NCBI GenBank assembly: GCA_020356025.1
Contig: CP070630.1
Span: 1,311,343 to 1,375,342, forward strand
DNA: 64,000 nucleotides
Direction: 5' to 3'
From: Dehalococcoidia bacterium
Lineage (GTDB): Bacteria > Chloroflexota > Dehalococcoidia > SM23-28-2
Below, piece by piece: positions 1 through 64,000 of this stretch (positions are counted from its first letter, which is position 1; the number at the start of each line of letters is the position of its first letter). The translations under genes were made by a program, and so were the position numbers. The notes below the pieces were generated by a model. It had not been told where the DNA came from. It saw only the letters and a program-made list of their open reading frames with translations, and did not search any database.

Positions 1-1231
1 CGTCAGTGAGCTGTGGGTTGACCTGAGGACTTATGGTAGGCGAGGGTGGATCGCCAGCGGTCTCGTAAGGGTTGACGTCCGCCCAGGTACTATCGTCTAA
101 CCTTTGCAGCGTCACCGTCGCCTCGGGAATCGGTTCCTCAGTGACGGCGTCGGTGACGAAGCCGCTGGGATCGATGAGAGTGAGGCTCCCTATAGTAACG
201 ATAATGATGGTGCCGCAGCAATCGATCCGTAGCGTCAGCGTGAACGTATCGCCCTGGCTGCCAGGTGGCGTGGGGAAAGTGACCCGCCAGATGTCGCCGG
301 TAGTCCTGGTCATCTCGTAGGTCTCCAGATAGCCACCAGGGCCGGAGACGATGAGCTCGACACTGTTGGGAACGGGCCCGCCACCGCAGGTAGGAGGACA
401 AACAATGGGTACTTCGATTGTGTTTGAGCCCGTTGCGGGCGGTCGCCTGACGAAGATCGTCTGCGTTTGCGGGTTCTGGCTCGGCGAAAAGCCGTTTACC
501 CTGATCGCTGGCAGGTCAACCACCCCCGGAGCCAGCGACTGCTCCGCCGAGTCTACGTAGACCCAGAAGGCATACAGCATGTCCTCCGTGCCCCTTGCGC
601 TGAAGGAGACGCGAGCCGGTCTCCCCTGATAGGGCGATGTGTCCACCTCCACGACCTGCCAACCAGAGGTCTTGCGAGATGTGTCGCCGCCTGTGCCCCA
701 GGCCTGGGTCTGGAAGGTGCCAATGACGGTATCCGAGTCAGTCAGACGCACCTCCCAGCGAAACTCATCGAATCCCGTGTAGTCGTAGGTCCAGATGTTG
801 TAGGCGAAGCGAAGGACGTTTTCGGTGATGGTGAAGTCCTGGTATAGCTCGTTGGGCCCCATGGGCTGGGTTTCCATGTCCGTCGGCTGTGGGTCGCCCA
901 GGCGGGCCATGTAATCGCCTTCCAGAGGCGTCGCCACCACACTGTCGTCGGCGTTGATGGTGTCACTACCCACCACCGTTACGCTTTCGGTGACCGTACC
1001 AGTGCTCCAACCGGTCAGATCACCTGTCTCAAAGCCCCCATTGGTGACGGCGGCCGACGCCGGCTGGCTGCCGATGCCCGACACGATGAACCACACCGCT
1101 AAGGCGGATAGAAACAGGAGTGACAGCAGGCCGGCCCGGGGCCTCAGGACACCGCCTGCGGCGTGATCTCTTCTGCTGCCCAGAGAGGCTAGCAGGGAAA
1201 AGGACATCCGTTGTGCCTTCCGATTACCCAT
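1..1231 (-). CDS. secreted/cell-surface protein, N-terminal ~410 aa (gene continues beyond the 5' edge of the window)
   Basis: Absent from the ORF track because it has no stop in the window. My translation of the minus strand from ATG 1231 (SD GGAGG at 1237-1241) is open to position 1. It begins MGNRKAQRMSFSLL...LLSLLFLSALAVWFIVSGIGSQPASAAV (signal/anchor helix), followed by NGGFETGDLTGW (jelly-roll/CBM-like opening). Later comes LIDPSGFVTDAVTEEPIPEATVTLQRLDD (carboxypeptidase-regulatory-like beta-sandwich pattern). Confidence 0.6.
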   Translation of the reverse strand, partial: MGNRKAQRMSFSLLASLGSRRDHAAGGVLRPRAGLLSLLFLSALAVWFIVSGIGSQPASAAVTNGGFETGDLTGWSTGTVTESVTVVGSDTINADDSVVATPLEGDYMARLGDPQPTDMETQPMGPNELYQDFTITENVLRFAYNIWTYDYTGFDEFRWEVRLTDSDTVIGTFQTQAWGTGGDTSRKTSGWQVVEVDTSPYQGRPARVSFSARGTEDMLYAFWVYVDSAEQSLAPGVVDLPAIRVNGFSPSQNPQTQTIFVRRPPATGSNTIEVPIVCPPTCGGGPVPNSVELIVSGPGGYLETYEMTRTTGDIWRVTFPTPPGSQGDTFTLTLRIDCCGTIIIVTIGSLTLIDPSGFVTDAVTEEPIPEATVTLQRLDDSTWADVNPYETAGDPPSPTISPQVNPQLTD

Positions 1232-1290
1232 GTCTGCCTCCTCTACGCTCCGATCAGAGCAAACCAGGCCCGTCCAAACTCGCGACGATC

Positions 1291-1342
1291 GACACCAAGT
1301 ATAACCCGCGGGGGATGTAGTTGATCAACCTCGTGTAACCCC
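1291..1342 (-). promoter_or_regulatory. putative promoter of the 1..1231 gene (copy A of a duplicated 52-nt promoter module)
   Basis: Minus strand reads GGTTACACGAGGTTGATCAAC-N-GGTTATACTTG, with a TTGATC -35-like box and a TATACT -10-like box. It aligns without gaps to 1633-1684 (37/52 identical). Confidence 0.45.
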
Positions 1343-1394
1343 GATCTTTGGCCGACGAATCAGGAAGGCTTCCTACCGGGCAGCGAGCATGCGC

Positions 1395-1604
1395 TCAGGC
1401 CGACGCAGACTCCTCTTCTTCCTTCTCGATATTGATCGCTAGCTTGACCACCCGAGCTTCTGCGCCTTCCAGGCCCCAGGCTTCGGCGTCGCGCTTGGCC
1501 TCGTCCCACGTCTCATCCAACCACTTGAGCAGTTCGCGCAGATCGGCCAGGTTCGTGATATCAGGCATGTTGCCTTCGGCAACGTAGCCGGTCAGCTTGA
1601 TCAT
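1395..1604 (-). CDS. small acidic hypothetical protein (69 aa)
   Basis: ORF MIKLTGYVAEGNMPDITNLADLRELLKWLDETWDEAKRD... with strong SD AAGGAGGA upstream and its own promoter copy. No family recognised. Confidence 0.5.
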   Translation of the reverse strand: MIKLTGYVAEGNMPDITNLADLRELLKWLDETWDEAKRDAEAWGLEGAEARVVKLAINIEKEEEESASA

Positions 1605-1632
1605 TCCGTTTCCTCCTTAGCCCGTGACAGTT

Positions 1633-1684
1633 GGCAACAAGTATAACCTGCGATGGTAGCCGTTGGTCAACCTTCTGTTACCTG
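1633..1684 (-). promoter_or_regulatory. putative promoter of the 69-aa ORF (copy B of the duplicated module)
   Basis: Minus strand reads GGTAACAGAAGGTTGACCAAC-N-GGTTATACTTG, with the same spacing as copy A. Confidence 0.45.
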
Positions 1685-1737
1685 GCTCTTCAGCAACTGC
1701 CCCACGCGTGTCTGTGCGAGCCGCCACCTACACTCAC

Positions 1738-4509
1738 CTACTGCATCTCCCCCCAGTTCGGGCCGCTCTTTATGTCCACCTTCAGGGGAACCTTCATCTC
1801 CAGGGAACGAGGCATAATACTCACCGCCAGCTCTCGCACAGCGTCGACCTCCCTGGCCGGGCACTCGAAGATCAGCTCGTCGTGCACCTGGAGGATCATG
1901 CGGCTGGCCAGACCGCGCGCCTGCATCTCGGCGTCGATGCGGTTCATGGCGATCTTGATGATATCGGCGGCGGTGCCCTGCACCGGCATGTTTATCGCTG
2001 CCCGCTCGGCCGCCTGGCGGACGTTCACGTTGGCGGAGTTGATCTCGGGGATGTAGCGGCGGCGGCCCAGAAGCGTTTCGGCGTAGCCCCGCTCACGCGT
2101 CCGCTGCACCGTCTCCTCGCTGTACTTGCGGATGCCGGGGTACTTGGCGAAGTAGGTCTTGATGAACTCCGCCGCCTCCTCCCGCGAGATGCCTTCCCGT
2201 TGGGACAGCCCGAACTCGGTGAGCCCATACAGTACGCCGAAATTGAACACCTTGGCTCGCCGTCGCATCTCCGGCGTCACTTCAGACAGAGGCACGCCGA
2301 ACACCTGGGAGGCGGTGGCGGCGTGGATGTCCTCGTCCCGCTCGAAGGCACCGACCAGCCCGGGGTCCTCGGTGATGTGGGCCATGATCCGCAGCTCGAT
2401 TTGGGAGTAGTCGGCCGAGAGAAGCAGGGGGTCGGGCCCGATGTCGCCAGCCACGAAGGCCCGCCGCACCTGGCCGCCAAGCTCCGTGCGCACGGGGATG
2501 TTCTGGAGGTTGGGGTTGCTGGAGGAGAGACGACCGGTGGCTGTTGTCGTCTGGTTGAAGTCAGTGTGGAGGCGACCTGTGCGGGGGTTGATCAGGCCGG
2601 GCAAGGCATCGACGTAGGTGGACTTGAGCTTGGTGAGCTCTCGATATTCGTGAATCTGGTCGACGATGGGATGGAGCCCCCGCAGGCCCTCCAGGGACTG
2701 GGCGTCTGTGGAGTATCCCAGCTTCGTCTTGCGCGTCTTGGGCAGCCCCATCTGCTCGAAGAGCACCTGGCTGAGCTGCTGAGGCGAGCCGATGTTGAAC
2801 CGGTGGCCCACTTGCCCGCAGATCTCCTCCTCGACCCTGGCGACCTCGCCAGTCAGCGTCTGAGACATCTCCCGCAGCACCGCCACGTCCAAGGCCACCC
2901 CCGCCATCTCCATGCGGGCCAGTACCGGCACCAGCGGCATCTCCACCTCCACGAACAGCGACCAAAGATGCTGCTGGCGCAGCTCATTCTCCATCAGCGA
3001 GCGCAGACGGCCGGTCATGTCGGCGTCAGCGCAGGCGTAGCGGCCGGCCATCTCCACGTCCACATCGGCCATGGAGATCTGCTTGCTCCCCTTGCCGATG
3101 AGCTCGCTGATGGGAGTCATCTCGATGCCCAGACACTTGGAGACCAGCCACTTGAGGGAGAGAGCGCCCTCGCCGCGGCGATAGCTGCCGCCGCCACCCT
3201 CGCCCACCAGATAGGCGGCGATCATCGTGTCGAAGGTCAGGTTGCGGGTCCAGACCCCCTCGCCGGCCAGGACCAGCATGTCGTACTTGGCGTTGTGGGC
3301 GACCTTCTCGATGCCCTCGTCCTCGAACAAGGGCCCCAGCCGCCACAGCACCGTCTCTAGCGAAAGTTGGTTGGCGGCCAGACGATGGCCGACGGGGATG
3401 TAGTGCGCCTGGCCCGTCTCCAGAGCGATGGCGATGCCCACCAGCCGGGCACGCATGGCGTCGATGTCGGTGGTCTCCGTGTCGAAGGTGAACGACTTCT
3501 GCGCCTCGATGCGCCGCGCCAGGGCCTCCAGTTCCTCCTCTGTCTGCACCAGACGATAGTCCACCTCAACGGCAGCTTCTTTCGTCGCCGGTTCCGGCGC
3601 TTCTTCCTCCGCCGCCGGCTCGGCGTCGGGCAGGCGGGGGATCAGGCTGCGGAACTCCAGTTCGCGGAAGAGGTCGAGCACCTTGTCGCGGTCGTAGCGG
3701 TCGGAGCGACAGGCCTCCAGATCCAGGGTGACGGGGGCATCAGTGACGATGGTGGCCAGGGCCTTGCTCTTGAGCGCCTGCTCACGGTGGGCGCGCAGGG
3801 CCTCCCGCAGTCGCGCCGGCTCCACCTCATCGACGTGCTCCAGGACGCCTTCCACGTCCCCGTACTGCTGGAGCAGCTTGACAGCGGTCTTGTCGCCCAC
3901 GCCGGGCACGCCGGGGATGTTGTCGGAAGGATCGCCCTTGAGGCCTTTGAGGTCGGTCATCTGCTGGGGCCATACGCCGTAGCGCTCCTGCACGTCCTCG
4001 GGCTCCTTGTACACCACCGTGTCGCGCTGGTAGGGGCGAAACATGAAGAGATGGACGCCCTGCTGCACTAGCTGGGCGATGTCGCTGTCCAGGGACACCA
4101 GATACGTCTCGATGCCCTGCTCCGCTGCCTGGCGCGCCAGGGTGCCGAGCACGTCATCGGCCTCGTAGCCCTCCAGTTCGTAGATAGGAATCCCGAACGT
4201 CTGGATGAGCTCACGGCAACGCCCCATCTGAGCCCGCAGGTCCTCCGGCATCTCAACGCGGTGGGCCTTGTAGGTGGGCTCCTGCTCGTGGCGGAAGGTG
4301 ATCTTCCCCTTGTCCAGGGCCGCCGCCAAGTGAGTGGGTTTCAGCTCCTGGAGGACGGAGAGCAGTGTGCTGGCGAAGCCATAAGCGGCCGTCACCACCT
4401 CGCCCGTCTTGCGCACAGTGAGAGGCTCCTTCACGGCGTGATAGGCGCGGTGGATGATACCGTGGCCGTCCAGAAGAACCAGCAGGGGCTTATCGCGCTT
4501 CCCGCTCAC
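1738..4509 (-). CDS. polA: DNA polymerase I
   Basis: 934-aa ORF (1738..4542) with a 5'-3' exonuclease N-terminus (LLVLLDGHGIIHRAYHA), a 3'-5' exo domain and a family-A polymerase C-terminus (SADYSQIELRIMAH, QVHDELIFE). I place the start at GTG 4509 because an extended -10 TGCTATAAT sits 6 nt upstream. The ATG at 4542 is the alternative. Confidence 0.95.
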   Translation of the reverse strand: MSGKRDKPLLVLLDGHGIIHRAYHAVKEPLTVRKTGEVVTAAYGFASTLLSVLQELKPTHLAAALDKGKITFRHEQEPTYKAHRVEMPEDLRAQMGRCRELIQTFGIPIYELEGYEADDVLGTLARQAAEQGIETYLVSLDSDIAQLVQQGVHLFMFRPYQRDTVVYKEPEDVQERYGVWPQQMTDLKGLKGDPSDNIPGVPGVGDKTAVKLLQQYGDVEGVLEHVDEVEPARLREALRAHREQALKSKALATIVTDAPVTLDLEACRSDRYDRDKVLDLFRELEFRSLIPRLPDAEPAAEEEAPEPATKEAAVEVDYRLVQTEEELEALARRIEAQKSFTFDTETTDIDAMRARLVGIAIALETGQAHYIPVGHRLAANQLSLETVLWRLGPLFEDEGIEKVAHNAKYDMLVLAGEGVWTRNLTFDTMIAAYLVGEGGGGSYRRGEGALSLKWLVSKCLGIEMTPISELIGKGSKQISMADVDVEMAGRYACADADMTGRLRSLMENELRQQHLWSLFVEVEMPLVPVLARMEMAGVALDVAVLREMSQTLTGEVARVEEEICGQVGHRFNIGSPQQLSQVLFEQMGLPKTRKTKLGYSTDAQSLEGLRGLHPIVDQIHEYRELTKLKSTYVDALPGLINPRTGRLHTDFNQTTTATGRLSSSNPNLQNIPVRTELGGQVRRAFVAGDIGPDPLLLSADYSQIELRIMAHITEDPGLVGAFERDEDIHAATASQVFGVPLSEVTPEMRRRAKVFNFGVLYGLTEFGLSQREGISREEAAEFIKTYFAKYPGIRKYSEETVQRTRERGYAETLLGRRRYIPEINSANVNVRQAAERAAINMPVQGTAADIIKIAMNRIDAEMQARGLASRMILQVHDELIFECPAREVDAVRELAVSIMPRSLEMKVPLKVDIKSGPNWGEMQ

Positions 4510-4515
4510 AAGCGG

Positions 4516-4524
4516 ATTATAGCA
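4516..4524 (-). promoter_or_regulatory. extended -10 box TGCTATAAT of polA (probable leaderless transcript)
   Basis: Minus strand reads GGTGCTATAATCCGCTTGTG. The hexamer ends 6 nt before the in-frame GTG at 4509. Confidence 0.5.
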
Positions 4525-4612
4525 CCGCCGGCTTCGCGCCACACCGTACTCCCAAACCTATGGCGTTCCCCTGCGATGCCACATCCTTTAGGATGAACTG
4601 GGAACCACGATC

Positions 4613-5335
4613 TTGGCGAAGCTGCGCTGGCGTGAGCGAGAACTGGTGTGCCGCTTCTACGGCCCCTCGGCCGTGGGCGAGTTGGAGCGGCGCTTTCTGG
4701 AGGCCATCGAGCACCTGGTGCGCCCCGGCGACCGCGTGCTGGACGCCGGCTGCGGCAGCGGCCGCCGCTTCGCCTACGACCTGCGAGGCCGCGCCAGCCT
4801 CACCGTGGGGGTGGATATCAGCCCCGACGTAGCTCACAACCCCAACATCGATGCGCCGCTGCGGGGAAGCCTCGCCGCCCTCCCATTCGCCAGCGAGACC
4901 TTCGACCTCATTATCTGCAAGCACGTGCTGGAGCACCTAGAGCAGCCCGAGTCGGCCCTCCGCGAGCTGGCCCGCATCCTCAGGCCCCACGGGCGGCTCC
5001 TGATCCTGACCCCCAACCGCTTCCACTACGTCCCTCTTCTGGCATCCCTCCTGCCTCAGCGCGTGCACCGCCTGGTCGCCAGCGGCCGCGGCCTCACGCC
5101 GGAGGAGGTTCACCCCACCGCCTATCGAGCCAACACGCCCCGCCGCCTGCGATGGCTGGCCCGCCAGGTTGGCCTGCGGGTCGCCGTGCTGCGCCTGTTC
5201 GAGACGCCGCCCGTCTACCTGGCCTTCCACCCCCTGGCTTTCGCCCTCGGCGTCGCCTACGAGAGGCTGGTCAATCGATTCGAGATCCTGGCGCCGCTGC
5301 GGGTGAACCTGCTGGCGGTGCTGCGCAAACCGTAG
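4613..5335 (+). CDS. class I SAM-dependent methyltransferase
   Basis: VLDAGCGSGR glycine-rich SAM motif and DLIICKHVLEHL motif. TTG start. Confidence 0.8.
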   Translation: MAKLRWRERELVCRFYGPSAVGELERRFLEAIEHLVRPGDRVLDAGCGSGRRFAYDLRGRASLTVGVDISPDVAHNPNIDAPLRGSLAALPFASETFDLIICKHVLEHLEQPESALRELARILRPHGRLLILTPNRFHYVPLLASLLPQRVHRLVASGRGLTPEEVHPTAYRANTPRRLRWLARQVGLRVAVLRLFETPPVYLAFHPLAFALGVAYERLVNRFEILAPLRVNLLAVLRKP

Positions 5336-5355
5336 GCGAGCGGACAAGCCTTCTG

Positions 5356-5385
5356 TTGACTTGCCGAAAAGGCAGGGCTTATGAT
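5356..5385 (+). promoter_or_regulatory. putative sigma70-type promoter of the E1/CoA-transferase operon
   Basis: TTGACT (5356-5361), 18 nt spacer, TATGAT (5380-5385). The ORF-track ATG at 5381 lies inside this -10 box, which supports the downstream start at 5411. Confidence 0.5.
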
Positions 5386-5410
5386 TCCTCTGCCCAGCAA
5401 GGAGGAAACT

Positions 5411-6373
5411 ATGGACATCCCCAGGGAAAAGCTCATCGAAATGTACGAGCGCATGGTGACCATCCGCCAGTTCGAGGAGGGGGCTGCCGGCCTGATGCGC
5501 GACGGCCGCATCAAGGGTTTCATCCACCTCTATGCCGGTGAGGAAGCGGTGGCAGTAGGGGCCTGCTTCACTCTCGGCAAGGACGACTACATCGCCAGCA
5601 CCCACCGCGGTCACGGCCACCTCATCGCCAAGGGCGGCGACCCTAAGAACATGTACGCCGAGCTCTTCGGCGGCCGGGACGGCTACTGCCACGGCAAGGG
5701 AGGCTCCATGCACATCGCCGATCTGGACCTGGGCATTCTGGGGGCCAACGGCATCGTCGGAGCCGGCCCACCGATCGCCGTGGGGGCTGCCTTCGCCGCC
5801 CAGTACAAGGGCGAGCGAGGGGTTTCCCTCTGCTTCTTCGGAGACGGCGCCACCAATCAGGGCACCATCCACGAGGCCATGAACATGGCCGCCGTCCTCA
5901 AGTTGCCCGTCGTCTTCATCTGCGAAAACAACCTCTACGGCGAGTACACCCGCCAGGACCGCCATCAGACCGTCAAGGACATCGCCGAGCGGGCCAAGGC
6001 CTACGCCATGCCAGGCGTCACCGTGGACGGCATGGACGTGCTGGCCGTCCATGAGACCGTCGGCGAAGCAGTGGAGCGAGCCCGCCGCGGCGAGGGGCCC
6101 TCCCTCGTCGAGTGCAAGACCTACCGCTACTTCGACCACCAGGGGGTGGGCGACGGCGTCGCCGACCGATCAGCCGAGGAGATCGAGGAGTGGCGGGCAA
6201 AGGACGCCATCGTGCGCTTCCGCCGCCACCTTATCCAGACGGAGGCCCTAACCGAGGCGGAAGCCGAGGATATCGACCGGCGAGTGGCCGCCCGCATCGA
6301 GAAGGCCATCGCCTTCGCCGAAGCCAGCCCGCCGCCGACAGAGGACGAGCTGCTGACCGACGTGTACGCCTGA
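5411..6373 (+). CDS. thiamine-diphosphate-dependent 2-oxoacid/acetoin dehydrogenase E1 component, alpha subunit
   Basis: E1-alpha pattern (RQFEE..., YAGEEAVAVG, GKGGSMH, GDGATNQG TPP-binding motif). Start moved to ATG 5411 behind the strong SD AAGGAGGA. Confidence 0.9.
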   Translation: MDIPREKLIEMYERMVTIRQFEEGAAGLMRDGRIKGFIHLYAGEEAVAVGACFTLGKDDYIASTHRGHGHLIAKGGDPKNMYAELFGGRDGYCHGKGGSMHIADLDLGILGANGIVGAGPPIAVGAAFAAQYKGERGVSLCFFGDGATNQGTIHEAMNMAAVLKLPVVFICENNLYGEYTRQDRHQTVKDIAERAKAYAMPGVTVDGMDVLAVHETVGEAVERARRGEGPSLVECKTYRYFDHQGVGDGVADRSAEEIEEWRAKDAIVRFRRHLIQTEALTEAEAEDIDRRVAARIEKAIAFAEASPPPTEDELLTDVYA

Positions 6374-6392
6374 GAGCACGAGGAGCAACACT

Positions 6393-7373
6393 ATGCGACC
6401 CATCATCTATCTCATGGCCCTCAATGAAGCCCTCCAGCAGGAGATGGAACGCGACCCCACCGTCTTCGTCACCGGCGAGGACGTGGGCCAGCATCCACCC
6501 ATGGGGGTCACCCTGGGTATGCTTCAGAAGTTCGGCCCCCAGCGGGTGGTCGACACCCCCATCTCCGAATCGGCCATCCTCGGCCTGGCCGTGGGAGCGG
6601 CGGCCGCCGGCCTGCGCCCGGTGGTTGAGATCATGTTCTTGGACTTCCTCTTTGTGGCCTTCGACCAGGTCATCAACCAGATGGCCAAGATGCGCTACAT
6701 GTTTGGCGGCAAGGCCAAGCTGCCCATCGTCGTGCGCTGCCCCTGCGGCGGCGGCTACCAGATGGCCGCCCAGCACTCCCAGAGCCTGGAGGCCATGCTC
6801 TGCCACATCCCCGGCCTTAAGGTGGTCATGCCAGCCACCCCCTACAACGCCAAGGGCCTCCTTACGGCCGCCATCCGCGACGACAACCCCGTCTTTTGCC
6901 TAGAGCACAAGAAGTGCTACACCATGGCCGGCGACGTGCCCCAGGAGCAGTACGAACTGCCTCTGGGCATAGCGGAGGTCAAGCGGCCAGGGAGCGACGT
7001 CACCATCGTGGCAACGTCTTACATGGTGCATGAGGCCCTGAAAGCCGCCGAAGAGCTGGCCGGGCGGGGCATCGAGGCGGAGGTGATAGACCCCCGCACG
7101 CTGCTGCCCCTGGACATGGACACCATCCTCAAGTCCGTGCGCAAGACGCATCGAGTGGTGGTCGTGCACGAGGCTGTGAAGTTCTGCGGTTTCGGGGCGG
7201 AGATCGCCGCCCAGGTCGCCGAGGCGGCCTTCGATGCCCTCGAAGCGCCTCCCCTGCGGGTCGCTGCCCCGTTCTGCCCTGTCCCCTTCAGCGCCCCCCT
7301 GGAAGAGGCCTACCTCCCCAACGCCCAGAACATCGTCGAGGCCGTATCGTCGGTGACGCCAGCCAAGGCCTGA
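6393..7373 (+). CDS. 2-oxoacid/acetoin dehydrogenase E1 component, beta subunit
   Basis: Transketolase-like pyrimidine-binding and C-terminal domains (RVVDTPISESAILGLAVGAA, HSQSLEAM). Lies directly after the alpha subunit. Confidence 0.9.
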   Translation: MRPIIYLMALNEALQQEMERDPTVFVTGEDVGQHPPMGVTLGMLQKFGPQRVVDTPISESAILGLAVGAAAAGLRPVVEIMFLDFLFVAFDQVINQMAKMRYMFGGKAKLPIVVRCPCGGGYQMAAQHSQSLEAMLCHIPGLKVVMPATPYNAKGLLTAAIRDDNPVFCLEHKKCYTMAGDVPQEQYELPLGIAEVKRPGSDVTIVATSYMVHEALKAAEELAGRGIEAEVIDPRTLLPLDMDTILKSVRKTHRVVVVHEAVKFCGFGAEIAAQVAEAAFDALEAPPLRVAAPFCPVPFSAPLEEAYLPNAQNIVEAVSSVTPAKA

Positions 7374-7374
7374 T

Positions 7375-8658
7375 ATGCCAGCCCTTCCCCTCGCCCTTGA
7401 TGACATCCGTGTTCTCGACCTGGCAGGCGAGCCAGGCATGTACTGCGGCAAGCTGCTGGCCGAGCTGGGAGCAGACGTCGTCAAGATCGAGCCGCCGGGC
7501 GGTGACCCGGCTCGCCACATCGAGCCCTTCTTCCACGACGAGGTTGATCCCGACAAAAGCCTCTACTTCTTCGGCCTCAACTCCAGCAAGCGCTCCATAA
7601 CCCTTGACATCGCCACCGCCGACGGCCAGGCTTTGTTCAAACGGCTGCTGCCCACAGCCGACGTGGTCGTGGAGACCTTCCCGCCCGGCTATCTCGAGAG
7701 CATCGGCCTGGGATACGACACCCTCAGCCAGATCAAGCCCGATATCATCCACTGCTCCATCACCGGCTTCGGCCAGTGGGGACCGCACAGCCACTACCAG
7801 GCGCCGGACATCGTGGCCATCGCCATGAGCGGCATGATGTACCTCGCCGGCTTCCCCGGCGAGGCGCCCGACCGACCGTACGGCAATCAGACCAACTACT
7901 GCGCCTCCATCCAAGCCACCACCGGCATCCTCATGGCCCTCCTGCATCGGGACGCCACTGGCGAGGGCCAGCAGGTGGAGGTGTCCATGCAGGAGGCGCT
8001 GTTACTCAATCAGGAGACAGCCGTCCCGTACTGGGACATCCGCAAGGACCTGCGGGGACGAGTGGGGAACGAGCGGCGGCTGCCGGGCATCGGTGTCTAC
8101 GAGTGCCAGGACGGCTACGCCATGCTCATGGTGGGCGTGCCGGGCTTCGGCTCCCCCTGGCCAGAGCTCATGCGCTGGATGGCCGACGAGGGCAAGGCCG
8201 AGGACCTGCTCGAGGAGCGATGGAAGAATCTGTTCGCCCAGCTCGACATGCGTCTCATAGCCGAGATCTACTTCGGCACCGACGCCGAGCTGGTGGAAAC
8301 CTGGGTGCCCCGCCTGTCCCACATCGACGAGGTTCTGGTGAGGTTTGTCAAGGACTATACCAAGGAGCACCTCTATGAGGAGGGACAGCGGCGGGGACTG
8401 CTGGTGGCGCCCGTGAACACCCCCCAGGACGTAGTGGCGAACCCTCAGCTCAACCACCGCCGCTGGTTCACACCGGCGGAGCACCACGAGCTGGCGACTA
8501 CCATTACTTACGCCGGCCCGCCCTACCGGTTCGGCGAGACCCCCTGGCGCATTCACCGCCCGCCCCGCATCGGCGAGCACAACCAGGAGATCTACTGCGG
8601 CGAGTTGGGCCTATCCCAGGAACAACTGGCGGCCCTCACTGACGCCGGGATTATCTGA
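7375..8658 (+). CDS. family III CoA-transferase (CaiB/BaiF/Frc family), copy 1
   Basis: N-terminal IRVLDLAGEPGMYCGKLLAELGADVVKIEPPGGDP signature. ATG lies 1 nt after the E1-beta stop. Confidence 0.9.
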   Translation: MPALPLALDDIRVLDLAGEPGMYCGKLLAELGADVVKIEPPGGDPARHIEPFFHDEVDPDKSLYFFGLNSSKRSITLDIATADGQALFKRLLPTADVVVETFPPGYLESIGLGYDTLSQIKPDIIHCSITGFGQWGPHSHYQAPDIVAIAMSGMMYLAGFPGEAPDRPYGNQTNYCASIQATTGILMALLHRDATGEGQQVEVSMQEALLLNQETAVPYWDIRKDLRGRVGNERRLPGIGVYECQDGYAMLMVGVPGFGSPWPELMRWMADEGKAEDLLEERWKNLFAQLDMRLIAEIYFGTDAELVETWVPRLSHIDEVLVRFVKDYTKEHLYEEGQRRGLLVAPVNTPQDVVANPQLNHRRWFTPAEHHELATTITYAGPPYRFGETPWRIHRPPRIGEHNQEIYCGELGLSQEQLAALTDAGII

Positions 8659-8678
8659 GGCCGAAGGAGATCAGTCTA

Positions 8679-9902
8679 ATGCAGGCCAACAGGCTACCGC
8701 TGGAAGGCATCCGAGTGGCCGACTTCTGCTGGTTTGGCGCCGGGCCCATCTACACCGAGAGCTTGGCCAACCACGGCGCCCAGGTCATCCGGGTGGAATC
8801 CCAGGCGCACATCGACGGCCTCAGAGTTGCTCATCCCATGCCGGAGGGCAAGTACACCCTCAACGTCAGCGGCTACTTCAACAACTATAACGCCAGTAAG
8901 CTCTCCTTCACCCTCAACATGAAGCACCCCAAAGCGCTGGACGTAGCCCTCCGCCTCGTGGCCGTCAGCGATATCGTCACCGAGAACTACACCCCCGGCA
9001 CCCTCGAGAAGTGGGGACTCACCTACCAGAAGCTTCAGGAGGTCAGACCCGACATCATCCTGGTGCGGGAGCCCATGCAGGGCAGCGATGGCCCCCATGC
9101 CGAGTTCAGCGGCTTCGGGGCGGTCATCTCCCCCCTAGCGGGCATCAGTCATCTCAGCGGCTCCCCCGACCGGGTGCCCGTGGGCCTGGGCACCAACTAC
9201 ACCGACTACGTCATCAATCCCGGCCACACCATCATCGCCACCCTGGCCGCGCTGCGTTATCGCAACCGCACGGGCAAGGGGCAGCTCGTCGAGGTGGCCC
9301 AGGTGGAGTCGTCAACATGCGCGGTAGGCACGGCCATTCTTGACCAGACCGTCAACGATCGGAGCCAGAACCGCCAGGGCAATCGCCTCCCCCACGCTGC
9401 CCCCCACGGGGCCTACCGCTGCCAGGGAGACGACCGCTGGTGCGTCATCGCCGTCTTCAGCGATGACCAGTGGCGGGCCTTCTGCAAGGCTATTGGCGAT
9501 CCCCAGTGGTGCCGTGAAGAGCGCTTCGCCACCCTTCAAAGCCGCAAGGAGAACGAGGACGAGCTCGACCGCCTGGTGGAGGGCTGGACCAGCCCCAGGA
9601 CGGCCGAGAAGGTAATGGAAACCCTCCAGACGGCGGGCGTGGCCGCTGGCGTCGTCCAGAACGCTCGGGACGTGCTGGAGAACGACTCTCACCTCAAGGA
9701 GCGCGGCTACTACGTCTATCTCGATCACCCGGAGGCCGGTCGCACCGCCTACGATGGCCCCGGCTTCCGCCTGGGCAAGACTCCGGGCAGGCTCCGGCCG
9801 GCCCCGATGCTCGGGGAGCACACGGAGCGTGTGTGCAAGGAGGTCCTCCAGATGGACGACGAGGAGATGGTCCAACTGGTGATAGACGGGGTGCTGTTCT
9901 AG
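8679..9902 (+). CDS. family III CoA-transferase (CaiB/BaiF/Frc family), copy 2
   Basis: IRVADFCWFGAGPIYTESLANHGAQVIRVES signature. Full-length paralogue of the upstream gene. Confidence 0.9.
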   Translation: MQANRLPLEGIRVADFCWFGAGPIYTESLANHGAQVIRVESQAHIDGLRVAHPMPEGKYTLNVSGYFNNYNASKLSFTLNMKHPKALDVALRLVAVSDIVTENYTPGTLEKWGLTYQKLQEVRPDIILVREPMQGSDGPHAEFSGFGAVISPLAGISHLSGSPDRVPVGLGTNYTDYVINPGHTIIATLAALRYRNRTGKGQLVEVAQVESSTCAVGTAILDQTVNDRSQNRQGNRLPHAAPHGAYRCQGDDRWCVIAVFSDDQWRAFCKAIGDPQWCREERFATLQSRKENEDELDRLVEGWTSPRTAEKVMETLQTAGVAAGVVQNARDVLENDSHLKERGYYVYLDHPEAGRTAYDGPGFRLGKTPGRLRPAPMLGEHTERVCKEVLQMDDEEMVQLVIDGVLF

Positions 9903-9938
9903 CCCCAGCGGTCTGATTCTGTCAGGAGGGAGTGACCC

Positions 9939-11582
9939 ATGGCACTTGTCGACGGCGGCGATCTGGTTGCCCGTTGCCTCAAGCGAGAAGGAGTGGATGC
10001 CATCTTCACCCTCTGCGGCGGCCACGTTCAGGCCATCTACGACGCCTGCATCGACGAGAACATCAGAGTGATCGACGTCCGCCACGAGCAGGCGGCCGGC
10101 CACGCCGCCGAGGGCTGGTCGCGAGCGACCCGCAAGTGCGGCGTGGCAGTGGTCACCGCCGGCCCTGGCGTCACCGACGCCGTCACCGCCGTGGCCAACG
10201 CCTATCAGAACCGCAGCCCCATGCTGCTCATCGGCGGCCGCAGCCCCCTGGCCGAATTCGAGAGGGGCGCCCTCCAGGAGATGGACCAGGTGGAGTTCCT
10301 GAGGCCCCTGACCAAGTGGGCCCGCTGCCTGTACGACACCGCTCGCATCCCCGAGTATATGGCCATGGCCTTCCGCCATGCCCTCAGCGGCCGCTACGGC
10401 CCCGTCTTTCTGGAGATGCCGGCAGACGTACTCTTCTCGCGGGTGGAAGAGAACAACGTTACCTTCCCCTCCAGCTACCGCCCCCAGGGCCGTGTCCAGG
10501 CCGACCCCAGCGTCATCCGTCAGGCAGCCCAGCTCCTGGCCTCGGCCCAGCAGCCGCTGGTCATGGCCGGCAGCCTCGTCTACTGGTCGGCCGCCCACGA
10601 CAGCCTGCGCCAGCTCATCGAAAGGGTTCAGTCGCCCGTCTATCTGAACGCCATGGCGCGCGGCTCCGTACCGCAGGATCACCCTCTGTTCTTCTCCCGC
10701 ACTCGTCGCGGCGCCCTGACCCGCGCCGACGTCATCCTCATCATCGGCACCCCCCTGGACTTCCGCCTCGCCTACGGCAAACGCTTCAACCCCCAGGCCA
10801 AGATCATCCAGGTGGACGTCGACCCCACAGAGCTCGGCCGCAATCGCGACATCGATGTCTGCGTCGAAGGAGATGCCGCCGCCGTCCTGGAGCAACTGCT
10901 GGCCGAACTTGGCGACGCTAAGCCCGACCACGATGGCTGGCTCAAGGCCCTGCGCGAGGAGGAGGAGAAGACCCTGGCCGCCCGCCAGGAGTTCCTCAAC
11001 TCCGATGCCGTCCCCATCCATCCCCTGCGTCTGTGCAAGGAGCTGGCCGACTTCGTGGACGAGAACACCATCGTCATCGGCGATGGCGGCGACATCGTTA
11101 ACCTGGCCGCCCAGGTGCTGCCCATCAACCGCCCCGGCCAGTGGTACGACCCCGGCCCGATGGGGACGCTGGGAGTGGGCACCGGTTTCGCCATGGCCGT
11201 GAAGACCGCCCTTCCCGAGAAGAGGGTCCTGATGGTCAACGGCGACGGCACCTTCGGCCTCAACGGCTTCGAATTCGACACCTTCGTCCGCTTCGACCTG
11301 CCCGTGGTCTCCATCGTGGGCAACGACCGCCAATGGGGCCAGATAGCCGTGGGCCAGCGGATGATGTACGGCCCCGATCGGGCCATCGCCACCGTCCTGA
11401 GAGACAGCGCTCGCTACGACAAGGTGGTCGAAGCACTGGGCGGCCACGGGGAGTTCGTGGAGCAGCCCCAGGACATTCGACCAGCCCTGGAGCGGGCCTT
11501 CGCCTCGGGCAAGCCGGCCTGCGTCAACGTCATCACCGACCCTGACCCACCGGGCATCCGCGGCGGCTACCAGTTCATGTAA
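9939..11582 (+). CDS. thiamine-diphosphate enzyme of the acetolactate-synthase / oxalyl-CoA decarboxylase / 2-hydroxyacyl-CoA lyase superfamily
   Basis: Three-domain TPP-enzyme layout (HEQAAGHAAEGW, GPGVTDAVTAVANA, GDGTFGLNGFEFDT TPP-binding motif). The subfamily cannot be fixed by eye. Confidence 0.85.
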   Translation: MALVDGGDLVARCLKREGVDAIFTLCGGHVQAIYDACIDENIRVIDVRHEQAAGHAAEGWSRATRKCGVAVVTAGPGVTDAVTAVANAYQNRSPMLLIGGRSPLAEFERGALQEMDQVEFLRPLTKWARCLYDTARIPEYMAMAFRHALSGRYGPVFLEMPADVLFSRVEENNVTFPSSYRPQGRVQADPSVIRQAAQLLASAQQPLVMAGSLVYWSAAHDSLRQLIERVQSPVYLNAMARGSVPQDHPLFFSRTRRGALTRADVILIIGTPLDFRLAYGKRFNPQAKIIQVDVDPTELGRNRDIDVCVEGDAAAVLEQLLAELGDAKPDHDGWLKALREEEEKTLAARQEFLNSDAVPIHPLRLCKELADFVDENTIVIGDGGDIVNLAAQVLPINRPGQWYDPGPMGTLGVGTGFAMAVKTALPEKRVLMVNGDGTFGLNGFEFDTFVRFDLPVVSIVGNDRQWGQIAVGQRMMYGPDRAIATVLRDSARYDKVVEALGGHGEFVEQPQDIRPALERAFASGKPACVNVITDPDPPGIRGGYQFM

Positions 11583-11707
11583 CGATTGAGGCTGCCCTAG
11601 GCTGCGGCTCGGGTCAGCCTGGACGCTAGCCGCGGCAATGCAGTAACATTCCCCTTAGCATTACGCCTTCAGGGCACAGACAGAAGCAGCAGTAGTGGAG
11701 AGTCAGC

Positions 11708-12460
11708 ATGGATGTCCAAAACAAGGTGGCCGTAGTCACCGGCGCCAGCCGCGGGATCGGCAGGGCGATAGCCGTCGCCCTCGCCGCTGCCGGCGCCGAC
11801 GTCGTCTGCACCGCCCGCTCCAGTGAGGCCAGCCCGTCCAAGATTCCCGGCACCATCGACCAAACCGCCCGCGAGGTCGAGGCCCTGGGCCATCGTGCTT
11901 TGGCCATCCCTACGAACCTCGCCAAGGACGAGGAGATAGAGGCGATGGCCCAGCGCACGCTGGCAGAGTTCGGGCGGATAGACATTCTGGTGAACAACGC
12001 CGCCGTCAGCGCTCCCGGCTCCTTCCTAGACGTTCCGCCAAAGCACTGGGACCTGGTGATGAACGTTAACGTGCGGGGAGTCTACCTCTGTACCAGGGCG
12101 TTTCTACCAACCATGATCGAGCAGAGCAGCGGCTGCATCATCAACATCTCCTCCTACGCCTCCCAGGTGGTGGGAAACTGGGGCCTGGCCTACTCCGTGT
12201 CCAAGGCGGCCCTGGAAAGGCTGACCATCGGCCTGGCGGCTGAGGTGGAGCCCTGCAACATTGCTGTCAACGCCCTTCAGATCGAGCGCTTCGTGGCCAG
12301 TGAGGGGTTCGTGTATCTTACCCCCGGCACCGACCACTCCACCTGGGACGACCCTAAAGTGGTAGGCGAGGCCACCCTCTGGCTGATCAGCCAAGACCCC
12401 AGCTACACCGGTCAGGTAGTCACCCTGGGCGACATCGAAAGCCAGCGGGGTCAGGCCTGA
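11708..12460 (+). CDS. SDR-family oxidoreductase
   Basis: TGASRGIGRA cofactor motif, NNAA, and the YSVSK catalytic Y-x3-K. Confidence 0.85.
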   Translation: MDVQNKVAVVTGASRGIGRAIAVALAAAGADVVCTARSSEASPSKIPGTIDQTAREVEALGHRALAIPTNLAKDEEIEAMAQRTLAEFGRIDILVNNAAVSAPGSFLDVPPKHWDLVMNVNVRGVYLCTRAFLPTMIEQSSGCIINISSYASQVVGNWGLAYSVSKAALERLTIGLAAEVEPCNIAVNALQIERFVASEGFVYLTPGTDHSTWDDPKVVGEATLWLISQDPSYTGQVVTLGDIESQRGQA

Positions 12461-12545
12461 CAAACGGCTCCACGACACGGGAGATGACAGCACACGGCCC
12501 GCGCACGGGGATGGGATAGCGGTAGGACTTGCCCGCGCTTCGGCC

Positions 12546-13460
12546 CTATTCTTCCCCCGGCCACATATCGCGGAAGACGTACCACTGGTCGGGGTAGCGC
12601 CGAACGAAGCGCTCGAAGATGTCCACCAGTTGCTGGGTCACATCGCGGATGTCTTGCTCGGCATCCTTTTTCCTATCGGAGAAAATGGGGGGGCTGCCGT
12701 AGGCGATGAAACGATTGCCTGGCCGCCGCACTGCCACCCCGAACACGATAGGGGCGCCGCTGATCCGGGCCAGCCGCGCCGGGCCGGCAGGAAAATAGGT
12801 GGGGTGACCCAAGAAGTTCACCGGGACGCCGCCGCCATCGTCCCGATAGCCGACGTCCACTATCAGAGCCACCATCTCCCCCCGCCGCAGGGCTCGCAGT
12901 AGGTGCAGACCCGTTCCGGCCGTAGGAAGCAAGGACACTCCCATCTTCGCCCGGCAGGTCACGATCCAGTCCATCATCACCTTAGGCCGCAACTGCTCCA
13001 TGACGGAGGTAATGCGAAAGCCCTTCATCAGAACGAGAGCACTGCCCACCTCGATGCTGCCCATGTGGGCGCTGGTGAAGATGACCCCCTTGCCGTGCCG
13101 CCGCGCCTCGTCGAAATTCTCGTCGCCCTGGATGGTCACCCGCTGGAACTGTCCTTTCGGCCAGCCCTGCACGTGCAGCAACTCGGCGACGTACTTGCCG
13201 AAGTTGCGGAAGGAGCTGCGGGCCAGGCGCTTAACCTTTTCGTCATCGGGCGAGCAGCCGAGCATGCGGGCGTAGTTCCGAAAAGCACCCTCTCGCTTGC
13301 TCTTCCAAAGCCAGTAGAAGATGTCCGCTATGGGCAGGGAGATATGGTAGGCCAGACTCAGAGGCACCACCCTGGCCACAGCCACGTTCACCGGGTACAG
13401 CCAGGACTCGAGATGTCTATTTTGGGACAGTGCCGCCTTCTGTTCGCTGTTGGCTGTCAT
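12546..13460 (-). CDS. lysophospholipid/lipid-A-type late acyltransferase (LpxL/HtrB family)
   Basis: N-terminal membrane segment and family pattern (FRNYARMLG..., GKGVIFTSAHMGSIE, with the HxxxxE/D-like acyltransferase core). Confidence 0.75.
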   Translation of the reverse strand: MTANSEQKAALSQNRHLESWLYPVNVAVARVVPLSLAYHISLPIADIFYWLWKSKREGAFRNYARMLGCSPDDEKVKRLARSSFRNFGKYVAELLHVQGWPKGQFQRVTIQGDENFDEARRHGKGVIFTSAHMGSIEVGSALVLMKGFRITSVMEQLRPKVMMDWIVTCRAKMGVSLLPTAGTGLHLLRALRRGEMVALIVDVGYRDDGGGVPVNFLGHPTYFPAGPARLARISGAPIVFGVAVRRPGNRFIAYGSPPIFSDRKKDAEQDIRDVTQQLVDIFERFVRRYPDQWYVFRDMWPGEE

Positions 13461-13525
13461 CTTCGCTCCAACGCTCTCCTAAACAACCGACTGATCCTCC
13501 GCGCCCATGCCACTATATTTTGCGA

Positions 13526-13972
13526 TTAGGTTTGCTCCTCGACGTATGTCTTCTCCAGCTCTCGAACCCTCTCCTCGGGCAACCGCATGAACAGTCCATA
13601 CGACTCCGCCATCAACCTTCCGCCCTCACCGCGGATCTCCCCCCGTACCTTCAGCCAACGGCCGCGGTTGCGGATAACCTCTCCCGAGACCGTCGCCTTT
13701 TGATGCAGCGGCAGCGGCTGGCGGAACTTGACCTCCATCTTGCCGGTCACCGCCCACACGCCCAGTCCGTACATCGCCCAGCCCATGGCCTCGTCCAGAG
13801 CGGTGGACATCACCCCACCATGCATGAGGCCAGGGTATCCCTGATGCCGCTTCTGAGGCAGGAAATCGGCCACCGCCTTGTTCCCTTCGAATCGAAACTC
13901 CAGCTTTAGACCGGCGGGGTTGAGGTCCCCGCAGCCGAAGCAATAGCGTCTGGCAGCGATTTCCCCTGGCAA
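13526..13972 (-). CDS. PaaI-type hotdog-fold thioesterase
   Basis: CFGCGDLNPAGLKLEF... HGGVMSTALDEAMG pattern. TTG start 3 nt after the fabF-like stop, with a GAGGAG SD inside the upstream gene. Confidence 0.7.
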   Translation of the reverse strand: MPGEIAARRYCFGCGDLNPAGLKLEFRFEGNKAVADFLPQKRHQGYPGLMHGGVMSTALDEAMGWAMYGLGVWAVTGKMEVKFRQPLPLHQKATVSGEVIRNRGRWLKVRGEIRGEGGRLMAESYGLFMRLPEERVRELEKTYVEEQT

Positions 13973-13975
13973 GCC

Positions 13976-15214
13976 CTACTCCTCGCAGGCCCTGAAAACG
14001 GCCACCGAGTTCTGCCCGCCGAAACCGAAGCCGTTGGCCATGGCCATCCGCACCGGCGTATGGCGGGCCACGTTGGGCACGTAGTCCAGATCGCACTCGG
14101 GGTCCGGCGTGTCCAGATTGATGGTCGGCGGGATGATGCCGTCGTGGATGGCCAGCACGCAGGCAATGGACGAAATGGCCCCGGCAGCGCCCATCAGATG
14201 CCCCACCATCGATTTCGGCGAGCTGATCGGCACCTTGTAGGCGTGCTCCCCGAACACCTTCTTGATGCTCATGGTCTCCGAAACGTCGTTGAGAGGGGTA
14301 CCCGTGCCGTGGGCACAGATGTAGTCGATGTCTTCCGGGCCCACGCCCGCCGACTTGAGGGCGCGGCTCATAGCCAGAGCCGCTCCGTAGCCGTTGGGAT
14401 CGGGAGCGGTCACATGATAGGCATCGGCGGTGAGGCTCCCCCCCAGCATCTCGGCGTAGATCGGCGCACCCCGTCGCTTGGCATTCTCGTAGCGCTCCAG
14501 GATCATCACCCCTGCCCCTTCACCGGGAACGAAGCCGTCGCGGTGCAGGTCGAAGGGGCGGCAGGCCTTCTCCGGCTCGCTGTTGCGGGTGGACAGAGCC
14601 CTCATGTTGCTGAGAGCAGCGAAGACCACCGGGATGAGCGCTGCCTCCGAACTGCCAGCGATTACCACCTCCGCCTCGCCCAGGTCGATGAGGCGCTTAG
14701 CCTCCACGTAGGCATAGATGCCGCTGGCGCAGGCCTCGATGGAGGTAATGACCGGCCCGTGGATGCCCCATAGCATCGATACCTGACAGGAGGCCATGTT
14801 GGGGATCAGCGCAGGTATCAGCAAGGGGCTAACACGATTGGGTCCCTTGGTGAGGAAGACCCTTTCTCCCTCGGTCACGTCGGGCATGCCACCGCCGCCG
14901 GTGTTCATGACCACGCCCACCGAGTCACGGTTGTGGTCGTCGATAGTAAGGCTCGCGTCGGCGAGGGCCATCTTGGTGGCAGCCACGGCGAACTGGGCGA
15001 AGCGTGAGGTGCGGCGGGCGGCTTTGGCGTCCATATACTGGGCAGGCTCGAAATCCCTCACCTCGCCCGCGATGCGACAGGCGAAGGGGCTGGGGTCGAA
15101 GGCACTGACCGGCTTCACGCCAGAGACACCGTGGGTCAGGTTGTGCCAGAACTCCTCCACTGTAAGGCCATTGGGGCTTATCACTCCGATGCCGGTAACG
15201 ACTACTCGACTCAC
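13976..15214 (-). CDS. fabF: beta-ketoacyl-ACP synthase II-like condensing enzyme
   Basis: VVVTGIGVISPNG N-terminus, active-site ACASG Cys, HGTGTPLND and GHLMGAAG His motifs, NGFGFGGQN C-terminus. Start set to GTG 15214, which forms a GTGA overlap with the upstream stop. The ORF-track start at 15268 is a likely over-extension. Confidence 0.9.
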   Translation of the reverse strand: MSRVVVTGIGVISPNGLTVEEFWHNLTHGVSGVKPVSAFDPSPFACRIAGEVRDFEPAQYMDAKAARRTSRFAQFAVAATKMALADASLTIDDHNRDSVGVVMNTGGGGMPDVTEGERVFLTKGPNRVSPLLIPALIPNMASCQVSMLWGIHGPVITSIEACASGIYAYVEAKRLIDLGEAEVVIAGSSEAALIPVVFAALSNMRALSTRNSEPEKACRPFDLHRDGFVPGEGAGVMILERYENAKRRGAPIYAEMLGGSLTADAYHVTAPDPNGYGAALAMSRALKSAGVGPEDIDYICAHGTGTPLNDVSETMSIKKVFGEHAYKVPISSPKSMVGHLMGAAGAISSIACVLAIHDGIIPPTINLDTPDPECDLDYVPNVARHTPVRMAMANGFGFGGQNSVAVFRACEE

Positions 15215-15636
15215 AGCTTCACCTCTGCTTGGCCAGCAACAAGAACCTCGCCCTGCTGGTTCAGACACCCAACGTCACACCATAGGCGGCGTTCCTCATG
15301 CCCTTCTTGCACTCGCTGGATGTGGCCGCCGACGGTGACTGCGTCCTCCGACCGCGCTGCTCCCTTGAAGCGTACCTTCAGCCGCCCGTCAGAGAGCCAG
15401 GCCTGGCCGAAGGCCGCCGTCAGCACCTCCGACAGGTAAGCCAGCAGCAGCATACCGTGGGCAATAGTCCCACCGAAAGGCGTCTGAGCAGCAAAGGCTG
15501 GATCCACATGGATCGGGTTGAAGTCGCCGCTGGCACGAGCGTAGCGGTCGATCTTCTCCTGGCTAAGTGTCTTGGCCAGGGACGGCAGCTCTGCCCCCAC
15601 AACCCAGCGCTCCTTGTCTATCGCTTCCTGGCTCAC
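15211..15636 (-). CDS. MaoC-like (R)-specific hydratase/dehydratase hotdog protein
   Basis: YARASGDFNPIHVDPAFAAQTPFGGTIAHGM hydratase-2 motif. Start set to GTG 15636 (GTGA overlap with the upstream stop at 15633-15635). Confidence 0.8.
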   Translation of the reverse strand: MSQEAIDKERWVVGAELPSLAKTLSQEKIDRYARASGDFNPIHVDPAFAAQTPFGGTIAHGMLLLAYLSEVLTAAFGQAWLSDGRLKVRFKGAARSEDAVTVGGHIQRVQEGHEERRLWCDVGCLNQQGEVLVAGQAEVKL

Positions 15637-16040
15637 CGAGGCACCATCACAGTCAACCGCCCCGTCAGCACCGGCTGGCCGGACTCGTCCGTGCCCTCCA
15701 TCCCGACCGCCAGGATCCACCAGCCGGCCCGCTGCGAGCGATGGCTCAGCCAGGCACGGCAGGTGATCCGCTCACCCACCTCCAACGCCCGCAGGAACTC
15801 GAACTCCTGTGAACCGTGAATAGCGCCTGCCGGCAGCGTCATCTCCTCCATCAGCGACCGCAAGGCCAGCGCGGCCACTGCCATAGGCGGCACCCAGGCC
15901 TTACCTACCGCCTGGGCCAAACGAAGCAGAGCCTCGTCCTCCACTGCCTCCAGATAGCGGGCCACCGTCTCCTCATCCAGAACGAAGGACGTACCCGAAA
16001 ACTGGTGACCCTTGTCCAACGCCTCGATGGCCTTGTTCAC
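15633..16040 (-). CDS. MaoC/FAS1-like dehydratase N-terminal hotdog protein (non-catalytic partner type)
   Basis: 135-aa hotdog-sized ORF immediately upstream of, and coupled to, the catalytic MaoC protein. This resembles two-gene HadA/HadB-type arrangements. GTG start. Confidence 0.65.
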   Translation of the reverse strand: MNKAIEALDKGHQFSGTSFVLDEETVARYLEAVEDEALLRLAQAVGKAWVPPMAVAALALRSLMEEMTLPAGAIHGSQEFEFLRALEVGERITCRAWLSHRSQRAGWWILAVGMEGTDESGQPVLTGRLTVMVPR

Positions 16041-16131
16041 ACTCTAGATTCCTCTCCCGCTTGAGGCAAGACCCCCAATATGAATGGCACAAAAAGGGCG
16101 ATCTGTCAATGGCACTACACGGATTATCCTA

Positions 16132-16515
16132 TTACGGCCTCGCCGCACCCGCGAAGCGGCTGATATCGATGATCCGCCGCTCGTGGGTGCCCTCGCCGAT
16201 CTTCACCCCACCCTCGTTGTGGACCTCCACGGCAAACACACAGCGGCGGCCATCCACCTCCTGCACCGTCGTCCTGATCGTGACCTTCATGCCGATGGGC
16301 GTGGGCGCCGTATGAGCGATGTTTATGCGAACGCCCACCGACTGCTCCCCCGGGTCCAGGAAAGGTAGCAGGCTCTGGATGGCCGTCATCTCGATGTGCG
16401 CTACCATGGCTGGCGTGGAGTAGAAGGACGCCCCCGGCCCCAGGTGAGCGATGCCCATATCCGGCGTAGTGGCAATGGTCATCTCGTTGCTGTGCCCCAG
16501 GGGAATCACCTTCAT
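16132..16515 (-). CDS. hotdog-fold thioesterase (FlK / 4HBT-like)
   Basis: 127-aa ORF: MKVIPLGHSNEMTIATTPDM...STPAMVAHIEMTA...GVRINIAHTAPTPIG...GEGTHERRII. This matches the fluoroacetyl-CoA-thioesterase-like family pattern. Confidence 0.7.
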   Translation of the reverse strand: MKVIPLGHSNEMTIATTPDMGIAHLGPGASFYSTPAMVAHIEMTAIQSLLPFLDPGEQSVGVRINIAHTAPTPIGMKVTIRTTVQEVDGRRCVFAVEVHNEGGVKIGEGTHERRIIDISRFAGAARP

Positions 16516-16560
16516 CTCTCCTGCCTCCCTTGACCACCATGCCCAGCCCAGTTTCGCCTT

Positions 16561-16589
16561 AGTATAAGGGATGACCAGCCGCCAGTCAC
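16561..16589 (-). promoter_or_regulatory. putative promoter of the hotdog/KAS/acyltransferase operon
   Basis: Minus strand: GTGACT, 17 nt spacer, TATACT, about 45 nt upstream of ATG 16515 (SD GGGAGG). Confidence 0.45.
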
Positions 16590-16644
16590 AGCATCGGCGT
16601 CAAGAAAAGCACCTCTCCTCCTCTGGGTATTGCATCGCGCCCGG

Positions 16645-16653
16645 TGGTATAAT
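16645..16653 (+). promoter_or_regulatory. extended -10 (TGGTATAAT) of the lysR-type gene
   Basis: Perfect TATAAT preceded by TGn, about 80 nt upstream of the start at 16732. Divergent from the 16561-16589 promoter. Confidence 0.5.
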
Positions 16654-16731
16654 CTGCCCAGCACTTCCGAACCGTTCCCATAGAACAGATCAATAGGTCC
16701 GACGACGACGGCCAGTTGGGAGAGCAGGACT

Positions 16732-17646
16732 TTGGACTTCGGACAGTTGGAAGCTTTCGTGCAGGTGGCAGCCCACCACAGCTTCAGCCGCGCAGCCGAG
16801 GCCCTTCAGCTCACCCAGCCCTCCATCACTGCTCGCATCCAGGCCCTGGAGCGAGAATTGGGCGAGAAGATGTTCGAACGGGGTGGTCGCGGCGTGCGCC
16901 TGACCGACGCTGGCACCATCCTACTTCCCTATGCCGAACGCATGCTCCAGATGTTGCGGGAGGCTAAAGAAAGCGTAGAGGAGGTGCGCAGCGTCCAGGC
17001 CGGCAGCCTGCGCCTGGGCTCTGCCCTCACCATCAGCACCTACGTCCTGCCCCGCATCCTGCGCACCTTCCACTCCCGCTACTCCGGCGTCGAGGTTGTG
17101 GTGCACACCGGCCGCTCAGAGCAGGTGCTCAGTATGCTGCTCAGCGACGAGGTACAGGTGGGCCTGGTGCACTCTCTCACCCACCCCGATGTGGAGACCA
17201 TCGACCTCTACGCCGACGAGGTGATCCTGGTGGCCAACCCCGATCACCCCTTCGCCGTTAACCGTCAGGCCACCATCGAGGAGGTAGGCAGCCAGCCAGT
17301 CATCCTCGCCGACCGCGGCTCCAGCTACTACGCTCTCACCCACGGCTTTTTCCGCCAAGCGGGAGTCTTGCCCAACGTGGCCATGGAGCTGGATAGCATG
17401 GAGGCCACCAAGCGGATGGTGGAGGAAGGGCTGGGGATCGCCCTCCTGCCGAGGGTGTGCCTGGAGCGCGAGCTGAAGCAGGGCCTCCTGGCAGAGGTAG
17501 CCATCACCAACGCACCGGCCATCAGCCGCCAGATCGCCCTCATCCACCGCAAGAGCCGCAAGCAGGTCCGAACCGTCCAGGCCTTCCTAGAGGTGCTCCG
17601 CTCCATCTACGACCTGGAGCTACCCGCCGGCTCGACGGGCGGATGA
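16732..17646 (+). CDS. LysR-family transcriptional regulator
   Basis: N-terminal wHTH (FGQLEAFVQVAAHHSFSRAAEALQLTQPSITARIQALEREL) plus the LysR substrate-binding domain. TTG start. Confidence 0.9.
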   Translation: MDFGQLEAFVQVAAHHSFSRAAEALQLTQPSITARIQALERELGEKMFERGGRGVRLTDAGTILLPYAERMLQMLREAKESVEEVRSVQAGSLRLGSALTISTYVLPRILRTFHSRYSGVEVVVHTGRSEQVLSMLLSDEVQVGLVHSLTHPDVETIDLYADEVILVANPDHPFAVNRQATIEEVGSQPVILADRGSSYYALTHGFFRQAGVLPNVAMELDSMEATKRMVEEGLGIALLPRVCLERELKQGLLAEVAITNAPAISRQIALIHRKSRKQVRTVQAFLEVLRSIYDLELPAGSTGG

Positions 17647-17652
17647 GAGCCG

Positions 17653-18516
17653 CTAGCCCACCGCTGCCGCTATCGCCTTGAGGCGATCCACGTTCTCCTT
17701 GTCCGGCCCCTCCGGCTTCTTGCCCTCCTTGGGGAAGCCGGGCACCTCCAGCAGGAACGGCAGGTCGCGGAATGCGGCGTGAGCCACGATCACCTCGAAT
17801 CCCGCGCGACCGATGTGGCCCTCGCCGATGTTCTCGTGGCGGTCGACGCCGCCCGCCAGGGGGCACTTGGAATCGTTGGCATGGATCGCCACCAGATGGG
17901 CCAGCCCCACCTCGCGCTCGAACTCGTCCACTGTCTCCGCCAGCCCGTCCGTCGTCGCCACGTCATAGCCGGAGGAGAAGGCATGCTGCGTGTCGAAGCA
18001 CACCTTCAGGCGCGGGCTGGCCACCTCTTTCATGATGTCCGCCAGCTCGCTGAACCGTCGGCCGATGCTATCCCCCATGCCGGCGCTGTTCTCGAGGATG
18101 AGCCAGCTATCGTCGGGCGTCTCGGCCAGCACGCGACGCACCGAGTCCACGATCTGGCTGAACACCTTCTCATAGCCCGCGCCGCGATGGCTGCCGATGT
18201 GGAAGATGACGCCCTTGGCGCCGATAGCCGAGCTGAGCACCATATCCGCGATAAGGGCGTCCTGGGACTTGATCAGGTTCTGGCGGTTGCTGGTAGCCAG
18301 GTTCACCAGATAGACGGCGTGGATGAAAACCGGCCATATGTCGGCCGCTGCCGCCTGGGCCCGAAAGGCCTCAACCTCCTGCGGGGGATGGGCCTTCCTC
18401 CGCCAGGTCTGAGGAGGAGCCCCGAAGATCTGGATGGTCTCCGCCCCCATGGCCTGGGCTCGCTCTATGCCCTTTTCCAGCCCGCCAGCCGTGGAAATGT
18501 GGGCGCCGATCCTCAT
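17653..18516 (-). CDS. nfo: deoxyribonuclease IV (endonuclease IV)
   Basis: MRIGAHISTAGGL..., IFHIGSH, ILENSAG, CFDTQHAF, HANDSK and the other AP-endonuclease-2 metal-ligand motifs. Start trimmed to ATG 18516 (SD GGAGAAGGAGG). The 428-aa track ORF is an Arg-rich upstream extension that overlaps the next gene. Confidence 0.9.
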   Translation of the reverse strand: MRIGAHISTAGGLEKGIERAQAMGAETIQIFGAPPQTWRRKAHPPQEVEAFRAQAAAADIWPVFIHAVYLVNLATSNRQNLIKSQDALIADMVLSSAIGAKGVIFHIGSHRGAGYEKVFSQIVDSVRRVLAETPDDSWLILENSAGMGDSIGRRFSELADIMKEVASPRLKVCFDTQHAFSSGYDVATTDGLAETVDEFEREVGLAHLVAIHANDSKCPLAGGVDRHENIGEGHIGRAGFEVIVAHAAFRDLPFLLEVPGFPKEGKKPEGPDKENVDRLKAIAAAVG

Positions 18517-18557
18517 TCCGCCTCCTTCTCCCTCCCGCCTGATAGCAGGGCGGCCTC

Positions 18558-20021
18558 CTACGGATAGAACAGCCGCTGCGCTTCCTTCCGCAACTCGGCG
18601 CGAAAGTCCGGATGGGCGATGGCGATCAACTCCTCGGCTCGCTGGCGGTGATTCTTGCCCATGAGGCGAGCCACGCCGTACTCGCTGACCACCATGTCGG
18701 CGAAGAAGCGAGGTATCGTGATAAGGGAGCCTTGTTCCTGCTGAGCGACGACGCGAGAGACGCTGCCGCCCAGGGCCGTGGACGGCAAGAGAGTGATGGC
18801 ACGTCCACCCTTGGAGAACAGCGCCCCAATGTGAGTCTCCGGCTGACCGCCGGTGCCGTTGATCATCCGCGCCCCGAACACGCTCTCGGAATTGATCTGG
18901 CCGGTAAGGTCCACCGACAGGGCGTTGTTTATGGCGCAATAGTTGTCGTTTTGGGCGATGACTTTGACGTCCAGCAGGTACTCGGGGTCATACAGCTCGA
19001 AGGTCGGGTTGTCTGCAATGATCGCCAGGTCCTCATCGTTGGCGCCGGACCAGGCCACCGCCACTGCCTTCTCCTTATGGATGGTCTTGCGCTTGCCGTT
19101 GATGACTCCAGCCTCCACCAGCTTGGCCAGACCCGGCGCCGCCATCTCCGTGTGCAAGCCCAGGTTTAGCTTGTTGTCGAAGGCGCCTGCCTTGGGCATA
19201 AGAGCGCTCGGCTCGCCTATCCCTATCTGGATGGTGGCTCCGTCGGGCACCAGCTCGTTCAGATAGCCGGCAATGGCCTTGGCGAAGTCGGGCGGCTCCA
19301 TAAGGCCCAAGTAGCGACGCAGGACGTCGGGCTCCACGAAAGCGATAAGGGGCCCTACCGGAGCCAGGCGATTGAAGTCCCCTGCCAGCTCAAGGATGCT
19401 CATCATATCAGCCCGGCGCTCCGGCGGCAGGGGAGCCAGCCATTCCTCCACCATCTCCCGAGTGACGGGGGTGTCCGGCAGCTCCACGATATGGTCTAGC
19501 TTGGAGACATGTATGCGGCAGTCACCATGCATCCTCGGCAGTAGTGGGTCGACCTCAGCTATGACCGTCCTGGCCCGCCGCGCGTAGCTGCCCTTGTTCC
19601 AGAAGTGGGGCCCGAAGGTGCAGTAGCCGCGCTCGTCCGGAGGCGTCACGGCCGCCATCAGCACATCTATCCGCTCCCCCTCCGGCCGCCCTTCATCCTG
19701 AGCCTTGAAGCCGAGGGAGAAGGTGTTGGGCAGGTAGGTGCCGCGGCGGTCGTCGGTGACGTGGCGGGCGAAGTCGCCAATGAACAGCTCGAACTCGATG
19801 CCGAACACGTCCTGCCAGCCCGGCTGGAGCCAGCCGGGGTCGACGGCCGGAGCGGCCAGCCGCAGGTCGATGCGGCCCAGTTCCTGGCGCCGGCGAGCGA
19901 GGGCGGCGGGCAGGATCCTGGGCGTGCCAAAAGGCACCACCACCCTATCGCCCTCCTTCACCGCCTTCACCGCCTCGTCCTCTGACCCCAGCTTGCGTTG
20001 ATACTCCTCGCGCCAATCCAT
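18558..20021 (-). CDS. acetyl-CoA hydrolase/transferase family (family I) CoA-transferase (4-hydroxybutyrate / succinate-propionate CoA-transferase type)
   Basis: About 487 aa, family-typical N- and C-terminal domains (GDRVVVPFGTP..., IQIGIGEPS, NSESVFGARMINGTGGQ). Start set to ATG 20021 behind GGGGAGGAG. Confidence 0.85.
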   Translation of the reverse strand: MDWREEYQRKLGSEDEAVKAVKEGDRVVVPFGTPRILPAALARRRQELGRIDLRLAAPAVDPGWLQPGWQDVFGIEFELFIGDFARHVTDDRRGTYLPNTFSLGFKAQDEGRPEGERIDVLMAAVTPPDERGYCTFGPHFWNKGSYARRARTVIAEVDPLLPRMHGDCRIHVSKLDHIVELPDTPVTREMVEEWLAPLPPERRADMMSILELAGDFNRLAPVGPLIAFVEPDVLRRYLGLMEPPDFAKAIAGYLNELVPDGATIQIGIGEPSALMPKAGAFDNKLNLGLHTEMAAPGLAKLVEAGVINGKRKTIHKEKAVAVAWSGANDEDLAIIADNPTFELYDPEYLLDVKVIAQNDNYCAINNALSVDLTGQINSESVFGARMINGTGGQPETHIGALFSKGGRAITLLPSTALGGSVSRVVAQQEQGSLITIPRFFADMVVSEYGVARLMGKNHRQRAEELIAIAHPDFRAELRKEAQRLFYP

Positions 20022-20071
20022 CCTTGTCTCCTCCCCAGCAGGCCAAACTGCCACCGACGACAGCGGCTACT

Positions 20072-20077
20072 ATTATA
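20072..20077 (-). promoter_or_regulatory. TATAAT -10 box upstream of the family-I CoA-transferase gene
   Basis: Minus strand GCGCCTATAATAGTAG, about 50 nt upstream of ATG 20021. Confidence 0.35.
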
Positions 20078-20195
20078 GGCGCTGAGGACGGTCTGCCAAG
20101 ACCCCACCCCCAGAGCAATCGTCACGCAGATAGGCCCTCCTATCTAGACCCCCTGACGAGGGCGTTGTAAGATAGAGGCGTCCAGGCCAACCCTG

Positions 20196-20615
20196 GTGAG
20201 CGAGTTGACCATGTCGGACAGGATGCAGCAAGAGATCGAAGAGATCCTCGGCAAGTACAAGAGGTTCCCTCTGCGGGAGCCCCTCTGGCGACGCATCCGC
20301 CGCAGGCTGTCCCGTTGGTTCAGCAGGTTCGCCTCTCATTTGCCGCGCATCACCGTAGGCCGGGTGATGCTGGTGGGCGTGGCCCTGATCATAGCGGCCT
20401 ACTTCGGCTTCGGCGGCAAATCCGTCACCCAGATGGCGCTGGTCGCCGGCCTGATCCTGTTCGTGGCGGCCTTCATCTTCGCGCTGCGCCGCCGTCCTCC
20501 GCCCGTCGAGAAGCGTTGGCGCGGCCAACCGCTGGAGATCCGTGAGCCAGGCATCGGCGAGCGCCTGCGCTCATGGTGGAATCGCTGGCGCTCACGGGGG
20601 CGAACCCATCGCTAG
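20196..20615 (+). CDS. hypothetical membrane protein
   Basis: Two predicted TM helices (VMLVGVALIIAAYFGF, MALVAGLILFVAAFIFAL) flanked by Arg-rich segments. No family recognised. Confidence 0.45.
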   Translation: MSELTMSDRMQQEIEEILGKYKRFPLREPLWRRIRRRLSRWFSRFASHLPRITVGRVMLVGVALIIAAYFGFGGKSVTQMALVAGLILFVAAFIFALRRRPPPVEKRWRGQPLEIREPGIGERLRSWWNRWRSRGRTHR

Positions 20616-21936
20616 CCATTCCTTCGCCAACCTCTTGCCCCCTTCCAGGTTCATTCCCTCTCTGTCCCACCTCTCATTGCTCTGCGCCTTGATCCTTGGC
20701 TGTCTCGCCCTAACGGCCTGCCAAGCCACGGAGCCATCCACCGAGCCCTCTGCCACCGCCAGCCCTACTGCCGCTCTCTCCTGGTCGTCGGTGGCATCTC
20801 TCGTCAGCGGCGATCAGGCCTACCTCCACGTGCTGGCTCTCGCAGAGGACATCGGCACGCGCCCCGTCGGCAGCGACGCCGAGCGACAGGCAGCCCAATA
20901 CTTGTCCCAGCAGTTCACCACCTACGGCTATCAAACAAAGGAGCAGCAATTCACGGTGGAATATTATGTCGAGACGGCCGCCCTAGAAGTACTTACGCCC
21001 ACGCCTCTCTCACTGAACCCCCTCCCCCTTCGCCTGAGCGGCAGCGGAGAGGTCACGGCGGAGCTGGTGCCGGCGGATCTGGGACGCCTCCAGGATTTCC
21101 CGCCCGAAGGCTTGAAAGACCGCATCGCCCTGATCGAAAGAGGAGACCTGTCTTTCTCAGACAAGGTGACCAACGCCGCTGCCGCCGGCGCAGCCGCAGT
21201 GGTCATCTACAACAACGCCGAGGGTCCCTTCCGGGGTGACCTCCGGGAGGAGAGCCCTATACCAGCGCTTTCCCTATCGCAGGCCGAAGGCCACCAGCTT
21301 CAGGCCCTGCTGGCGGAGGGCCCGCTGACGGTGCGCCTGTCAGTGCAGTCGACCCAGGAGACCAAGCCCTCCCAGAACGTGATCGCCCGCCCATCCCAGA
21401 ACGACTGCGAGCTCATTGTGGGCGCCCACTACGACTCCGTGGCGGCGGCCCCGGGAGCCAACGACAACGCCTCGGGCAGCGCCATCCTCCTGGAGATAGC
21501 ACGCGTGCTCGACCTAGCGGATCAGGAGGAAGGGGTGTGCTTTGTCGCCTTTGGCGCCGAGGAGACAACGCTGTCCGGCAGCCGCCACTTCGTCGCCACC
21601 CTCACCTCCCAAGCTCAGCCCAGCCCACAGGCGATGGTCAATCTGGATATGGTAGGCGTGGGCACCGAGTGGCAGCTCATGGGCTCGCCCAGCCTGGTGG
21701 AAAAGATCGACCAGGAGGCGACAGCGTTGGGCCTGGACCCGGTGCCAACAGACCCTCATCTCAGCGGCGACCACATCAGCTTCATGGACGCGGGCATCCC
21801 CGCCATCTTCATTCATCGCTTCGAAGATCCCCACTACCACACCGAGTTAGATCGAGCCGAGTTCGTCGAGCCACAGCTCTTGAAGGAGGCCGCGAAGCTG
21901 ACCCTCCTGGCGCTGGCCGCACTGGCAAGCCCCTGA
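20542..21936 (+). CDS. M28-family aminopeptidase with PA domain (lipoprotein)
   Basis: Lipobox LALTAC, a PA-domain stretch (IALIERGDLSFSDKVTNAAAAGAAAVVIYNN) and M28 metal-ligand motifs (GAHYDSV, NDNASGSA, FGAEE). The true start is probably downstream (for example TTG 20635), because the first ~30 codons overlap the previous ORF. Confidence 0.85.
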   Translation: MSQASASACAHGGIAGAHGGEPIASHSFANLLPPSRFIPSLSHLSLLCALILGCLALTACQATEPSTEPSATASPTAALSWSSVASLVSGDQAYLHVLALAEDIGTRPVGSDAERQAAQYLSQQFTTYGYQTKEQQFTVEYYVETAALEVLTPTPLSLNPLPLRLSGSGEVTAELVPADLGRLQDFPPEGLKDRIALIERGDLSFSDKVTNAAAAGAAAVVIYNNAEGPFRGDLREESPIPALSLSQAEGHQLQALLAEGPLTVRLSVQSTQETKPSQNVIARPSQNDCELIVGAHYDSVAAAPGANDNASGSAILLEIARVLDLADQEEGVCFVAFGAEETTLSGSRHFVATLTSQAQPSPQAMVNLDMVGVGTEWQLMGSPSLVEKIDQEATALGLDPVPTDPHLSGDHISFMDAGIPAIFIHRFEDPHYHTELDRAEFVEPQLLKEAAKLTLLALAALASP

Positions 21937-22051
21937 AGCATGCCGCAAAGGATCTCTCAAGACTCTTGGATCAACTCCTTGCCGCTGGCCAGCCGTTTAT
22001 TGTAATATGCCCCCGAAACGCGTGGTCAGGCTGTGCCAGTGGGGGAAGAGG

Positions 22052-22636
22052 ATGATGGTTTTCAAAAGGCTTCTTTTGCCAGCGCTCCTCGCGGCTCTCA
22101 TCGTCCTGACGCTAGCTTGTGGCGACGAGGAGACAGCCAGTACTGCCGGCGCCCAGGTGCTCACCGACCCTGACACAGTTGCCACGGCTACGCCCTGGGC
22201 AGAGCCTCCACCCGTGGTCTACGTCGAGGGAGGGCCAGGAGGCCCCACGGGACCAGCGGCCGGAACGTACACCGTTCAGGCAGGGGACACTCTGTACGAC
22301 ATCGCTCTGCGCTTCGAGGTGAGCCTGGAAGAGCTCATGGAGGCCAACGACATCACCGATCCGGCTACCCTTTCTGTAGGACAAACGCTCGTCATTCCAG
22401 GCCAGGAATCCGACGTGGTACCGGAGGGCACCGCAACCCCAGAGGGCGAGGCTGCCACCCCCACGGTCAGCGCCGAGGGGGTCTACATCGTTCAGGAAGG
22501 CGACTATCCAGGCTCTATCGCCGAGCAGTTTGGCATCTCTGCTGAAGAACTGATGGAGGCCAACGGCATCACCGACCCCACCAGCCTTGTAGTGGGACAA
22601 GAGCTCATAATACCCACACCCGCGCCTTCGCCCTGA
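22052..22636 (+). CDS. LysM-domain peptidoglycan-binding lipoprotein (two LysM repeats)
   Basis: Signal peptide with lipobox LTLAC. Two LysM repeats (YTVQAGDTLYDIALRFEVSLEELMEANDI..., YIVQEGDYPGSIAEQFGISAEELMEANGI...). Start moved to ATG 22052 behind GGGGGAAGAGG. Confidence 0.85.
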   Translation: MMVFKRLLLPALLAALIVLTLACGDEETASTAGAQVLTDPDTVATATPWAEPPPVVYVEGGPGGPTGPAAGTYTVQAGDTLYDIALRFEVSLEELMEANDITDPATLSVGQTLVIPGQESDVVPEGTATPEGEAATPTVSAEGVYIVQEGDYPGSIAEQFGISAEELMEANGITDPTSLVVGQELIIPTPAPSP

Positions 22637-22675
22637 GGTTGATGCAATATATAGACAGTGATAGGCCGAACCCCC

Positions 22676-22704
22676 TTGCGCCATATAGAGAGGCATGCTA
22701 GCAT
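22676..22704 (+). promoter_or_regulatory. putative promoter of the carboxyltransferase operon
   Basis: TTGCGC, 17 nt spacer, TAGCAT, with the TGC extension (TGCTAGCAT at 22696-22704). Confidence 0.4.
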
Positions 22705-22721
22705 CAGGAATCCCTTGAGGA

Positions 22722-24296
22722 TTGCGCATTTCTCCTGAGAAACCGATGTTTATCGAGGACAAGTTCGCCGAGCTAAACAAGCTAAAGGAAGAGGGAAGGC
22801 TGGGCGGCGGCAAGGAGCGTATCGAAGCCCAGCATGCTGGCGGCAAGCTCACAGCGCGAGAGCGTCTCAGCCTTCTCCTGGACGAAGGCAGCTTCGAAGA
22901 GCTCGATGCCCTCGTCGTCCACCGGGGCACCGAATTCGGCATCGACAAGCAGCGCTTCTACGGCGATGCCGTAGTCACAGGCTACGGCAAGATCGACGGC
23001 AACGTGGTCCTGGTCTTCGCTCAGGACTTCACCGTCGTCGGCGGTTCCCTGTCGGAGGCCGTGGCTGAGAAGATCGTCAAGGTCATGAACCTGGCCATGA
23101 AAGTGGGCGTCCCCATTATCGGCATCGAAGACTCAGGAGGTGCTCGCATCCAGGAGGGCGTGGCAAGCCTCAAGGGCTACGGCGATATCTTCCTGCGCAA
23201 CGTTCTAGCCTCAGGAGTCGTGCCCCAGATCTCGGTGATTATGGGGCCCTGCGCCGGCGGCGCCGTCTACTCTCCCGCCATCACCGACTTCGTGTTCGTA
23301 GTAGAGGGCACCAGCCAGATGTACATCACCGGCCCCGATGTCGTCCGCGCCGTCACCGGCGAAGAGGTGTCCCACCAGGACCTGGGCGGGGCCAAGCCCC
23401 ACGCCACCAAGAGCGGCGTCTGCCACTTTGCCATCGCTGGCGAGGAGGCCTGCCTGAACGAAGTCCGCCGGCTGCTCTCCTTCCTCCCTTCCAACAACAT
23501 GGACGACCCTCCGCGCCTGGAACCCGGGGACGACCCCAGGCGGACGGCTGAAGACATGTTGGACATTGTGCCGGCCGAGCCCACCCAATCCTACGACATA
23601 CACGAGGTCATCTACCGCATCATCGACGACGGCGACTTCATGGAGGTACACGCATCCTGGGCCCAGAGCATCACTGTGGGATTTGCCCGCATGAACGGCT
23701 GTCCAGTAGGCATCGTGGCCAACAACCCCCAGGTGCTGGCGGGTGTGCTGGACATCGAGTCCTCCCGCAAGGGTGCCCGCTTTGTCCGCTTCTGCGATGC
23801 CTTTAACATCCCCATCGTCACCTTGGCCGACGTCCCAGGCTACCTGCCCGGCACCGGTCAAGAGCACGGCGGCATCATCAGTCACGGCGCCAAGCTTATC
23901 TACGCCTACGCCGAGGCCACCGTTCCCAAGGTCACCGTCATCGTGCGCAAGGCCTACGGCGGCGCCTATATCGTTATGGGCAGCAAACACCTCCGCGGCG
24001 ATATCAACTACGCCTGGCCCTCCGCCGAGATCGCCGTCATGGGTCCCGATGGAGCAGTGAACATCATCTTCGGCCGCGAGATCAAGAGCGCCAAGAACCC
24101 CGATGAGAAACGCCAGCAACTCACCGAGGAGTATCGGGCCAGGTTCGCCAATCCTTATATCACCGCTTCCCGCGGCTTCATCGATGATGTCATTGACCCG
24201 CGGCAGACGCGCTACCACATCATTCGTGCGCTTGAGATGCTGCAGAACAAGGCCGATAGCAACCCATCTAAGAAGCACGGCAACATACCCTTATGA
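22722..24296 (+). CDS. acyl-CoA carboxyltransferase (methylmalonyl-CoA carboxyltransferase 12S / propionyl-CoA carboxylase beta type)
   Basis: Crotonase-fold carboxyltransferase pattern ([44 protein letters not shown]-like [11 protein letters not shown]). The start may be ATG 22746 (MFIEDKF...). Confidence 0.9.
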
Positions 24297-24448
24297 GTCC
24301 CGGCCGCCCTCAGCAGCGCTCCGGGGTGGGCGGCCAGGGCCGCAACTATTGGAGGAGGATAGGCCACAAAGGAGCGCGGAGAGGCTCCAGAATTGCTCAC
24401 AGCCACACATGCTGAACGTCAGACGGGACTCCGAACCATCCGAAGAGG

Positions 24449-24679
24449 GTGGCAGATTTTTTGTCTAGGAGCGTCTGCGTGGTGACGGCCGTGGAGGAGA
24501 AGAAAGGCATAAAGGCAGCCATGATGGCCGCCATCAGCGCTTATCTGGAAGAGGAAGAGAGAGCTCGTTTGGCCGCAGTGCCAGAGCCCAGGCCTCTCGC
24601 GCCAATCAGCCTCTGGCGGATCTTCGGCCGCCGCGAAGTAATGAGATCGCCAGCCTCGTTGCGCCGAAGGATGGTCTAG
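24449..24679 (+). CDS. small decarboxylase/transcarboxylase-associated peptide (OadG/MmdD-like), tentative
   Basis: 76-aa ORF between the 12S and 5S genes. It contains IKAAMMAAISAYLEEEE followed by ...SLWRIFGRREVM, a pattern I associate with small subunits of biotin-dependent decarboxylase operons. Start uncertain (GTG). Confidence 0.4.
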   Translation: MADFLSRSVCVVTAVEEKKGIKAAMMAAISAYLEEEERARLAAVPEPRPLAPISLWRIFGRREVMRSPASLRRRMV

Positions 24680-24705
24680 AGATGGGCAGGGAGGAGGACG
24701 GAAAG

Positions 24706-26685
24706 ATGATTCCGGCAAGCGAATTGACCGCTGAAAAGATAAAGACGAGACCGAAGGCGAAAGACCCGGTCAAGATCTGCGATATCACCCTTCGGGACGG
24801 ACATCAGTCCCTCCTGGCTACACGGATGCGCACCGAGGACATGGAATTCCTTGCCGATGAGCTGAACAAGTGCGGCTTCTACGCCATGGAGGTCTGGGGG
24901 GGAGCCACCTTCGACGTCCCCCATCGCTTCCTGGGTGAGGACCCCTGGGAGAGGCCACGAATCCTCAAGAAGCTCATACCCAAGACTAAGCTGATGATGC
25001 TGCTGCGGGGGCAGAATCTGGTTGGCTATCGCAACTACCCGGACGACGTAGTCAGAGCCTTCGTCCATGAGGCGGCCGAGGCAGGGATCGACATCTTCAG
25101 GGTGTTCGATGCCGTGAACGATGAGCGAAATCACGAGACAGCTTACAAGGCCATCAAGGAGACCGGCAAGCACATCCAGGGAGCGATATGCTATTCGCTC
25201 ACCCAGCCCCGCCTGGGTGGCCCCGTCTACAACATCGAGTACTTTGTCAACAAGGCGCTCATCCTTCAAGAGATGGGGGCTGACTCCATCTGCATCAAGG
25301 ACCAGGCCGGGCTCATATCGCCCTACGATGCGTACGACTTGGTCAAGGCACTCAAGAAGCGCCTGCGAGTACCCGTTGACCTCCACACCCACTACACCAG
25401 CGGGCAGGCCGGCATGGCCCACCTGAAAGCCGTCGAAGCCGGCGTCGATATCGTCGACACCTCCCTGGCTCCGTTTGCCCACCGTACTTCCCACCCAGCC
25501 ATCGAGCCGCTCGTTGTAACGCTCTACGGAACGGAGAGGGATACCGGCCTCGATGTCGACCAACTGGTCAAGTGCGATCGAATGCTCGAGCAGATCGCCC
25601 CCAAGTACAGGGACTTCCTCGACACCTCAAGGATGGCGGTTATCGATCCTGAGGTGCTGTCCCACCAGATCCCTGGCGGCATGACCTCTAACTTCATCGC
25701 CCAGTTGAAAGCCGCCGGCTCCCTTGACAGATTGCACGAATGTCACCAGGAGACGGTCAGAGTGCGCCAGGACCTCGGTGTTCCCCCCTTGGTCACCCCC
25801 ACCAGCCAGATCGTGGGAGTCCAAGCAGTGCAGAACGTCCTCGCCGGCCGCTACAAGATGATCACCAAAGAGGTGAAGGACTACTGCTGGGGCCTTTACG
25901 GCAAGTCGCCGCTCCCAATTGACCCCAAGGTGCGAAAGACGGCCCTCAAAGGCTACGAGCGAGGCGAGAAACCGATCACCGCTCGCGCCGCCGACATGCT
26001 TGACCCGGAGTTGGACAAGGCCAAGGAAGATACCAAGGACGTCGCCAAGAATACCGCCGATACCCTCATATATGCCCTCTATCCCACTACCGGGATGAGG
26101 TTCTTGAGAATGAAGTACGGCCTGGACAAGGAAATCCCGGACGACTGGAAGCCGCCAAAGGCGCCGAGGACCCTGGAGGAAGTGCAAGCGGAGGACGAGC
26201 TCATCGAGCTGGCCAAAGAGGGCAAGCTGGTGAAGAAGCCCGACGTGGCGCCGCCTCCGAAAGGCCCCGCCGTCCGCACCTTCAACGTCTTTGTGGGCGA
26301 TGAATACTATCAGGTAGACGTGGAACCGGTCGGAGGTTCCTCGGCGACCCCTCTGGCCCCTCCAGCCGCTCACACCGTCGCGCCCGCCCCGGCAACACCG
26401 GGGCCAGCAGCACCGGCGAAGAAAGAGGAAGCGCCACCGGCAGCCGCACCCGGAGAGATCGCGCCGGGAGACGAGGCGATCGTGGCGCCTATGCCGGGAA
26501 TGGTCATCCAGTACGAGGTAAACGTAGGAGATACGGTCAAGGCTGGCGATGTGGTCGTCGTCTTCGAGGCGATGAAGATGCAGAACAACATCCCCAGCCC
26601 AATTGATGGAACCGTCAAGGCGATAAACTTTGGCGCTGGGGACTCGGTACCCAAAGACGCGGTCATGGCAGTAATTAGCCCCTAG
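24706..26685 (+). CDS. pyruvate/oxaloacetate carboxyltransferase (5S / OadA / PycB type) fused to a C-terminal biotin carboxyl-carrier domain
   Basis: ICDITLRDGHQS HMGL-like carboxyltransferase motif, a Pro/Ala-rich linker (APAPATPGPAAPAKKEEAPPAAAPG) and the biotinyl-lysine motif EAMKMQN. Start set to ATG 24706 behind GGGAGGAGGA. Confidence 0.9.
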   Translation: MIPASELTAEKIKTRPKAKDPVKICDITLRDGHQSLLATRMRTEDMEFLADELNKCGFYAMEVWGGATFDVPHRFLGEDPWERPRILKKLIPKTKLMMLLRGQNLVGYRNYPDDVVRAFVHEAAEAGIDIFRVFDAVNDERNHETAYKAIKETGKHIQGAICYSLTQPRLGGPVYNIEYFVNKALILQEMGADSICIKDQAGLISPYDAYDLVKALKKRLRVPVDLHTHYTSGQAGMAHLKAVEAGVDIVDTSLAPFAHRTSHPAIEPLVVTLYGTERDTGLDVDQLVKCDRMLEQIAPKYRDFLDTSRMAVIDPEVLSHQIPGGMTSNFIAQLKAAGSLDRLHECHQETVRVRQDLGVPPLVTPTSQIVGVQAVQNVLAGRYKMITKEVKDYCWGLYGKSPLPIDPKVRKTALKGYERGEKPITARAADMLDPELDKAKEDTKDVAKNTADTLIYALYPTTGMRFLRMKYGLDKEIPDDWKPPKAPRTLEEVQAEDELIELAKEGKLVKKPDVAPPPKGPAVRTFNVFVGDEYYQVDVEPVGGSSATPLAPPAAHTVAPAPATPGPAAPAKKEEAPPAAAPGEIAPGDEAIVAPMPGMVIQYEVNVGDTVKAGDVVVVFEAMKMQNNIPSPIDGTVKAINFGAGDSVPKDAVMAVISP

Positions 26686-26752
26686 GGCAGCACAGTAGCA
26701 GTGAACACTGCTCCTGAAAGGTCGAGCAGAGAACAGTGAAAGGTCTGGAGTC

Positions 26753-26989
26753 TTAACGAGGAAGGGTGATCAGGGAGGTAGTACTCTGAATTCCCGGGAT
26801 TTTGCGGATCTTCTCTCCCAGCACAGGGGGCATGTCGGTCAGGTTCTCCACCTCGACCTCGACGACGACATCGTAGGGCCCCATCACCTCGTGAGTTTCT
26901 ACAACCCCCGGGATGGCGCGCAGAATGTCGATGACTCCTTGGGTCGTCCCGGGATCGGTCACCACCAAGACATAGGCCTTTACCATCAC
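26753..26989 (-). CDS. stand-alone Lrp/AsnC ligand-binding (RAM) domain protein
   Basis: 78 aa: KAYVLVVTDPGTTQGVIDILRAIPGVVETHEVMGPYDVVVEVEV... This is the typical RAM-domain pattern without an HTH. Confidence 0.7.
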   Translation of the reverse strand: MMVKAYVLVVTDPGTTQGVIDILRAIPGVVETHEVMGPYDVVVEVEVENLTDMPPVLGEKIRKIPGIQSTTSLITLPR

Positions 26990-27028
26990 GGATACGACTC
27001 CTGCCTGGGACAGCCAGACTTACGGCCC

Positions 27029-27036
27029 ATTATACT
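27029..27036. promoter_or_regulatory. overlapping divergent -10 boxes (plus TATACT 27031-27036; minus TATAAT 27029-27034)
   Basis: The near-palindrome CCATTATACTATGG reads as a -10 hexamer on both strands, between the RAM-domain gene (minus) and the aconitase gene (plus). Confidence 0.4.
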
Positions 27037-27135
27037 ATGGCACCAGCAAGTGGCTTGCGGCGTCTCACAGCGATGCTTACAGGCTGACGAGGCCGGTCTG
27101 CTGCCAGGCGGAGTCTGAGGAGGGAACTCGAATCC

Positions 27136-29064
27136 TTGGCTAAGAATTTGACCTACAAGATCCTGGAAGAACACCTACTTGCCGGGAAGTTAGAGCCCGG
27201 AACCGAGATAGGCATCCGAATTGATCAGACCCTTACCCAAGACGCCACCGGCACTATGGCCTACCTCCAGTTCGAGGCCATGGGCATCCCCCGAGTGCGC
27301 ACCAAGCTCTCGGTGAGCTACATCGACCACAACATGCTCCAGGCCGGCTTCGAAAACGCCGACGACCATCGCTTTCTCCAGAGCATCGCCGCCAAGTACG
27401 GCATCTACTTCTCTCGCCCGGGTAACGGCATCTGCCACCAGGTGCATCTCGAGCGTTTCGGCGTGCCGGGGGAGACGCTCGTCGGATCAGATAGCCACAC
27501 GCCCACCGGCGGCGGCCTGGGCATGATCGCCATCGGAGCCGGTGGCCTGGACGTGGCGGTAGCCATGGGCGGCCAGCCCTTCTACGTCATAGCCCCCAAG
27601 GTGGTGCTGGTACGTCTCACTGGTAGCCTGCCACCCTGGGTCTCGGGCAAGGACATCATCCTGGAGGTGCTCCGCCGCCAGACGGTGAAGGGCGGCCTGG
27701 GCAGGGTCTTCGAGTACGGCGGCCCGGGCGTGGAGAACCTCTCCGTGCCCGAGCGGGCCACCATCACCAACATGGGCGCCGAGCTGGGTGCCACCACCTC
27801 CATCTTCCCCAGCGACGAGCAGACCCGCGAATACCTGCGCGCCCAGAAGCGCGAGGACGCATGGCGCCCCCTGGCCGCTGACCCCGACGCCGAGTACGAC
27901 GAGGTGGTCGAGATCGACCTCGGCACTCTGGAGCCGCTCGTTGCCTGCCCCTCCAGCCCCGACGCGGTCGTTCCCGTGCGCGAGCTGGCCGGGACAGAAG
28001 TCTCGCAGGTCTGTGTAGGTAGCTGCACCAACTCTTCCTACCACGACCTGATGGTGGTGGCCAGCGTCCTCAAGGGCCACACAGTGCACCCACAGGTGAG
28101 CATGACGATAAGCCCCGGCTCACGCCAGGTGTTCACCATGATCGCTCACTCCGGCGCTTTAGCCGACCTCATCCAGTCGGGCGCTCGCATCCTGGAGTCA
28201 GCCTGCGGCCCCTGCATCGGCATGGGCCAGGCGCCCCCCACCGGCTGGGCTACCCTGCGCACCTTCAATCGCAACTTCCCCGGCCGCAGCGGCACCCCCG
28301 ACGACCTCGTCCATCTCGCCAGCCCCGAGGTAGCGGCCGCCACCGCCCTGCGCGGCGTCATCAGCGACCCCCGCGAGCTGGGCGAGCCACCCCACATCGA
28401 GCTGCCGCGGGAGTTCTTCATCGACGATTCCATGATCATGCCGCCTACCGAGAAGCCGGAGGAGGTGGAGATCATTCGCGGGCCCAACATCGCCCCCCTG
28501 CCGTTGGCGGAGCCGATGCCGGAGGAGATCCGCGGCGAAGTCCTCCTCAAGCTGGGCGACAACATCAGCACCGACACTATTCTGCCAGCAGGAGCCAGGG
28601 TCCTGCCCCTCCGCTCCAACATCCCTGCCATCTCCCAGTACGTGTTCAACTACGTGGACTGGACCTTCCCCCAGCGCGCCAAGCAGGCAGGCGTCAGCAT
28701 GGTCGCAGGCGGAGCCAACTACGGCCAGGGCTCCAGCCGCGAGCACGCCGCCCTCGCCCCCATGTATCTGGGCGTGAAGGCAGTGTTTGCCAAGACGTTC
28801 GCCCGCATGCACCACACTAACCTGATCAACTTTGGCATCCTGCCCCTGCGCTTCATCGACGATGCAGACTACGACCGCCTGAACGCCGGGGACGTGCTGC
28901 TGATCCCCAACGTGCGACAGGCAATAAAAGATGGAAGCCAAATCACAGTACGCAACACCATCCAGGGATATGAATTCACCGCTCGTCACGAGCTGACGCC
29001 GCGTCAAATAGAGATTGTGCTGGCCGGCGGGCTGTTGAATCAGGTTCGCAGCTCCCAAAGCTAG
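27136..29064 (+). CDS. aconitate hydratase (short ~640-aa 'Aquifex-type' aconitase family member)
   Basis: Aconitase Fe-S ligand regions (GSDSHT, VGSCTNSS, CGPCIGMG) and a C-terminal swivel domain (GGANYGQGSSREHAA). TTG start behind GAGGAGGG. Confidence 0.9.
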   Translation: MAKNLTYKILEEHLLAGKLEPGTEIGIRIDQTLTQDATGTMAYLQFEAMGIPRVRTKLSVSYIDHNMLQAGFENADDHRFLQSIAAKYGIYFSRPGNGICHQVHLERFGVPGETLVGSDSHTPTGGGLGMIAIGAGGLDVAVAMGGQPFYVIAPKVVLVRLTGSLPPWVSGKDIILEVLRRQTVKGGLGRVFEYGGPGVENLSVPERATITNMGAELGATTSIFPSDEQTREYLRAQKREDAWRPLAADPDAEYDEVVEIDLGTLEPLVACPSSPDAVVPVRELAGTEVSQVCVGSCTNSSYHDLMVVASVLKGHTVHPQVSMTISPGSRQVFTMIAHSGALADLIQSGARILESACGPCIGMGQAPPTGWATLRTFNRNFPGRSGTPDDLVHLASPEVAAATALRGVISDPRELGEPPHIELPREFFIDDSMIMPPTEKPEEVEIIRGPNIAPLPLAEPMPEEIRGEVLLKLGDNISTDTILPAGARVLPLRSNIPAISQYVFNYVDWTFPQRAKQAGVSMVAGGANYGQGSSREHAALAPMYLGVKAVFAKTFARMHHTNLINFGILPLRFIDDADYDRLNAGDVLLIPNVRQAIKDGSQITVRNTIQGYEFTARHELTPRQIEIVLAGGLLNQVRSSQS

Positions 29065-29091
29065 GCCAGAAGAAAGGAGAGGTAAGCTGCT

Positions 29092-30018
29092 ATGCGCAAA
29101 AAGGTAACCATCGTCGGGGCTGGCGCCACCGGCGGATCAATGGTCGAGATCCTTCAGGCGAAGGGTTACGCCGACATCGTCGTCGTGGACATCATCGAGG
29201 GCTTGCCCCAGGGCAAGGCCCTGGACCAGGCCCATGCAGGACCGCTGGTGGGCTCCGATGCCCGCATCATCGGCACCAACGACTGGAAGGACACGGCCGG
29301 CTCGGACGTGGTGGTGATCACCTCCGGCTCCCCCCGAAAGCCAGGCATGAGCCGCGAGGACCTGGTGAACATCAACGCCAACATCGTGCGAGACGTGGCC
29401 GCGAAGGCCGTTAAGCACTCCCCCGATACCATCATCGTCGAGTTCGCCAACCCCATGGATGCCATGTGCCACGTCGCCAAGGATGCCAGCAAACTCCCCC
29501 GCAACCGCATCATCGGCCAGGGCGGCATGCTGGACAGCACCCGCTTCCGCACCTTCCTGGGCTGGGAGGTAGGAGCCTCGGTCAAGGACGTCGACGCCTA
29601 CGTCCTGGGCGGCCACACCGATGCCACCATGGTCCCCATCGTCAGCCACGCCTTTATCGGGGGCATACCCCTGCGCCAGCTTCTGCCCAAGGATCGCATC
29701 GACGCCATCGTTGAGCGGACACGCAAGGCAGGGACGGAGATCGTGGGCCTTCTGGGCACCAGCGCCTGGTACTCTCCGGCCTGGGGCACGATAGAGATGG
29801 TGGAGTCCATCCTGCTGGACCGCAAGCGCATCCTGCCCTGCAGCATCTTCCTGGAGGGCGAATACGGCATCAAGGGCTCCTTCGTGGGAGTGCTGGCCCA
29901 GCTGGGCGCCGGCGGACTGGAGAAGGTCATCGAGGTCGAGCTCGAGCCGGACGAGGTCGCAGGCCTCAAGAAGGCCGCCGACGCCGTACTTGAGTTGGTC
30001 GGCCTGATCAAGAAGTAG
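29092..30018 (+). CDS. mdh: malate dehydrogenase (LDH-like type)
   Basis: KVTIVGAGATGGS Rossmann motif, GSPRKPGMSREDL (Arg specifying oxaloacetate) and GGHTD catalytic His. Confidence 0.95.
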   Translation: MRKKVTIVGAGATGGSMVEILQAKGYADIVVVDIIEGLPQGKALDQAHAGPLVGSDARIIGTNDWKDTAGSDVVVITSGSPRKPGMSREDLVNINANIVRDVAAKAVKHSPDTIIVEFANPMDAMCHVAKDASKLPRNRIIGQGGMLDSTRFRTFLGWEVGASVKDVDAYVLGGHTDATMVPIVSHAFIGGIPLRQLLPKDRIDAIVERTRKAGTEIVGLLGTSAWYSPAWGTIEMVESILLDRKRILPCSIFLEGEYGIKGSFVGVLAQLGAGGLEKVIEVELEPDEVAGLKKAADAVLELVGLIKK

Positions 30019-30050
30019 CCGGAAGAGGAGCCGGCCAGAATCGAGGTGAC

Positions 30051-30896
30051 ATGCGGGATATTAGCTGTCAGACCATCAGCGAAACGGTGGCACGCCTCTG
30101 CCAGGAGGCGACCTCCCTCCTGCCCGACGACGTTCTTCAGGCGCTGAAGAAGGCGCGGGACAAGGAGGAATCGCCCCTGGGCCAGAAGATCCTCGACCAG
30201 ATCCTGGAAAACGCCGAACTGGCCAAGAAGGAAATGCTCCCCCTCTGCCAGGACACCGGCACAACCGTGGTCTTCCTGGAGGTCGGTCAGGACGCACACA
30301 TTGTGGGCGGCGACCTGAACGAGTGCATCAAGCAGGGCGTGATCGAGGGCTATGACAAGGGCTACCTGCGAAAGTCCATGGTGGAGAGGCCCTTCTCAGC
30401 CCGCGTCAACACCAAGGACAACACACCGCCCGTCATCCACACCGAGATCGTGCCCGGCGATAAGCTGAAGATCCAGGTGATGCCCAAGGGTGGCGGCTGC
30501 GAGAACATGAGCCGCCTCGCTATCCTCCTGCCCGCCGAGGGCAAGAAGGGCGTTACCGATTTCGTCCTGCGAGCGGTGGAGGAGGCGGGCGGCAACCCTT
30601 GCCCGCCGATCATCGTGGGTGTGGGGATCGGCGGCACTGCCGAACTGGCCGTGTCCCTGGCCAAGAAAGCCCTCACCCGCAAGGTGGGCCGGCCGAACGC
30701 CGACGCCGAGGTGGTGGACCTGGAGCGGGAGCTCCTGGAGAAGGTGAACGCCCTGGGCATAGGGCCCCAAGCGGTGGGTGGACGGATCACTGCCCTGGCT
30801 GTGCATGTGGAGACTCACCCCACGCATATCACGTCCCTACCGGTGGCGGTGAACATTCAGTGCCACAGCGCCCGCCTGAAAGAAGCGGTGCTGTAG
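30051..30896 (+). CDS. class I (Fe-S) fumarate hydratase / tartrate dehydratase, alpha subunit
   Basis: PLCQDTGT and PKGGGCENMS motifs of the two-subunit class-I hydro-lyase. Confidence 0.9.
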   Translation: MRDISCQTISETVARLCQEATSLLPDDVLQALKKARDKEESPLGQKILDQILENAELAKKEMLPLCQDTGTTVVFLEVGQDAHIVGGDLNECIKQGVIEGYDKGYLRKSMVERPFSARVNTKDNTPPVIHTEIVPGDKLKIQVMPKGGGCENMSRLAILLPAEGKKGVTDFVLRAVEEAGGNPCPPIIVGVGIGGTAELAVSLAKKALTRKVGRPNADAEVVDLERELLEKVNALGIGPQAVGGRITALAVHVETHPTHITSLPVAVNIQCHSARLKEAVL

Positions 30897-30911
30897 GAGG
30901 GGAGACCGAAC

Positions 30912-31463
30912 ATGGACATCAAGCTTCCCCTGACCGACGAGACCGTCGCGAAGCTCCGCGCCGGTGATGACGTGCGCTTCACGGGAGTGATCTATACCGC
31001 CCGCGACGCTGCCCATCGGCGGATGGTCGAGTCCCTGGACAAGGGCGAGTCTCTGCCCTTCGACATTCGCGGCCAGGTGATCTACTACGTGGGGCCGACA
31101 CCCGCCAAGCCCGGCCAGGTCATCGGCTCCGCCGGGCCGACCACCTCCATGCGGCTCGACCGCTTCACGCCTCCCCTGCTGGCCGCCGGCCTAAAGGGGA
31201 TCATCGGCAAGGGCGGCCGCGGGCAGGCCGTGCGAGACGCTCTCAAGCAGTACAAGGGGGTGTATTTCATCGCCGTGGGCGGCGCGGGAGCCCTGCTGGC
31301 CCGCCAGATCAAGAAGGTAGACATCGTGGCCTACGAGGATCTGGGCACCGAAGCCGTGCGTCGGCTGGAGGTAGAGGACTTCCCGGTCATCGTCTGCAAC
31401 GACATCTATGGCAGCGACCTGCTGGAGGAGGGCAAGTCCCGCTACAAGCTGGCCGTCGGCTAG
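30912..31463 (+). CDS. class I fumarate hydratase / tartrate dehydratase, beta subunit
   Basis: GVIYTARDAAHRR..., GPTTSMRLD..., KGIIGKGGR pattern. Directly follows the alpha subunit. Confidence 0.9.
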   Translation: MDIKLPLTDETVAKLRAGDDVRFTGVIYTARDAAHRRMVESLDKGESLPFDIRGQVIYYVGPTPAKPGQVIGSAGPTTSMRLDRFTPPLLAAGLKGIIGKGGRGQAVRDALKQYKGVYFIAVGGAGALLARQIKKVDIVAYEDLGTEAVRRLEVEDFPVIVCNDIYGSDLLEEGKSRYKLAVG

Positions 31464-31482
31464 GCCGTTTGCCAGCAGGAAG

Positions 31483-32148
31483 TCATCGCCAGCGCCATCC
31501 GTCCGTGATCTGGTCTGCGTAGACCAGCGGAAGAACCAGCACGGCGGCGCAGGCGTACCCGCCTGCCACATCGCTGGCCCAGTGCACCCCCATGTAGACC
31601 TGGGCCGGCCCGGCGATGACCAGCATGAAGGCGCACCATCCCACGAGCGCCGCCCTTAGGGCTTGGGGCACGGCCATTCGCGCCGATACGTATAGCAGGA
31701 AGCCGTAGAGCAGAGCTGGGCTCATCACGTGACCTGACGGGAACGAGGGGCTGGAGTAGCCTGCCCGCAGGTCGACAAGGTCCTCCGTGGGCCGCGGCCT
31801 ATCGACCAGCTCCTTCAGGCCGTGCTGGAGAAAAGGCAGCACCATCAACCCCAGGCCCAGTAGCAGAGCCTGGCGCCGCCTGCCCAGCAGCCAAAGGACG
31901 ACCGCGACCGCGCCTCCCGTGCCCAGCACCACCTCGGTGCTGCCAACCGCCCGCACCAATCGCGACACGCCCATGCCGGGGAACAGGGAGCCCTGCACCC
32001 ACTCAGTGATGTCGAGATCGCCCGGCAGCCGCGAGTGCAGGCTCGCCAGCACACTCAAGACGATCGCTCCGGCGAGCACGACAAGCCAGATGCCGCCCCA
32101 TAGGGCTGCTCCGCGCCAAAACCTCCACGGACGAACCAGGGCGTTCAT
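31483..32148 (-). CDS. PAP2-family membrane phosphatase
   Basis: Multi-TM protein with PAP2 motifs (KELVDRPRP, SFPSGH, ...MGVHWASDV). Confidence 0.75.
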   Translation of the reverse strand: MNALVRPWRFWRGAALWGGIWLVVLAGAIVLSVLASLHSRLPGDLDITEWVQGSLFPGMGVSRLVRAVGSTEVVLGTGGAVAVVLWLLGRRRQALLLGLGLMVLPFLQHGLKELVDRPRPTEDLVDLRAGYSSPSFPSGHVMSPALLYGFLLYVSARMAVPQALRAALVGWCAFMLVIAGPAQVYMGVHWASDVAGGYACAAVLVLPLVYADQITDGWRWR

Positions 32149-32264
32149 ACGGAGAATCCGTCACTCCGAGCCGCCGACAGGCAGAAGCCGCAACGTGGCC
32201 TCGGCCGTCGGCCCTATTGTACCGCGGAGACGATAAGGGGCTATCGGCTAGAGCCGGAGTCGGA

Positions 32265-33146
32265 TCACAGCCCCAGCTTGTCGAGGACGCTCTTGACCTG
32301 GACAGCGTGGCGGTCGAAGCCCAGGTCCGGCGGGTCGACCCCCAGAGCCAAAGCGATAAGCTGCGTCAGGTGAAAGACTGGCATGTTGATCTTGCTTTCG
32401 CGCTGCTCGCTGGCTTGCGGCTGGACGCCGTCGAGGTTCATGTGACAGAGGGGACAAGGAGTGACCATGCAGTCGGCGCCCTTCTCCTTGGCCTCCACAG
32501 TGTGCGTGCCGACCATCGCCGCCGAGTTCTCATCGTTGACGCCCACCAGAGGGTAGCCGCAGCAGAGGGTCTTGCCACGGTACTCCACCGCCTCCGCCCC
32601 CAGGGCCTCGATGAGCGACTCCAGGCACGTCCCGCGCTCCGGGTGCTCGTCGATACCCAGAGCGGCCGACGGACGAAGGAGGTAGCAGCCGTAGAACGGG
32701 GCTACCCGAAGGCCCGCCAGAGACCTGACCACAGCCTTCCTCACCTCGTCGAGGCCGTAGTCTTCCACCAGAACCCAGAGGAGGTGCTTCACCTCCAGAT
32801 TGCCGCTGTACTTCATTCCCTGCTCTTCTAGGGTCTGGTTTATCTGGGCCAGGTAATCAGGCTTCTCCTTCAGCCTCTTCCTGGCCTGGCTGAATACCCC
32901 CTGACAGGTGCTACAGATGGTCATGAGGGGAAGGCCCATGTCCTCCGCCATGGCGAAGGTGCTGGCGTTGAGGGTGTCGGCATAGACGAGATCCCTCGCT
33001 TGAAGGATGCCCGAGCCGGTGCAAGGAGCGAGGCTTAGGTCCTCCAGCTCTATCCCCAGCTTGTCACAGACGGCTGCCGCAGTGATACGCAGTTCAGGAG
33101 TCCCCTGTCGGGGGACGCTGCAGCCTGGCCAATAGGCGAACTTCAT
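32265..33146 (-). CDS. HdrB/SdhE-like CCG-domain protein (putative third subunit of a type-E succinate:quinone oxidoreductase)
   Basis: Two Cys-rich CCG-type repeats (WPGCS...APCTGSG...CSTC; FYGCY...LCCGYP...TPCPLCHMNL). Last gene of the sdhA-sdhB-containing minus-strand operon. Confidence 0.8.
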   Translation of the reverse strand: MKFAYWPGCSVPRQGTPELRITAAAVCDKLGIELEDLSLAPCTGSGILQARDLVYADTLNASTFAMAEDMGLPLMTICSTCQGVFSQARKRLKEKPDYLAQINQTLEEQGMKYSGNLEVKHLLWVLVEDYGLDEVRKAVVRSLAGLRVAPFYGCYLLRPSAALGIDEHPERGTCLESLIEALGAEAVEYRGKTLCCGYPLVGVNDENSAAMVGTHTVEAKEKGADCMVTPCPLCHMNLDGVQPQASEQRESKINMPVFHLTQLIALALGVDPPDLGFDRHAVQVKSVLDKLGL

Positions 33147-33166
33147 CCTCTAAACCTCCCTAGACC

Positions 33167-33964
33167 CTAGAGCCAGCTCGACTCGCGCACTGTCTTCTCG
33201 AACTCAAGGGTGTGGCGAGCCCCGAGGTACTCCTCATGACCCTGCTCGATGGCCTTCCGGCGCAGGGCAAGAATCTGATCCATAGGCGCGACGGTTTTGG
33301 GACAGACCTCCAGGCAGAAGTTGCAGCGGGTGCAATCCCAGATGCCCTCAAGACGGCTGAGAGCCAGCAGACGCTCGGCATCAGCGTCGTCCCGTGGGTC
33401 GCCCACGAATCGATACGCCTTGGCCAGCGCTGCCGGGGCCAGGAACGTCTGCTCGTACGGCTTGCCCAGGCTCAGCTCCGTCTCCAGCACAGTGCAGTCG
33501 GAGACGCAGGAGCCGCACATAATGCAGGCCATGACGTCGGCCAGCGGGCGCATTACCTCATGGGGCACCAGGTACTCTCGCTCCGGCGGAGGCCCCTTGG
33601 GCTGGATCCACGGCTCCACCGCCCGCACCTTCTGCCAGAAGGGATCCATGTCCGCTACCAGGTCCTTGATTACGGGCATGTTGCCCACAGGCTCCACCAC
33701 GATCTCCTCGCCATCCACTGCGAGCGCTGAGACCTTAGTCTTGCAGGCCAACCGTGCTTGCCCGTTGATACGCATGGCGCACGAGCCGCAGATGGCGCTG
33801 CTACAGGAGCAGCGCAAAGCCAAGCTATCGTCCAACTCCTCGCGGATCTGAAGGAGCACCTCAAGAACGGTGGCGTAGTCGGGAACCTCCAGGGCGTAGG
33901 ACTGATAGCGCGCACCCTCTCCCGACTCGGGATCGAAGCGGCGGACTCTCAGCCTGGCTTCCAT
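33167..33964 (-). CDS. sdhB: succinate dehydrogenase/fumarate reductase iron-sulfur subunit (type-E-like, all-Cys third cluster motif)
   Basis: 2Fe-2S motif CSSAICGSCAM...LACKT and 4Fe-4S motif CIMCGSCVSDC. The third motif, CTRCNFCLEVCP, is a complete CxxCxxCxxxCP. ATG overlaps the sdhA TAA stop (TAATG). Confidence 0.9.
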   Translation of the reverse strand: MEARLRVRRFDPESGEGARYQSYALEVPDYATVLEVLLQIREELDDSLALRCSCSSAICGSCAMRINGQARLACKTKVSALAVDGEEIVVEPVGNMPVIKDLVADMDPFWQKVRAVEPWIQPKGPPPEREYLVPHEVMRPLADVMACIMCGSCVSDCTVLETELSLGKPYEQTFLAPAALAKAYRFVGDPRDDADAERLLALSRLEGIWDCTRCNFCLEVCPKTVAPMDQILALRRKAIEQGHEEYLGARHTLEFEKTVRESSWL

Positions 33965-35637
33965 TAGTAGACCCTCCTCTCTGGCTGCCAGCGGGTAATG
34001 GTAACGGGGGAGTAGTCAAGGCTGGGCCCCTCCGGAGTGTATCGGACGAGGACGTGCTTCAACCATTCCTCGTCATCACGCTGGGGATAATCGACCCGGA
34101 ACTGGGCGCCGCGGCTCTCCTTGCGGTGGAGGGGAGCGAAGGCCATAGCCTCCGCCAGATCGAGCATGTTGCCCAGCTCCAAGTGGAACAGCAGACTCGT
34201 GTTGAACACCCGACTCCTATCGTGCACCCCTACTCGCTTGTAGCGCTCCTTGAGCTCAGCTATCTTGGCCACCGCCGTATTCAGGCCCTCCTCGTTACGG
34301 AACATGCCTACGTATCGGTTCATCGTCTCGCCCATCTCCATCCGGATGCGAGCCACGGAGTCGCCGCTGTCGGAGCGGTCGAGGACCGCCTTGATCCTGT
34401 CCCCCTCCTGGCTGACCAGCGCCTCCGAGACGTTGCCGGCAGGGACCCCACCGGCGTACTCGGCGGCTGCGGCACCGGAGCGACGGCCAAACACAACCGT
34501 CTCCAGAAGCGAGTTGCCGCCCAGCCGATTGGCCCCATGAACGGTAACGCAGGCGCACTCGCCAGAGGCGTACAGGCCGGGCAGAAGGGTGGCACCATCG
34601 ACATCCGTCTTGATGCCGCCCATGAAGTAGTGCATGCTCGGCCGAATTGGTATGGGCTCCTCTATGGAGTCCACACCGGCGATGTCCATGGCCAGCTCGT
34701 GGATCTGCGGCAGGCGCTCCAGGATCTTCTCCCGGCCCAGGTGACGCAGGTCCAAGAGGATGAAGCCGTTGACACCCCGCCCCTCATCGATCTCTGTCTG
34801 CTCAGCCCGCGAGACAACATCACGCGACGCCAGCTCGATCATCTTGGGGGCGTACTTCTCCATGAACCGCTCGCCCTTGGAGTTCAGAAGATAGCCCCCT
34901 TCACCCCGCGCCCCCTCCGTCATGAGGATGCCGTTACGCAAAGCCGTAGGATGATACTGAACGAACTCCGTATCCATGAGTGCAGCGCCTGCGCGATAGG
35001 CCAGAGCCTGACCGTCGCCCGTACTGATCAGGCTGTTGGTCGAAGGCTCGTAGACACGGCCCAAGCCGCCGGTGGCCATGATCACCACCTTGGCGCTGAA
35101 GGCCTGTAGCTGGCCGCTGCGAATCTCCATGGCCAGCGCGCCGCGGCAGACGCCATCTTCGACAATGAGAGAGGTAGCGAACCATTCTTCATAGACGCGC
35201 ACCCCGGCCTGCAGTATCTGCTCGTGCAACACGTGCAGAAGGACCTGACCGGTGATGTCGGCCACGTAGCAGGTGCGGGGAAATGCGGCGCCGCCGAAGG
35301 GCCGCTGAGCGATGCGACCGTCCTCCTCCCGACCGAAGACGGTGCCCATGTGCTCCAGCTCGATGATGTCTCCCGGCGCCTCTTTGCAGAAGATCTCGAT
35401 GGAGTCCTGGTCCCCCAGAAAGTCGCTCCCCTTTACGGTGTCGAAGGAGTGCTTCTCCCAGGAATCGTCCTCGCCCAGGGCAGCATTGATGCCTCCCTGA
35501 GCCTGCGTGGAATGGCTCCTGACGGGATGAACCTTGGACAGGACAGCCACGTCTACCCCTTTGCGGCGCGCCTCCAGGGCCGCCCGCATTCCGGCCAGAC
35601 CGGCGCCGATTACCAACACGTCATGCGTTAGCACCAC
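33964..35637 (-). CDS. sdhA: succinate dehydrogenase/fumarate reductase flavoprotein subunit
   Basis: DVLVIGAGLAGMRAA FAD motif, RSHSTQAQGGI (covalent-FAD His region), HPT...EGARGEGG and HGANRLGGNSL. Start set to GTG 35637, 5 nt after GGAGG (35634 is also possible). The track start at 35727 overlaps the nudix gene. Confidence 0.9.
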   Translation of the reverse strand: MVLTHDVLVIGAGLAGMRAALEARRKGVDVAVLSKVHPVRSHSTQAQGGINAALGEDDSWEKHSFDTVKGSDFLGDQDSIEIFCKEAPGDIIELEHMGTVFGREEDGRIAQRPFGGAAFPRTCYVADITGQVLLHVLHEQILQAGVRVYEEWFATSLIVEDGVCRGALAMEIRSGQLQAFSAKVVIMATGGLGRVYEPSTNSLISTGDGQALAYRAGAALMDTEFVQYHPTALRNGILMTEGARGEGGYLLNSKGERFMEKYAPKMIELASRDVVSRAEQTEIDEGRGVNGFILLDLRHLGREKILERLPQIHELAMDIAGVDSIEEPIPIRPSMHYFMGGIKTDVDGATLLPGLYASGECACVTVHGANRLGGNSLLETVVFGRRSGAAAAEYAGGVPAGNVSEALVSQEGDRIKAVLDRSDSGDSVARIRMEMGETMNRYVGMFRNEEGLNTAVAKIAELKERYKRVGVHDRSRVFNTSLLFHLELGNMLDLAEAMAFAPLHRKESRGAQFRVDYPQRDDEEWLKHVLVRYTPEGPSLDYSPVTITRWQPERRVY

Positions 35638-35659
35638 AGTCACCTCCAAACGGTTTATG

Positions 35660-35688
35660 AGTGTAGCATCCCGACGTTCTAGGTTCAA
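35660..35688 (-). promoter_or_regulatory. putative promoter of the sdhA-sdhB-sdhE-like operon
   Basis: Minus strand: TTGAAC, 17 nt spacer, TACACT, with the TGC extension (TGCTACACT). Confidence 0.5.
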
Positions 35689-35696
35689 CCGCGGGA

Positions 35697-36251
35697 CTAC
35701 ATCTTTTGATGCCTGGCTGCCGCCCACAGGCCGACGATCGTCTTCACATCGCGGATCTCGCCCCGCTCGATGAGCCGCAGCGCCTCCTCCAGAGGCAGGC
35801 GCAGCACTTCGATGCTCTCATCCGCATCGGCCGTCAGTGCACTGGGCTCCAGCCCCGTCGCCAGATACAGATGCATGTACTCGTCGCAGTAGCCCGGCGA
35901 GGCGAAAAAGCTGCACAGACGCTCCAGCCGGCCGGCCCGCTGGCCTGTCTCCTCCTGAAGCTCCCGCTGAGCGGCCTCCTCTGGGCTCTCGCCGGAGTCG
36001 ACGCCGCCGGCGGGAATCTCCAAGAGCGATTGCTTGACGGGCAAGCGGTACTGCCGTACCAGAAGGACATCCCCCCGGCTGTCAAGAGCAACGATAGCTA
36101 CGATGGGAGCGTGCTCCACCACTTCGCGGACGGCCGAGCGGCCATCGGGTAGCTTCACCCGATCCACCCGCAGGTTCACCACCCGCCCCTCGTATACCCG
36201 ACGGCTCTCCACCACTTGCTCCTGATCCGAGGGATTTCGAGGCGCCTGCAA
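35697..36251 (-). CDS. NUDIX hydrolase (ADP-ribose pyrophosphatase type)
   Basis: Nudix box GGVDSGESPEEAAQRELQEETG. Confidence 0.85.
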   Translation of the reverse strand: MQAPRNPSDQEQVVESRRVYEGRVVNLRVDRVKLPDGRSAVREVVEHAPIVAIVALDSRGDVLLVRQYRLPVKQSLLEIPAGGVDSGESPEEAAQRELQEETGQRAGRLERLCSFFASPGYCDEYMHLYLATGLEPSALTADADESIEVLRLPLEEALRLIERGEIRDVKTIVGLWAAARHQKM

Positions 36252-36263
36252 CAGATCCGGCCT

Positions 36264-36746
36264 CTACGAGACGGGAGGAGCCTTGAACTCGATGATGACC
36301 GCCACCTCATCGCAGTTGGGGAACTTCGGGCAGCGGAAGCACTCGCCCCAGACCTTGCGGGGCAGGGCCATCACGTCGGCCTGGTGGAAGCCCAGCCTCT
36401 CGAAAAAGTTGGGCTGGCGGGTCAAGGCAAAGACGGTGGTGATACCCAGAGCACGCGCCTCCTCAAGACACGACTCCACCAACTGCGCACCGACACCCTT
36501 GTCCCGCCACTCGTCAAGCACAGCAACGGAGCGAATTTCTGCCAGATCCTCCCACATGATGTGAAGGGCAGCACATGCCACTAGCCGCCCGTCGTCGCGC
36601 ACCACCAGGAAGTCGCGCAGTTGCTCATAGATCTCGGCCAGCGGCCGAGGGAGCATCTCCCCCAGAGAGGCAAGACTGCTCACCATATCCTGGATCGCGG
36701 GTGCGTCGGCCATAGTGGCCTTCTCGATGCGAAACTGCTCGCTCAC
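36264..36746 (-). CDS. GNAT-family N-acetyltransferase (ArgA-like short form)
   Basis: Acetyl-CoA binding motif RDKGVGAQLVE and a GNAT-sized protein. Confidence 0.8.
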   Translation of the reverse strand: MSEQFRIEKATMADAPAIQDMVSSLASLGEMLPRPLAEIYEQLRDFLVVRDDGRLVACAALHIMWEDLAEIRSVAVLDEWRDKGVGAQLVESCLEEARALGITTVFALTRQPNFFERLGFHQADVMALPRKVWGECFRCPKFPNCDEVAVIIEFKAPPVS

Positions 36747-36774
36747 TGCTGTCCCCCCACCCTCAGAGGTTCTC

Positions 36775-37653
36775 TTAGCCTGACCGCAGGAAAGTCCCGG
36801 GGGCCTTGCCCGAGTTCAGCCAGCCTAGTCGCTCGCTCAGAGCGGCATAGTGATCGAGGGGCGAACCCAGGCGCAAGAACCGGGCGAGATGAGAACTGTG
36901 GAACACACGCACCCCTTCGCCCTTGGCCAACTCCTTGTTCACCTGCCCATCCACGCTGAGGATGCCCTTCTCGTCGCTGGTTACCCGCAGCTCAATCACC
37001 ACCGAAGAAGGCAGCACCAACGCCCGAGCGATGGCCAGATGCGGAGCCACAGGCATCAGCACCAGCTCGTGAGCCTCAGGGTGAAGGACGGGACCACCCG
37101 CCGACATCAGGTAGCCGGTACTACCCGTGGCCGTGGCCACGATCACCGCATCCGCCCGATAGTGACCCAAGCGCTTGCCATCCACAGAGGCTTCCACGTG
37201 TACCGCTCGTCCAGGAACACCGCGGCCAACCATGATGTCGTTGAGGGCATGGTATCTCCCGTCTTCATCAGCAGCAGCGCCCGTTGCCTCCAGAAGCTCG
37301 CCATGGAGCAGCGTCCGTTCCTCGATCCGAAAGCCGCCTTCCAGTATTTGTGGAAGCTTGGCCAGCGCCTCCTCCGCCCTCAGCTCAGCCAAGAAGCCCA
37401 GACGCCCCATGTTGATCCCCAGCAAGAGCGTGTGCTGGAGTATGACCAGGCGGGCGGCCCAGAGCATCGTGCCGTCGCCGCCAACGCAGATCAGGAGGTC
37501 CGTGCCCTCTAGGTTGAGCCGAGCCTCTCCCTCGTCCCAGGCCGATGTCAGCCAGACCTCGCTCACATGCGGGGCGAGGGCTCCCTTCACCTCCTGCGCC
37601 AACGCCTGGGCAGCCGGCCACTGAGGGTGAAAGCAGATGCCCACCTTCTTCAC
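36775..37653 (-). CDS. nadK: NAD(+) kinase
   Basis: GGDGTML, NMGRLGFL and ATGSTGY motifs. Confidence 0.92.
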   Translation of the reverse strand: MKKVGICFHPQWPAAQALAQEVKGALAPHVSEVWLTSAWDEGEARLNLEGTDLLICVGGDGTMLWAARLVILQHTLLLGINMGRLGFLAELRAEEALAKLPQILEGGFRIEERTLLHGELLEATGAAADEDGRYHALNDIMVGRGVPGRAVHVEASVDGKRLGHYRADAVIVATATGSTGYLMSAGGPVLHPEAHELVLMPVAPHLAIARALVLPSSVVIELRVTSDEKGILSVDGQVNKELAKGEGVRVFHSSHLARFLRLGSPLDHYAALSERLGWLNSGKAPGTFLRSG

Positions 37654-37668
37654 GAGACGCTCTCCACC

Positions 37669-38406
37669 TTATCTCTCCGCTTCCAGCGGCAGGAGCAGGA
37701 AGAAGAACTCCTGGTTGCCAGCCGGCCCCAGCAGGGGAGAAGGGGTCAGGCCAAGGATGCGGAAGCGTTGCTCCACCGCCCAGGCCACAAAGCGCCCGAT
37801 GAGGCTGGCCTGCAGCAGAGGATCGCGAATGACCCCTCCCTTGCCCACCTCCCGCCGGCGGGCCTGGAACTGAGGCTTGAACAAAGCGATGATCTTCCCC
37901 CCCGGTTTCAGAAATCCGGCTATCGCCGGTAGCACCTTCTCCAACCCGATAAACGACACGTCCACCGTCGCCAGGCCCACCTTTTGCGGCAGCGAGCGCA
38001 GGTAGCGGACGTTCACCCGCTCCATAGGCACCACCCGCGAGTCCTGACGCAGGCGATAATCCAGCTGACCGTAGCCCACATCCACAGCGTAGACACAACG
38101 AGCGCCGTGCTGAAGAAGGCAATCGGTGAAGCCACCGCTGGAAGCCCCCACGTCCACGGCGTCCAGGTCCTGCACACTGACGCCAAACACCCGCAGAGCA
38201 TGTGCCAGCTTCTCACCACCACGGCTCACGTAGGGAGCCCCGGCAAGCAGACGCACCTCGGCGGCCTCAGGGATGAGCATCCCCGGCTTGGCGACCGCGC
38301 TGTCTCCAACCAGCACCTTGCCGGCCAAGACCACCGCTCGCGCCTTCTCCCGGCTCTCGACCAGGCCTCTCTCCACCAATAGAGTATCCAGCCGACGCTT
38401 GGCCAT
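37669..38406 (-). CDS. tlyA: TlyA-family 16S/23S rRNA (cytidine-2'-O)-methyltransferase
   Basis: S4 domain N-terminus (RRLDTLLVERGLVESREKA), YVSRGGEKL and DVGASSGGFTD SAM motifs. tlyA-nadK synteny is common. Confidence 0.9.
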   Translation of the reverse strand: MAKRRLDTLLVERGLVESREKARAVVLAGKVLVGDSAVAKPGMLIPEAAEVRLLAGAPYVSRGGEKLAHALRVFGVSVQDLDAVDVGASSGGFTDCLLQHGARCVYAVDVGYGQLDYRLRQDSRVVPMERVNVRYLRSLPQKVGLATVDVSFIGLEKVLPAIAGFLKPGGKIIALFKPQFQARRREVGKGGVIRDPLLQASLIGRFVAWAVEQRFRILGLTPSPLLGPAGNQEFFFLLLPLEAER

Positions 38407-38418
38407 GAAACGCTATTC

Positions 38419-38448
38419 AGCATAGGCAGGAAGGAAGAAGAAAGTCAA
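38419..38448 (-). promoter_or_regulatory. putative tlyA-nadK operon promoter
   Basis: Minus strand: TTGACT (38443-38448), 18 nt spacer, TATGCT (38419-38424), 12 nt before ATG 38406. Confidence 0.45.
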
Positions 38449-38465
38449 GGCGAACCGCTCAGGGC
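38427..38465 (-). repeat. 39-nt intergenic repeat, copy X (82 % identical to 44933-44971)
   Basis: Minus strand GCCCTGAGCGGTTCGCCTTGACTTTCTTCTTCCTTCCTG, against copy Y GGTCTGAGCGCTTCGCTTTGACTTTCCTCTTTGTTCCTG. 32/39 identical, ungapped. Confidence 0.6.
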
Positions 38466-38485
38466 GGTGTTCGGCACGTAGCGCG

Positions 38486-39988
38486 TCACGAGGCTGGACG
38501 CTGCCGACGCGCCGAGCCAGCTCGGGGTACCTGGCGATTCATAACGCTCACCGGCAGCTCAACCACGACCGTCGTACCCCCATGTCGCTCTGAGCGGATG
38601 TCGAGCGTGCCGCCCAACAGACGGGCCCGTTCATGCATTCCCAGAAGCCCCAGCTTCCCGGTCGCGGCCAGATCGCCCACAGCCTTGGGCAGCGTGAAGC
38701 CGTGACCGTTGTCGACCACCCTCATTTCAAGCCGATCGTCATCCACTCGCAGAGAGAGAGTAGCTTCGCTGGCACCTGAGTGTTTGCCTACGTTTCGCAA
38801 CGCCTCCTGAGCGATGCGAAAGAGGAGCAACTGTCCCTCTTCAGACATCCTCGGCACGGTGCCGTCCACTTCCACACGCGCCTCTATCCCGTCTTGCTGA
38901 GTGAGGTCATCGGCCAGCCATTCCAGAGCGGGCACCAAGCCCATGTCGTCCAGTATCCGCGGTCGCAAGTCCTGGGCCAGGCGCCGCAGCTCCATCAGCG
39001 CCTCGATTGTGGTCCCGCGCACCTCCTGCAGCTCGGCCGTCACATCCTTATTGCGCCGCTTGTTAGCGCTCGAGGCCAGGCTGTCGAGACGCTGGGCCAT
39101 GAGCATGAGGGACTGAGCCGTCTCGTCATGAAGCTCCTGGGCGATGCGTTGCCGCTCATGCTCCTGGGCTCTGGTAACCTGCTGCAAATAGAAGTCCAGG
39201 TTCTCTTGCATGTGCGCCTGCTCGGTGATGTCTCGAGCGATGAACTGAAAGCCCGTCGGCCAGCCCTGGCTGGTGATCAGACTGGGGGTCAACCACAGTA
39301 GCGCAGGCGAGCCGTCCCTCTTCATTATCTCCTGTTCGTAGGGCTCGTCGATCGTCTCGCCAGCCAGCAGCCTCCTTCGGATCTCTCTAGCCTTATTGAG
39401 AGGATCTTCCGTGAGAAAGCGCCTGACCTTCATCCCAACCAATTCTTCCGGCGCATAGCCTGTAATCTCAGCACAGGCCTTATTGGCCATAGTGATCCTG
39501 CCCTGCATGTCCTGCAGCCAGATGGCATCGTGGGCATTCTCGAAGATCTCCCTATAGCGCTCTTCCGACACCCGCAGCTTCTCGCCCACCAGACGCCGTC
39601 GCTCTCGCTCTCTCCGAAGCCGCTCAAAGCCAACGTTGATCACGGCACCTGCGGCGACCACACCACCCACCTCCCCCAGGGCATCCGCGCGATACTCAGA
39701 GATGAGGAGAGCATTCGGCAGCATGATGACGAGAGCCAGTCCCGAGCCAGTGAGTCCGGCCTTCATGCCGAACAGGAAGCCCAGATAAGTGATTGGCAGC
39801 AGCAGAAAGAGACGCTCTAGGGCGAGCCGCTCCAAGCCTAACACGGAACTAGGGGCCTCAATCTCCAGGAAAGGCATCAGTTGCTCGGGATAGTGAAGCG
39901 GAATGGCCACCAGGAACATCGCTATCGCAGCGAGGAACTCCACGCTGCGGACAGCCTCCAGTAGTCTCCCTCTAACTCGTTGCTCCAT
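38486..39988 (-). CDS. sensor histidine kinase (membrane, PAS, HisKA_3, HATPase_c)
   Basis: N-terminal TM helices, a PAS region (YREIFENAHDAIWLQD...), H-box ELHDETAQSL (NarX/DegS type), and ATPase N/G boxes. Confidence 0.85.
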   Translation of the reverse strand: MEQRVRGRLLEAVRSVEFLAAIAMFLVAIPLHYPEQLMPFLEIEAPSSVLGLERLALERLFLLLPITYLGFLFGMKAGLTGSGLALVIMLPNALLISEYRADALGEVGGVVAAGAVINVGFERLRRERERRRLVGEKLRVSEERYREIFENAHDAIWLQDMQGRITMANKACAEITGYAPEELVGMKVRRFLTEDPLNKAREIRRRLLAGETIDEPYEQEIMKRDGSPALLWLTPSLITSQGWPTGFQFIARDITEQAHMQENLDFYLQQVTRAQEHERQRIAQELHDETAQSLMLMAQRLDSLASSANKRRNKDVTAELQEVRGTTIEALMELRRLAQDLRPRILDDMGLVPALEWLADDLTQQDGIEARVEVDGTVPRMSEEGQLLLFRIAQEALRNVGKHSGASEATLSLRVDDDRLEMRVVDNGHGFTLPKAVGDLAATGKLGLLGMHERARLLGGTLDIRSERHGGTTVVVELPVSVMNRQVPRAGSARRQRPAS

Positions 39989-40024
39989 TGCTGCCTGTCC
40001 TGCCCTTGTCCAGTTGAACGGGCC

Positions 40025-40690
40025 TTAAGCCTCCTCCTCCAGAACCAGCCAACCCATTCTTAGCCCGTAGAGGACCGCCTCCGTGCGTGACCCCACTCCC
40101 AGCTTGTTGAAGATGTTCACCAAGTGAGCCTTGACGGTGGGCACACTGAGGACAAGCTCCTTGGCTATCTCTTTGTTGCTGTGGCCCTTGGCAGCAAGCT
40201 GCAGCACCTCGAGTTCCCTTCCCGTAAGGGGCTCTTCGCTGTCCACGGGCGCATGACGAGGCGAAATGCGGCCAGCCCGAGCGAGCAGCCTCGCGGCTAC
40301 CGCAGGGTGAAGCACTGCCTCCCCGGCGTGAACCGAACGAATAGCCTGGATAACCTCCTGGCCCGTGGCGTTCTTCAGAAGATAGCCAGCAGCGCCAGCA
40401 TCCAGAAGACCGAGCACGTACCGGTCATCGTCGTAAGCGCTGAGGATCAGCACAGCAGTGGTAGGATTGGTCTTCTTGATCTGCTTAGTAGCCTCAATGC
40501 CGTTGAGGCGCGGCATGACGACGTCCATCAGCACGATGTCGGGTTGCAGAGCTCTGACCGCTGCCACAGCCTCGTGCCCGTTGCCTGCCTCCCCTACCAC
40601 CGTTATGTCACGCTGCTGCTCCAGGAGATTCCGCATGCCCTCCCGCAGCACAGGATGATCGTCCGCCAGCACTACAGTGATCGCTTCCAT
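40025..40690 (-). CDS. NarL/FixJ-family response regulator (REC + LuxR HTH)
   Basis: Receiver domain (VVLADDHPVLREG..., DIVLMDVVMP) plus a LuxR-type HTH (LTGRELEVLQLAAKGHSNKEIAKELVLSVPTVKAHLVNIFNKLGV). Confidence 0.92.
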   Translation of the reverse strand: MEAITVVLADDHPVLREGMRNLLEQQRDITVVGEAGNGHEAVAAVRALQPDIVLMDVVMPRLNGIEATKQIKKTNPTTAVLILSAYDDDRYVLGLLDAGAAGYLLKNATGQEVIQAIRSVHAGEAVLHPAVAARLLARAGRISPRHAPVDSEEPLTGRELEVLQLAAKGHSNKEIAKELVLSVPTVKAHLVNIFNKLGVGSRTEAVLYGLRMGWLVLEEEA

Positions 40691-40848
40691 GGCTTGAGCA
40701 TGAACAGCGTCGTGAATAGCTTCACAACTAGTCTACACCTTCTGACGCCCCCTGTCACTGGCCTGTGGTTTTACAACTTTCGACATTCAATATCCGAAAG
40801 AATGGGGAAAACTAGGCTTTCGGCTGAAGTAGCTTCAAGCGCCAGAAG

Positions 40849-40862
40849 GTGAAAATATTCAC
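40849..40862. promoter_or_regulatory. CRP/FNR-family-like palindrome GTGA-N6-TCAC
   Basis: GGTGAAAATATTCACGG, 27 nt upstream of ATG 40889, inside the only clearly AT-richer intergenic region of the window. It also overlaps a possible TGaAAATAT extended -10. Confidence 0.35.
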
Positions 40863-40888
40863 GGATTCACATGAGAGGAGGCAATCCA

Positions 40889-41398
40889 ATGAAGGACAAG
40901 GCTTTCATCTTCTACGGCAACCCCTGCACCATCTGCCTCGCTGACAGCGAGGTCCAAGACTTCGAGGACGCCAAGAAGCATGGTTGGACGCCATGCCCGT
41001 TCTACCGTGAGGGGAGCGGCTGCTCCTCCTCCGCCTACGGGTGCGTTCAGCTCGCCGGCGTCAAGATGGCTCGCTACGTTCTCCAGTTCTACAGCGAAGC
41101 ATCAGAAGAGGCTCTTGACATGGAGCGGGAGCAGTTCCAGCGCCGGGCGCCGCTTCCCCCCAAGCGCGTCGAGGCCTACATCGACACGCCTGAGTACAGC
41201 TATCGGCGGATCACCGACCCCGACCTCGTCGTACAGCGTGTTTGGGAATATGCCCACGCCGTTCTGGACCTCAAGCCTGGAGAGCGCGTCTTCCGTGCTT
41301 CGGAGGAGGAGTGGGCAGCGCCTGTGGCCATCGAAGCCGAGGCGCCAGCACCCGCCGATGAGAGCAAGGAGCCACCGCCCGTTCGCCGTGTAGCCTGA
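40889..41398 (+). CDS. hypothetical Cys-rich protein
   Basis: MKDKAFIFYGNPCTICLADSE...WTPCPFYREGSGCSSSAYGC..., with a Pro/Ala/Glu-rich tail. Start moved to ATG 40889 behind AGAGGAGG. No family recognised. Confidence 0.5.
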   Translation: MKDKAFIFYGNPCTICLADSEVQDFEDAKKHGWTPCPFYREGSGCSSSAYGCVQLAGVKMARYVLQFYSEASEEALDMEREQFQRRAPLPPKRVEAYIDTPEYSYRRITDPDLVVQRVWEYAHAVLDLKPGERVFRASEEEWAAPVAIEAEAPAPADESKEPPPVRRVA

Positions 41399-41481
41399 GC
41401 TTACCCGCGCACACTAGGTTAAAGCGACTCTCAGCGAGGTGGTGACTGGCTGAGAGCGCGAAGAGAAGGGACAAGCTAGTC

Positions 41482-42252
41482 ATGGAAAAGCCAGAGCGTG
41501 TTGTGCCGCTCCGCCGCACCGACGAGAGCGGCAATGGCCAGCGCCCCGTTTCCGGCTTCATGTTTCGGGGGCAGGCCCTGTCCATGCCCATCGCCCGGCC
41601 CCAGGGAGCTTCGCTAGCCAAGGGGCTGCATCGGCCCGCGTGGGCCGCCCTTTCGGCGCCTGTGCTCGACGTGGCCACCAGCATCAGCGGTGCCGCCTTG
41701 ACCGCCTTTCTTCTGATGCACATGGTTCTGCTATCCACCGTGCTGGCGGGAGCCACTACTCTGGACTCGTTGGCGGAGTTTCTCGAGCGATACTACCTGC
41801 TGCATATAGGCGCACCCCCGCTCATTCTCCTGCTCCTGGCCCACATCGTACTGGTGACGCGTAAGGCGCCAACCACCTTCCGCCAGCAGTGGACCCTGGT
41901 GCGCCAGCTACGCCAAATGGGGCACCTCGACACATGGACTTGGGCGTTTCAGGTGGTCAGCGGAGCAGCGCTGATGGCTTTCGTCTCGATTCACCTCTGG
42001 GTGTCTCTCACCGAGCTACCCATCGAGGCAGCCAAGAGCGGCGAGCGGGTCGCCGATTTCCTCTGGTTCGACATCCTCTTCGTGCTCTTCGTCGTAGGCC
42101 ACGCCTTCATCGGCCTCTACCGTATCACCGTTAAATGGGGGCTGCTCTCCCGCCGTGGAGCCTACGCAGCGCTAGCGACACTGACCGCTGTTGTTCTTGC
42201 AGTGGAGTTCGCCATTGTATCAAGCTTCTTCGCTCTCGGAGGCGGACAATGA
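41482..42252 (+). CDS. frdC: succinate dehydrogenase/fumarate reductase membrane anchor, single-subunit dihaem cytochrome b type (FrdC-like)
   Basis: About five hydrophobic helices with four spaced His (LLMHMV, LLAHIV, VSIHLW, VVGHAF). The stop overlaps the frdA-like ATG (ATGA at 42249-42252). Confidence 0.7.
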   Translation: MEKPERVVPLRRTDESGNGQRPVSGFMFRGQALSMPIARPQGASLAKGLHRPAWAALSAPVLDVATSISGAALTAFLLMHMVLLSTVLAGATTLDSLAEFLERYYLLHIGAPPLILLLLAHIVLVTRKAPTTFRQQWTLVRQLRQMGHLDTWTWAFQVVSGAALMAFVSIHLWVSLTELPIEAAKSGERVADFLWFDILFVLFVVGHAFIGLYRITVKWGLLSRRGAYAALATLTAVVLAVEFAIVSSFFALGGGQ

Positions 42253-44066
42253 CAACCATCATGACCGACGTTCTAGTAATCGGTGCCGGCCTGGCTGGCG
42301 AGCGCACGGCCGTCGAGGCTGCTGCGCATGGCAATCAGGTCATCATCCTCTCTCTGGTGCCGCCCCGACGCTCTCACTCCGTTGCCGCTCAGGGTGGCAT
42401 GCAGGCCGCCTTGGGCAACATGGCCAGGAGCGCCGGCGACTCTCCCGATGTCCACTTTGAGGACACGGTGAAGGGCGCCGACTGGGGATGCGAGCAAGAC
42501 GTGGCTCGTCTCTTCGTCAACCTCGCGCCCGTGGCCATTCGCCAGATGGCTCACTGGGGAGTCCCCTGGAGCCGGGTAGTGCCTGGCCCAAAGCGACTTC
42601 CCAGCGGCGAGATCGTCGAGGAGTCAGCCGAGAAGGAAGGCCTTATCGCCGCCCGCAACTTCGGCGGCACTAAGAAGTGGCGAGCCTGCTTCTGCTCTGA
42701 CGGCACGGGGCACTCCCTCCTCTACACCATGGACAACGTCGCCCTCCAACTCGGGGTCCAGGTTCACGATCGAACCGAGGCCCTCGCCCTCATCCATGAT
42801 GGCTCCCGATGCTACGGCGCCATAGTCCGAGACCTCCGCAACGGCGAGTTGCGTACCTATCTGGCCCGCGCCACCGTCATCGCTACCGGTGGCTACGGAC
42901 GTATCTACGGCCAATCCACCAACGCCGTCATCAACGACGGCACCGGCATGGCCCTAGCCCTGGAAACGGGCGTCGTCCCGCTGGGGAATATGGAGGCGGT
43001 ACAGTTCCATCCCACCGGCGTCGTGCCTGGGGACATCCTGGTCACCGAGGGATGCCGCGGTGACGGCGGCTACCTGCTGGACAAGGACGAGCACCGCTTC
43101 ATGCCCGACTACGAGCCGGAGAAGAAGGAGCTCGCATCTCGAGACGTGGTCAGCCGACGCATGATCCACCACGTACGCCAGGGTCACGGCGTCGAATCGG
43201 CCTACGGACCCCACCTCTGGCTGGATATTCGCCACCTGGGACAGGAACACATTGAGACGTACCTGCGCGACGTCGCTGATATCTGTCGCGACTTCTTGGG
43301 CATCGATCCGGTGCACCAGCCCATTCCCGTACGACCCACTCAGCATTACAGTATGGGCGGCGTCCGCACCGACATCGGCGGCCGCGCCTACGGCCTCGCC
43401 GGTCTATACGCCGCCGGAGAGGCGGCATGCTGGGACCTGCATGGCTTCAACCGCCTTGGCGGCAACTCGGTGGCCGAGACCGTGGTCATGGGCATGGTGG
43501 TGGGCAGAAGTGTCGCCCAAGACCTCGTGGGCTCGGACTTCTCCTTCCCCGACGCCCCTGTTCGCTCCGCAAAGGCGCAAGTGGAGCAGCGACTGCCTGC
43601 TCTCACCACCTATGGCCTGGAGTATGTCTGGGCCCTACGCCAGCAAATGTCAGCGATCCTCATGGAGAAGGTAGGCGTCTTTCGCAACGGCCGCGAGCTC
43701 GTCACAGCCGTGGAGGAGCTGCAGGAGCTCCAAGAGCGCGCCGAGCGCTTGGGGCTGCGCTCCACCGGACGAGGACCGAACCCCGAGCTTTCGGCGGCCC
43801 TGCGCCTCCCCGGCATGATCCGACTGGCCATTACCATCGCCTACGGTGCGCTGCAGCGCACCGAGAGCCGGGGAAGTCACTACCGGGAGGACTACCCCGC
43901 CCGGGACGATGCGCTCTGGCTCAGGCGGACCTTGGCAACCTGGCCGGCGGAGGCTGACCTACCACGCCTCAGCTATGAGCCCGTCAAGATCACAGAATTG
44001 CCCCCCGGGGAGCGCGGCTACGGCGAAACGCGGGAGGCGGCGAAAAAGGAGGGCGCCCGTGGCTAA
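42249..44066 (+). CDS. frdA: succinate dehydrogenase/fumarate reductase flavoprotein subunit (second copy)
   Basis: DVLVIGAGLAGERTA, RSHSVAAQGGM, HPTG...EGCRGDGG and HGFNRLGGNS motifs. Start set to ATG 42249 (the track ORF extends upstream into frdC). Confidence 0.9.
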   Translation: MTTIMTDVLVIGAGLAGERTAVEAAAHGNQVIILSLVPPRRSHSVAAQGGMQAALGNMARSAGDSPDVHFEDTVKGADWGCEQDVARLFVNLAPVAIRQMAHWGVPWSRVVPGPKRLPSGEIVEESAEKEGLIAARNFGGTKKWRACFCSDGTGHSLLYTMDNVALQLGVQVHDRTEALALIHDGSRCYGAIVRDLRNGELRTYLARATVIATGGYGRIYGQSTNAVINDGTGMALALETGVVPLGNMEAVQFHPTGVVPGDILVTEGCRGDGGYLLDKDEHRFMPDYEPEKKELASRDVVSRRMIHHVRQGHGVESAYGPHLWLDIRHLGQEHIETYLRDVADICRDFLGIDPVHQPIPVRPTQHYSMGGVRTDIGGRAYGLAGLYAAGEAACWDLHGFNRLGGNSVAETVVMGMVVGRSVAQDLVGSDFSFPDAPVRSAKAQVEQRLPALTTYGLEYVWALRQQMSAILMEKVGVFRNGRELVTAVEELQELQERAERLGLRSTGRGPNPELSAALRLPGMIRLAITIAYGALQRTESRGSHYREDYPARDDALWLRRTLATWPAEADLPRLSYEPVKITELPPGERGYGETREAAKKEGARG

Positions 44067-44835
44067 TCGTACGCTCACATTCTCAGTCTTTCGTTTCAAC
44101 CCCTACGACCCCGACTTCGGGCCCCGTATGCAGGAGTACATCGTGGAGGAGACCCCCAGGATGACCCTGTTCACCGCCCTGACGCTCATCCGGGAGGAGA
44201 TGGACCCCTCTCTCCAGTTCGACTTCGTCTGTCGGTCGGCGGTTTGCGGGTCCTGCGCCATGCTGGTCAACGGCCACCCCCGACTGGCCTGCCGCACCCG
44301 CACCGACGAACTCCCCGCCAAGATCGTTCTTCATCCACTTCCCTTCTTCCGCCTGATCGGAGACCTCTCCGTAGACACGGGAAGCTGGTTCGCGGAGATG
44401 GCCCATCGCGTCGAGTCATGGGTGCACACCACCGAGACCTTCGACCCCGATGCAGAAGAAGCGCGGATGTCCAACGACCAAGCTCTCTCCGTCTACGAAC
44501 TGGAGCGCTGCATCGAGTGCGGCTGTTGTGTCGCCGCCTGTGCCACGGCTCAGATGCGGGATGACTTTCTCGGGGCGACAGGGCTCCTCCGCATTGCCCG
44601 CTTCTGGATCGACCCCCGCGACCAACGTACTGACGCTGACTTCTACGATGTCGTAGGAACCGATGCCGGTGTCTTCGGCTGCGTTGGTCTCCTGGCCTGC
44701 CACGACTACTGCCCGAAGAACCTGCCCCTGATGGAGCAACTCGCCTACCTGCGCCGCAGGGTGATGTTTGCCAGTCTCCGCTCGGCTGTCGGCAAGAAGG
44801 AACGACAGCCAGAGGAGCAGGAGGCGACCCGCTAG
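44059..44835 (+). CDS. frdB: succinate dehydrogenase/fumarate reductase iron-sulfur subunit (second copy, canonical 3Fe-4S motif)
   Basis: CRSAVCGSCAM...LACRT, CIECGCCVAAC and CVGLLACHDYCP (CxxxxxCxxxCP). GTG 44059 behind AAGGAGGG, overlapping the end of frdA. Confidence 0.9.
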   Translation: MANRTLTFSVFRFNPYDPDFGPRMQEYIVEETPRMTLFTALTLIREEMDPSLQFDFVCRSAVCGSCAMLVNGHPRLACRTRTDELPAKIVLHPLPFFRLIGDLSVDTGSWFAEMAHRVESWVHTTETFDPDAEEARMSNDQALSVYELERCIECGCCVAACATAQMRDDFLGATGLLRIARFWIDPRDQRTDADFYDVVGTDAGVFGCVGLLACHDYCPKNLPLMEQLAYLRRRVMFASLRSAVGKKERQPEEQEATR

Positions 44836-44897
44836 ACGACGCACAGCGGCACCGTCCTCCACCACCTGAGCTCCGCGAGACGACTCGACTCCTTGTT

Positions 44898-44917
44898 CGC
44901 CAAGCTGCAGCTTGGCG
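44898..44917. other. 20-bp perfect palindrome CGCCAAGCTGCAGCTTGGCG between convergent frdB and clpX
   Basis: Read directly. It is self-complementary over all 20 nt, with no flanking T-run. Confidence 0.8.
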
Positions 44918-44932
44918 CTCGTCACACGGAAT

Positions 44933-44971
44933 CAGGAACAAAGAGGAAAGTCAAAGCGAAGCGCTCAGACC
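44933..44971 (-). repeat. 39-nt intergenic repeat, copy Y
   Basis: See 38427-38465. Located just downstream of the clpX stop (minus strand). Confidence 0.6.
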
Positions 44972-45002
44972 AGTGATCGTTCAGGCGGCTGGGAGGGCAG
45001 CG

Positions 45003-46313
45003 CTACGCCGTCTCGCCGCGGGCCTCTTCCGCCAGCGACTCCACCGCCTGGCCGCCGCCGCTCAAAAGGATAGCCCGGCGCCGACCGCGTATGGCCTCAG
45101 CATCCACCACGCACTTCTTGATGTCGGGATGAGAGGGGATCTCGTACATCACGTCCAGCAGGGTGTCTTCCACCACCGTGCGCAGACTGCGAGCGCCCAT
45201 CTTGTGGCGCATGGCCTCCTCAGCCGCCGCCTCCAGCGCATCCTCGGTGAATACCAGCTCTACGCCGTCCAGAGCGAAGGATCGCTGAAACTGCTTCACC
45301 AGCGCGTTCTTGGGCTCGGTGAGAATGGATACCATGGCCTGCTTGTCCAGCGATTGCAGAGGCACGATCACCGGCAAACGGCCCACGAACTCCGGTATGA
45401 GGCCGTACTCCAGCAGGTCATCGGGCGCCACATGGGTCAGAATCTCATCGCGCGCCTTGGCCGCCTCCTCCTGAGCGAGACCAGCCCGGAAGCCAAGGCT
45501 GCGCTTGCCCGTGCCTACGCGCTTGTCGACGACTGTATCGAGCCCCAGGAAGGCACCACCACATACGAAGAGAATGTTCGTGGTGCTGATCTGGATGAAG
45601 TCCTGGTGAGGATGCTTCCGACCGCCCTGAGGCGGCACATTGGCCACGGATCCTTCGATGATCTTGAGCAGCGCCTGCTGAACTCCCTCTCCTGATACGT
45701 CGCGGGTGATGGAAGGGTTATCGCCGCTCTTGCGGGCGATCTTGTCGATCTCGTCGATGTAGATGATTCCCCGCTCGGCTCGCGGGATGTCGTAGTCCGC
45801 CGCCTGGATAAGACGCAGGAGAATGTTCTCCACGTCCTCGCCCACATATCCCGCCTCGGTCAGAGCAGTGGCATCGGCGATGGTGAAGGGCGCGTCGAGA
45901 ATCTTGGCCAGGGTGCGAGCGAGGAGGGTCTTGCCGCAGCCGGTGGGGCCCAGCAGCAGGATATTGCTCTTCTCCAGCTCGACGTCAGCCGGGCGGTCAC
46001 CAGCAGTGATCCGTTTGTAGTGGTTATAGACGGCCACCGACAGGACCTTCTTGGCCTGCTCCTGGCCCACCACGTACTCGCTCAGCTGCTGATAGATCAC
46101 CTTGGGCGGCGGGACCCGCTGGAAGGGAGCCTTGCCACCGCCGCCGCCCCGAGGAACCGCCTCCTCCTCCAGAATCTCGTGGCAGAGCTCAACGCACTCA
46201 TCGCATATATAGACAGAGCTGGGACCAGCGATCAGGCGGCGCACCTGCTCCTGGCTCTTGCCGCAAAACGAGCAAACATACTGCTGCGTTCGGTTCCGGC
46301 GAGAACCTGGCAT
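45003..46313 (-). CDS. clpX: ATP-dependent Clp protease ATP-binding subunit ClpX
   Basis: N-terminal zinc finger CSFCGKSQ...CDECV, Walker A GPTGCGKT, and IYIDEIDK. Confidence 0.97.
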
Positions 46314-46352
46314 AGCTTTCTATCGTCCTCCCAAGAGAATCGACTCCCGCTT

Positions 46353-46361
46353 ATTATAGCA
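46353..46361 (-). promoter_or_regulatory. extended -10 TGCTATAAT of clpX (own promoter, separate from clpP)
   Basis: Minus strand TTCTTG, 17 nt spacer, TGCTATAAT, about 40 nt upstream of ATG 46313 (SD GGGAGG). Confidence 0.5.
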
Positions 46362-46503
46362 GACGCTCACCCATACAAGAATATGACAAGCTACCGGGGA
46401 AACAACAAGAAGAAAATTCGCTCTGGGCCGAAGCGCCCATGAAGTCCCATCCGCGGCCGCACCAGGATCTCGCCTATGATGCCCTGTTCTTTGGCCTATT
46501 CGC

Positions 46504-47121
46504 TCAGTCTGAAGCCACCGCTGGCACACCAGGCTGGAGGATCTGGTCTATGATGCCGTACTCTTTAGCCTGCTCAGCGTCCATAAAGAAGTTCCGGTCG
46601 GAGTCGCGAGCTATGCGCTCCTGCTCCTGGCCGGTGTGCTTGGCCAGGATATCGCGGATAACCTCCTGGTTGCGCAGGATCTCTTTGGCATAGATCTCGA
46701 TGTCGGCCGCCTCTCCCGTAGCCCCGCCACGCGCCTGGTGGATGTGAACCGTGGAATGAGGCAGCGCGTAGCGCTTCCCCTTGGTGCCGGCCGTCAGAAG
46801 GACGGTGGCCATGCTCGCGCACATGCCCACGCAGATCGTGGCGATGTCGCAGCGGGCCAGTTGCATCGTATCGTAGATGGCCAGCCCAGCGCTGATGGCG
46901 CCGCCTGGCGAATTCATGTAGAGGTTGATGTCCTTCTCGGGATCCTCACGCTCCAGGTAGAGGAGCTGGGCGATGATAAGATTGGCTATCTGATCATCGA
47001 TAGGCATGCCCAGGAAGATGATGCGTTCCTTCAGGAGCAGCGAGTAGATGTCGAAGGCACGCTCGCCCCGAGGGCTAGTCTCGACCACGTAGGGAATTAT
47101 CATGCCAGGCTTGCTGTGCAT
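46504..47121 (-). CDS. clpP: ATP-dependent Clp protease proteolytic subunit
   Basis: [19 protein letters not shown], catalytic GMCASMA Ser, and the HQ...G His region. Start placed at ATG 47121, 8 nt after AAGGAG. GTG 47130 (GTGA overlap with the tig stop) is the alternative. Confidence 0.95.
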
Positions 47122-47126
47122 GGACC

Positions 47127-48467
47127 TCACTCCTTGCTGCCAACCTCGCTCTTGCCGACTTCTTCTTCCGCGGCCTCGGCCGGTGGCGGCACCTCATCTC
47201 CCGAAGCGATGGCCACCAACCGCTCCACGGTCTTGCGGGTGAGCAGAGAGCGTCTCAGGGCATCGCGGCCGCCGGCGCCGCCGAAGATTTTCCGTACCTC
47301 GTCTCCTCGCGGCCCCGATGAGTCCACCAAGCGCTCGATCTCGGCATCGACGTCCTCCTCGCTCACCGAGATCGCTTCCGCCTCTGCCGCCTTGCTCAGC
47401 ACCAGCGAGCGCTGGATCCGCTCGACGGCTTGAAGGCGCAGATCCTGCCGCACCTCCTCCTCCGACTTGCCCACATGCTTCAGATAACGCTCCACGTCCC
47501 CAGCTCCGCTGGAGCTAACCCGCTCGCGCAATAGTTGTTCCGTCTCCCGCTCCGTCAGCACCGGCGGGAACTCCAGAGAGGCGGCAGCCACCACTCCATC
47601 CACCACCTTCTCCCCATAACGGGCGTCCGCCTCCTGCTCAGCCGACTGCCGCAGGTCTGATTCCAACCGCTCTCGCAAGGCCTCCAGGCTGGGGAAGCCC
47701 TCCCCCACGACGGCGGCAAACGTGTCATTCAGCTCCGGCAGCTTCTCCTCCTTGATCTCCCTCACTACCACCGTGCACACGCAGGTCTTGCCGGCCAGCA
47801 CCCGCTGAGGGTGGTCCGGCGACACGTCTATGCTGAACTCCCGCTCGACGCCCTTCCCGCTGGACAGAAGCTCCTCCACAAAACCGGGCACCAAGACAGG
47901 CACCCCCTGGCGCAGGTGGATCTCGGCGTCGTCCTCGGTGAAGACCTGGCGGCCGTCCACGCTGACCCGAACGTCTGCCCGCACCCGGTCGCCCATCTGC
48001 ACAGGCCTGTCCACAGGCTCCAGGATGGCGTAGCGATGGCGTAGCTCTTCGATCTTCTCGTTCACCTGTTCCTCGCCCACCGTCACCGGCTCTCGCTCCA
48101 CCCTCACCTCTCGGTAGCCCCCCAGATCAACGTTGGGGCGAACGGCCACGGTGGCCTTGAAGATGAGCGGCTCCTGCTGCACGACCTCGATGTTGGGATA
48201 GTCGATGGCTTCGACGTTCTCCTCCTCGATGGCCTGATTGTAGGCCTCCGGGATCAGCAGCCCCAGCGCCTCCTGCATGACGGCGTCTCGGCCCACGTAG
48301 CGTTCCAGCACGTGGCGCGGTGTCTTCCCTTTGCGAAAGCCGGGAACTTCCGTCTTCTGCGCCAGCTGCCGATATGCCCGAGCCAGCGACCGCTCCAGAC
48401 GCTCGGGCTCGACCTCGATCTCTAGGACAACCTGGCTCTCAGGAATGCGTTCGGTGGAAACTTTCAC
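47127..48467 (-). CDS. tig: trigger factor
   Basis: N-terminal ribosome-binding GFRKGKTP motif, a central FKBP-like domain and a C-terminal domain. GTG start. tig-clpP-clpX order. Confidence 0.92.
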
Positions 48468-48492
48468 GCGCTATCCGACCCTCCGGATAGAC

Positions 48493-48501
48493 ATTATAGC
48501 A
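48493..48501 (-). promoter_or_regulatory. extended -10 TGCTATAAT of tig
   Basis: Minus strand CCCATGCTATAATGTC, 25 nt upstream of GTG 48467. Confidence 0.5.
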
Positions 48502-48616
48502 TGGGCGGACAGATACGCTCTATATGGCAACTCTTGTCCCGTAGCAGGGCTCCCTACCATCGCCGCGGGCCTCCCTGCGGCGGACAAGGCGCTAGCCGCC
48601 GAGCATCTCGCAACTG

Positions 48617-50719
48617 TCAGCTAGTGCCGATGCGGCTCCACTGAACCGAGTAGGGGCCCAGGGGACCGCTAACAGTGTCACCGGACGAATCGTAGGTGTA
48701 GTCGGCCTCCCAGGGATAGGTTTCCCCCTCGCTCGGACACCGTGCCGACCCTTCAACGTGGAGAGTATCCCCCTCGACGCTGCCAGAGCCCGTCCCTGTC
48801 GCAGAAGTCCCGGGGCAGGCAAAGGCCGCCTTGTCGTCGACTATTGTGACGTGGTAGATGCCGCCGCCACCACCACCGACCGCAAGTGTCTGATGGCTGC
48901 CATCGAAGTCGGTGGACTCCCAAGCGCCGATGAATGGACTCTCTGAAGCCGCGCCGCCTGGTGCGATGGGCATCGTGCAGCTCACAGGCGCCGTGACCAG
49001 AATAAGGAAGGCGTCGTACCTGTTCAGCAGTCCCATGTTGGAGATGTCCGGCCGGTCGGGGAAGTAGCGTTCCCAGCCTCCACCGACCAACCGATAGGCC
49101 GCCGCGTAGCTCCCTGCCGCACAGGCGAAGGCGTTCTGCGGCGGAGTGCCGTCGGGATCTGTCCAGCCATCGTTCTGCCAGCCGACGCCCCAGTCCAGCG
49201 TGCGTTCAGTGCCTGGCGGGTCGGCTACCGGCATCTCGCAGGTCACATCGCCGGTAATGAGGATGAGAAAGGCGTCGTACGGCTCCAGCGGTCCCATGTT
49301 GGAGATGTCCGGCCGGTCGGGGAAGTGGCGCTCCCAGCCTCCGCCCACCAATCGATAGGCAGCGGCGTAGTTGCCCGCCGCGCAGGCGAAGGCATCCTCA
49401 GGGGTGGAAGCCGCGCTCCAGGTGGCGTTCTGCCAGCCGGGGCCCCAGACCAGCGTGCGGGTCGGCCCGGCAGGCGGGGTAGCCGTGGCGGTGGCCGTAG
49501 GCGTGGTTGTCGCTGTGGGCGTCGGGCTCGGCGTCGGCGCTGAACAACTGTCCGGCGCGATGAACGGCTCGAAGTCAACGAGCCCCTGCGCCGGGTCGTC
49601 CACCTGGTGGTAGATCTCCTGCTCGATCTCGGCCGCCGTGCACAGTCCCCAGTTGTTGTGCTCGGCGTTCACGCCAGCGGTAGGGCCATCCATCTCCACC
49701 AGATAGTAGATGTCACCGAGGGTGCCTCCCGAGTTCACGAACGTGTTCGCCTCCGCTGGGCTGCCGCCGATGGTCGCGGTCAGCGTGAAGGCATCAGCCG
49801 GGTCCCAGTCATAAAGGTAGATGGGGCTCCTGATCTGGGTGAAGGTGTTTCGGCTGATGGTGACGGAGGTGCTGAGGGCGCTCTGCGGCGTTGCATCGAT
49901 CCCGTAATAGTCCGCGTCGCTTAGGTTGTTATCCGTGACCGTGACGGGACTGCCGGAAACGTAGAGGGTAGAGTTGGCGGTGCCTGCCGATATCTGGTTG
50001 TTCTGCACCACCATGTCGTTGCCGATGGCGGTCACGGTGCCGTTGGTCACCACGTTCCCCGCGATCGTACCCCGATCGCCATCCAGGCTGAGAGCGGTAC
50101 CACCACCGGCGTCGACGGTGTTGCTCCAGAGGCCGGAGTCGTCGCAGTAGCAAGCGATTCCCCCCGGGCCGTTGTCATGGACGTTGTTCCTGAGAATGTT
50201 CACGTTCGTGGGAGCGGGCATCCCGCCCGCTGACACAGCCCACGAAGTGGCGTTGCGGATCTCATTGTCCTGGATCGTAACGTAGTTCCCGGCGCTCGCA
50301 ATGCCAGACGTGCTGGCTCCGAATCCGGAAGGCGGAGTAAGATCCAGGTCCAGACCTTCGAGTGTGACGCCGTCGGCTCTAATGTCGAAGAGGGCGCTAG
50401 ACCCCCCGTCGTGGTGAACGGTGGCCACTCCATCGTCCACCGCGGTGGCGCCCGGGCCGGTGATCGTCAGGGAAACGTTGATCACGAGCGTTTGCTCTGG
50501 GTAGTCGCCCTCGCAGACGCGGATCGTGTCGTCATTCGTCGCCACAGCGAGAGCCTGGGTGATGGTCGGATAATCAGGGGGGCTGCCGTCAACGCAGTCG
50601 GAAGAGTCATCATCGACCACCCAGGTTCCCCCAACAGCCGCGACCGGCGGCGTGACGGTGGGATATACCATCAGAGCAAGTGCGAGGATCAGCAGATACA
50701 GCGTACCTCGATGCAACAT
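48617..50719 (-). CDS. secreted right-handed parallel beta-helix repeat protein with Thr/Pro linker and tandemly duplicated C-terminal domains
   Basis: Signal peptide MLHRGTLYLLILALALMVYPTV. Beta-helix/NosD-like repeats (NNVHDNGPGGIA, GNVVTNGTVTAIGNDMVVQNNQI, VTDNNLSD). Linker PTPSPTPTATTTPTATATATPP, followed by two ~80-aa paralogous domains. Start set to ATG 50719 behind AAAGGAG. Confidence 0.75.
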   Translation of the reverse strand: MLHRGTLYLLILALALMVYPTVTPPVAAVGGTWVVDDDSSDCVDGSPPDYPTITQALAVATNDDTIRVCEGDYPEQTLVINVSLTITGPGATAVDDGVATVHHDGGSSALFDIRADGVTLEGLDLDLTPPSGFGASTSGIASAGNYVTIQDNEIRNATSWAVSAGGMPAPTNVNILRNNVHDNGPGGIACYCDDSGLWSNTVDAGGGTALSLDGDRGTIAGNVVTNGTVTAIGNDMVVQNNQISAGTANSTLYVSGSPVTVTDNNLSDADYYGIDATPQSALSTSVTISRNTFTQIRSPIYLYDWDPADAFTLTATIGGSPAEANTFVNSGGTLGDIYYLVEMDGPTAGVNAEHNNWGLCTAAEIEQEIYHQVDDPAQGLVDFEPFIAPDSCSAPTPSPTPTATTTPTATATATPPAGPTRTLVWGPGWQNATWSAASTPEDAFACAAGNYAAAYRLVGGGWERHFPDRPDISNMGPLEPYDAFLILITGDVTCEMPVADPPGTERTLDWGVGWQNDGWTDPDGTPPQNAFACAAGSYAAAYRLVGGGWERYFPDRPDISNMGLLNRYDAFLILVTAPVSCTMPIAPGGAASESPFIGAWESTDFDGSHQTLAVGGGGGGIYHVTIVDDKAAFACPGTSATGTGSGSVEGDTLHVEGSARCPSEGETYPWEADYTYDSSGDTVSGPLGPYSVQWSRIGTS
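48971..49207 (-). repeat. in-frame coding tandem duplication, unit 2 (237 nt)
   Basis: Aligns with 49232-49462 with one 6-nt indel. Includes a 36-nt identical run, GTCCCATGTTGGAGATGTCCGGCCGGTCGGGGAAGT (plus-strand reading). Confidence 0.85.
49232..49462 (-). repeat. in-frame coding tandem duplication, unit 1 (231 nt)
   Basis: Protein level: ...WGPGWQNATW...AFACAAGNYAAAYRLVGGGWERHFPDRPDISNMGPLEPYDAFLILI... against ...WGVGWQNDGW...AFACAAGSYAAAYRLVGGGWERYFPDRPDISNMGLLNRYDAFLILV... Confidence 0.85.
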
Positions 50720-50835
50720 GGGAACCACTCCTTTCACGACATCCGCTGTCCGGCCATGGGCAGCGACTAGCCTGGAGAGCGTACCTCCGCAGCGGCATTA
50801 TAGCATCCCGCCCTTCTACGAGAGAGCCAGCCAGC

Positions 50836-51801
50836 TCAGCCCCGCCGCGGGCTCAGAACGTCGTTGAGTGCGTCGCCCAGCAGGTTGAACGCGAACAGCA
50901 GCAGCGCCACCACCGTCGCCGGCACCAGGAGGAGATGAGGGTGAGCGCGCAGGCTGCTCAAATCGCTGCCGGCCGCAATCATGGCACCAAAGCTGGGATG
51001 TGGATACGTGATGCCGATTCCCAGCCAGCTCAGCATAATCTCCGTCCCCGCCATGGCCCCCAGCGAGAAGGTGATGCTGACGATGATGATGTTGCCCACG
51101 TTGGGCAAGAGATGCCTGGAAAGGATCCGCCCCAGCGAGGCGCCCGAAGCACGCGCCGCCAGCACGTAGTCGCTCTCCCGCAGGGAGAGAACCTGGGAGC
51201 GGATCAGGCGGGCGATGCCCACCCAACCGAACAGGGCCAGGGCGCCGAACACCAGGAAGTAGTCGGGCGCGCCCGCTTCAACCAGACCTCCCGCCACGGG
51301 CCACGACTCGAATTTGTCGAACAGGTCCTCAACGCGGGGTCTGACGGTGGCAGTGATCAGAAGCAAGAGCAGGATATCGGGAAGGGCAAAGAAGGCATCG
51401 GCCACCCGCATGATGAAGTTGTCCACCGGCCCGCCGGCGTAGCCCGCCAGCAGGCCCAATCCCACCCCCAGCACCAGACCGCCGGTCAAGATGGCGGCGG
51501 CGCTGATGATGACAGTGGTCTGCGAGGCCCAGATCACCCGACTGAGCATGTCACGACCCAGGCGGTCGGTCCCCAATGGGTGGGCCAGGCTGGGACCGGC
51601 GAAGGTATTGTCCAGGTCCTGTTCGTTGTAGCCGTACGGCGATACCACGGGAGCAAGGAGGCCCGCCAGATAGATGACCAGAATCACCACCAGGCAGAAC
51701 ATCGCCAGCCGCTTACGCAGCAGCCGCCGCAGGGCCGTCGCGCCGAAGCCGGGGCGTGCCTCTTCCACCGGCTGTTCCAGGCCCAGCTCCGCTTCCGTCA
51801 T
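50836..51801 (-). CDS. ABC transporter permease (peptide/nickel, OppC/DppC type)
   Basis: Six-TM BPD-type permease with the EAA-like loop (ARASGASLGRILSRHLLPN). Start set to ATG 51801, directly after the upstream TAG. Confidence 0.9.
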   Translation of the reverse strand: MTEAELGLEQPVEEARPGFGATALRRLLRKRLAMFCLVVILVIYLAGLLAPVVSPYGYNEQDLDNTFAGPSLAHPLGTDRLGRDMLSRVIWASQTTVIISAAAILTGGLVLGVGLGLLAGYAGGPVDNFIMRVADAFFALPDILLLLLITATVRPRVEDLFDKFESWPVAGGLVEAGAPDYFLVFGALALFGWVGIARLIRSQVLSLRESDYVLAARASGASLGRILSRHLLPNVGNIIIVSITFSLGAMAGTEIMLSWLGIGITYPHPSFGAMIAAGSDLSSLRAHPHLLLVPATVVALLLFAFNLLGDALNDVLSPRRG

Positions 51802-51802
51802 G

Positions 51803-52786
51803 CTAGTACCTCGGCCCTCCCCCACCCAACCGCACGCGTGGGTCGATGAAGCCATAGGTGATGTCAGTGATCAGGTTGGCCACGATGAAGGCACTGGCTG
51901 TTATCAGGGTGACGGCCATGATCACGTCGTAATCACGATTGCCCACCGCCTCCCAGGTGAACTGGCCGATGCCGGGGATCCCGAACAGCGTCTCCACAAA
52001 CAGGGAGCCGCCCAGCAGGCCCACCAGAGCGAAGCCAACGATGGTGGTCATGGGCAGAAGCGCATTGCGGGCCACGTGACGGCTGATCACCACCACCTCC
52101 CGCAGGCCCTTAGCCCGCGCCGTGCGCACAAAGTCCTCGTCCAGCACCTCCAGGGTCTGGGCGCGCATCAGTCGGGCCACCGCAGCGATGCCCGGCAGGG
52201 ACAGCGCCAGAATGGGCATGATGATCCGCTTATCAAGAATTCCGATCTTCATGCCAAGGATGTCCCTCTCCTCCCAGCCACTGCTGGGCAGCCAGCCCAG
52301 CTTGATGGCAAATATGAACTGCAGAATGGGTATGATCACTAGCACAGGAACAGATCTGAAGAATAGAAAAATGCTGATCGTCAAGGGGTCCTGCCAGCTT
52401 CCCTGCCTGAGAGCCGCCCAGATACCTGCAGGGATGCCGATGGCGAAGATGATGACCAGCGCCACCAGATTGTACTGGATAGTGACCCACATCTTGTCGA
52501 AGATGATGTCCTCCACGGGCACGCCCCGAGGGGCAAAGGTAGTGCCCAGGTCGCCGTGGAGCACATCCCACATATAGTTCCCGTATTGGATAAAGAACGG
52601 ATCGTCCAGGCCCCGCTCGTGGCGGATGCGCTCCACCACCTCCGGGTTGTGATATTGCCCCTGCAGGATCTCCACCGGGTCGCCCGGACCGAAGCGGCCC
52701 AGAGCGAAGGTAGCCAGCGATACGGCCAGAAGAACAAACGGCGCCCAGACAAGGCGCCGCACTACAAAGGGGAGTATGCCCTGCAT
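51803..52786 (-). CDS. ABC transporter permease (peptide/nickel, OppB/DppB type)
   Basis: MQGILPFVVRRLVWAPFVLLAVSLATFAL N-terminus typical of OppB/DppB. EAA loop TARAKGLREVVVISRHVARNAL. Confidence 0.9.
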   Translation of the reverse strand: MQGILPFVVRRLVWAPFVLLAVSLATFALGRFGPGDPVEILQGQYHNPEVVERIRHERGLDDPFFIQYGNYMWDVLHGDLGTTFAPRGVPVEDIIFDKMWVTIQYNLVALVIIFAIGIPAGIWAALRQGSWQDPLTISIFLFFRSVPVLVIIPILQFIFAIKLGWLPSSGWEERDILGMKIGILDKRIIMPILALSLPGIAAVARLMRAQTLEVLDEDFVRTARAKGLREVVVISRHVARNALLPMTTIVGFALVGLLGGSLFVETLFGIPGIGQFTWEAVGNRDYDVIMAVTLITASAFIVANLITDITYGFIDPRVRLGGGGPRY

Positions 52787-52812
52787 CTGCTTCTACATCT
52801 CGCCGCCGCGGC

Positions 52813-54450
52813 TTACTCCTCGACCTGAACGTAGCGGAGACGCGGGATGACGAACGGAGGGAGGGTATAGCCCTCAACGTAGGGCTTGATGAGCACGCTG
52901 AACTTGTCGTGAAACAGGGGTATCCAGGGCGCCTCGTTGACGATGATCTGCTCCGCCTGCTGGTACAACGACATCCGCGTGGCCTCGTCCGTCTCCGTGT
53001 CCGCCTGCTCCAGCAGGCGATCCACTTCCGAATTGGCGTAGTGGCTGTAGTTGTTGTTGCTGCCGCTGTAGAACTGGATCTTCAGGAAGTTCTCCGGGTC
53101 AGGGTAGTCGGCCACCCAGCCTAGCTCGAACATCTGGTATTCGCCATCGCGGAGATCGCTAAGGAAGGTGGCGAACTCCGTCTGGCGGGTGGACACGCTC
53201 ACTCCCAGGTTCTCCTGCCACATGAACAGAATGGCCTCGCTCACTGGCCCCACGCTGGCCCCCCGTCCCGAGGAGGCAATCTCCATGTCGGGCAGCCCGT
53301 CGGGCCCGCCGTACTCGGACTCCGCCAGCAGTTGCTGCGCCTTCTCCACATCGAATTCCAGCCCCTGGAGCTCCTCGTTGAAGCCGGGGATGCCCGGCGG
53401 CAGGATGCCATCGGCCTCGACCACCGCATCCAGCAGCACCACCTCGATGAGCTTGTCCTTGTCGATGGCGTGCGCGAAAGCCTGGCGCACCTTGGGGTCA
53501 TCGAAGGGTGGCGTCCCTACGTTGAAGCCGATGTACCAGATGTCCATGCGAGGCGCTTCATGGAAGTCCTGATTGAGAGGCTCGGCCGGATCACGCACCC
53601 GCTCGATGTCGTTCAGGCCGACGCCGGTGACGTCGATCTCATCGTTCTCATACATGGTGATGGCCGACCCACCGCCCAAGGTGTACTCCACGCGGCCCAG
53701 CGATGCCGCCCCCAGGTGATAACGGCTGTTGGGCTCCAGAACGATGCGCTGTCCCAGGTCCCACTCCTTCAGCTTGAAGGGCCCGGTGGCATTGGGCCTG
53801 CGCTGCCAGTTGGTGTTGCTGAAACAGGTGCTCCCGTCCACCTGCCGGCGGTCCACCACGAAGCCGGTGGGATAGGTCAGCTTGGCCAGGAAGTAGGGCT
53901 TGGGTGCGTCGATGGTGATGCGAAGCGTGTAGCTGTCCACCGCCTCGATGCCCGTGACCTCGTCGGCATCGCCGTCGATGAACTCCTCGGCCCCCACGAT
54001 ATCGCCCAGATAGACCTCGGCCACCGTGGACTGGGTGTCGGGGTCGAGAGCGCGCTCCATGGAGTACTTGACGTCGCTGGCGGTCACCTGACGGTCCCCC
54101 TTGTGAAAGAGGACGCCTCGCCGCAGCTCAAAAGTGTAGACCGTGCCGTCGTCGCTCACGTCCCAGCGCTCGGCGATGTCCGGCACGATCTGCTGCTCGC
54201 GGTCGATGGTCACCAGGCCGCCGAAGACCTCCACGATGTAGTTAGCGGAGTCGACGTCGCTGGCGCAGGCGGGGTCGAGGGTCAGAGGGTCGCGGCCCAG
54301 CAGCCGCAGCTCGCCGCCGGTCACGGGCGCCGCCGGCGTCCCCTCGTCCGAGGGGCCCCCTTCCTCGCCGCCACAGCCACCCAGGAGAGCCATCACGCCA
54401 ACGACCACGGCGGCCAGACCGTAACAGCCAGAACGCAGAAACAGCCTCAA
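52813..54450 (-). CDS. ABC transporter substrate-binding lipoprotein, family 5 (peptide/oligosaccharide)
   Basis: Lipobox LLGGC. SBP_bac_5 pattern (GGELRLLGRDPLTLDP, WDVSDDGTVYTFELRRGVLFH). TTG start overlapping the aspS stop (TTGA). Confidence 0.9.
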   Translation of the reverse strand: MRLFLRSGCYGLAAVVVGVMALLGGCGGEEGGPSDEGTPAAPVTGGELRLLGRDPLTLDPACASDVDSANYIVEVFGGLVTIDREQQIVPDIAERWDVSDDGTVYTFELRRGVLFHKGDRQVTASDVKYSMERALDPDTQSTVAEVYLGDIVGAEEFIDGDADEVTGIEAVDSYTLRITIDAPKPYFLAKLTYPTGFVVDRRQVDGSTCFSNTNWQRRPNATGPFKLKEWDLGQRIVLEPNSRYHLGAASLGRVEYTLGGGSAITMYENDEIDVTGVGLNDIERVRDPAEPLNQDFHEAPRMDIWYIGFNVGTPPFDDPKVRQAFAHAIDKDKLIEVVLLDAVVEADGILPPGIPGFNEELQGLEFDVEKAQQLLAESEYGGPDGLPDMEIASSGRGASVGPVSEAILFMWQENLGVSVSTRQTEFATFLSDLRDGEYQMFELGWVADYPDPENFLKIQFYSGSNNNYSHYANSEVDRLLEQADTETDEATRMSLYQQAEQIIVNEAPWIPLFHDKFSVLIKPYVEGYTLPPFVIPRLRYVQVEE

Positions 54451-56270
54451 GGAGATTCCTTCGGGATTACCACGCCCGGCCTGAGCGCGATGTGCAGCTC
54501 CTTCAGCTGAGCATCGGAGACCGTGGACGGCGCGCCGAACAGAGGGTCGGAGGCGGTCTTCGTCTTGGGGAAGGCGATCACCTCCCGAATGTCCCGCTCG
54601 CCGGCCAGGATCATCACGGTGCGGTCGAGGCCGGTGGCGATGCCGCCGTGCGGCGGCGCCCCATACTCGAAAGCCTCCAGCATGTGGCCGAAACGGTCCT
54701 GCGCCTCCTCGGGCGCGATCCGCAGCAGGCTGAACATCTTCTCTTGCACGTCACGGCGATGAATACGGATGCTCCCGCCGGCTATCTCCCAGCCGTTGCA
54801 GACCAGGTCGTAGGCGCGGGCACGAACGCGGCCGGGGTCGGTATCCATGAGAGGCACGTCCTCTTCTTTAGGAGAGGTGAAGGGATGATGCACAGGGTCC
54901 CAGCGCTCTTCATCCTCGTTCCAGCCCAGGAGAGGGAAGTCAGTGGTGAAGCAGAAGACGAACAGGCCCTCGTCGATCAAATCCAGGCGCCGGGCCATCT
55001 CCCGCCGCAGGCCGTCCAACGCCTGGCCAACCTGCTCCTCCTGATCGGCCACCATGATGATCAGGTCGCCGCGGCTGGCACCGGCTCGGGCGGCGATGGC
55101 CCGTACTTCCTCCAGGCGCAGGTGGCGGTGCATAGGCGAACGAAACTCCTCGGCGGTCAGTTCCTCCACAGGCCCTTCACCCGTCAAGCCGATAGATATG
55201 AGCCCCTTGCCGCCGACAGTCTTGACGAATGCAGTGAGTTCATCGATCTGACGGCGGCCAAGGGCAGCACCGCCGGGGGCGCAGATGGCCCGCACCACTC
55301 CGCCGGCGGCCAGTGTCTGCTGGAAGACCGTGAACTCCGATTCGCTCAGCAGGTCAGAGACGTCCACCAGCTCCATGCCGAAGCGCAGGTCTGGCTTGTC
55401 GGTGCCGTAGCGGCGCATCGCCTCGGCGTAGGTGAGGCGAGGGAAGGGCTTGATGAGCCGCACGTCCGGCCGAAGCGTCTCCACCATCGCCGTGTGGAGG
55501 TCCTCCATCAGGTTCAGCATATCCTCTTCGTTTATGAAGCTTATCTCCATGTCGAGCTGAGTGAACTCTGGCTGCCGGTCGGCCCGCAGGTCCTCGTCAC
55601 GGAAGCAGTGGGCGATCTGGAAGTACCGCTCGAAGCCGGACACCATCAGCAGTTGTTTGAGCTGCTGGGGCGACTGAGGCAGGGCGTAGAAGCGGCCGGG
55701 GTTGACGCGGCTGGGCACCAGGTAGTCGCGCGCCCCCTCGGGCGTGCTCTTGATGAGGATAGGTGTCTCCACCTCTATGAACCCCCGCTCGCTGAGGAAA
55801 CTGCGAATGAACTGTACTATCTTGTGGCGGAAGACAACGTTTCGGTGCATGCGCTCCCGCCGCAGGTCCAGGTAGCGATAGCGCAGGCGTAGCAGGTCCT
55901 CAACCTCCGTCTCCTCATTGATGTAGAAGGGCGGGGTCTTCGATGGGTTGAGAAGGGTCGCACCCTGAGCGCGCACCTCGACCTCACCCGTGGCCATCTC
56001 GCGGTTCTCCGTGCCCGGCGGCCGCCGCCCCACCGTGCCCTTCACCTGGATCACGTACTCGCTCCGCACGTCGCTGGCCACAGCGTGGGCCTCCTCGGCC
56101 TCCTTGGGGCTGAACACCACCTGGACGATGCCTTCGTGGTCGCGCAGGTCGATGAAAATGAGGCTGCCGTGGTCGCGACGCCGGTGCACCCAGCCAGCCA
56201 GGGCTACCTCCTGGCCTTCGTGCTCGGCGCGCAACTCGCCGCAGCTATGGGACTTAAGGTATGTTTTCAT
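54447..56270 (-). CDS. aspS: aspartate--tRNA ligase (bacterial type, possibly non-discriminating)
   Basis: OB-fold N-terminus (GWVHRRRDHGSLIFIDLRD). Class-II motifs (FRDEDLRADRQPEFTQLD, GGSIRIH, APPHGGIATGLDR) and a GAD insertion. Confidence 0.96.
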   Translation of the reverse strand: MKTYLKSHSCGELRAEHEGQEVALAGWVHRRRDHGSLIFIDLRDHEGIVQVVFSPKEAEEAHAVASDVRSEYVIQVKGTVGRRPPGTENREMATGEVEVRAQGATLLNPSKTPPFYINEETEVEDLLRLRYRYLDLRRERMHRNVVFRHKIVQFIRSFLSERGFIEVETPILIKSTPEGARDYLVPSRVNPGRFYALPQSPQQLKQLLMVSGFERYFQIAHCFRDEDLRADRQPEFTQLDMEISFINEEDMLNLMEDLHTAMVETLRPDVRLIKPFPRLTYAEAMRRYGTDKPDLRFGMELVDVSDLLSESEFTVFQQTLAAGGVVRAICAPGGAALGRRQIDELTAFVKTVGGKGLISIGLTGEGPVEELTAEEFRSPMHRHLRLEEVRAIAARAGASRGDLIIMVADQEEQVGQALDGLRREMARRLDLIDEGLFVFCFTTDFPLLGWNEDEERWDPVHHPFTSPKEEDVPLMDTDPGRVRARAYDLVCNGWEIAGGSIRIHRRDVQEKMFSLLRIAPEEAQDRFGHMLEAFEYGAPPHGGIATGLDRTVMILAGERDIREVIAFPKTKTASDPLFGAPSTVSDAQLKELHIALRPGVVIPKESP

Positions 56271-56279
56271 GATAACCAG

Positions 56280-56308
56280 AGTTTCGCATGGCCTCTACGC
56301 AAAGTCAA
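56280..56308 (-). promoter_or_regulatory. putative aspS promoter (near-leaderless)
   Basis: Minus strand: TTGACT, 17 nt spacer, TGCGAAACT. Only 9 nt lie between the -10 and ATG 56270, and there is no SD. Confidence 0.35.
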
Positions 56309-56310
56309 CG

Positions 56311-56339
56311 TTGCCGCCCTAGAAAGGCGGTGCTACGAT
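56311..56339 (+). promoter_or_regulatory. putative hemW promoter
   Basis: TTGCCG, 17 nt spacer, TACGAT, with the TGC extension (TGCTACGAT at 56331-56339). Back-to-back with the aspS promoter. Confidence 0.45.
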
Positions 56340-56352
56340 TCCAGTAGGTGTT

Positions 56353-57549
56353 ATGAGCAACGGAAGCGTCAGCCTGTACGTCCACATCCCCTTCTGCCGG
56401 TCCAAGTGCTCCTACTGCGACTTCAACTCCTACGCCGGCCTGGAGTCGCTCATCGAGCCCTACGTCGGCGCTCTGCTCGCTGAGATGGCGCTGTGGCGAG
56501 AGGCCACACAGCACATGGACGTGGCCACCGCCTTCCTCGGCGGCGGCACCCCCAGCGTCCTGCCCCTGACGGAGGTGGAGCGCATCATGACCGCCCTCCG
56601 CCAGCACTTTCTCTTGACCGACGACGCCGAGGTCTCCTTCGAGGCCAATCCGGGGACAGTCGATCGCGCCTACCTTCAGGCGCTGCGCTCGCTGGGGGTG
56701 AACCGCCTAAGCCTGGGCGTGCAGAGCTTCCACGCTGACGAACTGGCCACGTTGGGTCGCATCCACACGGCAGCGGAGGCCCGCGAGGCCTTCGATACGG
56801 CGCGCCGGGCGGGCTTCGACAACGTCAACCTGGACCTGATCTACGGCCTGCCCCGCCAGACGATGGCCGCCTGGCAGGATACGTTGAGAGAAGCCGTCGC
56901 CCTGCGGCCCGACCACCTATCGCTGTACGCCCTGACGCTGGAGGAGGGCACCCCCTTGGCCGACGACGTGGCCCACGGCCGCCTGCCCCCACCCGATACT
57001 GATCTGACCGCCGATATGTACCTCTGGGCCGGGGATGCGCTAGCAGCGGCTGGCTACCAGCACTACGAGATCTCCAACTGGGCCCTGCCGAACCGCCAGT
57101 GCCGCCACAACCTCGCCTACTGGCTGAACGAACCGTATCTCGGATTGGGGGCCGGCGCTCACTCTTGCTTTGGCGGCTTCCGCTTCGCCAACGTCAAAGA
57201 CCCGCACCGCTACGTCCCGCTGGTGGAAGAAAGCGCGCTGGGCGATGGCCGGCCCGCCGAGGGTCTCCCTCCCTTCCTGGCAGGCCTCCGCCACATCGCC
57301 TCCACCGAGCAGATGACAGCCGCTCGCGCGATGGCCGAGACGGTCGTCCTCGGCCTGCGCCTGACAGACGGGCTTCCCCTTAAGGAATTCCGCCGCCGCT
57401 TCGGGCAAGAGCTGATCTCCGTGTACGGCGCTCAGGTGCAAGAACTGGAGGCCGTTGGCCTCCTGGAGCAAGCCGACGGCTGCCTTCGCCTCACGGCCAG
57501 CGCCCGCCTGCTGGGCAACGAGGTCTTCCAGCGTTTCCTGCCCGACTAG
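56353..57549 (+). CDS. hemW: radical SAM haem chaperone / oxygen-independent coproporphyrinogen-III-oxidase-like protein
   Basis: [17 protein letters not shown] radical-SAM CxxxCxxC motif and a HemN_C domain. Confidence 0.9.
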
Positions 57550-58580
57550 GCCAGACCGTGCAGTTCCTTCACCGCCGACAGCAGCGGCTCGATGTCCGGC
57601 CCCCAGCCGCCAGGACCGGAGCCCATCGGGTCGGGCACGAAAGGATTGCCCAGCAGCACGTCGAGGCAGGTGCGCAGCGACCAGGCCAGCGCGTCGCCCG
57701 CATAGCCACCCTCCAGCACAAACATCAGCCGCCCCTCGCACAACTCCTCTGCCGCATCACGCAGGATGAGGGCTAGTTCCCGGTAGCCAGCGCAGCTCAT
57801 ACGCATGCTGGCCAGGGGGTCCCGGAAGTGAGCGTCGAAGCCGGCGGAGACGAGGATGAGCTGCGGCTGAAAGCGATGCAGCACCGGCACCAGCACCTCC
57901 TGAAACGCCTGACGGTACTCGTCATCACCGCAGCCCATTGGCAGGGGCAGGTTCACCGTATAGCCACGGCCCTCGCCCCCGCCTGTCTCCCGCCAGGAGC
58001 CGGTGCCTGGATAGAAGGGGGCCAGATGGGTCGAGAAGTAGAGCACCGACGGATCGGCGTAGAAGGCGTCCTGAGTGCCGTTACCGTGGTGCACATCGAA
58101 GTCAACGATGGCCACCCTCTCCAGATTCCGCCGCACCTGGGCGTGTTTGGCAGCGATGGCCACGTTGTTGAACAAGCAGAAGCCCATCGGCCGGTCGGGG
58201 GTGGCATGGTGACCGGGCGGCCGCACCAGACAGAAGGCCGAATCTATCTTGTCGTTTAGGATAGCATCCGCCGCCTGCAGGCAGCCGCCCACCGCCCGCA
58301 GCGCCACCGCGTACGACTTGCGGCAGACCGCTGTGTCCGCCTCCAGCCAGCGCTGCCCCGATTCCGTGCTCTCGCGCACCCAGCGGATCATCTCCGGATC
58401 GTGCACCAGCTCCAGGTCGGCCTCGCTGGCGTCGACGGCGGGGACAGAGATGAGAGAAGAGAGCAGTCCGCACTCTTCCAGGAGCGCCAGAATGGAAAGC
58501 AACCGGCTGGAGTTCTCCGGATGCTCGCCCGTATCGTGTTCCAGGTAGAAGGGGTCGTAGACCCAACCCACGCGTGGCAT
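57546..58580 (-). CDS. histone-deacetylase-family (class II / AcuC / acetylpolyamine amidohydrolase-like) deacetylase
   Basis: RPPGHHA and [11 protein letters not shown] Zn/catalytic motifs, and GGY near the C-terminus. Confidence 0.9.
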
Positions 58581-58667
58581 AATCGACTCGCCATTCTATG
58601 GTAGCAGACGCCTCCCCACGCCACAACGAGACTGCCCCAGAAAGCCCTTTGTTCCCTCCCTGGCCTA

Positions 58668-58676
58668 TGCTATGAT
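58668..58676 (+). promoter_or_regulatory. extended -10 TGCTATGAT upstream of selB
   Basis: Located 61 nt upstream of ATG 58737. A second -10-like TATATA ends 6 nt before the ATG, and there is no SD, so a leaderless alternative is possible. Confidence 0.35.
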
Positions 58677-58736
58677 CGGCCACGAGCCGCTTGACCCGTG
58701 CATCCCTCTTGACAGCCGTCGTACTATATAGAACAG

Positions 58737-60617
58737 ATGTACGTTATAGGCACCGCTGGCCACGTCGATCATGGCAAGTCGGCCCAGGTGAAGGCCCTCA
58801 CCGGCATCGACCCCGACCGCCACCAGGAGGAGAAGGAGCGCGAGATGACCATCGACCTGGGCTTCGCCTGGCTCAAGCTCCCCGGCGGCCAGGAGGTGAG
58901 CATCGTCGACGTCCCCGGCCACGAGCGGTTCATCAAGAACATGCTGGCCGGCGTGGGCGGCATCGACCTGGCCCTGCTGGTTATCGCCGCCGACGAAAGC
59001 GTCATGCCCCAGACCCGCGAGCACCTGGCCATCCTCGACCTGCTGGACGTGCACCGAGGCATCGTGGCTATCTCCAAGAAGGACCTGGTGGACAGCGAGC
59101 TGCTACCCCTGGTGGAGGCCGACGCCGCCGAGACCATCGCCGACACTACCCTGGAGGGCTCACCCATCGTGATCTGCTCCGCTGTCACCGGCGATGGTCT
59201 CACCGAACTACTGGACGCCATCGAGAAGACGCTGGCCCAGATACCCCCCAAGCGCGACCTCGGCCGTCCTCGCCTGCCCATCGACCGTGCCTTCACAGTG
59301 GCCGGCTTCGGCACCGTCGTTACCGGCACCCTCGTGGACGGCTCCTTCAAGGCAGGGCAGGAAGTGGAGATCGTCCCCGGCGGCCCCAAGTCGCGCATCC
59401 GGGGCATGCAGACCCACCAGCGCAAACTGGAAGAGGCCGAGCCCGGCCGCCGCCTGGCCCTGAACCTGGCAGGCATCTCCCCCCGCGATCTGCGACGGGG
59501 CATGGTGGTCACGAACCCCGGATGGCTTCGCCCCACCACAGCCATCGATGTGCGCCTGCGGGCCGTGAGCTATCTGCCGCGGCCGATTCGCCACAACCTT
59601 CAGGTCTCCTTCCACAGCGGCTCCAGCGAGGTAGCCGGCCGCGTCCTCCTCCTCGACCACGACGAACTGGCAGCCGGCCAGACCGCCTGGGCCCAGATCC
59701 GTCTGGAGGAACCGCTGGCGGTGGCCCCCGGCGACTTCTTCGTCATCCGCTCGCCCAACGACACCCTGGGCGGCGGCAAGGTGGTGGACACCCACGTGCG
59801 GCGCCATCGCCGCTTCCATCAGCCCACCCTCGAGACGCTGGAGAAGATGGACCGCGGCTCCCCGGAGGACATGCTGCTCATCACCCTGTCGCGCCTGGAG
59901 CCCTGCCAAGTGAGCCAGCTTGCTCGCCACACAGAATTGGCCTCCGACCAGGTGCTGGCGGCGGCCGCCGCTCTGGTCGACGGCGGCCGTGCCCTTACCC
60001 TGAGCGCCCAAAAGCTTGGCCCCGCCTCGCTCCTCTACAGCACCCAAGGGTTCGCCGACCTCACCGTGCGGGCAAGGGATGTCCTCTCGACCCTCCACCG
60101 CCAGCGTCCGCTGCGCCGAGGCGTCGCTAGGGAGGAGTTACGCAGCCGCCTCGGGCTCGACCCGCGAGCCTTTGATGCCGCCGTGGCCACCTGGCTGGAG
60201 CGAGGAGACGTTCGTGAGGAGGCAGGCGCCCTGGCCCTGCCCGAACATGCGCCGAGCCTAAGTCCGGCCCAGCAGGCCACTGCCGACGCCTTCCTCGCTT
60301 CTCTTCGGGCCAAGCCTTACACGCCGCCCACCGATAGCCTTCCCGATCCCGATCTCCTGGCCTATCTGGAGGAAGAGGGCCAGATCGTACGGGCGGACGA
60401 CAGCATCGCCTTTGCCAGGGAGGCCTATGAGGAAATGGCCTCCCGCATCGTCGAGCACCTGAAGGCCCAGGGCACCATCACCCTCGCCCAGGTGCGCGAC
60501 ATGTTCGCCACCAGCCGCAAGTATGCCCAGGCCCTCCTGGAGTACCTGGACGAGCAGCGCATCACCCGCCGCGTCGGTGACGAACGAGTCTTGCGCCGGA
60601 AGGCGGACACTGGCTAG
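58737..60617 (+). CDS. selB: selenocysteine-specific translation elongation factor
   Basis: MYVIGTAGHVDHGKS G1 motif, DVPGHERF and SKKD. EF-Tu-like domains II/III, then a long C-terminal winged-helix extension (about 626 aa in total), as in bacterial SelB. Confidence 0.9.
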   Translation: MYVIGTAGHVDHGKSAQVKALTGIDPDRHQEEKEREMTIDLGFAWLKLPGGQEVSIVDVPGHERFIKNMLAGVGGIDLALLVIAADESVMPQTREHLAILDLLDVHRGIVAISKKDLVDSELLPLVEADAAETIADTTLEGSPIVICSAVTGDGLTELLDAIEKTLAQIPPKRDLGRPRLPIDRAFTVAGFGTVVTGTLVDGSFKAGQEVEIVPGGPKSRIRGMQTHQRKLEEAEPGRRLALNLAGISPRDLRRGMVVTNPGWLRPTTAIDVRLRAVSYLPRPIRHNLQVSFHSGSSEVAGRVLLLDHDELAAGQTAWAQIRLEEPLAVAPGDFFVIRSPNDTLGGGKVVDTHVRRHRRFHQPTLETLEKMDRGSPEDMLLITLSRLEPCQVSQLARHTELASDQVLAAAAALVDGGRALTLSAQKLGPASLLYSTQGFADLTVRARDVLSTLHRQRPLRRGVAREELRSRLGLDPRAFDAAVATWLERGDVREEAGALALPEHAPSLSPAQQATADAFLASLRAKPYTPPTDSLPDPDLLAYLEEEGQIVRADDSIAFAREAYEEMASRIVEHLKAQGTITLAQVRDMFATSRKYAQALLEYLDEQRITRRVGDERVLRRKADTG

Positions 60618-60629
60618 GAGAAAAATGAA

Positions 60630-61001
60630 ATGGCAGAGATGAATCCAGCAGCCGTTTGTGGGATCTACTGCGGACGTTGCGAATACCTGGAAGAAACGTG
60701 CAAGGGATGCAGTGCAGAGAAAGGAAAGGTCTTCTGGACAAAATTGGAGGAAATCCCTTGGGATACCTGCCCAATCTGGGAGTGCTGTGTGGAACAGAAA
60801 CGACTTGAGCACTGCGGCCTCTGCTCCGACCTCCCCTGCGACACGTACCTCGCTTTGAAGGACCCTAATGACCCGCAGGCCGATCTGCACAAGAGGGAAT
60901 GCATCGAGAGTCTTAAGCATCGCGCGGAAGTTGGAACAAGGAGATGGCTCGAAGAGCAAGAGCGGCTGCCCAAGAGCCGAAGTCCTTCCGCCAGCGACTA
61001 G
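60630..61001 (+). CDS. DUF3795-like Cys-rich protein
   Basis: CGIYCGRCEY...CKGC...CPIWECC...CGLCSDLPCD pattern. 12 nt after the selB stop, with AGGAG SD. Confidence 0.65.
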   Translation: MAEMNPAAVCGIYCGRCEYLEETCKGCSAEKGKVFWTKLEEIPWDTCPIWECCVEQKRLEHCGLCSDLPCDTYLALKDPNDPQADLHKRECIESLKHRAEVGTRRWLEEQERLPKSRSPSASD

Positions 61002-61023
61002 ACGCTGAGAAAGTGAGCGCAGA

Positions 61024-62277
61024 ATGACCCTGGACTTCCAGCGCCTCGCCAAGCAGCTAGACGACCTGGCGCCGCGCCTGAGGGAGCAAGCCGAGGAGGG
61101 CCGAGCGCGCCTGCCTCAAGCCCTGGACGCCGCCCGTGCCTGGGCCGACCGGCCCGACAGCCTGCGCGAGCGCCTGAACGCAGCCAGCACCAGTTGGCTC
61201 CTGGCCGAACCGCTGGGCGAGCCCATCGACGCCACCTTTCCCGCTCCCCCGGTCCCCGACGAGTACGTTGCGCTGGCCAGCGACGGCTCCCACGTCGATG
61301 TGGACCGCCACAGCCCTGTCTCCTGCTACCTGCTGAACATGGGCCGCGTCCGCATCCGCTACGGCAGCCAGCCCGAAGCCGACCTGGCCAGCCAGCCAGA
61401 GCTCGCGTTCGAGGACGAACGCCTCGTCCTGAGCGACCGCAGCGACGCCAGCCACGAGGACGTGCTATCGGGCAACCTTCTCGCTGCCCTGCGCAGCGTG
61501 CGCGAAGTCGAACTGCTGGCCCGGCTCGCCACCGAGGAGGACAGCGGCCTGCCCACCCTCGCTCTCCTTGACGGCACGCTCGTGCTCTGGGGCCTGGCGC
61601 GCAGGGAGCTTCGCGGCGAAGTCAAGCGGGTCTTGCTAGACGAAGGCATCATCCGCGCCCTGGACGACCTCAAGACGCTGGCCGGCCAGAAGCCTATCGC
61701 TCTGGCCAGCTACATCAGCCACCCCGGCGGCAGCGAGGTCGCCCACACCCTGCGCCTGGCCGTCTGCCCCCTCCCCCAGGCCCAGCCGCCCCGGCCCGTC
61801 GACTGCCGCCGCTGCCCCCGCGAGGCAGACGAACCCAGGCCCTGCGATGCCGTCGGGCTGACCTCCGACCGCCCGCTCTTCAGAGCGCTGCTGGGGCCGG
61901 GCCAGCGGAGCGCCGTCTTTCGGCGAACAAACCTGGAGCCCACCTCCATCGAGAAGCAATTCTACAGCCAACACAGCGTAGCCTTCTTCTACCTGCGCAC
62001 GCCCGACGGTGTGCCCGACGACATAGCACGAGTGGAGATGCCGCTGTGGATCGGCCAGGACGAGCAAAAGGTCGGCCTTCTCCACACCCTCCTGATCGAC
62101 CAGTGCCGCCGTGGGCTCGGCTATCCCCTGGCGATCATGGAGGCCCACGAGCAGGCTGTGATCGGCGGCCCCGAGCGCGAGGCCTTTCGGCGACTGCTCG
62201 AGGCCCAGGTGACGGCGGAAGGGTTTTCCACCGCCCCATCCGGCAAGGACCTTAGTAAGCGAGCGCGTTGGCTATGA
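61024..62277 (+). CDS. nurA: NurA-domain 5'-3' nuclease
   Basis: NurA catalytic-core patterns: VALASDGSHVD (Asp), LALLDGTLVLWG, and C-terminal GYPLAIMEAHEQAVI. About 417 aa. Confidence 0.8.
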   Translation: MTLDFQRLAKQLDDLAPRLREQAEEGRARLPQALDAARAWADRPDSLRERLNAASTSWLLAEPLGEPIDATFPAPPVPDEYVALASDGSHVDVDRHSPVSCYLLNMGRVRIRYGSQPEADLASQPELAFEDERLVLSDRSDASHEDVLSGNLLAALRSVREVELLARLATEEDSGLPTLALLDGTLVLWGLARRELRGEVKRVLLDEGIIRALDDLKTLAGQKPIALASYISHPGGSEVAHTLRLAVCPLPQAQPPRPVDCRRCPREADEPRPCDAVGLTSDRPLFRALLGPGQRSAVFRRTNLEPTSIEKQFYSQHSVAFFYLRTPDGVPDDIARVEMPLWIGQDEQKVGLLHTLLIDQCRRGLGYPLAIMEAHEQAVIGGPEREAFRRLLEAQVTAEGFSTAPSGKDLSKRARWL

Positions 62278-62858
62278 ACAGCAAAGAGTCCCCAGAGATC
62301 ATCGGCCAGGTTGTGGCGGCGGACATCGCCTCCTTCACCGCCCAGAGCATCGAGCTTCACCGGGCACCGCCCCTGGGCAGCCTGGTGCAGACCGACGGCC
62401 CGATTTACGCCGTCGTCTGCGATGCCCGCACCGAGAGCGTCGAGGGGCGACGGCCGGTCGCTCACCTGTCCGGCGAGACCGACCTGCAATCCTTCCTCGA
62501 CGCCAACCCCCACCTCCGCCACCTCCTGCGCACCACCTTCGATGCCGTGGTGGTGGGTCACGGGGAGAGCGCTACCCTCCGCCACTACCTGCCACCCCAT
62601 CCTGCCCCCATCTTCGCCCCCCTGCGTCTCTGCCCCCAGGAGGAGGTGGCTCGCTTCAGCGAAAGCCTGGACTTCCTCAAGCTGCTCCTCTCGGCCGCCG
62701 ACAACAGCGACGAGGTAGCGGCGGCCTGCCTGCGCCTGGCCAGCGCCGCTCATCCCGACCCCCGCGCCTTCCTGCTGACGGCCGGCAAAGAGCTGGCGCG
62801 CCTGCTGCCCAACGAGCCCCAACGTCTCACCGCTATCCTCAGGAGGATCCGACCATGA
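62274..62858 (+). CDS. hypothetical protein, possible HAS-barrel-like N-terminus, third member of the nurA/herA operon
   Basis: The ATG at 62274 overlaps the nurA TGA (ATGA), and its own TGA overlaps the herA ATG (ATGA at 62855-62858). The N-terminal IIGQVVAADIASFTAQSIELHRAPPLGSLVQTDGPIYAVVCDARTE resembles the beta-barrel opening of HerA proteins. No family recognised. Confidence 0.55.
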   Translation: MNSKESPEIIGQVVAADIASFTAQSIELHRAPPLGSLVQTDGPIYAVVCDARTESVEGRRPVAHLSGETDLQSFLDANPHLRHLLRTTFDAVVVGHGESATLRHYLPPHPAPIFAPLRLCPQEEVARFSESLDFLKLLLSAADNSDEVAAACLRLASAAHPDPRAFLLTAGKELARLLPNEPQRLTAILRRIRP

Positions 62859-64000
62859 ACGACCACGACAAGCCCGAATCACAGACGACGCCAGACCGCC
62901 TGGGCCTGGTGGTGAGCGGCTCCCTGGCCGGTGGCCTGGACGTGAGGCTCGATAGCTCCCGCTCGGTGGAGGAGATGGCCGTCGGCCGCTACGTCACCGT
63001 CCAGGGCCACCGCTCCCGTTTCTTCGGCATCATCACCGACGTCGAGCTGCGCGCCGCCAATCGCGACATCCCCTGGTCACTCCCCGAAGCGACCGACGAC
63101 TTCGCCCGCGAGGTCATGGCCGGCACGACCACCTTCGGCAGCCTGCGCGTCGTGCCCTACCTCCAGGTGAGAGCCACCGCCGACGCCCAGCCGGAGCCCG
63201 CCAAGACCGTGCCCGTCCACTTCGCCGAGGTGCGGGACGCCTCCCAGGAGGACGTGGAGCGCATCTTCGGCCAGGAGGACGAAAGCCACTTCATCATCGG
63301 CAGCCCTCTGGACATGGAGGTCAAGGTCTGCCTCAACTACCAGCGCTTCGCCGAGCGCAGCAACGGCGTCTTCGGCAAGAGCGGCACCGGCAAGACCTTC
63401 CTCGCCCGCATCGTCCTCGCCAGCCTGATCCAGAAGAGCAACGCCCAGCGCGAGGCCGACAAGCGAGTGGTCAACCTGGTGTTCGATATGCACAACGAGT
63501 ACGGCTGGAAGGGCACCCGCGAGGGCGGCTCGGGCGAGGTCAAGGCCCTCAAGCAGCTCTTCTCCGCCAGCGTGGCCGTCTTCACCCTCGACACGGAGAG
63601 CTCCCGCCGCCGCCAGGTTGCCACCGACGCCGTGGTCGAGATCGGCTACGACGAGGTGGAGCCGGAGGACATCGAGGTCCTGCGGGAGACCGTGAACCTG
63701 ACCGACCTGGCCGTCGAGGCCGGCTACACGCTTGAGCGCCGCTTCGGCCGCCAGTGGATCGAGAAGACGCTGGCGCTAGACCCGTCGGACGAGGAGGAGC
63801 GCGAGTTCCTCCAACGAGAGTCCATCCACGATTCGAGCTTCCGCAACCTCCGCCGCGGCCTGCGCCGCCTGGAACGCCTGGAGTTCCTGCGTCCCCACAC
63901 CGAGCAGAACTCGGTGCAGACCATCCTCAACTACCTCCAGAGCGGCAAGAACGTGGTGCTGGAGTTCGGCCGCCACGGCGATAACATCACCGCCTACGTG
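62855..64000 (+). CDS. herA: HerA/DUF87-type hexameric ATPase-helicase (5' part; truncated by window end)
   Basis: Not in the ORF track (no stop in the window). My translation is open for 382 codons. It shows HAS-barrel-like RLGLVVSGSLAGGLDVRL...VGRYVTVQGHRSRFFGIITDVEL, Walker A GVFGKSGTGKTFLA, and the HerA-typical VFDMHNEYG. SD AGGAGGA at 62841-62847. Confidence 0.8.
   Translation, partial: MNDHDKPESQTTPDRLGLVVSGSLAGGLDVRLDSSRSVEEMAVGRYVTVQGHRSRFFGIITDVELRAANRDIPWSLPEATDDFAREVMAGTTTFGSLRVVPYLQVRATADAQPEPAKTVPVHFAEVRDASQEDVERIFGQEDESHFIIGSPLDMEVKVCLNYQRFAERSNGVFGKSGTGKTFLARIVLASLIQKSNAQREADKRVVNLVFDMHNEYGWKGTREGGSGEVKALKQLFSASVAVFTLDTESSRRRQVATDAVVEIGYDEVEPEDIEVLRETVNLTDLAVEAGYTLERRFGRQWIEKTLALDPSDEEEREFLQRESIHDSSFRNLRRGLRRLERLEFLRPHTEQNSVQTILNYLQSGKNVVLEFGRHGDNITAYV

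Follow-up and report, generated by a model that had tools for sequence, protein, structure and literature searches.

A NurA-HerA locus of Dehalococcoidia with a stand-alone HAS-barrel protein as proposed third subunit

NurA and HerA make up the textbook archaeal end-resection machine, in which the hexameric ATPase HerA feeds duplex DNA to a dimer of the nuclease NurA, which degrades the DNA from its ends. Bacterial NurA-HerA has been studied mainly in Deinococcus-Thermus, and HerA-family motors also scaffold several defence systems. In Sulfolobus, Pyrococcus and Thermococcus the two enzymes belong to a mre11-rad50-herA-nurA operon (PDB 4D2I, 9X1L), and whether canonical HerA-NurA acts in repair is disputed (PMC12977600). 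The system of Deinococcus radiodurans (DR_0836/DR_0837; PDB 7F6D, 7WRW) is a two-gene nurA-herA operon without mre11/rad50, encoding a NurA nuclease and a HerA ATPase with a HAS-barrel (PMC9960219). In solved complexes, NurA docks on this HAS-barrel (PMC9960219, PMC12977600). The anti-phage systems Sir2-HerA/Nezha, DUF4297-HerA and TdpAB (PDB 8WFD) likewise place an effector on the HAS-barrel side of a HerA hexamer. A third gene between nurA and herA has a precedent in Pyrobaculum, where nurA-csm6-herA clusters are reported to adjoin CRISPR arrays (PMC3396285, as cited in PMC12977600). A literature search on NurA/HerA of Chloroflexi and on stand-alone HAS-barrel partners returned nothing.

Here, we analysed a stretch of 64,000 nucleotides (the window) from a Dehalococcoidia bacterium, at whose end nurA and herA flank a third gene, X (Table 1). 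The locus probably encodes a vertically inherited NurA-HerA nuclease-translocase with X as a lineage-specific HAS-barrel accessory subunit, and we propose that X serves as a third dedicated subunit in Dehalococcoidia and some other Chloroflexota. Exact-sequence look-ups of the window NurA and X (with both start codons) gave no match; the 3′ end of herA and the genes downstream were therefore inferred from loci with 87-95% identical proteins.

Table 1. Features of the nurA-X-herA locus (positions within the window)
Feature	Coordinates	Strand	Description
nurA	61024..62277	+	NurA-family nuclease, 417 aa
X	62274..62858	+	194 aa; stand-alone HAS-barrel protein; proposed accessory subunit
herA	62855..64000	+	HerA/DUF87 hexameric translocase ATPase; window end cuts at residue 381 of ~550
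ATGA overlap, nurA stop / X start	62274..62277	+	direct sequence reading
ATGA overlap, X stop / herA start	62855..62858	+	direct sequence reading
AGGAGG Shine-Dalgarno of herA	62841..62846	+	8 nt 5′ of herA ATG; direct reading

A sequence-only reading had described the two outer genes as nurA and herA, and both names held. The first gene product matches the Pfam NurA model (PF09376) over its full length (E 6.6e-23; 81.9 bits against a curated cutoff of 21), with residues 84-380 aligned to positions 4-254 of the 254 in the model. An N-terminal extension of approximately 83 aa precedes the domain, and DrNurA likewise carries an extension ahead of its catalytic domain (PMC12977600). Among 14 orthologues, down to 41% identity, D87-G-S-H90, E161, D183-G184 and H375-E376 (in AHEQAV) are invariant, as are C248, C264 and C274 of a four-cysteine insertion in which C261 is nearly so. 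By motif, we take the metal-binding catalytic residues to correspond to Pyrococcus D51/E105/D126/H411. Judged from the invariance of D87, E161, D183 and H375, NurA is likely an active nuclease. The dN/dS of nurA was 0.21-0.29. Solved NurA structures (Deinococcus and archaeal) were absent from the sequence-level PDB matches of the window NurA at E<=1.

The third gene product matches DUF87 (PF01935; E 2.5e-24; 87.1 bits, cutoff 23.2) and carries Walker A GKSGTGKT and FDMHNEYGW, both invariant among orthologues. A Walker-B-like LVITIEEAH is also invariant and is visible only in full-length orthologues, as the window copy ends earlier; the orthologue at related locus L001 has 550 aa and is 95% identical across the shared part. 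At the N-terminus, the window protein scored just under the Pfam HAS-barrel (PF09378) cutoff (E 1.2e-4; 22.5 bits against 25.2), while HerA orthologues at loci L028 and L030 matched at E<=1e-5 and that of L029 faintly. As in Deinococcus, a HerA6:NurA2 assembly with NurA on the HAS-barrel face would be expected here. DrHerA was absent from the sequence-level PDB matches of the window HerA at E<=0.01.

The absence of mre11/rad50 from the 61 kb upstream, also claimed earlier, was borne out among the ORFs scanned. Outside the operon, 21 distinct window ORFs of 330 aa or longer were scanned with Pfam. They encode PolA, SelB, ClpX, trigger factor, TCA-cycle enzymes and similar proteins, and no Mre11 (Metallophos) protein was found among them. 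PolA is the sole window ORF of at least 800 aa, so there is no Rad50/SbcC-sized gene. Of five ORFs outside the direct scan, two (52813-54450 and 54447-56270) were assigned only via their L001 orthologues, as SBP_bac_5 and AspRS, and three (1663-3360, 5381-6373 and 9312-11447) overlap other listed ORFs. Neither mre11 nor rad50 occurred within 8-10 kb on either side of the annotated orthologous loci. Downstream, these loci carry small hypotheticals, DUF6504 and SecDF, followed by the CCA-adding enzyme, def and priA. The locus therefore differs from the archaeal end-resection operon, with which it shares the two enzyme families, in its missing mre11-rad50 linkage, its proposed third subunit and its bacterial host. 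A bacterial nurA-herA pair without mre11/rad50 was already known from Deinococcus (PMC9960219), so this part of the arrangement is not new.

Synteny with housekeeping genes (HDAC, SelB, SecDF, CCA-adding enzyme, def and priA) held down to approximately 52% identity of the neighbours, and divergence of the operon tracks that of the flanking core genes. The context is that of a core genome, and the chromosomal locus is probably inherited vertically. Between selB and herA, scans for promoters and terminators gave no signal on the plus strand, which is a weak negative.

We then surveyed 110 related loci. X intervenes between nurA and herA in the window and in every related locus, so that the direct adjacency of the two-gene Deinococcus operon was not encountered. 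The placement of X between the two genes, as read from the window, is correct here, but X is not wedged directly between them everywhere. The near-constant tie is to herA: of 83 informative loci, 81 have herA after X, and in 76 the two are no more than 100 bp apart. A same-strand nurA precedes X in 61 loci, at distances of 0-4.4 kb. Unlike in Deinococcus, unrelated genes often stand between nurA and X-herA in this Chloroflexota lineage. The interval from nurA to X is a hotspot of insertion, in which an IS200-like ORF recurs in 18 loci and the remaining content is variable. A conserved fourth gene was sought in this gap and rejected, since only the IS200-like ORF recurs; given the variable content, no fourth component is proposed. 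At two distant loci (L112 and L114), one of them on a contig labelled Sericytochromatia, NurA-X pairs occur without an adjacent herA, which links X to both partners. Furthermore, two peripheral X genes with neither NurA nor HerA nearby are found singly next to defence genes (HEC-01; type I-E cas).

The three ORFs and the two ATGA overlaps lie exactly where they had been placed. At the X/herA junction, a 4-nt NTGA overlap is kept in 79 of 89 related loci, a recurrence that exceeds chance, and AGGAGG or GGAGG stands 4-18 nt ahead of the herA start in 77 of 93. X carries a conserved ILRRI motif at its C-terminus, whose Arg-Arg codons contain the herA Shine-Dalgarno of the window; the RR/GR tail is missing from all four X genes that herA does not follow. 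Loci of the close clade, where X is 65% identical or more, keep the nurA/X ATGA overlap, as do a few loci further away such as L029, and the nurA-X gap is at most 60 bp in 13 of 61 loci. To read fixed stoichiometry from the overlaps was an overstatement, as translational coupling is no proof of it and the canonical HerA:NurA ratio is 6:2.

Protein X had been called unrecognisable, which its predicted fold contradicts. Window X has no Pfam match at E<=1, nor any NCBIfam or PADLOC match. However, its AF2 model (pLDDT 86.4, pTM 0.81) predicts a beta-barrel at approximately residues 9-119 followed by a five-helix domain at 122-192, and the best 50 Foldseek matches of this model in the PDB were all HerA chains, at their N-terminal domains (best 4d2i, 2.6e-6; probability 1.00). 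They include the HerA-NurA complexes 9x1l and 7f6d; the HAS-barrels of archaeal SsoHerA and TkoHerA are the best structural matches, and TdpA has the highest identity among them (approximately 21%). Pfam HAS-barrel matched 14 of 29 distant members of the family, at best with 1.8e-8, and a database protein, P0226, passed the cutoff. In hhalign, residues 7-133 of X and 13-142 of the cognate HerA aligned collinearly at E ~0.1, with small and enlarged alignments alike, and the X profile against PDB sequences returned noise only. At the sequence level X is thus not significantly similar to the N-terminus of HerA, and homology rests on structure and on the Pfam matches in other members. As modelled, X is recognisable: it is a HAS-barrel protein that copies the N-terminal domain of HerA much as a paralogue would. 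X has neither an ATPase nor a recognisable signal-sensing domain. In Pyrobaculum, by comparison, the middle gene is reported to encode the CRISPR-associated Csm6 in a CRISPR context, where the locus here has a HAS-barrel protein in a housekeeping context. HerA keeps its own HAS-barrel, and the need for a second barrel is not obvious.

The resemblance of X to the HerA N-terminus also raises the question of whether X is an artefact, i.e., a split N-terminal piece of herA or C-terminal piece of nurA, or else a passenger gene without a functional tie. In one database protein (P0226), NurA and X appear fused, which would suit an artefact. We rejected this fusion as Rosetta-stone evidence, because its NurA C-terminus is frameshifted (AEAPRTGG instead of AEAHEQAV) and the fusion is an error. 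X is a separate ORF of approximately 194 aa across more than 1,000 clusters and 110 loci, the downstream HerA is full length in orthologues and has a HAS-barrel, a Shine-Dalgarno and a start codon of its own, and NurA spans the whole Pfam model. The family comprises 1,020 clusters (50% identity) at E<=1e-3, nearly all full length at approximately 200 aa, and its members are labelled only 'hypothetical protein', with no Pfam or NCBIfam model of their own. Its dN/dS of 0.24-0.35 (about 0.3) indicates purifying selection like that on its neighbours, and between clades X is better conserved (50-55% identity) than NurA (about 40%). With herA linked to X in 81 of 83 loci, a passenger gene is ruled out. 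Taken together, the probability that X is an artefact or a passenger is negligible, and the middle gene, whose conservation the sequence-only reading had wished to see checked, is a conserved, separately encoded and uncharacterised family. None of the three outcomes named as refuting that reading was observed: X is conserved, it is no product of a frameshift, and the genes downstream in orthologous loci are not mre11/rad50.

That reading had left open whether the module is a repair variant or a defence system. If it were an anti-phage or anti-plasmid module, NurA would act as the effector nuclease and shred incoming linear DNA, with X as a sensor or regulator. Several observations point in this direction: the best PDB sequence matches of the window HerA are Sir2-HerA (8wiv, 2e-17) and DUF4297-HerA (1e-15), covering the C-terminal ATPase part only; PADLOC and NCBIfam anti-phage HerA models match weakly; in L001 an Mrr-type restriction enzyme lies two genes upstream; the peripheral X genes sit beside HEC-01 and type I-E cas genes; and the gap between nurA and X attracts insertions, IS200-like ORFs included. 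Furthermore, even the archaeal HerA-NurA was proposed in 2026 to have an antiviral role (PMC12977600). However, the weak matches fall far from recognition: NF042943 scored 26.2 bits where its cutoff is 850 and NF042944 15.9 bits where it is 800, no PADLOC HerA model exceeded 33.7 bits, and PADLOC had no match for NurA or X. No Sir2 or DUF4297 effector occurs in any annotated locus and no Tdp partner here, and in this clade the locus lacks the mobile-element or island context of the anti-phage HerA systems. In tblastn searches, 72,556 plasmids contained no X, NurA or HerA and 50,697 phage records no X; a pattern scan of IMG/VR, covering close relatives of X only, found none, and a structural search against viral proteins was negative. 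Together with the retained housekeeping synteny and a divergence equal to that of flanking core genes, these results speak against the defence option for this clade, which we regard as rather unlikely.

For the probable NurA-HerA machine with X as accessory subunit, the following mechanism may be envisaged. X would be made together with HerA and would bind the NurA dimer, the HAS face of the HerA ring, or both, where it might act as an adaptor or gate coupling nuclease to motor. The machine would serve Mre11-Rad50-independent DNA-end processing, in double-strand-break or stalled-fork repair, and possibly also degrade linear foreign DNA. As a tentative extension, X may represent a new class of third subunit: a HAS-barrel ring or adaptor in its own right that would sit between NurA dimer and HerA hexamer, gate nuclease-motor coupling and, where NurA-X occurs without a neighbouring herA, perhaps give NurA a passive, ATPase-free platform. 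The opposite role is conceivable too: X could be a decoy or anti-activator that mimics the HAS-barrel face of HerA and sequesters the NurA dimer, or caps the HerA ring, until a signal arrives. X has the fold of the very domain on which NurA docks, the barrel retained by HerA makes a second one unneeded for docking, and NurA-X pairs without adjacent HerA exist; moreover, Deinococcus NurA is reported to show little activity by itself and to be activated by HerA (PMC12977600, citing Cheng 2015). Nevertheless, the near-obligate translational coupling of X and herA suits a co-assembling subunit better than an antagonist, X has no recognisable domain with which to sense a signal, and the idea is purely inferential, so that we consider a decoy improbable.

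These data describe a core-genome NurA-HerA kept by a large and abundant environmental lineage, Dehalococcoidia together with other Chloroflexota and reaching some Cyanobacteriota. The X family copies precisely the NurA-docking domain of HerA and, being labelled only as hypothetical, deserves a database model of its own. Should X prove to be a genuine subunit, HerA6:NurA2, the accepted architecture, would not be universal, and X would be a natural tool for dissecting nuclease-motor coupling. If X indeed acts as a ring or adaptor, the part that the HAS-barrel plays in docking and ring formation would have been separated from the motor function of HerA, which may offer a new handle on the cellular role of NurA-HerA.

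Re-reading of the three plus-strand ORFs at the end of the window gave coordinates identical to those of the sequence-only reading, and ATGA stop/start overlaps chain them at both the nurA-X and X-herA junctions, X being the ORF wedged between nuclease and ATPase genes. The outer genes had been taken for nurA and herA, and Pfam agreed: NurA matched over the entire model (E = 6.6e-23), while HerA matched DUF87 (2.5e-24) and, slightly below the cutoff, the HAS-barrel (1.2e-4). Catalytic motifs are kept in NurA and Walker motifs in HerA, whose ATG is preceded 8 nt upstream by a strong AGGAGG. The fixed stoichiometry previously read into this arrangement is not established by translational coupling. 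X itself had no match in Pfam, NCBIfam or PADLOC. NurA also carries a conserved cysteine cluster at approximately residues 248-274 (window 61765-61845; pattern CP...(D)C..xC...RxC), in which C248, C264 and C274 are invariant and C261 nearly so. The cluster looks like a zinc-binding insertion and is not known to be described for solved NurA proteins.

Coordinates of the nurA-X-herA operon, its upstream genes and two defence-like settings of distant X genes
Feature	Position	Strand	Description
nurA	window 61024-62277	+	417 aa; ORF read from sequence
X	window 62274-62858	+	194 aa; ORF read from sequence
herA	window 62855 to window end	+	381 codons; ORF read from sequence
IL(R/G)RI tail of X / herA ribosome-binding site	window 62835-62858, and related loci		
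selB, DUF3795 gene, up to nurA	window 58737-61023	same strand as nurA	spacings 12 and 22 bp
Setting of X in L111	3755-5775		X beside complete HEC-01 candidate defence pair (AAA_15 ATPase + DUF4276)
Setting of X in L113	2020-6680 and 12487-13794		X beside type I-E cas genes and N6/N4 DNA methyltransferase

X is a conserved gene in its own right. A word-indexed search recovered 394 relatives; when 1.84 billion representatives were searched exhaustively by HMM, 1,020 clusters scored E≤1e-3, 693 of them E≤1e-10. Almost all are approximately 190-215 aa long and match end to end. Against close orthologues, dN/dS was 0.24-0.35 for X, 0.21-0.29 for nurA and approximately 0.2 for herA. X is not a piece split from herA or nurA, as the downstream HerA brings a HAS-barrel, a start codon and a Shine-Dalgarno sequence of its own and NurA spans the whole Pfam model. 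The single apparent NurA-X fusion, database protein P0226, was rejected as an error with a frameshifted NurA C-terminus. Named carriers belong to Dehalococcoidia, 'Chloroflexi' and Anaerolineae, together with one partial sequence from the cyanobacterium Thermostichus and one contig labelled Sericytochromatia. A 6.5-kb contig (JAIVWR010000071.1) with an X 95% identical to that of the window is filed under an Acidobacteriota MAG; given that the named relatives are otherwise Chloroflexota, this placement is probably a binning error.

X had been considered unrecognisable, a view that its predicted structure overturns. The AlphaFold2 model, built from a 20-sequence alignment (pLDDT 86.4, pTM 0.81), comprises a beta-barrel (approximately residues 9-119), interrupted by a helical insertion at 71-84, and after it a set of five helices spanning 122-192. 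In a Foldseek search of the PDB, the best 50 matches were all HerA chains, aligned over the N-terminal HAS-barrel; they include Sulfolobus HerA (4d2i, 2.6e-6), Thermococcus HerA-NurA (9x1l), Deinococcus HerA (7wrw) and the Sir2-HerA and DUF4297-HerA complexes. TdpA (8wfd) matched at approximately 21% identity. Furthermore, when 29 divergent family members were scanned, the HAS-barrel was the only Pfam family to match, with hits in 14 (best 1.8e-8). Profile-profile comparison of X 7-133 with its cognate HerA 13-142 gave a collinear alignment with a common barrel/insertion/barrel order, at a non-significant E of approximately 0.1. A profile search found no PDB sequence resembling X, and a structural search found no viral structure resembling it. 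Based on the HerA-only structural matches and the Pfam matches of other family members, X is, as modelled, a free-standing HAS-barrel protein that lacks an ATPase domain, and would most simply be an ancient paralogue of the N-terminal HerA domain.

We then surveyed 110 loci (22 from GTDB species representatives, 80 from metagenomes and 8 look-ups) by HMM scan for NurA, X and HerA. On the question of whether X always lies between nurA and herA, its downstream side is nearly constant: among 83 non-redundant loci that extend ≥400 bp beyond X, herA follows in 81 and lies within 100 bp in 76. X and herA overlap by exactly 4 nt (ATGA or GTGA) at the stop/start junction in 79 of 89 loci, and AGGAGG or GGAGG occurs 4-18 nt before the herA start in 77 of 93. 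These Shine-Dalgarno bases belong to the Arg-Arg/Gly-Arg codons in the conserved IL(R/G)RI motif at the C-terminus of X; with AGG-AGG coding for Arg-Arg, the motif also serves as the herA ribosome-binding site. The upstream side is looser: nurA precedes X in the same orientation in 61 loci, often with unrelated genes in between. The gap ranges from 0 to 4.4 kb and is ≤60 bp in only 13; the fully overlapped three-gene chain is therefore mainly confined to the window's own clade, with a few distant exceptions such as L029, where nurA abuts X. Gap contents are variable (glutaminyl cyclase, GNAT, Fe-S protein, IS200-like ORF), and the gap looks like an insertion hotspot, its unrelated genes differing between genomes. 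The IS200-like ORF encodes 180-200 aa, matches a Y1 transposase weakly (E = 8.8e-7 and 1.3e-3) and is immediately 5' of X in 18 loci (L015 5391-5933, L016 5379-5978 and 16 others). The invariant core is X-herA, with nurA nearby.

Some X genes have no herA beside them. Among four distant relatives looked up (approximately 30-35% identity), L112 and L114, the latter on the contig labelled Sericytochromatia, have a tight NurA-X pair with HerA absent from the locus, while L111 and L113 have X alone, NurA and HerA both being absent from the 6-8 kb around it. In L113, the methyltransferase gene is followed by three unannotated ORFs of 225, 478 and 499 aa. The RR/GR tail is absent from all four of these X proteins, which fits a tail constrained by the herA ribosome-binding site; part of its protein conservation is probably an mRNA-level constraint. 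As X stands beside herA in the survey and beside NurA without HerA in L112 and L114, its genetic linkage extends to both partners, as would be expected if it contacts NurA and HerA alike.

The selB and DUF3795 genes were found directly upstream of nurA, as previously noted, and a divergent histone-deacetylase-family gene precedes selB. Given the short spacings, and since no promoter or terminator consensus was seen on the plus strand from selB to herA, the module may be co-transcribed with the selenocysteine elongation factor gene in the window's clade. Loci with 66-95% identical X share the arrangement selB-(DUF3795)-nurA-X-herA, DUF3795 being missing at the corresponding position in L001, and their full-length HerA has 548-550 aa. 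L001, whose X is 90% identical, has an Mrr-type restriction endonuclease gene with a HARE-HTH domain (6002-6766) between the deacetylase gene and selB, which is absent from the window.

The lack of mre11/rad50 in the 61 kb upstream was confirmed for ORFs of at least 330 aa. A Pfam scan of 21 distinct such ORFs outside the operon returned core metabolism and housekeeping (PolA, aconitase, two succinate-dehydrogenase/fumarate-reductase flavoproteins, ClpX, trigger factor and others); of five without a direct scan, two were assigned via L001 orthologues and three overlap other listed ORFs. No Mre11 was found among them, and there is no Rad50/SbcC-sized gene, since PolA is the sole ORF of at least 800 aa. 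The flavoprotein genes are paralogous and ≤8 kb apart (33964-35727, minus strand; 42135-44066, plus strand), and two family III CoA-transferases lie in tandem at 7375-9902. Two ORFs had no Pfam match at E≤1e-5: 4937-6139 (minus strand, 400 aa) and 50680-51849 (plus strand, 389 aa), the latter probably spurious as it overlaps an opposite-strand oligopeptide-permease gene. Exact-sequence look-ups of the window proteins gave no match, and the region past herA was read from relatives. In loci with 66-95% identical X, an mre11/rad50 pair, which would have made this an ordinary end-resection operon, does not come right after herA either: small hypotheticals, DUF6504 and SecDF lie there, then CCA-adding enzyme, peptide deformylase and PriA.

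Of the two roles previously proposed, repair machine or defence module, the comparisons favour a core, vertically inherited function in the window's clade. The histone-deacetylase-family gene, SecDF and CCA-adding enzyme recur around the module even at 42-46% X identity, and NurA, X and HerA identities fall in step with those of flanking HDAC, SelB, HemN and AspRS. Relative to the window, HDAC/SelB/HemN and NurA/X/HerA are 89/89/86% and 87/90/95% identical in L001, and 69/72/66% and 60/65/73% in L004; in L029, HDAC is 52% and NurA/X/HerA are 38/42/53% identical. Tblastn of all three proteins against 72,556 plasmid records was negative, as was that of X against 50,697 phage records, and a pattern scan of IMG/VR restricted to close relatives of X also found nothing. 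No PADLOC model matched NurA or X, and HerA reached at most 33.7 bits on PADLOC and 26 bits on the NCBIfam anti-phage HerA, against a cutoff of 850. Nevertheless, this is no firm verdict against an antiviral module: the HerA ATPase part is closest in sequence to anti-phage HerAs, with Deinococcus HerA undetected, L111 and L113 place X in defence-like surroundings, and a 2026 structural study argues that even the archaeal HerA-NurA may serve against viruses and not in resection (PMC12977600).

The NurA dimer is known to dock on the HAS-barrel ring of the HerA hexamer and to receive DNA that passes through HerA (PMC9960219, PMC12977600). X, presumably synthesised together with HerA through translational coupling, might contact the NurA dimer and the HerA HAS face through its HAS-barrel and/or helical domain, and in such a position would be an adaptor or gate. 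Alternatively, X could act as a decoy that sequesters NurA or caps HerA. Bacterial nurA-herA without mre11/rad50 is already known in Deinococcus-Thermus, and Pyrobaculum already offers an example of a gene lying between nurA and herA, namely csm6. The dedicated stand-alone HAS-barrel partner has no Pfam or NCBIfam entry and no match in the literature searched, in line with the earlier impression of a three-component NurA/X/HerA module without prior description. X is a solid, testable lead for researchers of HerA machines.
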